Positions 1 to 64,000 of a stretch of 64,000 nucleotides of DNA are shown here, in pieces (positions within the stretch are counted from its first letter, which is position 1; every line of letters begins with the position of its first letter). The stretch is from the NCBI GenBank assembly GCA_031835245.2, contig JAVKOQ020000041.1, positions 124,001-188,000 on the forward strand. The letters are read 5' to 3'. This DNA comes from Balamuthia mandrillaris. Lineage: Eukaryota. The notes under the pieces are model-generated. The model made no database searches and was not told where the DNA came from. It was given only the letters and a program-made list of their open reading frames with translations. Made by a program: the position numbers and the translations under genes.

Positions 1-1599
1 GCTTGCACATCATCAATCAACTTAGTGATGTCTCCTTGATAAAAGGCAACACATGCGCCAGCGTAAACGCTCACTGTTTGAAGCAAGCGCTCATACACAT
101 GAGCCTATATGATAAAGATAACATTAACACGGAAACCAAAAAAGAAACTGAGCGGGAGGGAGAGCGAGAGTACCAAGGGTAAGTAGCTGAGATGAACATC
201 ATTGGTGTATACAGGAGCAGCATGAGCGCAGCCAGCCAGACCCGCAATGAAGCTTTGGTGAGAAAGCATCACGCCCTTGGGGTCTCCAGTTGTGCCGCTG
301 GTGTAAAGGATAGTGGCCAAGTCTTCCGGCTTTGGTGGAGTGTGCGGTGCCTTTCTGAGAGCTCCCTAATGCATAGAAGAAACAAGAATAAAGCAAAAGA
401 TAAGGAGAACAGGAAACAAACAATCAATCAAAACAAAACAGGGTGTTTCGACGTACATCTTTCAATAAGTCTTCGTACTCCAACAGTTTGGTATTAGTGT
501 CTTTCAATATAGAACGATCCTCCTTTTGTCTGTAACTCTCTGTATCACAATATCAAAAAACAAAAGAAAACAAAAACAAAAAAGAATGGTGTGTGAACAA
601 ACAAGCAACCAAACAGGAGTAACATCAAATCAATAGTTACCGCCTTCCTTTGCCAACAGGGACCAATCCTCCATCTGAATAACAAAACGTAGACTCGGGC
701 ATGCTTTGGAAATTTCCAACACCTGGAATAACGATTTAAATATACAAGATACAGCAGAAAAAGACAAGGAAACGTATTGGGAGGAAAAGAAAGCACAAAC
801 CCTTGCAGCTTTGTCACGGCTGCAAACCACAGCAACCACCTCTGCGTGATTCAGGATGAACTCCGCCGATTCGTAGCCTGATGTGTATTCATGATGATCA
901 TTGTGGTGAGAGAGCAACAAGGGCAGAAGAGAACGACACAACAGAACAAAAGAGAGAAGAGAGAGACCTAAAGTATCATAGAGTGAAACGGTGGGCAAAG
1001 CCTGCATCTGGCAGGCCAACTCTGTGATGGCGACTTCCTCCCTATTGATCGAGTAATAGGCCACATTGTTGCCCTGATAGTTTTTGTAAACTGTTTTGTC
1101 AACCACAAAACCCAGCAAAACGCAAAGAAATGGAAAAAAAGGAAAGGAGACAACGTACAGGACGAAGACCAAGATTATACAGAGCAGAGGCCAGGGCGTC
1201 GGCTCTCCTGTGTGCCTCCTCATAGGTGATAAACTGGTAGTCCCCTCGCGACACGCCATCCCTCAGATGCTTCCTCGTGCCGTAGCAAGGGTTCTTTGGG
1301 TAGAGCCTCACCGCCCGCTGAAAGTTGTGGTAGAGGGTGAGGACCTCCCCGTCGACGCACGTGATGAGGCGGTCGGGGGAGAGGGGGCTGCGGTGGGGGT
1401 AGCCCTCCTCCTCCCCCTCCGCGTTTTGGGTGATGCCGTCGCGGAAGCGGAGTTCCCTGCCGTCCGCTGGAGGCGGAGAAGCCGAGGGATCTTCTTCGGC
1501 GCTGTTTACGGCAGCGGGATAGAGCAGCGAGGAGGAAGAGGGAATGAAGAATTCCTCTGGTGGTTGTTGTTGGTGATCTCTCCTCCAATGGGCTTCCAT
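1..1599 (-). CDS. Long-chain acyl-CoA synthetase (AMP-binding family), multi-exon, 3' part runs off the window start
   Basis: Exons encode [45 protein letters not shown] (AMP-binding motif) and HLSYLPL; first ATG at 1599. Confidence 0.92.
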
Positions 1600-2074
1600 G
1601 TTCACTGTGTAGCTGTTCTTGTTGGTTTTTTCTACATCATAACATCGACATTCATCAAAGAATCAGAATCAGATTTCAGATGCCAAAGGACGACGAAATG
1701 CAATCATCAGCCGTCGAAAAAAAAATACAGGCCGATGTGAATCACATTCATGCACACACAAAAATGAATAAGAGTGGAGAAAAAAAAGCAAACCTTTCCT
1801 TCCGAAAAACGCTGTTTTGCACTGGATAAAGTTAAGTGTGTGTCACGCTGCCAAAAGCTCACCAGCAGCAACAGCACTACCCTCTTCTTCTTCTTCCTCG
1901 TTGAATTTGCGTTTTTTTGTTGTCGGCGAACAAATCCCCCACCAATCGCCTTTCAGAAATTGAGATCGATTACACGCATTTTCCAGTAAAATTTCAAAGT
2001 TTGAAATTAACATGAAAAAGCGTTTTGTCACAACCAGGAGTCGAACCCGAACAAAACGGGAAAAGAAAGAAAAG

Positions 2075-2695
2075 ATGAGTTTGTTCGGAGGAGCTTCGTT
2101 CAGCTTCAACTTCCAAAAGGTTCTCTCTTTTCCTTCTTTTCTCTCTTGCTGCTTGTGAAGTGTGCACTGACGAAAGGCCATGCACGCAAGACGGAGCAAG
2201 GAGAGCTTCAAGCAAAGCCGCAAACATGCGAGGAAACGCCCGGCCCGTTGGGCTTGCGACCGGCCGAAGAGGTGGCCCCCTGGGAGGAGAGCGCGTTCGA
2301 TGTGGACGAGTCTCATGCGCAGGTTTGTGTGTGGTTTTAAACGTGCTTTGCAAAAAAGCGTGGAGCTCCCCACTTACCAAGCGTGGAGCAAAACAGGTGG
2401 AAACCATTCGCTTCTCGGAGGATGTCTTCCTGCGGAAGCTCAAGCTGAGCGATGCATTTCTTCGTAGTTCACTACAGGGCATGGAAGCACAAAAAGGGTC
2501 TTCTTCTTCTTCAGAACTAGGATCAACCGCTACAGTACGAGGTTTTAACTCACTCCCGCTCTCTCTTCTCGCTTCTCGCTTCTCGCTTCTCTCTGCTCTC
2601 TCTCTCTGCTCTCTCTGCTCTCTCTCTGCTCTCTCTCTCTCTCTCTCTCTCTGCTCTCTCTGCTCTCTCTGCTCCCTCCTCCCTCTCTGCTCTCC

Positions 2696-2736
<41 letters not shown>

Positions 2737-2899
2737 TTCTCTCTCTCTGCTCTCTCTCTCGCTTTCTTCATACCGAACTGACTTTTGGGTGATTGGTTTG
2801 TGAACTGTTGTGCCGACAGTTTCGGATGTGTTGGGTCACTCTGACCTTCTTTCTGGAGTTTATGAAGGTCACTATCTCCCTCTCCTACTTCTCTGGTTG

Positions 2900-2945
<46 letters not shown>

Positions 2946-3903
2946 CCACTCTCACCGAAATACGAACCGCGAAACAGGCGGCTTCAAGCAATGGGAGTGT
3001 TCGGTCGACCTGGTGCATTTTCTTATGAACGAAATGGCTCATAAAGAAGACGTCAGTGCATCCCCTATGCGAGTTTTGGAATTGGGTTGCGGACAGTCCC
3101 TTCCCGCCCTTTACATGTTGAAATACCAAGAAGCCACTGTACATTTTCAGGATTATGTGCGTTAATCTCCAACAGTTTACTTTTATACAAGACTCTCTTC
3201 TAATGCTGGTATTCCTATTCTTTATTGGTGCTGTCTCTTTCCTCTTCTTTCCCTTTCTCTTTATACTTGATAGAATACAGAGGTGCTGCGGCTATTGACC
3301 ATACCAAACACATTGCTAAATTGTGGTACTGGTTCAGTTTCAGAAAAGCGGCTCCAAATACAGAAACAGAAAGAGAAAGAAGGAACAAACCTCGTATCGT
3401 TGACAGATTCCCACAAACAGTTTTTCAAGGAGAGGGACATTCGCTTCTTTGCGGGCGATTGGCAACTTTTAGAGGTTAAACTTTTCTTCTTTTCTTGTCA
3501 TTGCCTCTTCATCTTGTGTCTTCTTTTGCATATACTTAATTTTTCATATGAAAGTACAGACTATGATAGAAAGGCAAAGCTACGATATGATTCTTACAAG
3601 CGAAACAATATATAACACACAAAACATATCTAAGCTTTATTCCCTCATTAAGCATGCTCTCAAGCCATACGGTGTATGGTATTGAAACATCTGTTCATTC
3701 TCGTTTTAACCTATCTCTAATAGCTTTTCTCAACAGTTTTGCTGCTGCAAAGACGTATTACTTTGCAGTAGGAGGTGGTTGTCGACAATTTGAGAACATT
3801 GTGAAGGAGGATGGCTTCTTTGACATCTCAACGGCTAAACTCATCGACGGTATGTCCATTCCTATCTTCATCCCTCTCATTCTTTTTTTTTTTGGACACT
3901 AAG

Positions 3904-3941
<38 letters not shown>

Positions 3942-4004
3942 CATTCAGATGGTACGTCCAATAGACGGGAAATACTGAAGTTGACTCGCTCTTCTTCACA
4001 GTAA
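2075..4004 (+). CDS. METTL18: Histidine protein methyltransferase 1 (METTL18/HPM1), multi-exon
   Basis: Spliced exons give MSLFGGASFSFNFQK...SDLLSGVYEG/GFKQWECS...RVLELGCG...HFQDY...TIPN...FFAGDW...ILTSETIYN...AAKTYYFAVGGG...REILKL; TAA at 4002-4004. Confidence 0.9.
2560..2762. repeat. Compound (CT)n/CTCTG microsatellite inside a METTL18 intron
   Basis: Directly visible run of ctct/ctctg units. Confidence 0.9.
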
Positions 4005-4305
4005 CAAAATGAAAGCAACAAACTTGAAACAAACAAAGGTTTCAACAAGAAGAGGAAAAAAAAAAAAAGAAGAAAAAGCGAAAAGAAAAAAGGAAAATCA
4101 AGAGCGTCTGCTGGATTTGAACCTACGCTGTGAATCATCTGGCATGTCCGATCCATAGGCTGACGTGGCATCATTGGATTGGCCATCTTTTGAATTAAAT
4201 TGACAATCTGATCTCAAAAAAAAAAGGAAAAATAAACAATAAAAGAAAGGAAAGGAAGAGAGAAGGAAACGGTGGTGAGAGTGCAAACAAAACAAACCCG
4301 CAAAC

Positions 4306-4753
4306 ATGACCGAGTTGAGCGCTACCGAATTGGGAGACATGGTTTTTGGGGTTGGTTTTTGTTTGGTTTCTTGCTTGTAAGATTGATGTAATCTTTATAT
4401 TATTATATTATTTTTTTTTGTTCTACTACGCTTTTTTTTATTTTGGTTTTAACTGCTTCATCAAAATCAGACCTATTCCGAAAATTGGGAAGGCAAACAA
4501 GTGCAAGACAGAGGGGATAAGTATCATTTTGAAGTGGAAGTGCCGAAGGGCACGAACAAGTTGACGGTCCGTTACCACCGGCAAGGAGCGCGCAGCCGTG
4601 CCGACAGAGATGAACTTGAGCTGACCTTTGACATTGATAAGGCTATTCAAGAAGAGGTTCCGTTCTTTTTGTTTCTTTTCTTTCAGCCTTTGCTCCGTTC
4701 GCCTTGTCTTATTTCTTCTCTATTCTTTGTCTTTTTTGTGTTCCTTTCTACTG

Positions 4754-4792
<39 letters not shown>

Positions 4793-5078
4793 TTTCGTTT
4801 CTTTCTTTTGGTCTCATGATTGCGTTGTTCAACAGGTAAAAATAACTCTTTACTGTGTGAACGGTGAGGGTCAATACACAGCTTCCAGTGAGCAGAGAAA
4901 CAAACCCGCCATCAACCCCTCCTCGCAGCTTTCCAACCAAGAAATGGTCTGCTTCGTGACTGGCACGCAAATGGTTTTCGGCATTGACATTCCCCACGTC
5001 ATGCTCCAAGACTGCAACCTCCAAAAGAGAAAACTTCGAAGACCTCTCACCGCCGAAGAGATGTCCGTTCGGAAATGA
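4306..5078 (+). CDS. Hypothetical protein, 3 exons
   Basis: MTELSATELGDM / TYSENWEGKQVQDRGDKYHFEVEVPKG...KAIQEE / VKITLYCVNG...EEMSVRK*; phase-compatible GT-AG introns; no family recognised. Confidence 0.7.
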
Positions 5079-5282
5079 ACGAATTCATTCTTCAACCAAA
5101 CTAACAAACTATGACCCTATTCTTCTGTATTTCTGCTTGTTGTGCCGTTCTATTGTTTGTTTCTTTCTTATGGTTTTTTGTTGCTTTTTCTTTGCTTCTT
5201 TTATTTTTTCTTATCCTGTGGCTTTCATTCTTGTTCTTCCACTCAGTCATTTTATTTTTCATTTCCCGTTCTTTTTTTTTTG

Positions 5283-5988
5283 TCACTCCAGATAAACGCC
5301 ATAACTTCCCACAAAGAGTTTTCCCTGCCATCTGCGCCTCTCCTCCTCCGAAAGTTGGTATGTCTCCGCGCAGCTGTTAATCCTCTCCGCCAAGGCCAGC
5401 ACCTCCCGCCTCTCCTCTCCCTCTGCCAAGGGCTGCAACTCCAGGAACTCGCCCGTGTTGAAGCCATTGGTGGGCATGCTCATGGGCTCCAACGCGATGC
5501 TCCTCCTGTTGGGCGGTGTGTAGATCTGCAAGTACGGATAGGCCTCTTGCTCTTGCCACAAGACGATTGTTGGGGTGGATGAAGAAGAGGAGCTCAGCTT
5601 GCAAAGGACTTTGTTGTTGTTGGAGGCGGTGGATGGTTCTTTGTTACCAACGAAGAAGCCGGTGTCGAAGGAGAGGCCGGAAAGGGATTGTTGTTGCATG
5701 CCGGACCACGCACTTCGTTCGCCAGTTGGGATCATCCGTTCGTTCACCAACAGCTGTTCAAATTGCGAGGAAGTCGAAGGTGGCGAAGTAGTAACGGTAA
5801 GACAGAGGTCGTCCAAGGGGATGTTTGTTGGTTCTTCCTTGTCCTCTGCTTCTTGCTCACTCTTGGCCAAAAGTTTGACGTAAGGATGCCATCCATCCCC
5901 AAAAGGCAGGGGCTCTTTACCGACGTTATAGGCCTTTGTTTGGTTCGAGAAGAAAGGGTAGAAAAATGAGAGAGACGAATCAACAAAG

Positions 5989-6024
<36 letters not shown>

Positions 6025-6407
6025 GTGAACGAACGGTGGTGGTGACAGTCAAGCCAGCGCCTCTAACCAAGCGATGGTTGACCTCCACATAGAGCTCAAA
6101 GGGATAGCCCTCGTCCTTGCCGTCAAAGCGATAGCTCAACAGGGCCTGCGCCACGTTCTCCGTGCAGTGCAGGCAGTTTACCTGCATGGTCTTTTTGGGG
6201 AGCAGGCCATGGATGGCGTTGTTGCGGGCGGTCTCGTTGATGGGCAGCTGGTGCTTCTTTCCTGGGGGTAGTTCGTACTCCCCATTGTCCACCCTGTTGG
6301 GCCATGGGATCTGTGCTTCCGATAAGTAACAAAAAAAAAAAAAAAAGGATAACACTGCAAGAAGAGAGAAGCAACAAACCAACTTCAAGCCAGCTGAACC
6401 GACTCCT

Positions 6408-6450
<43 letters not shown>

Positions 6451-6785
6451 ACAGAAAGTAAGAAAAATGTCAGAAAATAAACGCAGTGGGGAAACTTGCG
6501 TGGCAGGGAGCTCTATGACGGACCTTCAGTCTGAAAGATTTCAGCGAGGTCAGAGCTACCGGGGGATGAGGGCAGCGCGAGTTCCAAGACGGTGCCGCCG
6601 AGCAAGGATATCCTGCAGTACGCCCCGTTGGTCTCATCCATAAGGAGCACCGTCGAGTCGTGGGCGCTGCCAGGAAGCGACACCCAACAGGCCTTCATGC
6701 CCTTCAGCTCCGAGGAGGTGTCAGGAGGAGCGCCACCTCTTGAAGTGGAGTTGAGGCGCACGGGAGCAGGAGAAAGCTCCATCAT
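5283..6785 (-). CDS. Aldose 1-epimerase (galactose mutarotase-like) family protein, multi-exon
   Basis: Motifs IPWPNRV, NNAIHGL, YPFEL, PFGDGWHPY and LQIYTPPNRRSIALEPMS. Confidence 0.9.
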
Positions 6786-7475
6786 TTTTTTTTTCCCCCT
6801 CACTTGTGTGTTATTTTGCGTGTCCAACAAATGAAAACTGGGCAAATCCTCCACTCGCGAGTGATGGTGGGCGTGGGTTTCTTAAAACTGACATATGGCC
6901 TTATTTGGGCGTTGCTAAGGATACGTTATGGGTTTGGTTTCAAACGTCCAATCAAAAATCATAAATATACCAAAAATTTTCGAAGAATTTAAATAAATTC
7001 TTCGAAACTAAACATTTTTTGGATCGAAACCGTCTGCAAGAAAACCAAAACCAAAGATTCTCCGATGTGGGCAAATGCCACTTCCCGTCTGCCCGGCAGC
7101 GTACCCAGAGTTCCCGTATCGTGTTGCATTGCACCCTCAGAATAGACGAGTTGATGACGGGGGCAGCCTCGCCTGCAGGTCTAATGCCCCTGTATTTTGT
7201 TTTACTTGGAAATTGTTGCGCATGCGTTGGTAATTCCAGGAACGATTTGTTTCCAAAGTTTTTTTTTTTGGAATTTTTCCGCGGCAATGAAATGTTTGAG
7301 CTGTTTTCTTTTCATTATCTATTAGGGGGTTTGTTAGTTAGTTTGACGAGGAGGAGCACAAATCAGCCACAACCAACCACCACCACGACGACACCAAATA
7401 AACTTTAAATAAACGCACAAACGCAGACGCACGGACAACCCAACCTTTTCTTGCGGCGAAAACCGGTAACGACGA

Positions 7476-9930
7476 ATGGAAGAAGCAGAAGCCCAGACGA
7501 ACGGCACTGCCGCCGCCGCGGCTCACAAGACGAAAAAAGTTGTTGCTGCCGGGGAAGCGGAGGAAGAGGAAATGGAGGTTGAAAGCAAAGAAAAAGACAA
7601 GGAAGAGAGCGAAGAAGAGGAGGAGAAGGAAGAAGAAGCAGCTGAAGAAAAGGAGCCAGCGGAGGAGGAAGAGGAGGAGGAGGAAGAAGAAGAGGAAGAA
7701 GAAAAGCCGAAACCCAAACGAAAGACCGGTACTAGGGGCAAGAAAAAACCTCCCCCAAAGCAAACAAAACCGCGCTCCAAAGCCAAAGGCAAAGGCAAGC
7801 ACAAAGAACGCCGCTCCGAAACGTTGGAACAGATGCTCGTCAAGGTTAGCGTTTTCTTCCATGTTTTTTTTAAACAACTATTACCTGGTTTTTTTTTTCA
7901 CTCACTGAGGTAATGCCAGACCAATGAAGTCTATTCCGCGGACGTGTTGAAGCCAACGCTCATGGGAGGCGACTTTGTGGCCGTCAACCCAGCGGAGGAT
8001 GAGATGGAGGAGGCCGAGTCCTTCTGGGTAGCCCTCCTGCGGGAGGACGTAATACAGCCGGTAATGGAGGACGTGCACGTCAGCTGGTTGGACATCGAGC
8101 CCAACGCGGAGGAGACCCAGGAGGAGGGAGAGCAGGTTTTCTACTTCTCAGGCAACTACGGCACCATCCCCGTGGCCAGCATCTTTTGTCGCATCCGCAA
8201 CAAAGGCCTGGTGGAACTGGATGAGGAGAAGGGCATTAGGGTGCTCAAGCAGGAGGTCCAGAGGTTGGTGCACGTCAAGGAGAGGCAGTTGACGGAGGGC
8301 GGTGGCCCTGAGGAGATCGAAGAGGATGAAAATGACAAGGAGAAGAGCATTCGCCGTCGAAAGCAGAAGAAAGGAGAGGATGAGGAGGAAGAGGAAGACG
8401 AAGAAGACGAAGAAGAAGAGGATTATGAATACTCGACCTCTTCCAAGAAGAGAAAGAGAAGACAGAGCGGGGCTGGTGCTTCTACTCCTCGTCGCAAGGG
8501 TGGCCGCAGTAGTGCCGCATCCACGCCAAGAAAGAGGAGAAGCACCCCTGCCACTCCACGAAAGAAAAAGACAGATGAAGATGGTGAAGAAGCCGCCACA
8601 CCGAAGCGCAAGACCAGAAGAGCTTCAACCGGAAAAGCTCCAGCCAAGAGAGCTCGTAAAGAAAAGTTTGTTTTCTTGTCTTTTGCCTTTCTTATCTTAT
8701 TATTTTTTTTTTGTTTGCCAACTCGACTTGAACAAAACAAAGGCCTGCAGCAAAGAAGAAGAAGATCAAGTTTGGGGAACCGCAAGAGGACATTCCTCTG
8801 TTGGAGGAGGATCCCACGTGGGACTCGACCAGCGACACACCTTTCTTTGTTGAACTGGAGAAGGCTCACACGAGCGGTACTCTTTCTTCCTTTTCAGAAC
8901 CAACGCTTATTATTTCCACTTCGCCTTACCTCTTCCTGCGTCTTTCATTTTATTACCATCAGATGAGGACTATTCTTTTGCTGCGTCCTGCTCTACTGTC
9001 TCTGCAAGTAGGGAAGTTATTCGAGCTGTGCTCACCAACAACCTGACGTTGTTGAAGACCCTTTTGGCCGATGCAAAGCACGTGCACTCTATCTTTATAC
9101 CTAGGAGCCCTGATATTGAATTGTCTGCTGTCGCCTATGCTATCATCAATGAAAACATTGAAGGTTTTTTTTTTCTTTCTTTCTTTCACTCTTCTTAGTC
9201 TCCTCTTTCTCATCACCCTCTTTTCTTTCCAAATTCTTTCAATATTCTTTGTTGCCACATAGCTTTGAAGCTGTTTAAAGAAGATCAGGAGAAGCCTTAC
9301 CAAGAGAAAGTACAGAGAACTTCCCCTACCGTTCCAACTTTGGCAAAACGCAATACTGGAGGTTACAGTAACTACACTTATGTATGTGCACCTTTTGTTT
9401 GCCTCGTCTGCTTGTTATCTTACCCTTCTTCTAGGGTCATCGAGTGAGAGCTTTGACCTCCGGTAGAGGCAACCGAGAAGGCAACGATGCCTTCGCTGCT
9501 GATCTTGCCACCGCCTACTCCACTCACTACTTTTCGCTGCCCTATGACTTCCTGATGCAGACGCCCGTTTCCACCAAGTTTCTCGACGAGCTTACGCTCT
9601 GGAACCCTGAAATCACGAGGTTCATGTATGACCACGTGGTTAAAGCAGTGGAGCTCGGCCACAGGGAAGTTGCGTCTTACGTGGTTGAAAGGCTGGTCAA
9701 GGACGAAGGTTATGGCTTTAACTTTCTTCACTCTCAAGTGTTGAAATATGACGGAACGGAGGAGTTAGACACATTTCGGTTCGTGCTTTCTGATTATTTT
9801 GTCTTTTAACGTTTGCAAGTTTGGTTAATGTAGACATATAGAGCTATCTCAGTAACTAAGAAGCCGAACCAATCTAACTTTGGTGTTACTCCATTGCACA
9901 TGGCTTGCATCAACCCGAATCCCAAGTAAG

Positions 9931-9965
<35 letters not shown>

Positions 9966-10911
9966 GTTTTACTCAGCGATGCTCTCATTCTTTCACAATT
10001 CAGATACTTGAAGCAACTGCTTGAGATGAAGCAGGAACCAAAGCTAGAGGATGAAAGGCGCAGACAACTTGTTCACTATGCTGCTGCTTGTTGTGGAGAT
10101 GGTCCTCTTAAGCTTTTGTTAGAAGAACATCAAGTGGATGTTGCTTGCTTCGACGCCAAAAAAACTCTTCCTTTAATGCTTGCTGCCAAGGTTCACATTT
10201 TTTATTTTTTATTTCTTTTAAAACTTTTATCTCACTTGTAAAACCACCTTAGGCTGGACGAGCTCACAACATTCCGCTTTTGATTGGAAAGTCTGATACC
10301 AAGTCACTAGTTGACAACAAGGACAAGTTTGGAAATGCTGCTTTGCACTATGCCGTTCTTGAAAACCACCCTGAAAGTACGTCATTCATCGATAATCAAT
10401 TGTATTTTTCTCAAACCTTTTGAATATAACTATTCGTTGTTCTTTAAGCTGTGCAAGCGCTTATTGACAACGGAGCCAATATCAACATTACGGATAGAAC
10501 TAGATGCACTCCTCTTGCTTTAGCTGCTATGAAAGGTCACCTTGAATGCGTTAAAGGTAGTGACTAACACTTTATTTAACCACTCGACCTTTGCTCATCT
10601 ATTAATACAACAAAACGCTTTAACATACTTAGTTTTGGTGGAAAATAAATGCGACATCACCAAGGTTGACAAGTATGGTCGCACAGCAGCTATTCTGGCC
10701 GCAAAGAACGGCAACCTGAAAGTGTTGAGCTATTTGGTGCACATGGGTTCTGATCCTAATGCCTGTGACTCCTCTGACAACTCTGCCATTCATTATGCTG
10801 CTGCCTTTGGTTGGAGAGAATGTGTGAAGTACCTTGTCTCAGTGGGTGCAAATGCTAATGCTCTTAACGCATGGTTTGTTTTCATTCCTTTCTTTTGTCT
10901 CATGTTCTTTT

Positions 10912-10950
<39 letters not shown>

Positions 10951-11557
10951 TGGGCAGGAAAACGACGCCGTTAGCCATATCTGTCATGAAAGGACATCTC
11001 GACATTGCTGATCTGTTGCTAGATCAAGAGGTTTCTCTCGCCTTGTTCTTCTTCTTCTCCTTCTTCTCCTTCTTCTTCTTTTTTCAGTAAACTTATCTCC
11101 ATTACCAAGGGAGTGGATGTTAACATAACCAATGAAGAAGGCCGCACTCTCGTCGCCCAACTATGTTCCACCTTACAAAAGGGCACTTACCAACAACTCA
11201 AGTACCTCATCACCAAGAAAGAAGCCGACGTCACTATCGCTGATGTCAACGGTGAAACGCCACTTCACATCATCTCCAGCAACGATGACCAAGACACATC
11301 AAAAGCCATTGTTAAGATTGCCAAATTGTTGGTGGATAATGGTGCCAACGTTAATGCTGTTACGTTCGAGCAAAAGGACTCTCCTTTGAACTTTGCTGTT
11401 GCCCGTTTCAACGAGCCGCTCATTTTCTTTTTGATGGAAAACGGAGCAAAGCCTGAAGAGATAGTTTCTTCGGATGGCGCCAACATTCTTCATAAACTCA
11501 CGCCCCATATCATGAATTGTGACATCCTTCCTATATTCCGTCTTATTGCAAGTTTGT

Positions 11558-11604
<47 letters not shown>

Positions 11605-12502
11605 GTAGCCCTTTCATTAACTTATTCTCTATCTTTGTCGTTTAGAAAATCCGCAGTTCAAACTAATGGCTAACAAAGTGGATGACCAAGGCTTTACCCC
11701 CTTCCTTCGTTACGTGCAAATGTATGCCTCATGGAATCGACCCGACTTCTCCAACATTATTCAAAAACGAATTAGCGCCGGAGGAGGAAACAACAACACC
11801 TTTGGCCGTGGGAGAGGCAAAGCCGGTCGTTCCGTATGGAACAATTCACCGACTTATAACTCTTCTTCCTCTGTCTCTTCCGTCCCTCCTACCAAAATTT
11901 ACAGGATTATCAAGAAGATATTAGGCTATGAACCAACTTCTACAATCTCTCTTACCATCCAGCAGACAAACAAGATCGAGCAAGACATCCGGGAGGAGTT
12001 CAAACAATTTTTGGTGGAGTTCATCAAAGCGGCTGGCTTGGACGTGTCATTCCCAGTTCAACGCCTTCGCAAGAAGGTGGAATGGGAAGAAAAGCAAAAG
12101 GCAAAGCAAGAGAAGTTATTACAACAAAAGAAAAAACAAAAGGAGGAAGCGCTCAAGCAAGCTGAAGGAGCCGAAGAAGAAGGAGGTGAAGGAGAGGAAG
12201 AGGGCTCAGAATCCGCTCCTGAGGAAGCCGATGAAGAAGAAAAGCCGGAAGAAGATCTTTCCAAGTCTCCCAACTATGCTGCCGGCGTTGCAAAGTATAC
12301 TGCTTTACACTTCCTTGCCAAGAACAGCTCAACTTCGAAACTAGCCAAAAAGTTGATAGACTTAGGAGCTGACGTCAACGCACGAACGGATGAAGAGGAA
12401 GATTCTGCTGTTACACCCTTCCTTATGGCCCTTAACTCTAGAGCTCATGCTATGGTTAGTTTGCCATTTCTTTTTGTGGTTGCATTTGCTAACACATTTT
12501 TA

Positions 12503-12534
<32 letters not shown>

Positions 12535-15500
12535 CATGTGCGACACAAGATTGAGCTATTAATTAAGGTTGTGGACTTAAATGTTGCGGATAAGAATGGA
12601 GAGAGGGCATTGGATGCGGTAATCAAAAAGGACTCTGCCAACTTTAATCTGGTGGAGCGACTGATCGACCTTGGAGTGGAGGTGAACGCCAAAGACAAGG
12701 CTCAAATGACAGCCCTTCACCATGCTGTCAACAAGAAGCTCATCGCAACGGCCACGTTGCTCATCCAAAAAGGAGCCGATGTCAACGCTGTCGATAAATA
12801 CGAGCGCAATTCCCTCCATTATGCTGTCGATGCTTCAACTGGTATTCTTTTCTCCTTCTCTATTTCCGTTCCTTGTATCTTGTTTTTCGTTTTATTTGTC
12901 TTTTCCTTGCTATGTTTAAATCGTTCGGTGTATTCTCGTGAACAGGTGGTGCTGATGCCTCCTTCGACATGGAGGAGCTTTTGTTGGAAGCTGGAGTCAA
13001 TCCCAACAAAGCAGACAAACTGGGCCGCACGCCCATGCACTATGCCTTCATCAAGTTTACCGATAACCACAACAACACGTCACGCATCGACCCCATCGAA
13101 ACCATTTCCAGCCTTTGTTCCCTAGAAGGAGTCGATATTGATCACACGGACAAGCACGGTCGGTCTCCGCTTCATTATGCCTCTCAGAGAGGAGCCACTA
13201 CTTGCTCGCTCTATCTCTTGCAGAGAGGAGCCAATTTGGAACGTTGTGATAGGTTTGTATTGTTTGTTTGCTTCTTTATTCATTAGCATTGTTTCTTCGT
13301 TGTCTTGACCTAATACATATTTAAAAAAAAAACAAAAGGGATAACAACACACCGTTATCGGTGGCAATGGCAAGCTCTCATCCGGATTACAGCATTATGC
13401 TTATCCAAAAAGAGGCTAATGTCAAGCATCCCATTCATTATGTAAACAGGGAGAAGTTGTTGGTACCAAAAGACGTCGACGTGACCTCCAAATCTCTCGA
13501 GGAATTAAGAGAACTGCACGAAGCAACCATGGCTAAGCTCGCGAAACAAAAGAGCGCTTATGGTACGCGTTCAGGAATTTTCGTTTTCTCTTCTTAATTC
13601 AAAGTTGTTCATTTTTGCTTGCTTTTTATTGTTGCAGATAACCCCGTAGAACATGAGAGTGAAGAGTCTGACGATAGTGAGGAAGAGGATTACTCTGAAG
13701 ATGAGGAAGACGACGACGACGAAGAAGAAGAAGAAGGTAGTCAAGGCCAAGAGGATGCCATGTCCATCGTTTCAGCTGTTGCTGACCAGGACGAAGGCAC
13801 GTGGTGGCAACAGATCGAAGTAGAAACCTCCAGAACTGTTACATCTATGTTCTACAAAGCTGTTGTTGCTGGTATCGTTCTCGCTATCTCTATCTATTTC
13901 CTCTCTCCGTCCCCATGCTTTCTCCCTCATTTCTCTGCTTGCTCTCTCGTTTTCTCTGCTTCCCGCCCTCTCTTCCTTGAATACTTATTTCCTCATATCC
14001 TCGTTTTAGAATGGCAAGGAGTAGCCTACATGATGTTAGACGCTGGCTTTGACAAACTCGAAGCCCTCAACGACGCTATCAAAGCCGGCAAACTTCAGCT
14101 ATGCCTCACCCTGCTTGCCAAGATGCGAGACAACAAGATCGTTCAACAGAGCAACCCGGAAACTCATCGCAATCTCATCCACTCCATAGCCATCCACTGT
14201 AGCACATTGGATCAATGGGCAAGCCGTCTCCTGGACAAACTGTTACAACGCGGCGTGGATCCTAATCTCAAGGATGCCCACGGACGTTATCCTCTGCATT
14301 ACGCCTGTAGCAATCACAACGTCGACCTTGCGACTCATCTGTTGAGAGCGGCGGAGACGAAGGAAAAGAAAGAATCCATCACTTGCGCTTTGGACGAGGA
14401 CAATAACACCCCGCTCATCATGGCTTTGCGCGGACATGGAACGCAACCCACGCCTCCTCCTTTCCGTTTAGGTGGAGATTCCTCGTCATACTCGTCACAT
14501 TCCAGTTATGTGCAGTCGGCTTCGTTACGACTGGCAGTGTTGTTGTTGGCTAACAACGCGGATCCCAACGCTCCGTACGTGGAAAAAGATTATCTTCCTA
14601 GAAACGAGTCTAAGCACGATAAAACGAAAGGCACCGCATCTGCTTCTTCGTCTACTTCCACCAAAGGAAAGGGGAAAGAAAAACAAGGACCCAACGACAA
14701 GAAACAAAAGGACGAAGCGGCTCGCCGCAGGGAAGAGAGAGAAGCACAAGCTCACACCACGTTGCTCATTCACGCCGTCCGAAAGAGGGACTTCCGCCTA
14801 ATCCAAGAATTGATCAATCACGGTGCCTCTCTTGCCGGTCAGGATGGCAAAGGCTTCACCGCATTCATGTACTGCGTGCAACGCAACGACAAAGAAATGG
14901 TGGACTACCTCCTGCAACTCGCTCAAAGGCAGCAATCTTCACCAAGTAGATCTGCTGTTGCTAGCGGTGCTTCTCCCGTTCGCTCGTTCCTGGGCAAAGT
15001 GGTTCGGACATTATCCAGCTCTCAGTTGGATGCGTCTTCCGATTTACTGGGTCTTAATGTGCAAGACAAGGAGGGCAAGACCGTCATTCATCATGTGGTC
15101 AGGCCTTTGGAATGGGGCTCTTATGAGAACACAGGCCTACTCCTTGATTTGGTTAAGGCTGGTGCTAATCCTGATATTGCTGATAACTATGGTAAAACTA
15201 TCTTTCTTTTTCTCCTCCCTTGTACTATGTTTACTGTCCCGCTCCCTGCGCTTTTCTTGTACTATGTTTACTGTTCCGCTCTCTGTGCTTTTCTTTCCTC
15301 TTTTTTTCTATTTCTCACTCGGGACTAACCAAAAATCAAAGGAAACACACCCGCATACTATGCTGCTCTGCAAAGTTCGGGTAAGATGTTGCGAGCGCTG
15401 GTCGATAAGTGCAAAGTTAAGACCGGCTTTGGGGACGAGCGGCCCAAACCTGTTCGCCAAGACTCCTTCCTGCCGGTGACTCAATGGGCTAAAGCCAAAG

Positions 15501-17965
15501 TCAACTTTGAGCAGGACGCAGAGACGCTAGTTAACAGGCTTCTCACAATCGACAACGAGAAACAAAAGGTAAAGCAAGAACAGGAGAAAGCTAAGGAAAA
15601 AGAGAAAGAGGAAGAAGAGGAAGAAGATGAAGAAGAAGAAGAAGAACCAAAAGCCAAACGAGGAAAAGGCAAAAGTACAGCTGCCAGCGCAAAGCAGGAC
15701 AAAGGGAAGGAGAAGGATATAACAACCGACATGGATGTTGTCTCTGACGACGGCACAAAACTTACTCTTCAAGAACGTGAGAAGCTCAAGTCTAAAGCCT
15801 CTGAACAGGTTCTCTCTCCCTTATTTCCTCCATTATTTGTTACTTTACTTATTACTTTTTTGCTCTTTTTGAAAGGCTCTTCAACGCCAAACACCAGTTG
15901 TCGATCACGAGTTTGAGCTTTGGCGCAACAGCAAAGTTTACATCAAGAACGAGGGAGTTGCCGGCAAAGAAGTCATCTATGACGTTATCCTCACTAAAGT
16001 TGACGTGGCCAAAGGGCTCTACGGTCAAAACGCGTTCTACAAGATGCAAGTCATTCACAACTTGGTCAAAGACATCTTCATTCTCTGGAATAAGTACGTT
16101 TTCTTCTTCTTCCGTTCTGTCTGTCTTCTTACAAACTCTCAAACAGATGGGGACGCATTGGCGAATCGGGACAAATGCAACAAACTCCATTCCCATCCGC
16201 AGCAGACGCCTGCACTGAATTTGAAAAGATCTTCAAGGCCAAGACTGGTAACTTGTGGGAAAACCGAGATGACTTTGAGAAGATGCCCAAGAAGTTGGTT
16301 CCCTCCATTTTTTCTTTCTTGTTTCAAAACAAATGAATCTAATAACTTTTAAAACAGATATTGGCTTGTTCCCATCGACCGAACTCTTCGCAACGTGAAG
16401 CACTTCTTGAAGCCCTTCACAGCATTGCCGGACTATCCCGATGCAATCTACGACCAACACTTTAGCGAAGCCACTTTTCTTAAGGAACAACGAGCCAAAG
16501 GCAAATTCCACAACAATAAAGTCTACGCTCCCTCCCAACTCGTTCTGCCCCTGCAAGCCACTATCAAGTCCATTGCCAACGTCACGATGTTGACGCAAGC
16601 CATGAAGCAATCCGGAGTGGACACCAACCTCTTACCCTTCGGTCAGCTGAAGAAGAAGACGTTGGAGGAGGCCAAAGACATCCTGCAAGAAATCTATGAG
16701 ATCATAAAGAAGAAAGAGGAGGAGCGCTCCAGCGGCAAGTTGGAAGTGGCGGAGCTTATGGAGTACTTGCAGAACATTGCAGAGCTGAGCAACAAATTCT
16801 ACGAGCTCATCCCGCATACTAACTTTGCTGCTGAGAAAATGGACAGCATTGACACCGAACAGAAAGTTGGCAAAAAGGTTCGCTTTCTTTTTCTCTCTAA
16901 CATCTCTTCTATCTTCTCATTTCATATCTTCTTTCTGTCTTATCTTTCTCTTCATCGTGCTCTTCTCTTCATCGCTCTCTTTGTCGTTCTCTTCTTTCCA
17001 TGCCTCAGTTGGAAATGCTGCAATCACTGGGCGAGTTGGAGATAGCCAGCAAAATATTGTTGGGTGCTCGGCTTCGCATGAAGGAAATGAACCCGTTGGA
17101 CTACTGCTACCATGCCTTGGGCGTTCAATTGGAGCCTATCTCCAAGGACTCGGCTGAGTTTGCCACTTTGTTCCGTTACATTAAGCATGGCTCTCGTGGT
17201 GCCACCTCTAGCGGCCTTGAGGTTACTTGCTACTCTCTCTTCCGCTCCTCTTTCCTTTTATTTTGTTGACCAATGTAAACAGGTGCAATGCATCTACGAC
17301 CTGCAACGCAAAGGAGAGGCGGAGCGCTTCGCTCCCTGGCGCGACAACCCCAACCGCAAGCTCCTCTGGCACGGCTCCTCCCTCTCCAACTTCATAGGCA
17401 TCCTACAGCAAGGCCTGCGCATCGCCCCTCCTGAGGCACCCGTCAGCGGGTACGCTTTCGGCAAGGGCGTGTACTTTGCCGACATGTTCGCCAAGAGCTT
17501 TGGCTACTGCCGCAATTTCGATGGCGGCAAATCGCCCGCCCTTTTGTTGCTGTGCGAGGTGGCCCTGGGGAGGGTCCACGAGATGAGAACGGGCGGCTTT
17601 GAGGACAGTCGTGCTCCTGGCACCGACAGCACCAAAGGTAATATACCTTGTTGTTGTCCAGTTTGTTGCTTCTTTTTATATTCAATAACCAACAAACACA
17701 AAAAACAATAGGATTGGGAAGAGAAGGACCGGACCCGAAGGAGGATATCATTCTGGACAACGGAACGACGTTGCCAGCAGGCAAAATCATTCAATACCGT
17801 GCGCCAGACACGGCCACTCCGCAGGAGAAGCAGTGGGGCAACTACTACTCGCTCGCGCACAACGAGTACATCGTCTACGACGTATCGCAGGTTCGCATGC
17901 GGTACCTCGTGCAGGTCAGGCAAGACGGCGGGGCTGGCAGAAGAAGGCACAGACTCCAAAAGTGA
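7476..17965 (+). CDS. Very large ankyrin-repeat / WGR / PARP-regulatory / PARP-catalytic poly(ADP-ribose) polymerase (tankyrase-like, nematode PME-5-type architecture), many exons
   Basis: Numerous ankyrin repeats (9.8-15.3 kb); WGR domain (FYKMQVIH...WNK/WGRIG...FEKIFKAKTGN); regulatory domain (LPFGQL, LSNKFYELIPH); catalytic LWHGS, GYAFGKGVYFAD, LLCEVALG and HNEYIVYD. Confidence 0.93.
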
Positions 17966-18197
17966 AAGAGCGCGAAGCAAAAAACAAACGTCTGCTTTAT
18001 TCATGACGACATGAAAATAACCTCAAGGACGTCATGAGATGTTCCGTGACGTGTGTTTAATATCATATATGGTAATGTTTAAACTCCAGTAAAACGATGG
18101 ACCAAATAAGGGTAATTTCATTTGTTCTAAATTTTATTGGTAACACAAAAAAAAAATAAATTCGTAAGATTTTGCTTTCGCAAAGCAAGAGGAAAGG

Positions 18198-20199
18198 ATG
18201 GAAGCGGAGGAGAGAGCGGCGCAAGAGGCGCGCGCCACTCGAGAGGGGGGAAAGGGCGACGAGAGGTCGGAGGCAGGAGAAGCGGACGAGGGGCAACATG
18301 ATGATGAAGAAGAGGACGACATGATCGTGCGCGACGATGTGACGGATGCCACTCCGCCCTGGTTCGGCCCTTCCTCGTCTGAGTCCACTGGCGCGAACGG
18401 CTCTGACGGAGGAACAAGCAGTGAAGCCCCTAGGGTATGATGATTCTCCTCTTTTTTTTTCGTTTGTTTGAGCCGATTTGCTACTCTTTTTTTTTTTTCG
18501 GGTGTTACTAATTCTATTCATCCACTTTTTTAAAAATCTCTTTTTTAAATTGTTGTTGCGTACATTTTCTTTGCCGCCATGAAACTACAAACAGGTGCGG
18601 TCATTTGCGCGGCTCAGAGCGGACTCGCTGGACATACTAGCACGCTCACAGAGCAACAACAATGCCCACCAAGCCAACAAACCAGAGGAAGCAGCCAAAG
18701 AAACAACCAGCGAAGGCAGCGACTCCACAGCAACGACGGGAGGAAGAACGAGCAACTTGAGAGGATGGGCAAAGCATAGAGCCGTATCGCAGCGTTACAA
18801 TACGCTGGAGTATTTGGCCAAGAAATATGCTGCCATCAAACAAGAGACGGAAAGTGGTCAGCCACAGCAGCAACAAGGAGAAACGAACGAGAATGCAAAG
18901 GAAGAGACGGAGGAGGAGAGGAGAAGAATACTGCGACTTCAAGGCCGGTATAGCAACGACAAAGAGAATGAAGATGAAACAGGAGATGAGAATGATGAGG
19001 ATGAAGAAGAGGGGGATGAAGAGACAAGTGCAGAGGCGAAACTACAAAAGAAGAGAGAGAAACGAGCCAAGTATCGAGCCAGGTTAAAGGAAAAGAGACG
19101 AGCTTCCAAATACGGGATTGAAATGGAAGAAAAGCAGCAGCAACAAAGTAAACTGAGCGAAGAAGACAAACAAAACCAGGAAAGCAGAATGAGGAAGAAA
19201 GAACGAAAAGATGTGAGACGGATGGAAGAAGCCGCAGCCCAAGCTGCACAAAACTTGGCTGCTAGACTAGAAAGGTTAAAAAAGGATAGACCCAAAAAGA
19301 CAGAAGCCAACCAAAACGAAAATGATGACGATGATGATGAAGATGAAGAAGAAGAAGAGAACATGTTTTCTGGAGCAACAACAGAGGCTGGAATGCGTCA
19401 ACGGAAAGAGCAATTGCTGACCGTAGTGATACCTTCTGAAGAAAAGCTGTATTTTAAATTGAAGGACGACACAACCGATTCGAGTTGTGATGAGTTGAGA
19501 AGCTGCATTCGCTCGTTAGAACTGTTGATGCGGATGAGAACTTCTTTGATGGACGCAGAAAGTCTCAGCGCAGGTTTAGGCGTTCGTTGTCTCTCTTCCT
19601 GTTCTTCTCGCGAACCGTCGCTCGTGTTTTTGGAGCTACCAAACGAAGGCGAAGGCAAGAACGAGATAGATTTGCTACGATACGTTTTGAAGGAGGAAGA
19701 AGAGAAAAGAACAAGAACTACGCAACCACAACAACAAAAACAGCAAACTCTCCCCGTCTCCGTTGAAGTGAACGACTCGATTTGCACTTTGGAGAGCTAT
19801 CAAGACTACTGGAAGCAACAAAGAGAGAAATTAAAGGTAGAGGAAGAAGCAGAGAACCGCAAGAACCAACAACCTGCCAATGACCGTGAAGCAAGACACA
19901 ACAAATGGGTCAAACAAAGGCTAGACGCACTGCGAAGCACAACCGATAGAGTCTGGGATCTCTCCATCGAGTTGAGTTGGCTGCTTGTACAAAGATATGT
20001 AAAGGAGGAAGCACGTTTGGTCACTGTGAAGACGACGAGTGATGACGTGAAGCGACTGTTATTGGCCAAAGCAAAAGTGGAAGAAGAAGCACAAGAAGAG
20101 AGCGAAGCGAAGAAGAAGGAAGGAACAACGACGACGATAACTTCGAGATGGATTGGCTACTTGTTGCAACATCGCTCATCGTCAGGAGTTGCTAAATAA
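18198..20199 (+). CDS. Hypothetical highly charged / coiled-coil protein, 2 exons (intron 18435-18594)
   Basis: Long open frame 18595-20199 joined in phase 0 to exon 18198-18434; E/K/R-rich; no family recognised. Confidence 0.7.
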
Positions 20200-20247
20200 T
20201 AACAACTGTGTTTTTTAAAAAAACTAAAACCCAGAAGAGATAGAAGC

Positions 20248-21718
20248 TCAAGCTCGAACGTAGCTCCTGCCATCGGCACTAATGCCAAGCCCATCAGCTT
20301 GCATGTACTCAACGCCAACAGTGATAAGCCGAAAGGCTGGCAGCGCGTTGGAGCTTCTTCCCACGCCGTGAAACAAAGTCGGCCAGGAGAGGCACAAGGG
20401 CTTCTTTCCAAAGTCCCAAGACTTGCCCTCCAAAGCCCTTTGCCAGTCCGCGTGCATCTTGGCCAACAGCTTGGGGGGCATGAAGAACTCCGCGTGGATC
20501 CGAACAAACAGATCCTTGGCGTCCAGTTCTTCCGGACGTTCCAGCAGTCCCTCCTTTTGCTCCTCGGTGAGGTCGGTCAGCTCCACAAAGCTCTCGTCCT
20601 CCCCGTTTGCCTCCTTGGTGACTTTGAAGAAGATCCTGTGGAGGTCGAAGGTGGCTGTTTCAGAGGTCACCACAGCGCCATCCTTGTGATGGGCCTGGAA
20701 GGTCGCGCAACAAGGGTCGCTGTCGGACTCGGCTGTGATGAGGGTGCCCAGCGGTACTTCTGGTTTGTCAAAGGCCTGCTCCAACGTTTGCAGCAGAGAC
20801 TGCATCCAATGCGGACCCAACACCTACAAACAAAGGAGAAAAATGAGTGCTAGCCATGGGTGGAATGAAGCAGGGGCAGCTGAAAAGCAGGAAAGCAAGT
20901 GAAAGCATTACCACGTCCACCGCCTCTCCCTCCTCTCGAAACTCGAACCCCATCAAGAGACCATCGATGCTCTTGTTGACCGGAGTTTTCAGTCTGAGCT
21001 CCTCGATGCGGGAGGCAAAGGGCTCGTCCTTGGCGTAGTGGGGCCTGGACGTCGAGGAGAGGAAGAGCGGGTTGTCCTCAGAGATAATCTCGCTGACGCC
21101 AGAGCTGGCGGAGCTGCTGACAGCTAGGTACTCCCTTGGACGAAGCGGATGAAGCAGCAGGAAGCGCTGAGGCCAGCGGTCGTCGTCGTAGAAAGGTGCC
21201 TTGTCCTCCTCGTCCTCCTGCTCGTTCTCCCTCCCTCCAAAGGGCAGCAAACCATGCAACACGTGCCTTTCCGCAAGGATGAGCGCCTCCTCCAGGCCTT
21301 GTTCTTTGTGCTCATCCGCCCAGGGCCATCTATTTATGAACTGCACGGTGTGGTAAGGACCGAACCTCGTTCCACCAGCCATCATCATGTGCAGCACACC
21401 AAGGTTGGCATGCGCGGCCTCAAGGACCCGTTGGTGTTGCGGCTCATCCACTGGCACGCGAAGCACAAGCTCAACGCCATAGAAATGGCCGCAGCCAAAG
21501 GTGACCAAGCAACGGTGTGGAGGCACAGCGAAGCCCGCTCGAGCAGAGAGAGCGTCCAGGGTTGGCTTGTCCTTCAGGTCCACGACGAACAAACACAGCT
21601 CCTGGCCCACGCTCTCGGCCACATCGCCCAAGGGCACGTGTAACGCATCGGCGAGACGTTGTTTGAACCGCAAGCGAGAAGTAGCGTCCGTGGCCTGCTT
21701 GGCCTTTGTGTTGCCCAT
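20248..21718 (-). CDS. Hypothetical protein, 2 exons (intron about 20824-20911), possible N-myristoylation (MGNTKAK)
   Basis: Two long GC-rich ORFs joined in frame by a gtaatg...ttgtag intron. Confidence 0.75.
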
Positions 21719-22116
21719 GTTGTTGCACTTCTGACTTGTGCGCTTGGTGGCCCGCTCAGCAACAACGTGAACTCATTAAAATCTCCTCGGGCCTCCTTCC
21801 CTCTGCCCTAGCCGTTTAATTTGCCTCCCTCCTGTGGTTTGTCTGTCCATGCTTGGAGGCTCCGACGCAACGGACAAGGATGCTCGTTCCGGCAGCACTC
21901 CCAGTTCCGTGGAGCAGCACCTCCACCAGCCAGGTTCTGCTCCTTGTCGGGGAGTTTGTTTAGCGTCCGCCGACCACCTGCAACAGCTCCGTCTAAAAAC
22001 AAGGTCTGAGGCAAACAGAGTGAACGGGACAGACGCCCCAACCTGGTGATACTATCCACCAGGTTTGTCGTGGTGTTTGGAACCGTACACCAAGGGAGGC
22101 AACGAATACCAAGCGT

Positions 22117-22230
22117 TGATGGTCTTTACGTGCATTCATCGCACGGCCTGATGGTCTTTGTGCCCCTTCATTCATCGAACGGCCTGATGGTCTTTACGCT
22201 TCTTTCCTCGAACGGGCGTGAGGGTCTTTA
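22117..22230. repeat. Degenerate tandem repeat, 4 copies of a TGATGGTCTTT core spaced 32-36 bp apart
   Basis: tgatggtctttacg...cggcc / tgatggtctttgtg...cggcc / tgatggtctttacg...cgggcg / tgagggtcttta. Confidence 0.8.
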
Positions 22231-22395
22231 TATTTCCATTTTCCCAACCCCCTGCAACCCAATCTGAGCCCTTTCGGTGAAGTGCTTTAAACCGCATAAA
22301 AAAAAGAAGAAGCTTCAACCTCAAACTTGTTCGTTTGTTTTGCAAAAAACAAAAACACACAACAAGAACACGGCTGTAAAACATTCACACGGAAA

Positions 22396-23619
22396 ATGCA
22401 AATCTACGTCAAGACCCTCACGGGAAAGACCATCACCGTTGAGGTAGAGTCCATGGACGACCTCTCCGAGGTCATGCAAAAGATACAGGACAAGGAGGGC
22501 ATCCCTCCCGACCAGCAACGCCTCATCTTTGCCGGCAGGCAGCTGGAAGTGGGGAGAACCCTGGCGGACTACAACATCCAGAAGGAGAGTACGCTGCATA
22601 TGGTTTTGCGACTTCGTGGTGGTCCTTCTACCTTTTGTTTCGCTGTGGTAAGTCTTCTTCGTTCTTTGTTCTTTTAACTTTGCTCTTGCTTATGTTTCTT
22701 TGAAAAAACAAGGGAGGAGCAAAAGACGGGATTAACTTTCGTCAAAACATTGAAAGGGACCTGTTGCCAAAGGCTGCTTCCCTCAGCTACGAAGGCCTCT
22801 TCTACGAGTACTTCTTTGACACGGGAGACATTGACGAGCTGGAAACCAAAGCAAGAGAGAGGAATGCCCTTTTCTATCCCTCCTACTCCTTTGCTTGCTC
22901 TCCTGGTGAGTGATACTTGTTCTGTTGACTCTTCTTCGACGCTTCATTGTGAAACTGTTATTGACCTTTGTTGTTGTGTGGTACCCCAGATCCTATCTCA
23001 GGAAAGCCAGAGTACTTTATGAGCGTTGGCCTTAACTCTACCATTGAGGAGGACAGTTTTCAGCGTCTTCCTCTCAACTTGGTTCTTGTTCTGGTAACTC
23101 TTTCTTTCTTGTTGTCTTTTGCTTGCCTCTCGTTTCTTTCTTGTCCTTTCTTGTCGCTTCTTTCTTGTCGTTTATTTCTTTCTTATCGTTGCTTATCGTT
23201 TCTTACTTTCTTTCTCACCATTTATCTACCAAAAGGATATCTCTGGTTCAATGAGCTGTGCATTTGGAGACGGAGGGCTAGGCAAATTAGAAGTGGCCAA
23301 GACGGCCATCATCTCATTGCTTGGCCACCTCAAGGAGAACGACCGCGTGGGCATCGTGTTGTTCGATACCGTTGCGGAGCACCTCCTCCCTCTCACAAAG
23401 TTTAAGGACATCGACATGGACAAGCTGAAGCGCCAACTGCTAGATGTTCACCCTAGAGGAGGAACGAGTATGGAGGTGGGATATAGGGCCGCCACGAAGG
23501 AGCTGCTGCAACTGGGCAAGTTGAACATTGAAGAGAGTGAGAACAGGATCATCTTCTTGACGGACGACCAGCCCAACGCAGGTACCTATCACCCTTGTTT
23601 ATTCTTCCCTATTTCCTCT

Positions 23620-23669
<50 letters not shown>

Positions 23670-25788
23670 CGTGCTAATGCCTTTCCTTATCAAAACGAAC
23701 AGACACTCATCACCCTGAGGGATTTGCCAATCTCGTCAAGGAAAATGTCCCTCACGGCATATTTACCTCGTGTTTGGGTATTGGCTCTGACTTCGACCCA
23801 ACACTAGTGGAGTTTCTCATGAAGGTCAAAGGCTCTAACTACTACACCGTCAAATCTGGCAAAGAATTCACCGCAAAGCTGGATGATGAGTTCGACCTTA
23901 TGGTTTCTCCTCTGCTCTTCGACTTGAAGCTTTTATTTAAGGCAGAGGGATGGGATATTGAAAACGTTCGTTGATACTGTTCTTTCTTGTTCTCTTCCTT
24001 CTTCTTCTCCTTTTTCTTCTTCGTGGTTGTCCATTTTGATAGCTTTATTTTTTCAGATGTATTTAATCTATTTTCACGCTGCTCTTATCTTCTTCAGGTA
24101 TATGGCTCTCCTCAAAGTGTAAATAGCAAGGATGAGCTGATGAATGGTTGGCTGACTACAGTCCTTTTTTCTCTTCTAAGAGCAAGTTATTAACGTTAGC
24201 TTATTATCGACAGTGGCTTCTCTTTTCCCGTCGAAGAAAGACGAAAGTGGACAGAACAAGGGAGGCATCATTATTTTGAAGCTTCGCCAAACCTCTGAGG
24301 ATATCTCTTCCTCCGTTATTAACCTCGACATTAGCTACACAGATCGTTCCAATAAGGCTTATGGTAACACTCTCTTTCTCTTCTTTTCTTCTTTAATGTG
24401 GCCTGTTTATTCATTGAGGCCCTGCAACAGAGGATAACACCGTAGTACAGCTCCCACTTGAGGAATTGAAGAATGGAGAGTCGAAAGGCTATTATGGCTG
24501 TTCTGGTCTTAGAAAGGCCATACTTCTCTCTCGCTTTGTTACGCTGATAAAACATTGGTCCGACGACGAGAGAACTGGCGGTACTTGCTCTCTCCGCTCC
24601 GCCGTAAGCTATTCTTAGTTAGCAATCTAAAATTCCCTGTTTGAAATAGATGCCCGGACCAAACCAACTATTACTAAAGAAACTGGCTTGCTATTGTCTA
24701 CCAAAGAGGCTGATGGCAAAACAGTTGATTACAGTACCACTCCCTTAGTAGTTTCTCCTCATTACCGCTCACTCCTTAAGGTATCTTTCATTTTTTGCTT
24801 GTCTTTCCGTATGAAAACCTTAAGTTGGAACAAATAAAGGCATTCAGCGATCATTTCGAGGAGCAAATAGATGAGCTGGGAGATGAAAACCTGCAGAAGG
24901 AGGTGGAGATCATGCAACGCATCATATCCACGCCTACAATCCCTTCTAGCATCCATCATGAGCATCAGGACGCAGGTTCCGATACTTGCTTCCGCCATGC
25001 CCTCAACATGTATTTCCAGAAACCACTCGTGAACGACCCCTCCTTCTTGCTACAGTACAGCGCGCTTGTTAAAGTACGTAATACTGTTGTGTATTGTTGA
25101 GAGAGAGAGGGAGAGAGACCCCAGAACTATCTGCCTTAACCAAAAAATGACACAAAAACGACTACAGAAAGCAGCAGGGAAAATAAAGGAACTTATCTAC
25201 GAAAACTGTGCTATCGACTTTTATGGCGGAGCAGAGAACGTGCCCGCCGATGAAAAGAAGATGGAAGATGAGCGCTCCGATCTGGCTTCCAATCCGGATC
25301 TCTTTGGCTACTTTGAGATTTTCAAGCAGACCTCTCCCAGAGACTTGCTCAACATGATCACCAAAGCGGGGCTCAAGGAGCTCTCTCCTAGTCAATGCTT
25401 GTTCCTGTTGCAGTTCCAGATGAGAACAGACGAGAAGACCGGAAAGCCGCACCTCGTCTACGTGCCTCATCGTTTGTACCATCGTTACGCTCGAAGCAAG
25501 TTTGCGGAGGACAAGAAGCAAACAACGGAGACATTCGTGGAGGCTTTGGAGAAAGAGCCCTCTATTAGTTCCATCTTCCTGGCCCACATCGAGAGCGGTA
25601 AAGCCCACGCGTTTGCTGCTCAGAGATTGGAGGACAGCGACGGCGCTTGGTGTCTGTTGGACAGTTTGAGGACGCACCCTTGCCTGGTGCGCACCACGAA
25701 GGACCTCTGGGAGAAGCACGAGTATGCTGGAAGGGCCTCCGTTATGGTGGCCAGAGACCCCAACAGGCCTTCCCTGGTGCTTATCTAA
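22396..25788 (+). CDS. Ubiquitin - VWA (MIDAS) - Josephin-like protease fusion protein, multi-exon
   Basis: 76-aa ubiquitin at 22396-22623 with no stop; continues PSTFCFAV / [14 protein letters not shown]...[16 protein letters not shown] motifs VL/DISGSM, GGTSM, IIFLTDD; C-terminal SIHHEHQ...TCFRHALN and HAFAAQR...WCLLDSL; all introns phase-compatible by manual splicing. Confidence 0.85.
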
Positions 25789-25821
25789 AAGGACATTGTA
25801 TTACTCAGAGAATATTTTCTT

Positions 25822-26892
25822 TTATCTCTTCCATGCAGAATAAGAACAACGAGACCAAACGGTTTCTTCCTCCTCTCCCTCTTCCTGAGGGCATCCGTGC
25901 TGCAGAGCATATTGCTTTATCTCCGGCCACTGCTGTGCAGCGCGCCAAGTGTAGGCATCCCAAGTACAGCCGTGCTGATGCGCCCACTTGAGCACCTCCA
26001 ACTGCCCATTCTTGGCGGCCTGGTAGCTCGTCCTCTCGTCCCAAGGACAACCGTTCTCCCTTGCCCACCGCAGCACCTCCAGATGACCGTGTTCAGCAGC
26101 CAAGGCGCAGGTCCACTCCTCCCACTCGCAACCGTTCTCTCTGGCCCACTGCAGCACCCCCAGATGTCCTTGCCGTGCTGCGCTGTACGAGGTCCTCTCG
26201 TCCCAAGGACAACCCACAGAACGAGCCCACTGCAACACAGGCAAGTGGCCGTTCTCGGCGGCGGCTGCGCAAGTGGTGGCATCCCAGGGGCAACCGTGTG
26301 CATGCGCCCAGCGCAGCACGTCCAAACGGCCGTGTAGCGCGGCATAGAAGCATACCAGTTTATCCCATTCGTACCCAACCCCACGAGCCCACTGCAACAC
26401 CTCCAAGTGCTTGGCCGCGGCTCTGCACACCCGCCGTTCATGAAAGGGCTGAAGGCCCTGCCCAAAGACCCACTTCAGCACTGCCAAATGGCCGTTGCGT
26501 GCTGCCTGGTGGCACGTCCTGCTGTCCCAGGGGCAGCCTTGCGCCCTTGCCCACCGCAGCACTCCCAACTGGCCCTGCCCTGCGGCGGCTGCGCAGGTGC
26601 TGGCGTGGTGCAGGGGATACCCTTGCGCGAGCGCCCAAAGAAGCAAAGTGGCGGAACTGCAAGCCCTGCGGGCGTACAGTTTGCGCCTTGCCTCGGGAGG
26701 ACAACAAGCGAACCAGCGCCTACAGGTTCTAGCGGCCACGCCCACCATGTCCTTGGGCAGCCATCCCAACACCAGGCACACCACCTCCGCAGGTAACGCC
26801 TCCACTTCTGTCGGGATGGTCAGGAGAGTGCTTAATGTCGACACATACAAGCCAACGAAAACATCACGACCCTTGGGCGAACAAGACGGCAC
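25822..26892 (-). CDS. F-box-like + ankyrin-like (GCPWD-type) repeat protein, intronless; start codon uncertain
   Basis: LPAEVVCLVLGWLP...AARTCRRW F-box-like segment, then about 9 repeats of AA.NGHL.VL.WAR..GCPWD..T. Confidence 0.85.
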   Translation of the reverse strand: MPSCSPKGRDVFVGLYVSTLSTLLTIPTEVEALPAEVVCLVLGWLPKDMVGVAARTCRRWFACCPPEARRKLYARRACSSATLLLWALAQGYPLHHASTCAAAAGQGQLGVLRWARAQGCPWDSRTCHQAARNGHLAVLKWVFGQGLQPFHERRVCRAAAKHLEVLQWARGVGYEWDKLVCFYAALHGRLDVLRWAHAHGCPWDATTCAAAAENGHLPVLQWARSVGCPWDERTSYSAARQGHLGVLQWARENGCEWEEWTCALAAEHGHLEVLRWARENGCPWDERTSYQAAKNGQLEVLKWAHQHGCTWDAYTWRAAQQWPEIKQYALQHGCPQEEGEEEETVWSRCSYSAWKR

Positions 26893-26927
26893 CCTACCAG
26901 CGAAGAAGAGGTAGATAGTTCAACAAC

Positions 26928-27693
26928 ATGGCTTTGAAGAGGGGAAGGCTGTTGCTGCTTTATCCTCTGTTCATGGTGGTTTGTGCCACGGCATTCAACG
27001 CTGTCGGCGTGGCCTCGGACTACAAGGGCTGGTTTGAGGGCTCGGCCGAGGTGCTCCTAAGCCCTTTTCTTGATGATTACTACTTTGGATGGAAAGGCTA
27101 CACCATCCAAAACCGTGAGGGAGAGTTTGACTACACCCACGACTCCGTTCGATCCACCCAGTTGGCAGAAACAGGCAAAAGGACCCTGGCGTTTTCTGTA
27201 ATGGCGCTGGTGGCAAATGTTGCAGGCGTCTTGTTGATCTTTGGCATCGCATGGCCCAAGGACGTTGCCCGTCGTGCGCGCTTCCGAAAGATTTCTCTTG
27301 GGTTTATCGCGTTTGCATGGTTGGTAGTTATCCTTTCCATTCCATCCGATTGAAAGACTTGTTTTTATCTCTGGTTTTTATTTATCATGTTTCCTCTCTC
27401 AATGCTTTGATATTCTCCCACTCACTCTTGCCGGCTTACTTTTCGAGAACAGTGTGTTTTCCTTTGTTTCCTCCGTTGGTTTCATCTCACTCTTTGCCAG
27501 CGAGTTCGACGACGACCTAGTTCCCGGAATTGACCATTGGTGGCCGTCTCAAGCGTGGTTCTTGGTGTTCTTTGCGTTTGTCTTCGACTTCTTTGGATTT
27601 TCAGGCGTCATGGGCTGTGGATACTGGGACAGAGACTTTGACGATCAGCAAACGGTCAAGAGGAACCTGTCGGCTCCCGTAAGCCCAACGTGA
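26928..27693 (+). CDS. Four-transmembrane claudin/PMP22-like membrane protein, 2 exons
   Basis: Hydrophobic TM1, W...YFGWK loop, three more hydrophobic helices; phase-2 intron joins FIAFA-C-VFSFVSS. Confidence 0.6.
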
Positions 27694-27949
27694 GAGGCAG
27701 CCTATCGCCCCATCTTTCATGAAAGGATATCTTTTGTCATGACAAGCTTCGACCAAGTTTTCGCACGCATGCCAAAGGCAACCGGACGAAAAGGCCATTG
27801 CAAACGGACCAAGATAATTCTATATTTTTGAGTTTTTTTTTCCAGCCGAAGAACCTATACAAACACAAGAAAGAGAGGAAAGCAACTACAGACATCGCCA
27901 CGCCGGGGAGATGAACTCTAATGCAACGCAGAAACAACAAAGTAGCAAG

Positions 27950-28469
27950 ATGGCGTTGTTCTGGCTGTTTCTGCCTCTGTCCTGCTTGGTCTGTGCCGGT
28001 GCGGCGATTGTTCTCATCAACGGATCTTTATTTCTGACCGTGGAGCTTAAAAATATATGCGATCATACTGATGGTTTTTTTTCCTCCGTTTCCGTTTTTC
28101 TTTTTGCATCTGGAGTGCTTCTCTCTCTCTCTCTCTTTCTCTTACGTTCGCTCTTTAACCAACGGATGGATCTTAACAGAGGACATCATCAGTTGTTGTA
28201 ACGGCGAAAACCCCAGGAAGGATGACCACTGCCCGGTGTTTGACTGTGAAGAGGCGAAACCTTGTCGCTGCGAAACGACGGACGGCGCCATAGTTTGCTT
28301 TGAGCATAAGCCTTACTCTAGAGGACTGGCCATGGTGATCGTGGGCGCCGTGTTCTTTTTATGCTGCTTTTTCACCTGTGCTGCCTGCACCGGCCTTTGG
28401 GTTCGCAGACGACACAAGGCCAGAGAGAAGGCCAGACGACAATTGACCGTGAGTGTTCACAACGCATAG
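27950..28469 (+). CDS. Small two-TM protein with Cys-rich loop, 2 exons
   Basis: MALFWLFLP...ICDHTD / EDIISCCNG...CPVFDC...CRC...IVC...RGLAMVIVG...; alternative ATG at 27911. Confidence 0.75.
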
Positions 28470-28840
28470 TGGCGCGCACGATGCAAGATTCTCTCCTCCT
28501 CTTTCCTCCTCTATCTTGCCGGTCGTTTGCTCCGAGCACGTGGATATCATCAGCTGGAAACTAGGTTTTCAGGCGCTGAAGGCGAAAGGGGGAAATAAAA
28601 AAAGCCAAAAACAAAGGCAAACAAGTGAACGAAAGGGCGCCAAAACCACCAGGTGCGCTATGGATAGGAGCAAAGACCATTTTTTCACGCCGTTCAAATG
28701 CGGGATGGACGTGAGAGACCTCCATTTTCATTACCTAAATGAAAGACGGAAAGAAATTCACCGCAAGCGAAAGGCTCCCGTGGTTGGCCTCCCGTGGTGC
28801 CGGCAAAAGCAAGGATAGCGACAAAACGGATAAACAAACA

Positions 28841-29292
28841 ATGCTGTCCAACGTTGCTGAGGATAGGAGCACGAAGGGCATCACGCTGTTGTTAGCCCTT
28901 CCCTGCTCCTGTTTGCTCTTCTTTGGTGGTTTGGCGGTGGTCATTGCCGGCTCCGTCATTTTGGCGGACGAAGTGGAGGACATTTGCGACTACTCCAGTG
29001 GGTAGAAGAACCTCAACTCCATTTTTCCCCCTCTTTAAGGGGAGGGACTGGATTGTTGCGACACGGATAAGAAACCCGGCAATAGGGAGGAGACTGTCCG
29101 CCGTTTGACTGTGGCCACATGGAGCGGGGAGGGTCGAATAAGTGCCACTGCGTGGACGACCTGGGTCGGATCGTGTGCAAGGATCATCGGTCCCTAGCGC
29201 GAGGCATCGCAATGGTGGTGGTCGGTGGTTTGTGCTTCTCCTTTGTTGCTGCCCCTGTTCTGGTGATCAGCACCGTCATGTCCAAACCCTAA
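28841..29292 (+). pseudogene. Tandem paralog of the 27950-28469 gene carrying one frameshift (pseudogene or sequencing error)
   Basis: Same Cys pattern (ICD, DCC, CPPFDC, CHC, IVC) and RGIAMVVVG; reading frame shifts at about 29081-29090 (aatagggagg). Confidence 0.65.
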
Positions 29293-29599
29293 CCCAATAT
29301 GTCGACAAATATAAAATTTAAGGTAATTGTCCGCAGTAAAGCAAACGAAATTTCTTAGCCAATAACCAACGCGAATAACGGTCTTTTTTAAGGAGCTTCA
29401 TTAGCCGTTAACTTAACCGCCAATTGCAACGCTCCGTTATTTTTTCCAGTTAATGCAAATTTTTTTTTTCCGTTTCCCTCCTTTTTTTTTTTTTTATTTT
29501 TATTTTTCTTTGGTTCGCCACTACTCAAAAAACAAGACAAAAAACTCACTACCTCTCTGTACAACGCACACAACCGAGTACCCCCACTCAGCACAAACA

Positions 29600-30123
29600 A
29601 TGTCCACCGACAACGGAAGCAAGAGCACCGCCGCCGCCGCCACCAGCGCCGCCGCCAAGAAGGGAGGCGCCGCCGCTGCCGCCGCCGCCGCCAAGGAGAA
29701 GAAGGAGCGGATAGTGCCCTTTGATGTGACCAAGTTGGACAGCCTCAAACACAAGAGGCTGCAGAGCCTCTGCAAGAGGGCCGGCATCAAGGCCAACGAG
29801 CCCAGCGAGAAATTGAGGGAGGAGCTCAAAAAGTACCACACCGCCAACAAGAAGGCCATCGAGGCTGCCATTGCTGAGAATCAGAAGAAAAAGTACGTTT
29901 GATTTTGTTCCCCTTTTTTTTTTCTCTCGCCAACTGCAAGAACAAGAAATCAGTGGATGAAGATGAAACAAAAATCTGAATTATTTTTTGGTGTGGCCTA
30001 ATCCATTATTTTTTTTTTCAAACCAACCCAAATAATAGGAGCGCACCCAAGAAGAAGTCGAACATGACGGCCACCCTTGAGGAAAAGGTTCACTACAAGC
30101 CCAAGATGGCAACTTACGATTAA
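29600..30123 (+). CDS. Small basic protein with SAP/HeH-like DNA-binding motif, 2 exons
   Basis: LDSLKHKRLQSLCKRAGIKAN...LREELKKY resembles the NuSAP-type SAP motif; exon 2 SAPKKKSNMT...MATYD*. Confidence 0.7.
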
Positions 30124-30396
30124 CACACACACAGAAAAAAAAACATTTTCTTTTTTGATTTTTTTTTTCAAAGAGACTCACAAAAAGTTGCGATCTTTCG
30201 CAACCTTCTTTTTCTGTTTGTTTTTTTTGTACATTGTTAAAGTAGAGACCGTTGATTGACGGCTCCTCCTCATCACACCATAACAAGATCAGTAAATTTT
30301 TTAATCTCTCCCAAAACTCTTCTCCTCTTTCGTTTCTCTCTTTTGCATTTTTGTTGATTGTGATTCATCTCAAAAAAACAAACTGTTTTCTGCACT

Positions 30397-30446
<50 letters not shown>

Positions 30447-30468
30447 CTCTTCTTCATCATTCTCCCAT

Positions 30469-31789
30469 CTAGTTCAAGGCACACCGAGACGAACCCGACG
30501 AAGAGAACGAACGTTCGTGAGCGGCGTTGCGCTCTTCTCTTTGGTTCTGCTCCGTGAGCAGACGAAGCCTGGCCAGATCGTCTCTCCCTCGCAGGAACCG
30601 TCGAGCGCAGGGCTCAGAGCAGAGAGGCTGGGCAATCGGCAAGGTCGCACTGCCGTCGTCCAAGCTGATGGCCTTGCCGATGCGGAGGCGTGGCGGCCCG
30701 ATGGAGAGGGCTTGGCAGGCCGCGCAGCGCCAACACTCGCGTTGTGCCCATTCGATCAGATCGAGAGGTACGAGCTTCTGTTTTGCCATGAAGCAAGGGG
30801 AAAGAAAGGGTAAGAAGAGAGAAAGAAGAGAAGAGAAGAGAAGAGAAGAGAAGAGAAGAGAAGAGAAGAGAAGAGAACAAGCAAGAAGGAAAATAGAAGA
30901 GAAATGGAGAACAAACCTTGGCCTGTTTGAGGGAGTAATGCCGAAATACGTTTTGGGCGCAAAGCATCAAGAGAGAAGGAAGAGGGGCCCAGGGCGGAGG
31001 CTTTCCTTTCTCTATCTCGTACTTCCACCAATGTGGTTCCTCCACTGCCTGCTCTTCCTCTTCCTCTTCCTCCTTCACCTTTTTTCCTCCTCTTTCTTCT
31101 TCTTCTTCTTCTTCGCCGTCATTGTTGTTGTTATCGGAACGAGAAGAGGAAGAGGAAGAGGAAGAGGAATCATGATGGGGAGAGCCAACTTCACCGGTGA
31201 GAGCTCGAATGGCAGGAAAAGGATTGTTTTGTGCGCGAAAGAGATTGTAGGAGGCCACCTTGCTCAAAGCTTCGGCCGGGAGGAAGAGCAGCTGGTTGGA
31301 GTCAAGCAGCAAGTCTGTCAACCCCTTGAGCAAAAACAGCTGCAGAGGCACTTAACCGTGAGGAGAGAGGAGGAACACGAAAAGAAAGAAGAGAGGAGAA
31401 AGAGCAGAGCAAAGAAAAGAAGACCTCTTTGGGAACCGAGATGAGTTTGTTGTGCTGCAGGTTCAACGAGCGCAGCGAGGTGAGGAGCCCTATTTCTGAG
31501 GGTATTTCTACCAGTCTATTAAAGCTGAGGTCCAACTCTGTTGTTGTCAAAGAGAGAGAGGTATAAGCAAAAGAGAGAGATCAACGCCAGCGTCAACAAA
31601 CCTACCGACCACATGACCACAAAGACGTCCGATGCTCCTGGGCAAGAGGGTCAAATCTCGGTCGGAAAGGTCAAGCCTCCAAAACGGGCTGTCCTTTATG
31701 TTCTTGGTAGCAGACCGTTCCACCAGCTCGAACAGCTGGTCCCATTCCTGTTCCTCCTGTGCTCTCCTTCCCTCCTCGTTTGTTTGCAT
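30469..31789 (-). CDS. Short leucine-rich-repeat protein with BC-box-like motif and C-terminal Cys cluster (LRRC58/LRRC28-like)
   Basis: LDLSDRDLTLLP, LDLSFNRLVEIPSEIGLL, LNLQHNKL, LLLDSNQL; LPSLLMLCA; CAAC...LCSEPC. Confidence 0.8.
30822..30876. repeat. (AGAAG)n pentanucleotide microsatellite in an intron
   Basis: Directly visible. Confidence 0.85.
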
Positions 31790-32389
31790 CGCTTTCTTTT
31801 ACGTTATTTCCAACCAGAAATTTTTGTGGACATATTTTTGATTTAAGATTGGCTAAAATTCAAATTATCAGATCGAATAATCGTGTCGTCATGAAGTCCG
31901 CAGATCTCAACAAGAAACAAAAACAAAAGAAATGGAACACGAAGAAGCGCCGGCGAAGGAGGAGGATCTCACGCGAACATTGCGGTTGCAAGCACAAGCG
32001 GTAAAGCAGAAAGCAACTCCTCTCATTTTACTATCCACTTCTATTTGACGTATGTGTGGGGAACAAACAAACATAACAGTTGGCCACAACGCTTGCGCTG
32101 CTTCAACATTCGGTGGCGGCCAACAAAGCAAAGGTGGATGAGCTTTCTCTCTTGGTGGAGTCGAACCAAACGTTCCTCCAAGCATGGCACTCCCTCTTTC
32201 ACGACATTTCCTCCGCCCCCATTCAGCGTCCACACCCTCCTGGCCAAAACGAATGAACAGCCATTGTACGAGGTACTCTTTCTAATCTCTGCAGATGGCT
32301 TCAACAACAAATCACTTTTTTTTTTGCTTTACGTTCTCATTTAAAAACTTACTCACAAAATAGCAAAAAAATACCACAAAAAAAGCTAT

Positions 32390-34992
32390 TTACACTTTGT
32401 TGGCACTCGTTCGTTTGCCTCTTCGTTGAAAGCCTTCCAAGTACCATGACCCGCTTGTGGCCATTGAACTCTTTTGTGCTGGTGGTGTTGACAGTGGTAA
32501 TGGCGAAGAGGGAGACTGCTCCGGAGAAGGAGAAGGAGAAGGAGAAGAAGAACAAGAAGCGAATCGGAACTTTCTTGAAAGGCAATCGCGCACCTCTTCG
32601 CTGACCAAGATGCGACCAACCCCACAAGACTCACGCAAGCAATCCACTCGACGCACAGCATCGCCATACACTTCCACTGAGGTTCGTGGCAAAAGTCTTG
32701 TGGGCCTTTTTGCATACCAGAATGAGAAACCGAAAGAAGAGAGGGAGAAGATTTTGTACCCAAGAGTGCCAACAATGACTGAGCCAGAATGTATACCAAG
32801 CCGCAGTCCAAAGACTATGCGCTTAGTACCCGAAGAACAAGAAGGGCTCGACGAAGAAGGAAAAGGAAAAGGAGAAGATTCAGGAGAAGCAGCATTTGAC
32901 AGTGAGCATGGTTTTCGTCGCTGACTAACCAAATGACTTCCGGACGTGGAGAGAGAGAATGTTGTTTGCTCTGAACTCTCTCTTTTCATCTGCATCGCAA
33001 ATGCTGTCATGACAGACTTGAGCCTGCCTTTCAACGTCAACGCAAACGAGGCCATCATCTCTTTTGCCTGTTGTCTGCTTTGTTGCTCAAACTCTGCTTG
33101 CTGCTCTCCAAGAGGCTCTCTGCTATTCTTCAAATTGTCAGAAGGACTTTCGTTGGAGCGTGAACGTCTTCGCGTGAGTATTCTTTGTTGGGGCGGTCTC
33201 GCTTTGGGAGGAGAAGCAGCAAGCAACTGAAGCCTTCTTCTCTCCGCTCTTCGTTTCTTCTCGGCTGCCTTCTTCAGCCGTTGCAATTGCCCCAACTTCT
33301 CTTCTTCCTCCCTGATTCTTCTCGCTGCTGAATCAGTTCTGTGCATTCGTATCTCTTTGGGAGAAGAAGAAAAGGACGCTTTCTTTCCAAAGGCAAGCTT
33401 GGAAGAGGAGAAGCTAGAAGTTATCTTCTTTGTCGCGGTAGACGTTGAGGTGTTGCTCATCCATGGTTCGATGGGGGAGGAGATAGCTGCTTCAAAGGCT
33501 GCTTGGCTTGCAGAGGAGGATAAGGCGCGCCCCTTGTCACCTATCGAGGAATACTCTTCATCCTCTTCGATGAGGCTGTACAATGTACTTGATGGCAGAA
33601 TCAGCTGGCCAAATGAATCTTTTGGATCTCTGTTGATGGTGATGATAGAGAAGTAGAAGTATAAGAGAGAAATCATAAGAAGAAGAAAGACAAAAGATCA
33701 AGAAGCAAAAGAAGCCAAATGGAAAGGCGTACTCTTCTGGAAAGGATGGCAATGGAGCGGACTTGCGCCATTCTGAGTAAGGCTGAAAGAAGGCGGGATA
33801 AGTGGCAGCTCTTCCTCTGTCAGAGGCAGCAGAGTCGGAAGTGGCGATGGCCTCTGGATGGAACAGCAACGCCTTTTCGTCCTTACGCATCCTCTCCTCC
33901 TTCAATCGCTTTGCTTTCATCTTGGCTCTTCTCACCCGCAACGTCAGGTTGGTCTCCGAGTAACTATTCAACTGGCCAACAAACGGAGCGGAACGCAGAG
34001 AAAGCAGAGGGTTGTTCATCGGTTCGTCCTCATTCTCTCCTTCCCGTCCGTCGGCTGACTGTGGATGAAGAATTGCTCGCGAGAGGCCTCCCACGACAAG
34101 ATACTTGCCTCCTCCCATGGAAACCTTTTGAAGGGAAGGAAAGCAGGCGAGCGTGTCATCGAGAAGGTTGAAGATGACGTTGAGCCTCTGGAAGGCGCTT
34201 TCGGTATCCTGGCAGCTTTCCACAAACTCATTGCACCCCATGACCTCTATACTGCAAATGGAGACGTCGTTGAATCTTTGAGGTTTTGGAGTTTCCCATT
34301 TTTTAGCCCGTTTGTTGGTGTCCTCCTCGTCGTCGTCGTCATCATCGACGTCTTCGACTTCCTCATCCTCTTCTTCGCCCAGTTTTGCCTTTTCCTCTTC
34401 CTCTTGCCTAAGTCTCGAAGTTTCTCTTCCCCTTTCGTCCGCATTCTTTTCTTTTCCCTTCTCTTTGTCTTTCAAGGCTTTGAGGCTGCCTCCTCTCTTT
34501 CCTCTAACCCCAACCCCTCGGCGACCGTTGGTAGATATACTGCTGCTCTCCAGGTGCTTAGTTTGGCCTGGAGGGCTGCCGGTATGTTGCATTTCTCCCA
34601 GGGTTCGGCTTCCTTTCCTCTTCATTGGTGCTGCAGTATTGAGTGGTTTCTTGACAACAGAACCTTTCTTTTTGGTTTGCTATGGTTGTTGGTTTGGTTG
34701 TGCAGAGAGTACGGTTGATACCAGCGCACGCCTCCCTTTCCACACAACCAGCAAAAAAATAAATAAAAAAATAAAAAAAAAAATAAGGTCAGCCGCCTGC
34801 TCCACAATTAAGCAAAAAAAAAACCAGGAGGAGTTGTTTGGCGGTGTGTCGGTTCGACTTCCCCCGATGCCGGTTACTCCTTATCTGGTTCTCTTTCGCT
34901 TTCGGCGTCTGCCTGGAAGCCTCAGGGTCTGGGTTGCCCGGATGAGTCCGTCTCTTACACGATTCTTTTGCCCAAAATGCGGAACCCCACAC
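32390..34992 (-). CDS. Degenerate class III adenylate/guanylate cyclase-like protein with large low-complexity insertions; 5' end unclear
   Basis: FNDVSICSIEVMG, LNVIFNLLD, KVSMGGGKYLVVGGL, LRLGIHSGSVIVGTLG, VYGDAV, GRILVSEEV follow the cyclase fold order. Confidence 0.7.
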
Positions 34993-35129
34993 AGCAGCAA
35001 ACGCACGTCACCACCGCCTGTTGATCAACCTGCAAGATCATCCCGTTGATTATTCTCCGTGTTAAGAAATACCCGGTTTCCATAGACACCAAATATGTCG
35101 ACAAATTGTGGTTATTTCCATGGAAACAA

Positions 35130-35988
35130 TCACCATAGAAATGCCCAAAACAGCAACAGCATGGAAGCCTGCGCGATGCTCACGGTGCAAGCGCCGTAGA
35201 GATAGCGCAGGGGGAGGGCGCGATGGGGCTGCATGAGCTCCGCCATGAAGGTGGACACCGTCGTGAGACATCCGGAAAAGCCGGTCATGGAAGCTTCCAC
35301 TAGGTAGGCGCCGGGAGAAGAGCGATCCGTCCAACCTTTGTTGGCGGCCAGGATGTGCATGGCGGCGGCAAAGAGGCAGCCGGCCAAGTTGGGGATGAAG
35401 GTGAAAAGAGGGAAGCCGCTGGCATAAGGCTCTTTGGCATTGAAAAGCGAGAGATAGTACCGCAAGAGGGCTCCTGAGTTTTAACGCGGTTAACAATAAT
35501 AGACGAAGAAACACAGACGCCAAAAGGTAAGAGCAAGAGCAAGAGCAAGAGCAAGAGCAAGAAGAAGAAGAAGAAGAAGAAGAAGAAGAATGAGAAGGTT
35601 ACCAAATGGAGCAAAGAGAGCAGAAAACATCAACCAGCGCCAAGTCTCAAGGTTTACACTCAATATACTGAGTGTCAAAACGGCTAGCGATAAGAGCACA
35701 GTTGGCAGTAAGGCCGTCCATAACAGCCGTTTTAATGGCTTGTCTGTTGGTGCTTCCTCGTTTTGTCCCGAGGTTGCCAGTGACACATCGCTGTATTCTC
35801 CATCTTCCTCCACTTCTTGTTGTTGTTGATGTGATGAAGAATCCGAATGGTCATGAATCACTTGGAAACGTTTGGACAGGAAGGAGGTGGGTGTTCTTGT
35901 TCCAATAGCAGTAACGGTGCTGTACAGATGCAATCCTTTTCGTGCACTTTTAGAAGAGAGAACGAGAAAGAAGGAGAAGAGAGAAGTT

Positions 35989-36038
<50 letters not shown>

Positions 36039-36621
36039 ACAGAAGCGAGAACAAAGAGCAAAGGGGAGAAAAAACGGTACCAAAGGTGAATGCACAAAAG
36101 TTGGAAAAAAGTTCAAGAAAGATGAGCAACAAGTAATGTACAACCTCCACACGTCCCAAAGCGGCCACCGCGTCCTTCATCCAAGAGGACAACGTCGTCA
36201 GACTTCCGCAAAAGCCTGAAGTCATCGCCACGTAAAGCCAACCTTCTCTGAGTCAAACTCAACTCAGCTACCGCTACGCACATCATCAAGTAAGGGGAGA
36301 GTACCTCTTCCAAAGCGAAAGACCCTTTTGGGGAGCTAGAAAGCCCATTATGACACAACCCAACACATTCGCAAAGAGGTTGGACGGCAGCACGCCTTGG
36401 TAGGCTTGGCCGACGCTCCACCGCAGAAACCGGGTGAGGGAGACCCGCAGAAGGGTGGCGAGGACGGCGCAGAGGGACAGCGCGGAGAGCAGGCGAAGGG
36501 CGGTGAGGGCGCTCTCTCCGTACCGCAACCGCCTCTCCGCCACGTTGCGCGGCGAGCCTGACCGAGGAGAGGGAGCAACCCCTTTACCACCGCTGCTACG
36601 CGGAGGAACGGCATGCTCCAT
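35130..36621 (-). CDS. FEX1: Fluoride export channel FEX (two Fluc/CrcB domains), multi-exon
   Basis: ANVLGCVIMG, GFCGSLTTLSSW, FAPFG/ALLRYYLS, PNLAGC and GFSGCLTTVSTF signature motifs of both halves. Confidence 0.9.
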
Positions 36622-36906
36622 GGTAGCGACGAGCAGGAGGAACTCAAGGGGTTTCGCGAGAGCGACGAGGGAAACCTAAGTGCCATCGCCAGACGGGCAG
36701 CAGGAGCGCGTAGAAAACTTTTGTGGCCGATTTTCAAACTCAAGAGGCACCCAAGCCCCATGGTGTAGTTGGTAACATGCGAGGTTCTGGTTCTCGCGCC
36801 CTCAGTTCGATTCTGGGTGGGGCTGCATCTCTTTTTGTTTTTTTTTTATTTTATTTTGTTTGTTTGTTTTTTTTTCCCCAGTGGAGGAGGGATTGGTGGT
36901 ATTTCT

Positions 36907-39813
36907 TCAAGAAAAAGGGGCGTAAAAGAAGGAACACTCCAAGAGGCACTGCCACATGAAGGTGGCGTGCGGGGAGGGCACCATCGAGGCAATGCGCCTC
37001 ACGGGCAGCCACGTCACTTGCGAAGAAGGCAACAAATCTTCCATCAAGGCTATTGATAGTAAGTCAGTAAACGAACAAAGCAACAAACAACGTGAAAGAA
37101 AGATGGAGCACCTTGTTGTTGTTGGCTGAGTTGATCTTCTTCCTGTTTTTGTGCAAAATAGAGCCGAAGTTGCAAAGAGTCTTCCGTAAGGTTGATGGCA
37201 AATTGTTTGCGAAGCTGCTGTTTCATCTCCACAATGCTCTCTCCCAAATGTCGGCTATCGTTCACGTACAATCGAGCGAGAGCAGCACGGCGGTCATCCG
37301 AGAAGACAAATTCTAATCTATGTTGTCTTCCCTCGTCCACTTTGACCAACCCCTTCCTTTCGTTAAGTGAGTATTTTCCTTCGCCTCTTTCATAGTCGTC
37401 ATCATCTCCATTCTTTTGCTTTTGCGTTACGACTTGTATTTCGACTTCAGCTCCTCTCGGAAGTTGTCCCACCTCCAAAAATGCAAACGAGAAGTTTCGT
37501 TCTTGTTCTCCTTCTTCAGCATTCTCGCTGTATCGCCATTCATCCCAAAGCCTCTCCACGATAGCTTTGCCTCCTTGTAGATCCGTAAGAAAGCAGCTTG
37601 CCCACAAAACTTTATCTGGAGAGGAATTTACAGCTGCCAAAACTTGAGCGATGTTATGCAATACCATTTTTGTTTGTCCTTCTACTCGTTGCTCCAGGGA
37701 TAGATTTTCTCTATCTGAGGAAGTTAGTTGCAGCGTAGGAGGATCGAGTCCAATTTGTCCAGCGAGATGAGCAATGCGCTCATCGATAGTGCAGGCTTGA
37801 CTGTAGGGTCCTATGCAAGCTGCTGCCCACCGAGAAATGCTTTGTACGTGTAATGCTTTATTTCTGTAAGGAGGTGACTTAGTTTAAGTTGTTTTTTATG
37901 GAATAGAAGAAATTAACGAGAAAGAAGAGAACAATCCCAAACCTTTTCGTAGAGGAAGAATGTGGCCTAACTCCTATCACTTCAATCATCGCTTTAGAGC
38001 TCAAATCCAGTTGGACACATAATCTATCTCGATAACAATAATAAGAACGAGAAATAAGATTAAAAAAAAAAAAAAACAAAAGACCTGCTTGGAGGATTGT
38101 GAAGACCAAAGTAAGTCTTGTAAACAGCATTTGCCTCTGCAAAATCGGCAATATCCTGCAGATACATCGATACAAAGACAACATTCTCCATACTTAAGTC
38201 TTTTGCCAACAATATCCCTGATAACGAAAACACGATATTTAAACATTAAAAAAAAAAAAGACAAAGAAAAAAAAGAAAAGTAAGCAATTTAAAGCAGAAA
38301 ATGTACCTTGAAGAGATGAAAGAACTTGATTCATTTGTAGAGTTACGGATGATGAGTGTTCATCTGTTGTAAGGCCTGCAACGAAGAAGTGAGAATGGCT
38401 CTCCTTAAACTTGGCCAAAAGTGCATCATCCAGCTCTCGACTTTCAATCCGTTTCTTGTTTTCCTCTTTTTTTTCGTTTTCTTCTTGTTCTTGCTCTTCC
38501 GTTGTTGATACCATTTCTATTTTGGCAGTAGCAACTTGAGTTTCTTCTGAGGACATAAGATGTGCATTTCTGTCTTTTTCTTCCAAGTGATATTTGGTTA
38601 TTCGCAGGTAACCCACCGGAGCAATGGCATCATCCGAGTGGATGATAGTTTGCATCTCATCTCTATAAAGTAATAATAATACAAAGGATGAGAAACAAAA
38701 AACAACAAGAAGAAAAGACAAAGAGAAGAACCGACATGACAATCTTTTTCTTGAAGAGAGGACAATCCAACGTGAGTGTTTCGTACTCACCTCCTTCACC
38801 ACAGACGTTACAGCCGTACATATTTTTCTATTATCGTAAATATGTTTTAGTAAAGAAAGCTAAAACAAACAAACAGAAGAAAACGATACCAGCTTGCACA
38901 GATAAGGATAGAGAGCGGTGATGGACTTGCCCAAGTGTTTATCCGGGTGCAACCCCATCGCTGCCACTTTGATGAGAATGGCGTCTATGGGTTGGGCGAT
39001 CATTTCTTGAAGGAGAGTCTCTTGGTCCCTCCTCCATAGATAGGCAAGCGACACTAAACCTAACCTGGCACAACTTATAAAACAGGTTGGTAACGACGAA
39101 GAAGAGGATGGAGAAGGAGGAGAAGAACAAGACAAGAAGAAGAAGAAGAAGAAGCAGAACAAGACCATGACAAACAAGAAGAAAGAAGAAAGAAGAAAGA
39201 AGAAAGAAGAAAGAAGAAAGAAGAAAGAAGAAAGAAGAAAGAAGAAAGAAGAAAGAAGAAGAGAAAAGAAGAAGGAACAAGGACAACAAGAAGAAGGACA
39301 AGAGACGTACACATTCTCAACGCGATACCGCTGATAGTCACTGAGAATGGCACCAGAGGAAACGGCTTGCACGGAGGGAATGGCCTCCTTCACTCGCCGC
39401 AACAGCCAGTAGAGACTCTCCACTTCGTCGGCCTCCTCCCTCTTTGCCTCCTCCTTTCGCTCGTACTGCAGCGACTGTTGCAGAGCAGAGCCGCGGATCT
39501 CTCCGCGAAACAGCGGAACGCCCATACACTCCGCGTAGGCATCCAACACGTTGTGTCCCACCGTTTGAAACATAAAACTGTCCAACTCATCTGAAATTGA
39601 TGAAGTTTTGTTGAGCGATTAACGACAAAAAAAAAAAAAAAAAAAAAAAAGCAACAGAATACCTTCGGAGGATTGCGTTGTTGATGTGGTGTGCGATGGG
39701 ACCTGTGGAGGACGAAGGTTCGCCAAAGCGACGATCTCGTGACCATACTGCTCGCACTGCAACATGTTGTAGCAGCTATCCTTGCCACCACTCACCAACG
39801 CCACCACTTTCAT
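36907..39813 (-). CDS. DPH6: Diphthine--ammonia ligase with C-terminal RidA/YjgF-like domains, multi-exon
   Basis: MKVVALVSGGKDS, DSFMFQTVGH, GAILSDYQRYRVENV, LAYLWRRDQ, CGEGGEYETLTLDCP, CIGPYSQA, LPRGAEVE. Confidence 0.93.
39178..39262. repeat. (GAAAGAA)n heptanucleotide repeat in a DPH6 intron
   Basis: Directly visible. Confidence 0.85.
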
Positions 39814-39862
39814 CCTTTTATTTTTGTTTCTTTTTGCTTTTTTCTTTTTTTGTTTTCAAACG

Positions 39863-39995
39863 AAACAAAAGTGTTACCCTTTGGCGTCGAACCGGGATTT
39901 TGTCCCTCAAAAACAAAAGTGTTTTTCTTGGGCATCGAACCGGGGGCGTTTTATTCAAAAAAAAAAAGTAAATGGGTTCTTTTCGGCGTCGAACC
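39863..39995. repeat. Three degenerate about 50-bp units, each with a minus-strand B-box-like GGTTCGAYGCC
   Basis: GGCGTCGAACC 39883, GGCATCGAACC 39931 and GGCGTCGAACC 39985, each preceded by AAAAGT. Confidence 0.7.
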
Positions 39996-40100
39996 TGCGT
40001 CCTTGTTGACGTCAGCAGTTGCATTAAAAAAAAAAAAGAGAAAAGAAAAAGGGCTGCGCGCAACGGACGCTGAAGGAAGGAGAAGCTTTGTGGAACAAGA

Positions 40101-40538
40101 ATGTACGTACATGATTCAGACCTTGTTTTTTAGATCTAAACTTGGTGCTGCTGACACCACTGCTACCTTTTGTTTTTTTTTTTTCAACAAAACAAAAAAA
40201 AAAAAAGGACCGAATATTGGGTGTCCACGCCTCGTTATTACTGCAAGTATTGCAACACATGGATCACTGACAAGAAGAACGTAAGTGACTAGTCAGGGGG
40301 TGATGCCAACGAAGTGGCTTTGGTCTCTCTCTCTAATGTTTTCTTTTTTTTTAAAAAATATGTGAAGAACAGAGAAGCCCATGAGAATGGCAACAGGCAC
40401 AAACAAAACGTGAAAGAGCACATGAATACCCTCAAACAGAAAAAGAAAGAGGATGCCGAGAAAGAGAAGGAAGTGTTAAACGAGCTCGAGCAGATTAAAC
40501 AGGTAGCCTTTCTTATATTCACTCTCTTGTCTCTTCCT

Positions 40539-40587
<49 letters not shown>

Positions 40588-41570
40588 GCTCTCTTTGCTA
40601 TCTCTCACTCCCATTTCCATTGGTTTCTCCTTTACTTTCAATTACTCTTCTCACCCTCTTTCTTCTCTCTCCTCGCATACACTCTTCTTCACTCGTTACT
40701 CTCACATGAAAGGCTGCGGAGAAGCAATACTTTGAGGACATAAACAAAGGCTATGCCAATGCGTCCACTGTTCTTGCGACCTCCTCCACCGCGCGAGGCG
40801 GTCGCTCTCGTGCCTCTCCCGCTTCCACACAGTCTGTCATTCAAGCAGCTGCCACCTCTTATCACACAACTCCATCAACGACAGATGCTTCCCTCGCACA
40901 ACAAACATATAACAGCAACTATGATGCTAGCAGCTACTATAACTATTATCAACAATACTATGCAAACTACTCATCGTCTTCTTCCACTCCTGCTGCCGAT
41001 CCTTACTATGCTTACTACTATCAGCAACAATATACGCCACAACAACCAAAGACAGAGCAACAAACTGGTGAAGTAAATGGTGAAGGCACGAGCAAAGAAA
41101 AATCCAAAAAGGGGACAAACGAAGAAGTAACGCAAGGACAAGAAGGAGAAGCACAATCATCGGAAGGAGCAGAGCAAGACCAAGAAGGAGCAGCATTTGA
41201 AGCGGAGGAGGACACAGTTGAACGGGACCCAGTGACAGGATTCGGAAAGTGGGTTACAGTAGAAAGAGAAGAAAACGAAGAAGATGAAGAAGAAGAAGAA
41301 GAGACTTCAACAACTGTTCAACAAGAAGAGGACGACTTTTTGGAGTGGAAGAGCAAAGAAGGTCCACGCAAATCGTTGAAGAGGGACTGGGATGAGTTGG
41401 AACGAGAAGCCGACGAGGAGGTTGCTCACGACGAGCCAAAGGAAGTGAAAAAAGAAGGAGAAGGAGGAGAAGAAGAAGGAGCAGCTGCTTCTGGCTTGTT
41501 CAAGAAACGAAAGCAAAGAGGAGGAGGAAAGGCTCGCTCTTTGCGACAGAAAACGACTTCGGAGCAATAA
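40101..41570 (+). CDS. U1/matrin-type zinc-finger protein (WBP4/FBP21- or ZOP1-like N-terminus), multi-exon
   Basis: MTEYWVSTPRYYCKYCNTWITDKKN/NREAHENGNRHKQNV; ATG split by intron 40103-40207; ends GLFKKRK...TTSEQ*. Confidence 0.85.
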
Positions 41571-41704
41571 AAATTTTAAAATATCGTCGATTATTCGTTG
41601 TTTTTGTAACGTCGACATGAAAATTCTCGTGACGACGCGGAAAATTTGACACCATTTATCGAAATTATTAACGATAAACTGAGAAAGAGAGACGGAAAGA
41701 AGAG

Positions 41705-42551
41705 ATGGAGCCACACAGAGTGCTCGGCAGTTCTGTACAGGGCCTAGTCTATCTCATTTGTACGTTTTTTTGGGTTTCTCTTGATGGAAAAGAGAATGCG
41801 GTTCGTTAGAAAAGGAACTCATCTCTCTCGCGTACTGCAACAGTTCGCAATGTGCTCACACACGCGTTGACGTTCGTTCTCAACACTTTGCTCATTCGGC
41901 ACCTCGACACCTCTTTGTTTGGTGTATGTGCGAACACCCTTCTCTCTTCTTTCTTTTTTCGCTCTGACTGAACCACAACAACTGTATACAGTTTGCAACC
42001 GTGCAACTAGAACTATTAGTGACCACAGTGCTGTTCCTCTCCAGAGAAGCCTTTCGTAACACGTGCCAACGCTCTGATCCAAAGTACTCTACTCTTTACA
42101 ATCTTCTTGTTCTTGTTCTTGTTATTCTTCTTCTTCTTCTTCTTCTTCTTCTTCTTCTTCTTCTTCTTGTTCTTCTTCTTGTTCTTCTTCTTGTTCTTGT
42201 TATTCTTCTTCTTCTTCTTCTTGTTCTTCTTCTTGTTCTTCTTCTTGTTATTCTTCTTCTTGTTATTCTTCTTCTTGTTATTCTTCTTCTTCTTGTTATT
42301 CTTCTTCTTCTTCTTCTTGTTATTCTTCTTCTTCTACTTCTTATAGGGTTGAAAACAAACAAAAAGGGAGGTGGAAAATGAGTGGAAAGTGACGAACCTT
42401 TCGTGGTTGTGCGTGCCATTGGGCATGGCTGTAACCGCCGCCACTTTGGGGTTTTCTTTTGCCTCTGCCTCTGAGGAGGAACGCAGTCTTCCTTACTATC
42501 ACGCTGTGATGCTCATTACTGGTTTGTTCCCGAGCTTTCTCCTGCTCTCCT

Positions 42552-42594
<43 letters not shown>

Positions 42595-42828
42595 CTTCTC
42601 CCCATCAAACTAATATAATGCTTATCTCCTTTGTTGCTGCTTTGTTGCTCTTCTTTTGAATACACAGCACTAGCTGCATTCATAGAGCTTCTCTCAGAAC
42701 CGTTATACATTCTCACTTTGCGGCATCACATTTATGGCCCTCGTGTGACTGTCGAATCTTTGGCCACATTTATTCGTTGTATAACCAACTTTTGTCTCGC
42801 TTTTTTCTTTCCTCAATTAGGTATACCT

Positions 42829-42874
<46 letters not shown>

Positions 42875-43928
42875 GCTCTTCTCTTCTCTTCGTCGTTCTC
42901 TTCTCTCTTCTCTCTTCTCTCTTCTCTCTTCTCTCTTCTCTCTTCTCTCTTCTCTCATCTCTCTTCTCTCTTCTCCAGTCTTCTTTCTCTATTGTTAAAC
43001 TATTTGCCCATTTATTTTATCAATCAAAACCAGGAGCACTATCTTTTGCTTTTTCGTGGTTGTTTTATTCGTTGACTATCACCATAGGATACTATCTTTA
43101 CTTCTTCGTTACTATCCTCTTGCAACATCCTGAATACCAAACCTTTCCTCTCTCTTCCTTTAACGAAATGTTTCCACGTTTTGTTCATCCATTACGGTTT
43201 GTATTTGTTAGAGCGAGAGAAAGAGAAAGCGACTAACAGCGAAAAGAAAACTTACGTAACAGGTGGACACAACGGGAATCGATTGTTTTGTGGGTACATT
43301 TTCTGTGGCAGTCCTTAGAGATGTACGTTCTTACTGAAGGACAAAAACATTTGATCAAGTATACTATGTCTCTCGTCAATCAGGGTCTCTTTTCTTTAGT
43401 TAACAATTTGGGTAAGCTTCCCCATGTCCTTTCTTCTTCTTACTTCTTTTTTGTTTCTTTCTTGGTCTTGTTTGTCTTCCTCGTCTTCTTCCTCTTTTCT
43501 TTTTCTTCTGACATAGCATCATATAAACACAACAGGATCGTTGGCGGCTCGTTTCATCTTCTTACCAGTAGAGCAAGTAAGTGCTGCATTGTTTAGTCAG
43601 CACAAAACATTAGGACTTCGCAAATCGAGCGAAGTTCTTACTCTCGTCCTAAAACTTATGTTGCTCATAGGTATGCTTTTGTATATTAGAGATGTTTAGT
43701 TGGTAAAACGAACTGACAACCTGGTTATTAGGACTTTTATTTATTTCTTTTGGCCCCAATTACTCCTTCACGCTGTTGGATCGCCTATATACGAAAAAAT
43801 ACAGTGTTTCTGAAGCCCCCTATATTCTTGGGTGGTACTGCATCTACGTTGCATTCATGGCTCTAAACGGTACTTTGTTCATTTCTTATACCATTTTCAA
43901 TAATTCTTAGTTTCTTATCTTTTTTGTT

Positions 43929-43972
<44 letters not shown>

Positions 43973-44154
43973 CGTTTGTAATTTATTCGCAGGAGTTTCG
44001 GAAGCGTTTATGCGGGCAGTGGCTTCGCCAAAGGATATGAAAGTGTATAATGGTTTCTTGATCCTTTTTGCAGCTGTTTATGTTGCTGTAGCGATTGTAT
44101 TCATTCAACAATGGCGAACTGTGGGTCTCATATTGGCCGAATGCTGCAGTACCT

Positions 44155-44199
<45 letters not shown>

Positions 44200-44577
44200 T
44201 GTTTCCCATTCGTCTTCTCTGTTTACATTCAACTTATATTGTTTTTTTTTTGAAAATAGACATGGCGATGAGAATCACTTTTTGTCTCCACTTCATGCAT
44301 CGTTTTTTCAACGATAATTACACCAACAAAAACCAGAAAGAAGATGCTTTATTCTCTCTGTCAGCTTGTCTGCCTTCCTCACTCGTCTTAGTCTCTTTCC
44401 TTTGGTCCTTCTTCATCACACGGTTCTCCAGCATTTACTTTTGTGGAGACATCTCTCAGTATTCGTTGTTCAGCGAACTTGGGCATATCACCATTGGCTC
44501 TCTTTGCTTGCTTTCTATCCTTTTCACCATGTTTGCCTCTTCTCTCTCTCTCTCTCTCATTCTATCTCTCTCGCTCT

Positions 44578-44628
<51 letters not shown>

Positions 44629-44816
44629 CTCTCTTGCTCTCATTCTATTTCCTTGCTTCTCTCCATACTTCCTTCAGAAGCATCTTTGCTGACATTTTTT
44701 TTTAAAAAAGAGCATTAACAGAACGGAAGTTTATGGCAAAGTGCAGAGAGCTATGGGCGCTTCGCCGTTCTCCTTCCAAAACGACCATCGTCACGCCCGA
44801 TGACAAATCAGAATAA
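41705..44816 (+). CDS. RFT1: RFT1 (Man5GlcNAc2-PP-dolichol translocation protein), multi-exon
   Basis: LTFVLNTLLIR, QLELLVTTVLFLSREAFR, IELLSEPLY, VLTEGQK, VNNLG/SLAARFIFLPVE, MALNG/VSEAF. Confidence 0.9.
42102..42342. repeat. Imperfect (TTC)n/(TTG)/(TTA) trinucleotide microsatellite in an RFT1 intron
   Basis: Directly visible; source of the poly-L, poly-F and poly-R spurious ORFs. Confidence 0.9.
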
Positions 44817-45068
44817 AGAGGCCCATTGGAACTATCCTCTTTTTCTCTCTCTGTTTTTTGTTTATGTTTATCATTGCGTTGTGTTTTTGTTTTTTGACTT
44901 TTTATTTCGATAGAAAGCTCACAGAAAGAATGCAGAATGACGAACGAAACTAATCTTATCAGGTTTGTTTATTTGTTTGTTTCTCCTTCCGTTCTTCTTT
45001 ATTTACCTCTCTTCTTTCTTTCTTTCTTTCAAGCCTCAAAACAAACAACAGAACAATATCATACGTAA

Positions 45069-46221
45069 ATGGAGCAACCCGAAGGACAAGCAGGGAGACT
45101 GGTGGTCGTCTCCGAGGCCACCGGCAAACAAGGCAAAAGCGTCGTCAAGGCGCTGCTGGAGGACAACAAGGTGCGATCCTCTCAGGGACAAAGTGCGCTG
45201 TGGAAGATAAGGGCGTTGACGCACCGCTCTTCAGACTCGCAGCACGTCCTGGAGGAGCTGAGAAAGTTGGGCGAGGAAGTGGAGCTCTTCTCGGCGGATC
45301 CTTCCAACGAAGAAGTCAAGTACGTTTTATTTTATTTTATATTTTATATTTTATATTTTTGTTAAATTATTATTATTGCATATATTATAACAGAAATGCT
45401 TTGGACAAAGCCTACGCGTTCTTCTCGATGACCAGCTCCTGGGAGCCCACCACTGCCGGCAAAGAACTCGCTGTCGGCAAGATGCACGTCGACGTCGCCT
45501 CTCAAACAGACGCGCTTAAACACCTTGTTCTTATCTCGGCGCCCAACGTGGAGAAGTTGAGCCATGGCAAATGGAAAGTGCCTTTTCTCACGGACAAAGC
45601 CTTGGTGGAGGAGTATGCCAGGAAGAAGTTTCAAGGAGGGTACACCACCTTCTTGGCTCCCGCTTTCTTCTACCAAAACTTCAGAAAGTTCTTTGCGCCG
45701 AGGAGGGAGCAGGACGGCACTTTAGTGTTTGAGCTGCCGCTTAGCAGAGAGACCTATCTTACTGGAGTTGATATCGAAGATATAGGTTTGAACTTTTTTC
45801 TTTTCTCCCTTGTTGTTGCCTCTGACAAACCAATAAACAAACAGGCAGAGCGGTGGTAACTGTGTTGAACAATCCATCAGAATGGAACGAGAAGCACGTC
45901 CCTCTCTTTGGGGAGAACGCTCACCCGCAGGACTACATCCAAACCTTTGAGGAGGTGACCGGCAAGAAGGCAAAGTACGTCCCCCTCACCCAAGAGAAGT
46001 TCCTCTCGGAGGCACACCACAAAGAAGAGGAAGACGAAGGGATGAGAAGGAAGAAACCTGTGGCAGACGAGCTGGCTCAGATGTTTGGCTATCTGGAGGA
46101 GTTTGGCTCGTTTGGGCCGTACTTTGCAGAGGGGGGCGCCCTTGCCAAGAAAGCCAACCCGGAGCTCAAGACCTGGCGACAATGGCTGGAGGCCAACGCT
46201 GCTCATCATGGTTTAGAATAA
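45069..46221 (+). CDS. NmrA-like / HSCARG family NAD(P)-binding protein, 3 exons
   Basis: VVVSEATGKQGKSVVKALL, IRALT, VPFLTDKALVEEY, PAFFYQNF, NPELKTWRQWL. Confidence 0.88.
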
Positions 46222-46547
46222 ACAAAAAGAGACCCAAGCTGAAAAGACGACGTTTCCTTAATATTAATATTCAACTCACAATCCTCTACAGAAACCATAT
46301 GAAAGGACTAAAGTAGAGAAAGAATGCAACTCTCTTGCGTGCTTTTGTGATGGTGAAGGGGCTTGCAACCTTGCACAGCCATGATCCCGGAGGTGCTGCG
46401 TTGGTTGAGGGAGAACGGTATGCCCCTTTAGCGGTGTCCGCAAAAAACCATTTTTGAATTTTAGTTGGTCGATCACAAATGGATGATAGATCCGTGACGA
46501 CATGTGACATTCAAACAAAAAAAAAAGAAGAAAGAAAAAAAAAAAAG

Positions 46548-48521
46548 ATGAAGTCGTCGGCAGCGGCGACGAGAAGAAGAAGAGCAGGTCCAACGAGGGA
46601 CCTCCACGTAGCGGCCTACGAGGGAGATGCTGATAGGATCAGCTTTCTTCTCACTCAACTTTCACTCTCTTCTTCTTCTTCCTGTTCCCCTGAAACGAAA
46701 CAAGAAGGGGTGGCTGCAAAAGATGATGAAAAAGCAAAAGAAAAAGAAGCGTCCCTCCATCCCCTCTCAAACCAAGAAGAAGCAGAAGAAGAAGAAGAGG
46801 CAACCCAACAGCAACAACAACGTAGCCAGTTCTTGAACCAACGGGATGAACGCGGGTTGAGCGCTCTGCACTACGCCGCTGTCACCAGCAACAGCCTCCT
46901 TCCCACCGTTCAAACCCTCATCTCCGAAGGCGCTGCCATCGATCTTCCTCTCCAGGAAGAAGACGCAGCGGAAGGGTTGGAGGATGCCGAGGAAGCTCCT
47001 CATCGCGGAAAGAGGACGAGACAACCAAACGGGCAAAGAGCGTTTCGTCGGGTGGTCATGTCCTCGCAGGACAAAACGCCAGAGATCAAGCTCTCCAAGG
47101 ACGGGCTTTATGTCTTCAACGCTGCGAAGCTCTCCCGCGTGTTGGGCACCATGGGGAGCGTTCGCAGCAACGTCCAAGTCACCTCCTCAACCTCTCTCGG
47201 AGAAGAAGACGAAGAAAACGAGAGAAGCAGAGGAGAGAGAGGAGAAGGAAGCAGAAGCAGAAGGAGAGGAGGAGGCATGTGGTACTATGAGGTGACGTTG
47301 CTGACGGACGGGCTGTTTCAGGTGGGGTGGGCCACCAGGAGGTGCAAGTTCACGCGCAACGAGGGCGTGGGCGATGATGAGTTCTCCTATGCCTATGATG
47401 GCTATCGCGTGCTGAAGTGGCATGGCAAGTCTTTTATTCCCTATGGCAAGCGATGGAGTGCTGGTTCGTTCTTCTTCTTGTTCTTCTTCTTCTTCTCCCT
47501 ACTTTGTTGTCTGGTTGTTCTCGCTGTTTCTTTTCTATTCTTGCTTTCTGCTGTTTGGTTTGTTGGTTCGTTAGTTTGGTTGTTGTGTGGTGTTAAACGT
47601 ACATTTCCTTCTCGTTGTATGTAAAAGGTGATGTGGTGGGATGCGGTCTCAACTTGGCCTCAAACCCCTCTCAAATCATGTACTGGCTGAACGGCGAGTT
47701 CCTGGGGGTTGCCTTCCAGGACATCAAAGTGAGGGATGGCTTGTACGTTGGCATCTCGATGGAGGCTCAGGAGCGGTGCATCTTCAACTTTGGTTCCTCG
47801 CCATGGAGATATCCACCGCCTGCTCCTTCCACGTTTCATAACATGCGACCTTCTTCTTATTTACCTTCTTTAAACTTGGACTCGAATGGTGAAGCGAAAA
47901 CAACAATGACGAACAAGATGGAAGATGAGAACGAGCAGACAAAAGAAGAGAGAATGAAGGAAGAGGATGAGTTTTCTGCTTTGCAAAATAATTCGGTGTT
48001 TGGGAAGGATTGTTGTTTTCGGTACGTGCAACTGGAAGGATGTACTCCTCTTCATCTTGCTGCATTTCTTCATCGAACGGCACTTATTGATTTTATGCTA
48101 GGTACTTCATTCTTTTTCTTCTTTCGCGCGCTCGCTGTCGCTATTTCTCTCTCTCTCTCTCTCGCTCTGTTTATTGATTACATATTTTCAGAGCCCTCGT
48201 CGCCGAAGATCACTTCAGAAGAAGAAGAGGAAGAAGAAGAAGAAGAACAATGCAAAGGTGATAAACGGGCAAAGCTCTCATTACCTACAGCTAACGTCAA
48301 TGCAAGAGATGCCAATCTACGTACCCCGCTTCACATGGTTGCCCTTGGTGTGTTCTCGAATGATACTGGAGATGATGGGATAGAGTGCATGCGGAGTTTG
48401 CTTGCCTCTGGTGCGCTTCTGCAAGCCAAAGATATTTATGGCCAGACTGCATTGCACATTTGTTGTGCTCGGGGCATCCTCCCCGCTGTTCAGTTTTTGC
48501 TTGAGGTTTGTTTCTCCCTCT

Positions 48522-48597
<76 letters not shown>

Positions 48598-51140
48598 CCT
48601 CTCTCCCCCTCTCTCCTGTCAATCTTTATTTAAGTTGCAATTTAAAATAGCGAGGAGCTTCGTTGGTGAATCAAGATTGTATGTCTTGGAGTGTTTTTCC
48701 TCATAGTAATCCACTTCATCTGGCTGCCTTGAACGGTCATTGTGAGGTTGTGCACTTGTTGCTACACGAAGCTGCAAAAACAGGTATTATCTGCCATCAT
48801 ATTTTGCTCTTTTGGTTTCGTTGGGTTATGCTCACGTTATTAAAGAGAAACAAAAAGCAACAGCAGAGGAAAGCAGTGATGGTGAAGATGATGGAGGCAG
48901 CCAACAAGAAAAAGAGAGCGAGCATAAAATGCAAATAGAAAAAGACAAAGAAATAGACAAAAAGATGCGAAGAAGAGCGATTTATCTTCGAATGAGTGAC
49001 ACTGATAATGTCCCTCTCACATCAACGAACGAAGAAGGAAACGAGGTAGAGAAGAAACGAGGTGAAGGAGGCGGAGAAAGCTCTGCTTCAGAGTCTGGAA
49101 GCATAAACGGAGTACTGGACTATCTCAATACAAGAGATGCGGAACTAAACACACCATTGCATTTAGCGTGCATGTTTGGCCATGCAGCTTGTGTCAGGGT
49201 TATGTTGGAGGCTGCTAAGGAAGTTCTCTCCACCTCTGATACTGAAAGTCGGCAACAAAAGAAAGAAAAAGGTACTCTTTTTTTCTTATGGCACTTCGTA
49301 CCTCTTTCTCTTCCCTTCCTCACTCCTCTTCTTTCATTCTTCACACCAAAAAAAGTTGGCAAATTCATAAACGCCCTAATGGGAGACATGGATCTTGAAA
49401 AACTCCCTGCACAACTTTTTGGAAACAATAACAAAGGCAGTAGCTCCACACTCTACACCCTCTCCGAGATCGTCAACGCTGAGAATCTCTTTGAAGACAC
49501 TGCACTCCACTTTGCGGCATGTTACGGCCACGCAGAAATCGTTAAACTCTTATTGGAGGCAGGAGCTAATATTCACTCTAAGAAATCGGATGTTGGCACT
49601 CTCCCTCTACATCTCGCTACTTCCAAAGGCGACCTTCCTACTGTCTCTCTTCTTCTATCGTCAGCATCAACACCAGAAGTTGGTAACGATGGATCATCCA
49701 ACGATTACATTAACTGTCCTGACAAAGATGGAGAGACGCCTTTTCTCAAAGCAGCTGCTTCGAATCATCCTCATATCCTATCTTTCTTGATGGAGAACGT
49801 CAACGACTTAGATATCAACCAAGAGAGTACTCGAGATAGAGAGACGGCCCTGCACAAAGCGGCTTGGTTAGGTTGTGTGGATGCCTTGCGATTCCTGCTG
49901 GCTCAAGAGGGAGTACAAGTCAACACCTTCTCCAAGTTTATGCACATTTCCCCTCTGCACAAAGCCGTCAAGAACAATCAGTACGAGGGCGTGCGTCTGT
50001 TGTTGGAACATGGAGCGGATGCCAATTGTAAGAGCAGACATGACGTTGTTGCGCTATACTCAGCTTGCAGCTTGGTGGAGCCGGATGTAGCGATGGCATT
50101 GTTAGCGGGAGGTGCTCGTAATCGAGCGTGCGAGTTATGGACCCCGTTTTATAAGGCTCTATATGAAGGCAACCATCATCAGGGAGACGCCAAGTTATTG
50201 CGAGCCATCATTGAAAGCGAGTTGGGACATATTGAGAAAGAGAGAGAATATCGAATGAAAGGAGGAACGGGGCACAAAAAGAAAGAGGAAGAGGAGGAAC
50301 ACATTTCCTCCAACGATAGGAACTTTACACCATTGCATCTGGCAGCACTGGTACGTGATTTTTCTCGTTGTGTTTGCCTCTCGCATTTCTAACAACTCTT
50401 TTAAGATAGGGGACGTTACTATGTTGGAGGCTGCCATCGAAAATGCAATTCTAGAACAAGAACAAGAAGAAGAGAAGAAAAATGAGTCAAACTCGATCAA
50501 ACAAACCGCGATTGGCTCGACTTCCAATAGATCGATGAAACAACAACGCCATCAACCTTCCTCTTCAGATGAGCTCCTTCGTTCACTTCTTATTGGTGAA
50601 GATGAACCCAAACAATCACCGCCCAATGACGAACAAGAAGATGAAGACGAGGAAGAATTGATACTTGGGGAAACGTCCGTTGTGAACGTTCGTAGCCAAG
50701 AGAAACTCACCCCATTGCATCTCGCCTGCCTCAAAGGCAACCTTCAATGCGTTCGCTTGCTGTTGCAAAACGGAGCATCTACGATGATCTCCGATGTGGC
50801 CCAAAGAAAACCCATCCATTGGGCCGCCGTTGGTGGACACACTGATTGCATCCTGGAAATGATTCAACATTTGCAACAACTACAACAACAAGAATATGAA
50901 GAAGAAGAAGAGATGATAGCTACAAGTGGTGGAAGGCAGAGAGAGACAGCAGATATAGCAAAGTTTGTGAATTTGAAGGACAAAAGACATTTTAATCCGG
51001 TTGGGTTGGCTGCCGCTGGTGGACATGTGGAGTGCGTCAAGATGTTGACGTCCTATGGAGCTACTTTAGGGAAATGCTCTTTATTGAGTGCTGCTAAAAA
51101 CCTTGAAAAAAAGGTTCTTGCTCATTCTCCCTCCCTCCCT

Positions 51141-51192
<52 letters not shown>

Positions 51193-52852
51193 TTATGTCC
51201 TTGCTTACCACTTATGTGATGCAGGAATGTGTGGAATGCATCCGACATTTAGTCTCGCAACCAAAAGTAGGGTTGCGAATTAGTGTTGGAGCCACAAAGA
51301 TTCTTCAGAACCCTCTAAGTGATGCAGTTTATGCAAACAACGAGGAAGTTATTCAACTTCTTTTGAACAATGGCGCAACCGTGGACCAAGAATTGTTTGC
51401 TGCTGGCTGTTACGCAAACTTTGAGGTTTGATATTTATCGCACCAAATTTCTTTGTTTCATTCTTTCGTTTCTGTTTCTTGCTTCTTTCTCTCATTTTCA
51501 ACTAATACTGCAACATTGCATTGTTGTTTTAGTGTTTTCAATTATTATTTTCCAAAGTGGATCGCTCTCAGCTTGACACAGTAAACCACAAGTTTCCTCT
51601 GCTGCGCGCTGTGGAAGGCGGAAACCTAGACATCGTGCGCGCCCTCATCGGAGCCGGTTGTGATACCAACCTTACTACCAACTCTGCTCTCGTCCACGTG
51701 GAAATGCAGTCGGCCATTCACGAAGCCGCCTTTCACGGGCGTCTCGATATCCTTCACTTCCTGTTGACCAACGAACGATGCCCTGGCGATCCCAACTTAA
51801 CCGACTCACGTGGAAGAACGCCCCTTCATGCTGCTGCCATCGGAGGACATGTTGACTGTGCCAAGCTTCTCATCGAACGAGGCAGCAAGTTGATGGCGAG
51901 CGATGCTCGCAAGATGGTACCCTTGCACGAGGCAGCAAGGCATGGTTGCACGGAGCTGGTCAGGTACTTCTTGAGTTTGATTCCTGGTGTGGATCGGTGC
52001 ACCTATGAAAAGGATAAGATGAAGTACTTGATGACGATGAAGCGACGTTCCCGCTTTATTGACGTACGGAATATTAATAAGGCTACGCCTTTGTTGGAAG
52101 CTACTCTCGGTTTGTATTTCACCTTTTTCTCCTTCTTCCTTGTTGCTTTTCTTATAACACTCCATTACCTTTTCACACATAGGCGGATTTGGCAATTGTG
52201 CTCTCTTCTTGATGCGCAACAACGCCAACTTTCTGCTGAAAGATAAGGAAGAGGTGAGCGTAATGCACAACTGCGCAGCACGTGGTCTCTACAAATGCCT
52301 GCAATATCTACTTGCCAACGGCGCACCGGTCAATGAGACCGATGCCAAAGGCAACACACCTTTACATTTTGCCACGATGCACGATCACGTCGACTGTGCA
52401 GAGCTGCTTATAATGAATGGAGCTATAGTTGAGGAGGATGAACAACTTCAGACAACTTTATCTCCGTTGCATTTTGCTCTTAGGTCAGGAAATCATAAGC
52501 TGTTCTCCTTGTTGGTAGATAGAGGAATGACTGTTACTTGCAAGGATCTCGGTGGTCTTACACCTCTTCATGAAGGTTCTTTTTATTTCTTCTTTACTTT
52601 TTCTCGCTTTTTTTAACAGCTATTAACATATCCACATATAAAGCTGCAAGTGGAGCTCATTTGGAGTTGGTGAAGAAGTTAGTATCGATGGGAGTAACAT
52701 TAGATGTTCTCGACATGCGACAACGTACCATTCTGCACTGGGCATGTGCTGATGGCAAAACCGATCGAAGCACTGCTATGCAGCGGACCATCGGCCGCAT
52801 TCTTGATCATCTTCCTCCTTCTCCAGGTCTCACTTCCTTCTCTTTTTCCCAT

Positions 52853-52889
<37 letters not shown>

Positions 52890-53434
52890 TCTTTGCCCAT
52901 CTTTTTGTACGTATAAAATAGGTTTGGAAAGAGGCAGCAAAGTGGTGCATCGGTTACCTTTGGTGGATCGTCAAGGCAAATTCTTCTTCCGGATAGATGA
53001 CTTTGCTCTATTTGTGAAACACGAAGAGGTCTTTCAGCTCGTTTCTGATCCGCAGGAATATGGAGGCTACGCATGGTACTTTCTCATCTTGTCCCTTATG
53101 CAAGTACTTAATTTGTACGTATCCTATTAATAGGTCTTTGAAAGTTCGAAAGTGGCAAGAAACCCATCAAGGCGATGTTTATCTGTCGCTCTTCTTTGAA
53201 TGTACAAAACTTCAGGTTGGTGTTCTTTGCAAATTTTACTTTCCTCTTCTTCTTTTAGTTCTTCTTCTTCTTCTCCTCCTCCTCCTCTTCCTCCTCCTTC
53301 TTCTCACATTGTCATTTTGTTTGGAATAAAAGCATCGAGAGGAAGGAAGGAGCGATGTGAAGAACTGGGCAGTGTTTGTGGATTACTCCATTTGTATCGT
53401 CAACCGTGATCTTCCCAAATCGGTTATCATGGGT

Positions 53435-53479
<45 letters not shown>

Positions 53480-55784
53480 TCTCTCTTTCTCTCTCTCTAT
53501 TCTTCTTTATCCTTATTTATAAATAATAACAGAGTCTGGAAATCGGTTTGAGCGTGATGGTAATGGATGGGGTTGGAGAAAGTTTCACAAGTTAAAAGAT
53601 CTTGTCAAAAACGATTCAGGTTTGCTCTTTCGTTCTTTCTCCTTTTTCTCTATCCTTGACCCATCTAACAACACTTAAAAAAATGAAAAGGCTTTTTAAC
53701 GGAAGAAGGCTCTCTACAATTTTACGTAAAGTTTGAGCTCTTTGACAAACACGAAATAGATCAACACTACGACTTCATTCGGCGTAAAGCTCGCCCTCCA
53801 AAGAAACATGATCAATATAAAGAAAAGTTTGTTCTCCTTTCTCGCTCTCTTTCTCATATTCACTCTTCACTCTTCTTACGTTTTTATGTTATTACACAAA
53901 TGAAAAAGAAAACGAGAGTTTCTTAAATATTTAATAGCAAACAACCTAGACGTTAACGCTAGAAGTCTCGACGGATGGACTCCCCTCCACCTCCAAATGC
54001 AACGCCCTGACCTGCTCTGCTCCTCTCTTCTCCTTGATGCTGGTGCCGATGTGAATGCAGCCGACAAGGACGGCTGCACCGCTCTTCACTGGTTGTTGAA
54101 AGGCAAAGACGTAACAGCGATGGCAGCATCGTCGACCTCGTTGGCTCCCAGGAAGAAACGAGTTGATGCCTGCATCGAACTGCTTCGTCACTTAGTGGAG
54201 GAGAGAGGGGCTGACGTAAACGCGAGGGATAACGAGGGCAACACGCCGTTGCATCTGGCCGTTGTGTCAGATGACGTGTTTGTGCCGGCGTTGGTCCGCT
54301 TGGGAGCTTGCGTGGATGCTATAACGAACAAAGTAGAAATAATTATAAGCGGAGAGGAAGAAGAAGAAGAAGAAAAAGAAGCAGAGGAGGAAGGAGGAGA
54401 GAAGGAAGAGAATAAGAGACAAAGAAAAGTGGTGGATGTACAGATTTGTGGAGGATATACCGCGCTTCATTTAGCGGCAAAGCCGAGGAGCATGTCGAGA
54501 CGTTCCTCGTTGAAGACTTTGTTGGATCAAGGAGCAGATCCAACCATACTTGATGCTAGTGGAAGATCAGCTTTGCATCATCTTCTTGATAATTGCGGTA
54601 AGTGTTCCTGTTTTTCGCCTTTCTGTTTTTTCTAACTTTTGCCTTTAAAATCAACAGAGGTAAAAGCAGAAAGAGAAGAAGTTATGCTTGCAGGAGAAGT
54701 TCACGACATCGCTCTCATCCACACTGACAGTGAAGAAGAAAACGAAGCAAACGAACGACACGACCAAGAAAGAGAAGAGGAAGGAGACGTGGTGCGATTC
54801 GTGGTGCAAGGAAGGATGGTACGAGCTCACAAGTCCATTCTCTCCTCTCGCTCTGAGTACTTTAGAGCCATGTTCGACAACAGCTGGCGTGAGTCAGACC
54901 AAAAGAATGTCGTGCTGAGCATGGAGTGGCTCGAGTTCGATGTCTTTCTTTGTTTACTTCGGTTCCTCTACAGCAAACATCTTCATATTCCTTCTTCATC
55001 TTCAGCTTCTACTTCTACATCTGTTTTGGGCTTTGCGATGAAGTTGTTGGTAGCGAGCGACCAGTTCTTATTGTACGAGAGCTTGGCTGTGGCAGTGAGC
55101 AATTATCTGGTAGACAAAGTTTTGAACTGGGAGAACGTTCGATTCGTGTATGATGTTGGAGATGCGTTCCAACTTCCCGAGTTGAAGAAGCATTGCGTTC
55201 TCTTCATTTTAGAGAATCTTGGGAAGAAGGAGAGAGAAGAGGTGGCAGCTCGCAGGAGAAAGCTTTTGGAGGAAAGGAGTGAAGAGGAAGAAGAAAACGA
55301 AGTACAACCGTTAGCAACAAACAGAGATGAAGAAGTGGAAGGAGAAGTAGGGAACGAAGAAGAGGAGGAGACAGAAGAAGAAAGGATGGCGGGAAAGAAG
55401 AGGAAGAGGGAAGAAAACGAGAAGCAAGAAAAAGAGAAACGGATAACAAAAACAACGCCAATAACCGAACAATCGAGCGAAGAAAAAGGAAAAGAAACAG
55501 AAATGAAAGGCACAAAGGTGGAAGAAGAAGAAGAACAAGATGAAGAAGAAAAGGAAGAAGAGAACGAAAAGGAAGCACTAAAGTCGAACCTGATTCACGT
55601 CATGAAACGGATGATAGTGGAAGTGGCCACTGGAAAGATAGAGTTTAGAGATAAGTACACAAACGTCATTGAGTGGAAGCAACTCGCAACGAATCTAAAG
55701 GAAAACGAAGAAGAGGAGGAAGAGGAAGAGGACGAAGGAGAAGAAGGAACAGAAAGAGGAACTCATCCACCAACTAACACATAA
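46548..55784 (+). CDS. Giant ankyrin - SPRY - ankyrin - MATH - ankyrin - BTB/POZ protein, many exons
   Basis: SPRY (WYYEVTL...FQVGW...GVGDDEFSYAYDG...GDVVGCGL); many TPLHLAA repeats; MATH (FFFRIDDF...YGGYAW...YLSLFF...WGWRKF); BTB (DVVRFVVQGRMVRAHKSILSSRSEYFRAMF). Confidence 0.85.
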
Positions 55785-55823
55785 AAATAAAGAAAACGAA
55801 GAAAGAAAAAAAGAGAGAAGAAG

Positions 55824-55870
<47 letters not shown>

Positions 55871-55873
55871 AGT

Positions 55874-56428
55874 TTATATTCTTTGTTCTTCCGTTTCTTT
55901 GGCAAAAGGGTTGCTAATCTCGACGGTGCCTTCCACCGGACAGATCAACATGATGGCAGTGCCTTTGCAAACTACCAGGCCCAGCTTGCGTGTTTGTGTG
56001 GTCGGTTTGTATGGGTCCAACGGATCTTTTTTTTTTGAAGCAATGTTATATAAACAACAGATATGAAGAATCGAAAGTGGGGGAGTGGTTTACCTCGAAG
56101 GAATTCGATGGTTTCATCAAGCACAATGTTCAGAATGTTGTCATGTCCTTTGAGAACTCCTTGCACTGAAACAAAAATAAAAAGGTCAAAAAACTAAAAC
56201 AAGAAGGATGGCTGAAAAAAAAAGATCGAACCTTCACGTCCGCCGGTGAACTTCACTGTAACTTTTTGATTGAGGAAGTTTTCAAGGTCAAGGATGGACT
56301 CTTTTTTTGACTATTAACATTAAAGAGAGAGAGAGAAAAAGATGGTTAGCCTTTTTTTTCTCCTCTCTCCCTAACCTTCTCTTGTTTTGTGTTTTGTCCG
56401 CCAACAAAACAAAAGGTCATACCTTCAT
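55874..56428 (-). CDS. LSM7: U6 snRNA-associated Sm-like protein LSm7, 4 exons
   Basis: KKESILDL, VKFTGGRE, GVLKGHDNILNIVLDETIE, RKLGLVVCKG, EISNPF. Confidence 0.92.
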
Positions 56429-56638
56429 TTCGTCTTCTCTCTTTCGTTAGTTTCGCTTTCTTGTTCTCTCCTTCCTCCTCGCGTCGTCCTGAATGAATCT
56501 GGAGACAGGCGCGAGGACAGGAGAATGCGTCGACGACGTGAGAGAAGATATGAGCCAGGACAGGAGCATAGTTAAGAGCCAGGACAGGGGATAAGACAAG
56601 AGAGAAGATAGGAGAGAGAGCTAGACTTTCGCGACAAT

Positions 56639-56681
<43 letters not shown>

Positions 56682-56684
56682 TTT
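56639..56684. repeat. (ATTT)n tetranucleotide microsatellite
   Basis: Directly visible. Confidence 0.85.
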
Positions 56685-56718
56685 TTCTCTATGAGGCATT
56701 GCTTCTTTCCTCTGTCCT

Positions 56719-57836
56719 TTAGGCCGTGGAGGGGGACACGGTCGGAGCTGTAACTTGGTTCCTCACCGTGGTCTTTCGTTTTTTTCTCAGGTGGAAGTAG
56801 ACCACCACCCCCGCTACTGCTCCAAGCAAGAGCACTCCTCCCACTGCGCCCACAACCGCTGCAGCCTTCTTCTCTGCTCAGGTCGTTTTGCGTTTGTAAA
56901 ACAAAAAGGTGGATCAGAAAAACATGAGAAAACATAAAGTACCTGCCGAAGAGTGGGAAGATGTGGAGGTAGGGGATGATGAGGACGAACCGGTACTAGA
57001 ATGGCTCTCTGCATCATCTTTATCACAACCGTTTTCTACCTCACACTTATCCTCTAAGGTGGAAACAACACGAATGGTCAAGAATCATAGATGGAAGAAT
57101 AACAAGAAAGAACATAGAGACAGGAAGAAAAGAGGACGAGAAAGAAGAACAAGAGAGATTGCGGATCGTGAAACACAAGAAAGAATACCTGCGTAAGGTC
57201 TGACACCCACATAGTTGCCCGGAGGCTTGTATTGGCAGGTGATGATGGTACGCCAACCGGTGGAGCAATCATTTACAAAGCCGCACCCAACGTGCGTCGT
57301 TCTGTTTTCAAACAGGTTGGAAAATATAACTAAATGGAGAGTGAACGTGTGATGTACCCGCTCCACATGACCTGAGTGTAATGTCCGCAGACGCCGTTGC
57401 ACCCGTTCGTTTTGCAATTCCACTGTTTCTCCTCGGACACCCATGACCGAACGGAACCTTTGAGCGCCTCCGCGGCAGTAGGTTCTCCTGACGACGCCCA
57501 CAGGTTTTCTCCAACCCCTCCTTGTCCCGAATGGCGAAAGTCGCATTTGTTGGTCCACGCTTTGAAACAAACTCAGACAGGTAAGATGGAAGATGGTAGC
57601 TTAGACGTGCAAAAACACAAAGAATAAAGGCAACAATAACCTTGGGCAGTTTTTTCAAGAGAGGTATCGTAGGAAAGTTCCGGGAGCCCTTTGTTTCGCC
57701 TGGCGCAGTTGTGGGCCTCCAAAACAATGTCCCTCTGCTCGTCCGAAAGTGCGAAGGACGCAGTCAAGAAGCACAGCATCCCCAGGGCAGACACCAGGAA
57801 CCAACCGCCGTACCACGCTCCCTCGGGTCCTCTCAT
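56719..57836 (-). CDS. CAP/SCP (PR-1-like) domain type I membrane protein, multi-exon
   Basis: Signal-like N-terminus, HNCAR, GENL, CGHYTQVMW, VGCG, TCQYKPPGNY, Ser-rich stalk, TM helix VVGAVGGVLLLGAVAGVVVYF followed by RKKRK. Confidence 0.88.
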
Positions 57837-58053
57837 TTCCCTCCTTTTCTATTCTTGACCTGTTCCGCCTTCTTGCTTGGCGAACGGACATTTATCATTT
57901 CCTTTGATGGATACCACCAACCGGTGCAGAACCCCTGTCGACACCTTTTCTTTATTGCTTCTGGTGTGCATCCCGTGAGCCTTGCCTGAACTTCAGGTAA
58001 CGCTTTTCTTCTTTTTTATTGTCGCGACCACAACGAACGAAGAAGAAAGAACA

Positions 58054-59092
58054 ATGAACCGAGAGAGTGCCGCTTTGAGCGCCAAGCAACGGTGGCTGGT
58101 GAGGACCTCATGGAAGAGACTGGAACCATTGGTCAGCAAGAAAGGGTTCGGCGGCTTGCAGTCCCTCAAGCAAGACGTTGGCATGCCGGTTGCCTCCCGT
58201 TACGACCACCACGACGTGATCACGTATTGCTCCTCTTTGTTGTCATTTTCGTTCTCTTATTCTTTAATACTTATGCTTCCTCTCTCGCTTTAAAAAAAAA
58301 AAACACACCAGAACAAGCACAGAAGGAGCCGCCAGCAAAGAAGAGCAAGACGCTCTTTGGGAGCGAGCTGCTGCCTCCAACAACAGCAACGAAGAAAGCC
58401 CCTTGCTGACCCTCACTTTTTACCGCCACCTCTTCTCCACCCACCCTCAAATGCGAGAGATCTTTTGGCGCTTCAACCTGCACCAAAGCATGGAGAAGAT
58501 GGTGGCGGTCTTGGCCGATCCCGATGTGGACCTTCAGGCAAGCCTGAGGGCGCTGGCAGAGCGGCACAGAGGCAGAGGCATTCTGCCGGAGGACTATGAT
58601 CGCATTGGCGGTTCGCTGCGCTATGCTCTGACCCAGGTGTTGGAAGAAGCGCAAGGAGAAGGAGACGAGAAGGAGAAAAAAGAGAAGAAGGAGAATGCAG
58701 AAGTGGAAGCATGGATGGCTGCTTGGTCTGTTTTTGCTGAACCGATGAAGTACGTTTGGGAAGACGAACCAAAAGCGGCGATGGAACAAGAGACACAAGC
58801 ACAGCGATTAGAAGAAACGGAAAAAGAAGGAACAGAAGAGGAAGAAAAAGAACCAGAATGGAGCATGGAGGAAGTTGCTCGCCATAACCACGAAAAGGAT
58901 TTGTGGATGGTCATCGATGGTTCCGTTTACGATGTGACCAAGTTTTTCTCTCTCCATCCAGGCACTGGCGAAAAGCTGCTTCTTGGTGCAGGCAAGGACG
59001 CTTCCAACCTCTTTATCAACAACAGCTTTCACTCCCCACGGGCCCGTCGTATTCTTCAGCACTATCGAATTGGTCGTCTCCAGACATGTTGA
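58054..59092 (+). CDS. Globin - cytochrome b5 fusion protein, 2 exons
   Basis: LSAKQRWLVRTSW (A helix), FYRHLFSTHPQMREIF (B10 Tyr, CD1 Phe), LAERHRGRGI (proximal His), WMAAW; b5 motifs HNHEKDLWMVIDGSVYDVT, HPG, AGKDAS, HSPRA. Confidence 0.88.
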
Positions 59093-59126
59093 AGAAAAGC
59101 TTGTTCGTTTTCATGTGCCGATTGTC

Positions 59127-60126
59127 TCAAACAATGTTTTGCAAGAAACAAGTGACTCGAGAGAGGAACTGTTGTTGAGCGTCGAGAGAGGAGAGAGCGT
59201 GGTCTGCGTCTTCGATGTAGAAGCCCTCGCTGCCTTGGGGCAACGCTCGACACATCTCGTCCACCAACTTGCGTTTATCCACGCATTCAGGCACGTACTC
59301 ATCCTTCATGGAACAAACCAGCAGAAACTTTGGGGGCCATTTCTTCTTTTCGTCTTCTCGCTCGTCTTCTCCTTCATCGAGAGAAGGAATGGCCAGTTTC
59401 AAACGACGTTCTTCTTCAGTAAAGTCAGAGGAGAACATGTCGTCACAGGTCATGCGTCCCACCAAGGAGTGATAACGTCGAGCACAAATGGGAGCACCTG
59501 TAGGGTCCGTCCCTCGTGGCATCAGCTCTTCCTCCTTGCCCTCTCTCAACATGCGCTCCGCTAATGCCTTGTTCTCGCTGGTAGAGGGAAGGGTTTGCAT
59601 GTACTCCCGGTCGCTGACTGGAGCTTGAAGAATGACGCCTCTCACCAGCCTGCGAGAGGAGTGCTGGTGCTGTTGGAGAAAGTAGATGCAGTCCTGGCAG
59701 CCAGTGCTGTGACCTAACAGCACTATCGTGGGTGGTGCCTCTTCCTCTTCTTCCTTTGCTCCTCCACTTTGAGAGTGACGAGAGAGCAAATAACGTAGCA
59801 ACGCATCCAATTCTTCAGCATCACTGCAAAGAGAGAGAGAAGTGAGTTATTGAAACACATAAAGAAACAAGAGAGAGCAAACAGCACGTTTGAAGGCTTT
59901 GGATGCCATAACCTAGCCCTGAGCTGCTGAGCTGAGCTTGGACCAAGCACCAGCCCAACGCTTGGAGGCTCTCGGAGAGCGGCACGAGGTAGGGCAGGCA
60001 CAAGAACGAGTCCGTCAACCCACCGAGGAACACCACGTACTTCTTGTTGGTGGTGGCAGCACCGCTCTGAAAGGCCACCAACCTCCTCCCCGGCAGATAC
60101 TGGAACAACGTCCCCGCCAGCCTCAT
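59127..60126 (-). CDS. DUF1749 / UPF0613 alpha/beta hydrolase, 2 exons
   Basis: VFLGGLTD, GHSTGCQD nucleophile elbow, ILQAPVSDRE, DDMFSSD, DEYVP, ADH. Confidence 0.88.
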
Positions 60127-60226
60127 TTCTTTCTTGCTTTGTATTTTTCTTTTTCTTTGGGGTTCGGGGAATTGAAAATTTCCCCGAAAAATCACCCATT
60201 GGACGGGCTGGATCTTTTAATCAGAC

Positions 60227-60270
60227 ATGACGTCATTAATTTCGCATTTAGGATAATTAGAACCACGTGG
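60227..60270. promoter_or_regulatory. Palindromic CRE-like (ATGACGTCAT) and G-box-like (CCACGTGG) sites in a short divergent promoter
   Basis: Perfect palindromes at 60227-60236 and 60263-60270 between divergent ATGs; function inferred. Confidence 0.35.
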
Positions 60271-60343
60271 CTTATATCCAATCTATAAATTAATCTGAAA
60301 AATGGAAACAAAAATAACCCAAAAAAAAAAAAATAAAACAAGA

Positions 60344-61849
60344 ATGTTGCGCTGCAGCGCCGCTCTCTTCTTCTTCCTCCTATGCTGCTCGGTGCTCCTG
60401 TTGCTCTCGCACTCGGCCACGGTGGCGCAGGCTCAAGCCGCCAAACCGGGCAACGCCTCCGTCTTCTTTGACCGCGTGGTCCTCACAGACTCCTTCTACG
60501 GCGACTACGGCCTCCGCAAAGCCGACGTCAACCAGGATGGCCGCATGGACCTCGTGGCCTTCGCCTGGCAGACCGGCCTGCTGGCCTGGTTCGAGAACCC
60601 CTCCTGGCGGCAGCACAACGTGGGCAAGTACCCCGGCATCGTGGACGTGGACTTTGCGGACATGAACGAGGACGGCCTCTTGGACTTTGTGGTGGCGTGG
60701 GACCTCCACGTCCCTCCCGTCAGCCCCAACGAAGGTCAAGCCGGTTGGCTGGTTCATCCCTCTTCCAACAGCACCTCCAACGATACTTCCTTGCTTGAAG
60801 GGGAAGAAGAAGACGAGAGGTGGGAGTACAGACCGATTGCAGATGCCACGAACTACGTGGCAGGCATACACAGGATCCGAGTGGGCCGATTCCTAAAGGG
60901 AGGCAGCGACAAGGACGTCATCGTCATCCCCATCTTTGACTACGGCGTGGGACCGCAGTACTTTAACCAGTCGGGGTGCAGCATACGGTACTTTGCGCGC
61001 CCGGAGGATGCCGCCACGCGCACCACCGCCTGGAACACCAACTCCACCCTCCTCAACTCCTCCCTTCACATCTGTCACACCGTTCGCTCCTATTCTTCCT
61101 CGCTCTTGTCTGCTTCAAGCAAAGAGGCATCAGCAGCGCAGCAGGACTTCCTCATCATCAACAGTCTTGAAGGAATCACTCGGCTTGATGTGCGCAACGA
61201 TGCTTCCTCTTCTTCTGCGTTTGCTCCGAAAGCGCGTTTGACGAACCTCAATCCGGGCAAAGCGCCGGTGGCATGGAGTCCCTTTCACGGCTCTCAGGGA
61301 ACCAGCTTGGGCTTTGTGGACGGTCGCCCAGCTTTCATGGCTCAGATCTCTCCATGGGAGGGCGTCAACGTGCTCTCTCCTGCCACCGTCGCCATTCTGC
61401 TTCCCTCTTCCTCTTCCTCTTCCATCTTCCAACCCCCGTTGCAAAGGATCGAATTGGACGTGTTGGGTCCACAGGCGCATGACGTTGTGGCCGCTGACTT
61501 TAACGGGGATGGCTGCGATGACTTCTTGGTAGGCCTGAGAGGGCCTGTAATCGGCGTTTGGATGTTTGAGTGCCACAAGAAGAAGAACAACAAGAAGTTG
61601 GAGTTGGAGTGGACCTTTTATCCGGTTTCTTTGGATCAGAGGTATGGAGCTTCGGCGTTGGTGGCGCATGACTTTGATGGCGATGGAAAGATGGATTGGG
61701 CAGCAACCGGTTTTCCTGGATTTCCTGAGAACGAAGAAGAGCAGAACAACAAGAGCGAGCAAAACGGATTGTTAGTAAGTAACCAGCAAAGACGGAGCAC
61801 GAAGAGAGCACAAGGAAATCATTATGTTGCTGTTTACTATCAACGTTAG
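60344..61849 (+). CDS. Secreted FG-GAP/VCBS beta-propeller, aldos-2-ulose dehydratase-like, intronless
   Basis: Signal peptide; DVNQDGRMD, DMNEDGLLD, DFNGDGCDD, DFDGDGKMD repeats; GIHRIRVGRF, ICHTV, AHDVVAAD; upstream in-frame ATG at 60302. Confidence 0.75.
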   Translation: MLRCSAALFFFLLCCSVLLLLSHSATVAQAQAAKPGNASVFFDRVVLTDSFYGDYGLRKADVNQDGRMDLVAFAWQTGLLAWFENPSWRQHNVGKYPGIVDVDFADMNEDGLLDFVVAWDLHVPPVSPNEGQAGWLVHPSSNSTSNDTSLLEGEEEDERWEYRPIADATNYVAGIHRIRVGRFLKGGSDKDVIVIPIFDYGVGPQYFNQSGCSIRYFARPEDAATRTTAWNTNSTLLNSSLHICHTVRSYSSSLLSASSKEASAAQQDFLIINSLEGITRLDVRNDASSSSAFAPKARLTNLNPGKAPVAWSPFHGSQGTSLGFVDGRPAFMAQISPWEGVNVLSPATVAILLPSSSSSSIFQPPLQRIELDVLGPQAHDVVAADFNGDGCDDFLVGLRGPVIGVWMFECHKKKNNKKLELEWTFYPVSLDQRYGASALVAHDFDGDGKMDWAATGFPGFPENEEEQNNKSEQNGLLVSNQQRRSTKRAQGNHYVAVYYQR

Positions 61850-61898
61850 TAAGGAAAGTTATAACCGTAGGAAAAAAAAAAACAATGTTCGTTTTACA

Positions 61899-62358
61899 TT
61901 AGAACTTGAAGCTATAATACATCTCAGCGAGTGTGGAATCGGTGTTTTGACGTTTGCCAACAACGTCCGTTTTTCTTCTGCCGCTCAGCAACATGTTCTT
62001 GTGAGCGCCTTTCATCTTTATTAACGTTCTAGCTGTTGTATCGCCCATTGCTCCTCCTTGTTGTTTTTCGATTTAGTAATATGAAAGCAGAGTAACGGCC
62101 ATTAAGGGCTGGAGAGAAGAGAAGGGGGAGGGGAGAGAGAGGAAGAGAGAAAAAGAAATGACAAGAAGGATTAAAACAAGAAAGCGGGAGAAGAAGAAGC
62201 AACCTTTAGTGTAACTCTTGAGGCGTAAAATACATTCACGGAGCTCTCTATCCAGTTCATCGGAAGTAGAGATGTAGTTGGCATATTCCTCCATTTGAAT
62301 ATCGCTCTTTGCTCCTCGTTTCAGCAGTCGTTGTACCTTTTGTTGAAGAAAGTTAACG

Positions 62359-62398
<40 letters not shown>

Positions 62399-64000
62399 AA
62401 CCCCAAATAACAGCTTCCTGGCATCCAAATAATGTCCAGCCTGGGCAATCTCTGCCGCGCGATGTAAGGCATGAAGAGCTACCACAGCAACATCAAGCCC
62501 ATCTTCGGCGACTCCTCTATCGGCAGTGGAGGCAAACTTTGACGTTACGATTCTCAGGCATTGCATTCCATCCAAAGTCGTAAATCGTATTTGAGCTTGG
62601 AATGGAATCGCTACCTCCTCCTCATCTGATACCTTCTTGGAAGACGTCTTTTCTTTCTTCCTTGAAGAAGTTTTGTATTCGTCTTTGCAAGCGAAGTCAA
62701 AGGTGAGATCAGTTTCGCTGGTGACGTTTCCGACATCGCAGGACAAAAAGTAAGTCGCATCTTTTTTGCTCTCCGAAGAAGCGACTTTCTTCTTATCTTT
62801 CTTCTTTTTCTTAGAGTCGCCTTCTTTATCATCCTCATCCACGCCGGCAATGCCTATCTTCACAGCTGCCCCTTCGTTGCCATTCTCTCTTTGTTTCTTT
62901 TTCTTCTTGGCGGCAGTGGTGGAACTGTTTCCCTTTTCTTTTTGTAGAACGTTCTCATCCTTCCATAGTAATTGTTTGCCAAGAAGAAGCTTCACGCTCA
63001 CGTTCGTTGCGATGACTGGATTCTGAGAGATGGACCGAAGCTGTCGAACGAGTTCCAATGGATTCTGTTGTTTAAAGACAAAAGCTCAGGAATGACGCTT
63101 ATGTTCTTCCTCCTTCTCGTCTCTTTTTTTCCCTCTCCTTCTTTTCTGTTTTAGAATCGTACCACAATGTTAACAGTGCCAGCAGTGATAGAAGCACTTT
63201 CGCCCAATCTATCCATGGCACAGTCGCTTCCTTCAATGCTGATGACATTAATGGTGGTCTCATGCTTTCTGGCAATGCGACCAACTCTAGAATAGAATCC
63301 ACCCTGTTCTTCGTCGTCATCGTCATCTTCGTCTTTGCCCCTGCTCACGTTCTCCGTTTCTGTTTGTTTTGTTTTTGTTTTTGTTTTTGTTTTTAGATAA
63401 ATAACAGCAAGACTATGGTTAGAAAGAAAGAGAAAAATAAAAACCTTCTAAGGAGCCTACACCAACGTTGCTTAAGCCGTCTGTGCATATGATCACTTCC
63501 GAACGAGGCTTCTGGCTGGCCAATCCCACGGCTATCAACAGCGCTGGCCCTTTGGTTTGACATAGAGTGAGAAACGAACAAAAGCAAAATAATAACAAAA
63601 AATAAATAATACCCAAAGCAGTGGCTCCAGTTTCTTGCAATGCCTCCACAGTCTTTGTTAAAGGCTCGCAACTCTCTGCAATAGGGGCAATGTCCTTATC
63701 AACATTGATGCCGGTGCCGATGCCCCATAACGTCTCCCAATCTTTCAACTTATCTCCGGTCACCACCTGGAATTGTTTGCTTCTACCATCGCCGATGATG
63801 GTAACGTCGTTGTTAAACGTGATGAGAACCACCTTCTTATCTTTGCTTTGAACCAGCAAGCGTTGGAGGTGAGTCTTGACTGCTTCTTGCATGCATTCCA
63901 GTCTTGAAATGTAGGAGGTATTTCGTTTTTCACCTTTATTTATGTTTGGCAAATCAATAAGAAGTAGAAAAGCAAAGAACAGAGAAGAGAGAGGAGAGAG
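61899..64000 (-). CDS. VWA-domain protein (Sec23/24-trunk-like, circularly permuted Ras-associated type), 5' part runs off the window end
   Basis: YISRLECMQEAV, VVLITFNNDV, GATALG/PAL, IICTDGLSNVGVGSL, INVISIEG, PFQAQIRFTTLDGMQCLRIVT; ends YYSFKF*. Confidence 0.8.

Follow-up and report, generated by a model that had tools for sequence, protein, structure and literature searches.

We analysed a 64,000-nucleotide window of the Balamuthia mandrillaris genome (contig JAVKOQ020000041.1, positions 124,001 to 188,000; coordinates below are those of the window). On its forward strand, at 22396..25788, lies a gene whose product joins ubiquitin, a VWA module and a Josephin-like protease domain. The computed exon model consists of 11 coding exons (22396-22647, 22713-22905, 22990-23093, 23236-23581, 23703-23965, 24098-24146, 24214-24363, 24431-24580, 24650-24780, 24840-25073 and 25168-25788) and specifies 830 amino acids with no internal stop. 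As proposed in the first-pass annotation, the ubiquitin ORF, starting at ATG 22396, has no stop after LRLRGG (Gly76, 22621-22623) and is spliced in frame across intron 1 (22648..22712, 65 nt); the VWA end reads through into a Josephin-like N-terminal motif, with the small correction that a linker (aa 576-583) lies between the two; and intron 10 (25074..25167, 94 nt) falls within the protease domain. Exon 1 holds ubiquitin and the start of the VWA module, and exon 10 holds the VWA end and the catalytic Cys. Because both domain junctions fall inside exons, the fusion is independent of splice choice.

Splicing was followed in contigs from three runs (X1, X2 and X3) of a different strain, which were taken as likely RNA by guess and are not on record as RNA. 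All 10 introns were recovered as GT-AG joints in X1/X2 contigs, four of them also in X3; the joint of intron 1 was present in X1 and X2, and that of intron 10 in X1, X2 and X3. For the last joint the listing gives 25072>25168 and a single differing letter in between; this is intron 25074-25167 of a strain whose base at 25073 has changed. A 964-nt contig covers exons 1-5 and a 2016-nt contig exons 4-11; none of the run contigs extends from exon 1 to exon 11 in one piece. The exon 10-11 contig of X3 was about nine times deeper than the upstream pieces, which may reflect 3' bias or a shorter transcript. Raw reads of a further run, X4 (3% read), gave thin cover on exons 4, 5, 10 and 11 and no intron joint above threshold, and those on the ubiquitin exon derived mostly from other ubiquitin genes. 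The acceptor at 25124, flagged earlier as leading to an immediate stop, would on translation terminate the protein after 4 codons; it was absent from the listed joints. A Balamuthia mandrillaris protein at NCBI annotated only as 'Ubiquitin', KAL6074867.1, is colinear with the fusion (96%, 33 differences in 830), and in the ubiquitin and VWA part, to which this count is confined, 27 of 38 classifiable codons changed between the strains were synonymous. The proposal of a single polypeptide was thus borne out by the joints and the position of the junctions: the gene encodes a spliced three-part fusion in one reading frame.

The ubiquitin moiety (aa 1-76, 22396..22623; Pfam PF00240, E 1.3e-28) is identical to PDB ubiquitin at 62 of 76 aligned positions. 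It retains the Leu8/Ile44/His68/Val70 patch and the LRLRGG tail and carries the substitutions K27M and K48R. With its Gly-Gly intact and the partner joined in frame, the product is a ubiquitin fusion, and the residue that follows Gly76 is Pro77. In yeast, Pro after ubiquitin impairs release by ordinary DUBs, and K48R slows degradation of ubiquitin fusions (PMC8605321). Pro77 predicts slow release of the moiety in cells; extended from yeast, the effects of Pro77 and K48R together suggest that the fused ubiquitin may persist in Balamuthia mandrillaris.

Downstream lies a prokaryote-type VWA module (aa ~78-575, exons 1-10, 22627..24926) comprising the core with flanking beta strands and C-terminal helices. 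The claim of an intact MIDAS held: DxSxS (D184, S186, S188; 23236..23250; Pfam VWA/VWA_2), T260 (23464-23466) and D293 (23563-23565) are all present and are kept in the Soliformovum relative described below. An AlphaFold model has the VWA fold and in fold searches resembles 4fx5, ArnA/ArnB and ITIH1; in a full-length run with a VWA-only alignment, the middle module folded, and ubiquitin and the protease domain had pLDDT <50. Metal-dependent target binding by this module would be expected.

Archaeal and bacterial homologs (119 listed) share 40-44% identity with the module over 99-100% of its length; their alignments begin at aa 78-82 in 88/119 and stop at aa 571-577 in 114/119. A hydrophobic stretch precedes the module in 108 of the 119. 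The fusion protein lacks such an N-terminal leader (its top 19-residue hydropathy is 1.37), and ubiquitin occupies the position of the membrane or export leader of these relatives; the missing leader suggests that the protein is cytosolic. At the prokaryotic loci the protein mostly ended no more than 27 aa past the module (78/80), and the protease domain was found at none of 102. Neighbours at 80 loci were only of lineage type (six recurrent ones were scanned), nitroreductase, ECF sigma, phosphorylase and 5'-nucleotidase being among the recurrent ones. Gly-Gly immediately before the module was considered as a family trait and rejected, being present in 16/114.

The C-terminal part (aa 584-830, exons 10-11, 24951..25785) was identified as a Josephin-like papain-fold domain by a family profile, a structural model and fold searches. 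All six matches of the protease-family profile in PDB were Josephins, with ataxin-3 at E 5.6e-4. The domain model had a pLDDT of 97 and ranked Josephins first: of 48,161 chains, five reached Z >= 8, all of them Josephins (PaJOS 9.4, BpJOS 9.0, PcJOS 9.0, JOSD2 8.3 and ATXN3L 8.1), with rmsd of 3.9-5.0 over 137-167 residues. C39 and staphopain peptidases followed at Z 7.4-7.6. Foldseek gave 3o65 (ATXN3L-ubiquitin), in first place, and 9f5t as top matches (TM 0.35-0.41 by query). Josephin clusters from the ESM Atlas (feature score 0.78, TM 0.50/0.63, below the naming bar) served only as leads. Taken from these models, the match to the Josephin fold is moderate. The earlier expectation of a Josephin fold was therefore upheld by structure and profile but not by Pfam: Josephin (PF02099) gave no match to the fusion protein, either by exons or at full length. 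In the protease family it matched 16/56 members at E <= 0.5, and its gathering cut-off of 26 bits was passed by one of 33 individually listed members (P0152, 26.7 bits). The sole match of a single-sequence phmmer search against PDB was a tag artefact. A predicted complex of the protease domain with its own ubiquitin, in which the alignment was unused, scored 0.00 and counts neither for nor against binding.

Family conservation and the ataxin-3 alignment support the Gln-Cys-His-Asp order that had been recognised as that of Josephins. The predicted oxyanion residue Gln589 (24966-24968) is Gln in 28/29 aligned members; the predicted catalytic Cys596, at the codon assigned to it earlier (24987-24989), is Cys in 29/29 and aligns to the ataxin-3 motif; His771 (with Ala772, 25606..25611) is His in 47/47; and the predicted third catalytic residue, Asp789 (25660..25662), is Asp in 44/47 and aligns with an Asn of ataxin-3. 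The residue after the catalytic His is Ala in 46 of 47 aligned members and Ser in the other, so that none has the aromatic gatekeeper. A His-aromatic pair marks Gly-Gly-cleaving DUBs, and JOSD2 W126A loses all reactivity (PMC7391069). We therefore accept the earlier label 'deubiquitinase' as far as a Josephin-like protease is concerned and, because of the gatekeeper Ala, consider a conventional DUB doubtful.

SnJos1/2 of Simkania also carry Ala at this position (PMC10643670) and are clippases, enzymes that cut after Arg74 and react with Ub(1-73)-PA (bioRxiv 2024.07.24.604956). However, His-Ala is not a specific pointer to clipping, since most non-DUB cysteine proteases show it (PMC7391069) and the two solved clippases require their aromatic residue (PcJOS F285, BpJOS W167). 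Since the Simkania Josephins gave false negatives in Ub-AMC and Ub-PA assays (bioRxiv 2024.07.24.604956; PMC10643670), these assays may also miss activity of the present protease. The family differs further in spacing: the median distance from Cys to His is 173 residues (25 members) versus 97-133 in the Josephins compared, about 40-75 extra residues. The segment from the Cys helix to the first strand, which determines the cleavage mode of Josephins, is enlarged, and a family-specific insertion contains His729 (44/44) and Arg730 (43/44).

The Balamuthia protein is not alone in its architecture. A Trinity transcript of Soliformovum irregulare, from another amoebozoan phylum, encodes the same three-part protein (P0147), aligned over aa 3-829 at 36% identity. 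Its ubiquitin has only 39 residues in common with that of the Balamuthia fusion; LRLRGG is kept, and Glu, not Pro, follows Gly-Gly, so ordinary DUBs should remove it, as fits a plain cleavable leader. The fusion is conserved in two amoebozoan phyla. These two are the complete ubiquitin-VWA-protease fusions seen, and VWA-protease fusions occur in several other eukaryotic sequences as well.

The protease domain itself belongs to an apparently undescribed protist family of 52 clusters, in which it either stands alone or is joined to VWA; members come from Amoebozoa, a foraminiferan and environmental sequences. Of 32 members in which the start of the domain is covered, 15 start at a nearby Met without a VWA tail, so the protease can do without its fusion partners. 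A tree of the domain by a quick method (26/61 rows, those covering at least 180 residues, cluster-mates dropped) had few resolved branches, and fused forms were interspersed with stand-alone ones; a single clade for the four eukaryotic VWA modules was neither rejected nor established (AU p 0.52, with long branches). From these trees we claim no donor and no order of events. Scans for the protease domain detected one intron-bearing locus in metagenomes and nothing in viral contigs or GTDB genomes; the patterns were narrow, so that absence from bacteria or viruses does not follow. BFVD gave no match to the domain at E <= 0.001. No description of the architecture or of the protease family was found in the literature searched, most subscription papers being outside its scope.

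Several known systems share parts of this design. Eukaryotic Josephin/MJD DUBs (ataxin-3, ATXN3L, JOSD1/2; PF02099, MEROPS C86; 3o65, 1yzb, 6pgv) have in common with it the papain-type fold and, in the same order, the E-x-Q...C motif, the His strand and the W-x-x-L-[DN]-S-L strand. They differ in having Trp rather than Ala after His and a Cys-His spacing of 105 rather than ~173, whereas the protein described here lacks a Pfam Josephin match, is joined to ubiquitin and VWA, and has no UIM reported by Pfam. Bacterial Josephins and clippases (SnJOS1/2, BpJOS 9f5t, PcJOS 9fn4, PaJOS 9g7g; Hermanns et al., bioRxiv 2024.07.24.604956) rank first among the structural matches, outright or in a tie (Z 9.0-9.7), and share the Cys-His-Asp triad, SnJOS1/2 also His-Ala; but they are secreted effectors with only 16-17% identity to our domain in structural alignments, and ours, known from sequence and a model, is encoded by an intron-containing eukaryotic gene together with its own ubiquitin. 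The U-box-VWA-Vwaint-Vint proteins described by Burglin (2008; PMC2362128) likewise combine a ubiquitin-system domain, VWA and a C-terminal processing-type domain, have no signal peptide and are patchy in protists. In our case, however, ubiquitin itself is N-terminal, the C-terminal domain is a papain-fold protease instead of Hint, and the VWA is of another subfamily; Vwaint and Vint gave no Pfam match to the fusion protein at E <= 10, and the L093 and L099 proteins match both. The archaeal and bacterial 'Ca-activated chloride channel homolog' proteins share the whole ~500-aa VWA module with its boundaries and MIDAS (structural kin being Sulfolobus ArnA/ArnB, Catenulispora 4fx5 and ITIH1), but mostly have a hydrophobic leader and end soon after the module without a protease. 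Protist ubiquitin fusions (Sibbald et al. 2019, PMC6332867) and yeast UFD substrates (PMC8605321) share the N-terminal in-frame ubiquitin; here, unlike in these, the partner holds a candidate ubiquitin protease. The main text of PMC6332867 mentions neither VWA, von Willebrand nor deubiquitin-.

We favour, with moderate confidence, an active Josephin-like cysteine protease whose cut in the C-terminal tail of ubiquitin would be non-standard: probably ahead of Gly-Gly, in the manner of bacterial clippases, or else slow and without Gly-Gly gating. The ubiquitin fused to it would be a built-in substrate or a pro-domain, and the VWA module with its MIDAS would direct the protease to a target. Josephin homology and the LRLRGG-ending ubiquitin in both complete fusions point to ubiquitin as the substrate; the missing gatekeeper suggests a shifted cut site.

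Alternatively, and less plausibly, a Josephin-derived papain-fold enzyme may have switched substrates, acting now on a UBL, on a protein or peptide, or on an acyl or amide bond, with ubiquitin only a leader or degron. Consistent with this are the His-Ala pair of non-DUB cysteine proteases, the large family-specific insertion, in which His729 is invariant and Arg730 nearly so, the many stand-alone members, and non-DUB papain folds trailing by only ~1-2 Z units; but in the literature consulted, characterised Josephins with activity all act on ubiquitin, and the ubiquitin tail is intact in both complete fusions. It is unlikely that the protein is a conventional Josephin DUB, cutting after Gly76, on a VWA adaptor, with ubiquitin either a tag of proteasome/p97 type or an ordinary leader that housekeeping DUBs take off. 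The eukaryotic Josephins assayed to date are conventional (bioRxiv 2024.07.24.604956), ATXN3L-ubiquitin came first in Foldseek, ubiquitin fusions are common in protists (PMC6332867), and Glu follows Gly-Gly in Soliformovum; against this stand the gatekeeper missing from every aligned member, the unreactive JOSD2 without it, and Pro77. An artefact of the gene model, in which ubiquitin, VWA and protease would be separate genes or the locus a pseudogene, could appeal to the lack of a contig over the whole gene and to runs assigned to RNA by guess; it is highly improbable and already contradicted by junctions inside exons, splicing of all introns and recovery of the same protein from an independent strain and from a Trinity transcript of another phylum.

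The non-standard protease that we favour could, more speculatively, be a clippase. Since clippases of broad activity are toxic to cells, one encoded by the host would need tight control. In a tentative version, which we consider rather improbable in its full form, the family would be protist-encoded clippases and the fusion a zymogen: a tethered, DUB-resistant ubiquitin would sit in the enlarged S1 site and be clipped at Arg74 when the VWA module engages its target, switching on irreversible ubiquitin removal. The clippases described in the literature found are all bacterial, and the human Josephins tested have no clippase activity. If a clippase, the enzyme would be the first known from a eukaryotic genome, as far as the literature searched shows; it would bear on the source of the bacterial enzymes in amoeba-dwelling Chlamydiae and on eukaryotic use of irreversible deubiquitination, and might provide a new tool enzyme.

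This work uncovered a divergent Josephin subfamily missed by Pfam, together with a conserved architecture that links a candidate ubiquitin protease to a ubiquitin of its own. The family would escape screens in which candidates are selected by the aromatic gatekeeper. Because the closest named match comes from an amoeba pathogenic to humans and the domain is far from human Josephins, it may be of interest for inhibitor work.

The fusion gene lies at window 22396..25788 (+) and is of eukaryotic type, with short, pyrimidine-rich introns; its 11 joined exons, from ATG 22396 to TAA 25788, encode 830 residues with no internal stop. The two introns (22648-22712 and 25074-25167), the MIDAS and the catalytic Cys codon (24987-24989) placed by the first-pass annotation agree in position with this model. 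All 10 introns were present as joints in contigs from three public runs, which we take to be RNA, of a different strain and mostly 90-99% alike. An alternative acceptor at 25124, named earlier as a threat to the reading and leading, if used, to a stop four codons on, was absent from the joints listed for these contigs. Exons 1-5 lay on one contig and exons 4-11 on another, but no contig of the three runs carried the entire gene. Both domain junctions are inside exons. A last-exon search limited to proteins of 362-2000 aa returned one protein from 998 candidates, KAL6074867.1 ('Ubiquitin [Balamuthia mandrillaris]'), which has 830 aa and is colinear with the gene product, with 33 differences.

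An F-box-like/ankyrin ORF (window 25822-26919, -) has its stop 33 nt past that of the fusion gene; because transcript contigs extend to 25823-25855, the two may overlap at their 3' ends. A 334-aa SUFU-like frame (20768-21772, -; weak match, E 0.05) lies in divergent orientation. At 11023-17708 (+), PARP regulatory and catalytic domains come after ankyrin-repeat frames, possibly as one ankyrin-PARP gene, and a diphthamide synthase adjoining a RidA/L-PSP domain (37053-39618, -) is likely a single gene. The window also contains two frames with weak adenylate/guanylate cyclase matches (32393-34679, -), an extended series of SPRY, ankyrin and BTB frames (46458-55781, +) and a single frame with globin and cytochrome b5 domains (58268-59089, +).

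Residues ~78-575 form one complete VWA module, common to archaeal and bacterial 'Ca-activated chloride channel homolog' proteins. The homolog search gave 2,290 matches among 7,995 scored candidates; in the best 119 others, 40-44% identical, the alignments start directly after ubiquitin and stop directly before the protease. By a crude hydropathy test, 108 of these 119 carry a hydrophobic leader at the place of ubiquitin in the fusion, and at 78/80 prokaryotic genome loci the protein ends within 27 aa past the module. The confident model of the module resembles Catenulispora 4fx5, Sulfolobus ArnA/ArnB and ITIH1, and the VWA would likely provide metal-dependent targeting. On two viral-collection contigs, ubiquitin matches accompany U-box-VWA-Vwaint-Vint genes. 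On L099, a ubiquitin ORF (4001-4216) ends after 71 residues without the RLRGG tail, ~1.1 kb upstream of such a gene (5367-7370). On L093, a ubiquitin match at 4001 (4001-4640), with no ORF of at least 60 aa there, is followed by an ORF and then by the U-box gene (5024-7408); the intervening ORF may, to judge by a motif, resemble a homing endonuclease. The likeness of U-box-VWA-Vint proteins (PMC2362128) to the fusion is an architectural analogy, their terminal parts not being homologous to those of the fusion.

The protease domain (aa 584-830) had no Pfam match of its own. Clustering at 50% identity divided its family into 52 clusters (matches at E <= 0.001), with 12 hits in a more finely clustered search; the named ones are from Soliformovum, Mastigella, Paradermamoeba, Pelomyxa and Reticulomyxa, plus one MMETSP transcript. 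More members matched Josephin than any other Pfam family (16/56 at E <= 0.5), and all six PDB sequences found by the 56-member profile at E <= 10 were Josephins (ataxin-3, E 5.6e-4). With an alignment-based model (pLDDT 97, pTM 0.93), Foldseek placed ATXN3L and BpJOS top; in a wide structural search, PaJOS, BpJOS, PcJOS, JOSD2 and ATXN3L alone reached Z >= 8, and C39 peptidases and staphopain followed near 7.5. Among members covering each site, Gln589 was conserved in 28/29, Cys596 in 29/29, His771 in 47/47 and Asp789 in 44/47. The Josephin-like C-terminal domain proposed at first pass was supported by profile, fold and catalytic set, but not by a Pfam match. Two features distinguish the family: Ala after the catalytic His (46/47 members) and a long Cys-His spacing (~173 in 25 members vs 97-133 in characterised Josephins). 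The insertion carries a family-specific Y-x-P-H-R-x-x-H-R motif (window 25459-25485, aa 722-730), with His729 in 44/44 aligned members. Two shorter members (P0152 and P0165; spacing 137-140), with the top family scores against Pfam Josephin, may bridge the family to canonical or viral Josephins. The domain is homologous to Josephins and would function as they do; because it falls below the Pfam cut-off and lacks the aromatic gatekeeper, we do not regard it as a conventional Josephin DUB.

The same ubiquitin-VWA-protease order occurs in a 799-aa protein (P0147) from the Soliformovum irregulare transcriptome, 36% identical over the whole length; Soliformovum belongs to Evosea and Balamuthia to Discosea. 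Among 32 family proteins with the domain start present (cluster-mates counted), 11 have a VWA C-terminal helix directly upstream of the protease, three of them weakly, and 15 have a Met start within 45 residues before the domain without a VWA tail, some being possibly truncated. An intron-bearing metagenome contig (L001:117-1326) joins VWA C-terminal helices to the protease as in Balamuthia. Ubiquitin is present in both complete fusions, the remaining fused members being N-terminally incomplete. The trees are compatible with a possible single origin. The fusion is real: one spliced frame with three domains is conserved across two phyla, and the protease keeps its catalytic set and has a fold like that of Josephins.

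We predict that the domain is an active protease on the ubiquitin tail, which it would cut in a non-standard manner; we give this reading an even chance. Known Josephins reported with Ala at the gatekeeper position are the Simkania clippases SnJos1/2, described as slow and as unreactive with Ub-AMC and Ub-PA (PMC10643670; bioRxiv 2024.07.24.604956). In the bacterial Josephin/clippase family, cleavage mode is attributed to the helices after the catalytic Cys (bioRxiv 2024.07.24.604956), a region larger in the fusion's protease than in those Josephins. Against a non-standard cut, BpJOS and PcJOS are reported to depend on their aromatic residue (bioRxiv 2024.07.24.604956), and non-DUB papain-fold enzymes are also His-Ala. 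The latter favours action on another substrate, which we consider unlikely. A conventional DUB is less probable still: the aromatic gatekeeper is described as a mark of Gly-Gly-cleaving DUBs and JOSD2 without it as dead (PMC7391069), so a cut after Gly76 is doubtful. That the fusion is an artefact is highly improbable.

Residues 1-76 match Pfam ubiquitin and differ from PDB ubiquitin at 14 positions (manual count). This part retains the Ile44 patch, Ile36, Arg42, Arg72, Arg74 and Gly-Gly and lacks Lys27 and Lys48; Pro follows Gly76. In yeast, proline after ubiquitin is reported to hamper DUB release, and K48R to slow degradation of ubiquitin fusions (PMC8605321); by analogy, both effects may apply in the amoeba. 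Given Pro77 and K48R, the fused ubiquitin of Balamuthia would likely be a built-in substrate or pro-domain. The Soliformovum ubiquitin is far more diverged (39 residues in common with that of Balamuthia), with LRLRGG intact, Lys48 likewise lost and Glu next; this junction agrees with a plain cleavable leader.

The architecture is apparently undescribed: literature searches, largely of open-access papers and preprint main texts, found no description of it or of the protease subfamily. The ubiquitin clippases given in a 2026 review are bacterial only (PMC13720258); the Balamuthia fusion would be a putative eukaryote-encoded, self-activating clippase, an unlikely reading in our estimate.

What the first reader, a model, noticed from the sequence alone, without database searches (positions are those of the whole stretch)
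22396..22626. The fused ubiquitin looks built to stay attached: Gly76-Pro77, K48R and K27M
Seen: about 62/76 identical to canonical ubiquitin by manual count. The L8/I44/V70 patch and LRLRGG are intact, but position 48 is Arg (LIFAGRQLE), position 27 is Met, residues 19-28 are diverged, and the next residue is Pro. Known: Ub-Pro junctions are cleaved poorly by cellular DUBs and are classic UFD-pathway substrates degraded through K29/K48 chains. Inference: a natural non-cleavable ubiquitin domain that avoids K48-chain turnover yet can still bind ubiquitin receptors or its own Josephin domain.
Basis: partly seen in the sequence, partly recalled or inferred. Interest (0 to 1): 0.78.

Follow-up and report, generated by a model that had tools for sequence, protein, structure and literature searches.

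The report
Amoeba protease carrying its own ubiquitin
This altered ubiquitin is the front end of an amoeba protein that ends in a predicted Josephin-type protease; relatives keep the ubiquitin tail but not the proline after it, so the protein likely clips its own ubiquitin off two residues early rather than being built to keep it, a cut so far reported only for bacterial enzymes.

Summary
In detail: 62/76 identity to ubiquitin, K27M, K48R, Gly76-Pro77, plus an unmentioned D52V. All recur in a Balamuthia mandrillaris protein from another assembly, and RNA data support the gene. The ubiquitin heads an 11-exon, 830-residue ubiquitin–vWA–Josephin-fold protein. Three more full-length homologs exist. 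After Gly-Gly they have Glu (Soliformovum) or Gly (unnamed record), or the tail is lost (Physarum). Pro77, Met27 and Arg48 are each unique to Balamuthia. What is kept is the protease-binding face (14, 13, 13 of 14 residues) and the exact tail. K29, the lysine critical for UFD degradation, is retained, so 'escapes UFD' is unsupported. The C-terminal domain has an intact Cys/His/Asp triad. Across its family the catalytic His is followed by Ala (38 of 39), never the aromatic gatekeeper, as in the Simkania clippases that cut Arg74|Gly75. Best reading (0.38, untested): the ubiquitin is a private substrate that the protein's own domain clips, so Pro77 does not matter. Staying attached is nearly as likely (0.32). 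No earlier scan finding or paper on this architecture was found.

The parts
22396..22623 (+). Ubiquitin domain, residues 1-76 (62/76 to human ubiquitin; lysines left: 6, 11, 29, 33, 63)
   Evidence: (PF00240 E 1.3e-28)
22453..22479 (+). Cluster of changed residues 20-28, with M27 at 22474-22476
   Evidence: 7 of 12 differences in 9 residues, p 0.0006
22537..22539 (+). Arg48 codon (AGG)
22549..22551 (+).
22606..22623 (+). Tail, residues 71-76 (LRLRGG); proposed clip site between Arg74 (22615-22617) and Gly75
   Evidence: the clip site is inferred
22624..22632 (+). Pro77-Ser78-Thr79: three-residue linker to the first conserved residue of the vWA module
22396..22647 (+). Coding exon 1
22713..22905 (+). 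Exon 2 (start of the vWA module)
22990..23093 (+). Exon 3
23236..23581 (+). Exon 4; vWA core with intact MIDAS motif DxSxS at 23236-23250
   Evidence: (VWA_2 E 4.4e-12)
23703..23965 (+). Exon 5
24098..24146 (+). Exon 6
24214..24363 (+). Exon 7
24431..24580 (+). Exon 8
24650..24780 (+). Exon 9
24840..25073 (+). Exon 10: end of the vWA module and start of the Josephin-fold domain; Gln589 at 24966, predicted catalytic Cys596 at 24987
25168..25788 (+). Exon 11: rest of the Josephin-fold domain; predicted catalytic His771 at 25606, Ala772 at 25609 (no aromatic gatekeeper), Asp789 at 25660; stop at 25786-25788

Best explanation
The ubiquitin is the N-terminal module of a spliced amoebal ubiquitin–vWA–Josephin-fold protein, and it likely serves as a private substrate that the protein's own predicted protease domain would clip between Arg74 and Gly75, which would make Pro77 irrelevant. 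Shown: the gene, the three-part architecture in four full-length proteins, the kept binding face and tail, the variable residue 77 and lysines, the Cys/His/Asp triad and the His-Ala motif. Predicted: the Josephin fold. Inferred: protease activity on ubiquitin, the shifted cut, and action on its own N-terminus (in cis or in trans). The released ubiquitin 1-74 could not be conjugated, so its lysines and the 20-28/52 patch are free to drift; K27M, K48R and D52V would be by-products. All three tail-bearing members would then expose the same Gly-Gly N-terminus on the vWA–protease part. What the mature protein acts on is not known; a guess is a regulated, low-activity ubiquitin remover aimed by the vWA module.
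For: (1) Architecture: 11 exons, 10 GT-AG introns, all seen as joints in contigs; one 2016-nt contig runs from the vWA exon 4 to exon 11, another from exon 1 to exon 5. (2) Homologs: P0139 Soliformovum irregulare, P0185 unnamed, P0179 Physarum (species read from the record id) share it. (3) Tail 6 of 6 identical in P0185 and P0139 while residues 1-70 are only 41 and 34 of 70 identical (chance 0.04 and 0.013). The 14 residues taken as Josephin S1 contacts from the preprint are kept 14, 13 and 13 of 14 (Fisher p 0.07, 0.006, 0.0007). (4) Residue 77 is P, G or E; lysines 27, 29, 48, 63 are lost in different combinations, against 80 of 80 kept in viral ubiquitin genes. (5) Domain model pLDDT 97; the five best VIA matches are all Josephins (Z 9.5-8.3, rmsd 3.7-5.1, 134-168 aligned; next 7.5); the family profile aligns C596/H771/D789 with ataxin-3 C14/H119/N134 (E 0.005); Cys 23 of 23, His 39 of 40, Asp 36 of 39 in the rows that cover them. 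(6) The residue after His is Ala in 38 and Ser in 1 of 39 rows. SnJos1 and SnJos2 lack the aromatic gatekeeper and have Ala there (PMC10643670, passages), and both cut after Arg74; the gatekeeper holds Gly75 in conventional DUBs (bioRxiv 2024.07.24.604956, Results and Discussion read).
Against: No activity is measured. The fold search cannot tell clippase from conventional DUB: BpJOS (clippase) and PaJOS (conventional in the preprint) tie at Z 9.5 and human JOSD2 is within 1. Many clippases keep the aromatic residue, and its absence is also what non-DUB papain proteases show. P0002 has no Pfam Josephin hit; identity to solved Josephins is 16-20%. The Physarum protein has an intact triad but only 1 of 6 tail residues, so self-clipping cannot be universal. 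Each of the three tail-bearing members lacks K29 or K48 or both, which fits a permanent domain avoiding UFD (rough chance 0.15, so weak). Many family members seem to be stand-alone proteases without ubiquitin. In the full-length model residues 72-76 are under pLDDT 50, with no sign of an ordered tail (patchwork alignment). An unrestrained clippase would harm its own cell. Only four full-length proteins were found, and the S1 residues overlap the I44 patch that any ubiquitin receptor reads.
Confidence: 0.38

Rival explanations
1. The ubiquitin stays attached. It is an integral ubiquitin-like domain that docks on its own protease as an uncut pseudo-substrate or binds I44-patch receptors; Pro77 keeps host DUBs off.
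For: Ub-Pro is cut inefficiently by most DUBs (PMC4522658) and Ub-Pro fusions were degraded uncleaved (PMC9703124). Pro follows Gly-Gly in 0 of 76 viral ubiquitin genes with an extension. The Physarum homolog has no tail, so an uncleavable version exists. Every tail-bearing member lacks K29 and/or K48. The I44 patch is intact.
Against: Two homologs keep the exact tail followed by Gly or Glu, a junction DUBs normally cut, while their bodies have drifted. Tail loss in Physarum looks derived: it groups with the tail-bearing P0185 at 100/96, most other forks being open. K29 is kept, so a permanent fusion would still be a UFD candidate.
Confidence: 0.32
2. Ordinary ubiquitin fusion: host DUBs remove it after Gly76, as for viral and algal fusions, and Pro77 is a lineage accident that only slows this.
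For: Tail and binding face are kept; homologs have Gly or Glu at 77. An enzyme that cleaves the Ub-Pro bond efficiently is reported (Gilchrist et al. 1997, title seen in the reference list of PMC7935551; that it is USP4 is recalled). The gene's contigs have depth about 250-330 against tens of thousands for ordinary ubiquitin, so released mutant ubiquitin would be a small part of the pool.
Against: Viral fusions keep K27, K29, K48, K63 in 80 of 80 and D52 in 79 (related sequences, 46 distinct), whereas this family loses them. Whether this amoeba has a Ub-Pro-cleaving USP was not tested (no genome held).
Confidence: 0.17
3. The C-terminal domain is a Josephin-fold protease for something other than ubiquitin, and the ubiquitin domain is an unrelated adaptor whose odd residues are drift.
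For: No gatekeeper; Z-scores to C39 peptidases and staphopain (7.2-7.5) lie only 1-2 below the Josephins; a long insertion after the Cys helix; stand-alone members; Atlas feature score 0.78, under its bar.
Against: All five top matches are ubiquitin-cleaving Josephins; the sequence profile finds only ataxin-3 (3 hits of 177,635); fusion to a ubiquitin with a kept tail in three lineages.
Confidence: 0.13

Closest known systems
Bacterial Josephin-type ubiquitin C-terminal clippases (SnJOS1/2 of Simkania, BpJOS PDB 9F5T, PcJOS PDB 9FN4)
   Same: Predicted Josephin fold (Z 9.5 and 9.2), Cys/His/Asp triad; His-Ala as in SnJOS1/2 (PMC10643670).
   Different: Eukaryotic intron-bearing gene; fused to its own ubiquitin and a vWA module; 17-18% identity; BpJOS and PcJOS keep an aromatic residue after His; cleavage mode untested here; no direct comparison with SnJOS sequences was possible.
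Eukaryotic Josephin DUBs (ataxin-3, ATXN3L PDB 3O65, JOSD2 PDB 6PGV; Pfam PF02099)
   Same: Fold (Z 8.3, 8.6), order and spacing of Gln, Cys, His and the third residue.
   Different: Trp after His in ataxin-3 against Ala here; about 70 more residues between the Cys and His motifs; no UIMs; P0002 is below any Pfam hit; these enzymes cut after Gly76.
UFD substrates (Ub-Pro-beta-gal, Ub-G76V reporters)
   Same: N-terminal ubiquitin with Gly76-Pro77 and K29 present.
   Different: Natural gene; K48 and K27 absent; homologs lack the Pro; turnover not tested.
Natural ubiquitin fusions (Ub-L40, Ub-S27a, algal Ub-NiSOD and Ub-IMP in PMC6332867, viral fusions)
   Same: Ubiquitin directly in front of an unrelated protein.
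   Different: The viral ones keep the lysines and D52 and have no Pro77; here lysines vary and the partner carries a predicted ubiquitin protease.
Prokaryotic vWA proteins of the GGAKD type (YfbK-like by structure)
   Same: About 500 residues at 38-44% identity over 96-100% of the module, MIDAS intact.
   Different: They start with a signal- or membrane-like N-terminus where the amoeba has ubiquitin and end where the protease begins; 0 of 119 carry a ubiquitin tail or the protease motif.

Membership tests
Ubiquitin (conjugatable modifier) | Ubiquitin sequence family and beta-grasp fold | tested here: met
   PF00240 E 1.3e-28; model matches ubiquitin chains at TM 0.95 by target, rmsd 1.1-1.3
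Ubiquitin (conjugatable modifier) | All seven lysines, K48 included | tested here: not met
   K27M, K48R; five lysines left
Ubiquitin (conjugatable modifier) | Releasable C-terminal Gly76 | tested here: inconclusive
   Tail intact but followed by Pro; release not measurable here
UFD substrate | Uncleaved N-terminal ubiquitin | not testable with these tools
   Gly76-Pro77 present; cleavage needs protein work
UFD substrate | K29 available (critical for all substrates tested, PMC9703124) | tested here: met
   K29 kept; lost in P0139 and P0185
UFD substrate | K48 available (need varies by substrate) | tested here: not met
   R48
Josephin family | Josephin papain fold | tested here: met
   Predicted model; top five VIA rows are Josephins, Z 9.5-8.3, rmsd 3.7-5.1, 134-168 aligned; Foldseek best 3O65 E 1.1e-4, TM 0.37/0.49
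Josephin family | Cys/His/Asn-or-Asp triad with upstream Gln | tested here: met
   Q589, C596, H771, D789; 22/22, 23/23, 39/40, 36/39
Josephin family | Pfam PF02099 above cut-off | tested here: inconclusive
   No hit for P0002; 1 of 37 relatives passes (P0146, 26.7 bits, cut-off 26), 10 more hit weakly
Conventional Josephin DUB | Aromatic gatekeeper after the catalytic His | tested here: not met
   Ala 38, Ser 1 of 39 rows; no aromatic in the 42 of 52 sequences that cover the site (one read by eye)
Ubiquitin C-terminal clippase | Cuts Arg74|Gly75; reacts with Ub(1-73)-PA only | not testable with these tools
   Needs enzyme assay
Ubiquitin C-terminal clippase | Clippase orientation of the S1 ubiquitin in a complex | not testable with these tools
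vWA domain protein | vWA domain with MIDAS DxSxS | tested here: met
   PF13519 E 4.2e-14, PF00092 E 2.1e-13; motif intact in 4 of 5 long members, altered in Physarum

The most novel reading that the evidence does not exclude
An undescribed protist Josephin subfamily (amoebozoans, at least one rhizarian) is the first eukaryotic ubiquitin clippase, and its ubiquitin–vWA–protease members carry their own ubiquitin as a built-in substrate that is clipped at Arg74|Gly75 to switch or mature the protein, bypassing a Pro block that would stop ordinary DUBs.
Probability: 0.3. Interest if true: 0.86.

Novelty: new variant of a known kind. Interest (0 to 1): 0.62.

Why it matters
Irreversible clipping of ubiquitin is reported only for bacterial Josephins; the human Josephins tested lack it (bioRxiv 2024.07.24.604956; PMC13720258). 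A eukaryotic family that does it would change that picture. It would bear on the origin of the clippases of amoeba-dwelling bacteria such as Simkania, and it could supply new reagents for ubiquitin proteomics. The test is cheap: two probes and one catalytic mutant. If instead the ubiquitin stays on, the protein is a rare natural Ub-Pro fusion with K29 intact, and few physiological UFD substrates are known (PMC9703124). Either way the public record names this protein only 'Ubiquitin' and misses a protease domain conserved across protists.

Tried and rejected
Complex prediction of the protease domain with its own ubiquitin 1-80: 'no answer', score 0.00 in two runs, alignments not used, controls not folded; it is no evidence either way. 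No whole genome is held, so paralogs and host USPs were not checked. Pro77 as a splicing artefact: rejected. K48 in reads: these are other ubiquitin genes. A first acceptor at 23702 broke the frame; corrected to 23703. Single-exon searches of the protease part found no Pfam family and no PDB relative. Scans for the protease in viral contigs: 0 of 234 pattern matches confirmed. Prokaryote genomes: 1 of 16, on the strand opposite an intact 393-aa ORF, rejected as chance. Metagenomes: 3 of 125, all too short to reach a ubiquitin. These pattern scans are narrow and do not show absence. The 'longer' profile search covered only 649-2000 residues and missed P0139 and P0185, so more full-length members are likely. 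No RNA holder was on record; runs X1-X3 are RNA by guess, though their contigs are spliced. Conservation of P77/R48/M27 between two Balamuthia copies: rejected as evidence of selection. A shared hydrophobic residue 20 looked family-specific in three proteins, but P0185 has Ser. The tree is mostly unresolved (5 of 24 inner branches starred). Simkania sequences could not be reached. Literature: searches listed no paper on a ubiquitin–vWA–Josephin protein or a eukaryotic clippase; the library lacks most subscription journals. and bioRxiv 126813 (passages) gave no statement of the K27-D52 salt bridge, which is recalled; they do tie residues 23-27 to the 51-54 turn. Our-findings search by sequence: nothing.

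Full report
Observation. The frame from 22396 encodes a ubiquitin with 14 changes from the human protein, 62 of 76 identical (counted by eye). K27M, K48R and Gly76-Pro77 are real, and L8, I44, H68, V70 and the tail are intact. Three changes (S19, Q28, A57) also occur in ordinary ubiquitin reads of the same runs (loose ends). Against a near-canonical ubiquitin from a fetched locus there are 12 differences, 7 of them in residues 20-28 (p = 0.0006). Residues 23-27 are structurally coupled to the 51-54 turn (bioRxiv 126813, passages); the K27-D52 salt bridge is recalled. So K27M and D52V look like one local remodelling away from the I44 face.

The gene. Eleven exons from 22396 to 25788 with ten GT-AG introns give 830 codons and one stop. 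All ten joints appear in assembled contigs (runs X1-X3 are RNA by guess). One contig joins exon 1 to exon 5 and another exon 4 to exon 11, so ubiquitin, vWA and the last domain lie in one transcript. Three raw RNA-Seq reads of X5 cross the first intron and cover the Pro codon; X4 gave 5 reads and X6 none. Reads with K48 at loose settings (106 of 112 in X4) come from other ubiquitin genes and vanish at 96% likeness. The only hit for the last exon among 755 candidates was P0002, named Ubiquitin of Balamuthia mandrillaris, 33 differences from the window's protein, with the same M27, R48, V52 and P77.

Middle module. Residues 80-575 belong to a vWA family: 655 hits among 7993 candidates, the best 119 others at 38-44% identity, those with an organism name archaeal or bacterial. 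None of the 119 has a ubiquitin tail or the protease motif. Pro77 sits eight residues before the family's GGAKD motif, in a variable linker (Ser 43, Ala 23, Gly 9, Glu 8, Lys 6 of 110). Ubiquitin stands where these relatives have a signal- or membrane-like N-terminus.

Last domain. Pfam finds nothing in P0002, but a search of 1.84 billion representatives gave 52 proteins. Named sources among the 30 looked up are Soliformovum, Mastigella, Paradermamoeba, Rhizamoeba, Pelomyxa and Reticulomyxa. A profile of 48 of them matches only ataxin-3 in the PDB (E 0.005) and aligns C596, H771 and D789 with C14, H119 and N134. The model is confident (pLDDT 97). Its five best structural matches are Josephins: BpJOS Z 9.5, PaJOS 9.5, PcJOS 9.2, JOSD2 8.6, ATXN3L 8.3; the next row is 7.5. 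These are ties and do not tell the cleavage mode. The triad is nearly invariant, and the residue after His is Ala in 38 and Ser in 1 of 39 rows (one search agrees).

The decisive comparison. Three more full-length proteins have the same order of domains: P0139 (Soliformovum), P0185 (unnamed) and P0179 (Physarum, from the record id). P0175 is a vWA–protease protein cut short at its start. After Gly-Gly come Pro, Glu and Gly; Physarum has lost the tail and the MIDAS motif. Position 27 is M, K, A, R; 29 is K, A, Q, K; 48 is R, G, K, K (window, P0139, P0185, P0179). None of the three features in the finding's title is shared. In P0185 and P0139 the tail is 6 of 6 identical while residues 1-70 are 41 and 34 of 70, and 13 of 14 residues of the Josephin-binding face are kept. 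That face overlaps the I44 patch, so the tail is the more telling part. Physarum groups with P0185 (100/96), which suggests its loss is derived; most of the tree is open. As a control, the best 80 of 598 viral ubiquitin genes (46 distinct, related, picked for closeness) keep K27, K29, K48 and K63 in 80 of 80, and 0 of 76 extensions start with Pro.

What is known. Most DUBs cut Ub-Pro poorly (PMC4522658, passages). One enzyme is reported to do it efficiently (title in the reference list of PMC7935551). In the UFD pathway K29 was critical for all substrates and K48 for some (PMC9703124, passages), so K48R with K29 kept is no clear escape. Bacterial Josephin clippases cut Arg74|Gly75. The aromatic gatekeeper after His holds Gly75 in conventional DUBs and should not be needed in clippases, although many keep it; the human Josephins tested do not clip (bioRxiv 2024.07.24.604956, parts 1-5 of 8 read). 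SnJos1 and SnJos2 lack it and have Ala there (PMC10643670, passages), and both are clippases. PMC6332867 (passages) describes other natural fusions, and PMC13720258 (passages) names only bacterial ubiquitin clippases. Supplements were not read.

Mechanism. A tail kept across distant amoebozoans, while lysines and residue 77 vary, means something reads the tail but does not depend on the next residue or on reusing the ubiquitin. Clipping by the protein's own gatekeeper-less domain fits all of this: Pro77 lies three places past the cut, and ubiquitin 1-74 cannot be conjugated. This is inference (0.38). Staying attached remains close (0.32): Pro77 does hinder DUBs, Physarum shows an uncleavable form, each tail-bearing member lacks K29 or K48 (rough chance 0.15), and the full-length model leaves residues 72-76 disordered. 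Removal by host DUBs (0.17) and an unrelated substrate (0.13) complete the set.

Verdict. Observation confirmed; interpretation partly supported. The 'built to stay attached' reading rests on residues private to one lineage. The more interesting object is the family: an undescribed ubiquitin–vWA–Josephin-fold architecture whose protease has the mark of the Simkania clippases. No paper on it appeared, and no earlier scan finding matched by sequence. New variant of a known kind; interest 0.62.

Noticed in passing
window 58268-59089 (+): One open frame holds a globin match (E 5.6e-7) followed by a cytochrome b5 domain (E 4.7e-23): a possible globin–cytochrome b5 fusion.
   Followed up: no
window 22488-22598 (+): Stretches of 32-43 nt of the ubiquitin exon match high-depth ordinary ubiquitin contigs with 0-1 mismatches. 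With the 82% protein identity, against 53-62% in two homologs, this hints at recent replacement or gene conversion from the host's ubiquitin genes; codon bias could also explain it.
   Followed up: no
window 22642-22647 region, residue 81 (codon 22636-22638): Cys81 replaces a Gly found in 110 of 110 vWA relatives four residues before the GGAKD motif; two amoebal homologs keep Gly.
   Followed up: partly
window about 22117-22200: Three imperfect copies of a roughly 30-35 bp unit upstream of the start codon, seen by eye; not listed by Tandem Repeats Finder at score 40.
   Followed up: partly
window 20768-21718 (-): Divergent neighbour gene with a weak SUFU match (E 0.043), head to head with the ubiquitin gene.
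   Followed up: no
window 25822-26802 (-): Intronless F-box-like plus ankyrin-repeat gene ending about 35 bp from the protease stop codon; 81-bp repeat period.
   Followed up: no
window 46458-51428 (+): Run of long frames with ankyrin repeats and a SPRY domain; also ankyrin at 13598-15325, BTB at 54636-55781, FG-GAP at 60299-61846.
   Followed up: no
proteins P0134, P0150, P0179: Family members with a long insertion between the catalytic His and Asp strands: hydrophobic and membrane-like in P0134 and P0150 (Reticulomyxa), low-complexity and about 200 residues in Physarum.
   Followed up: no
loci L005-L084: Many viral ubiquitin genes are fused to long partners: 52 of 80 have extensions over 20 residues, several of 400-500 or more.
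   Followed up: no
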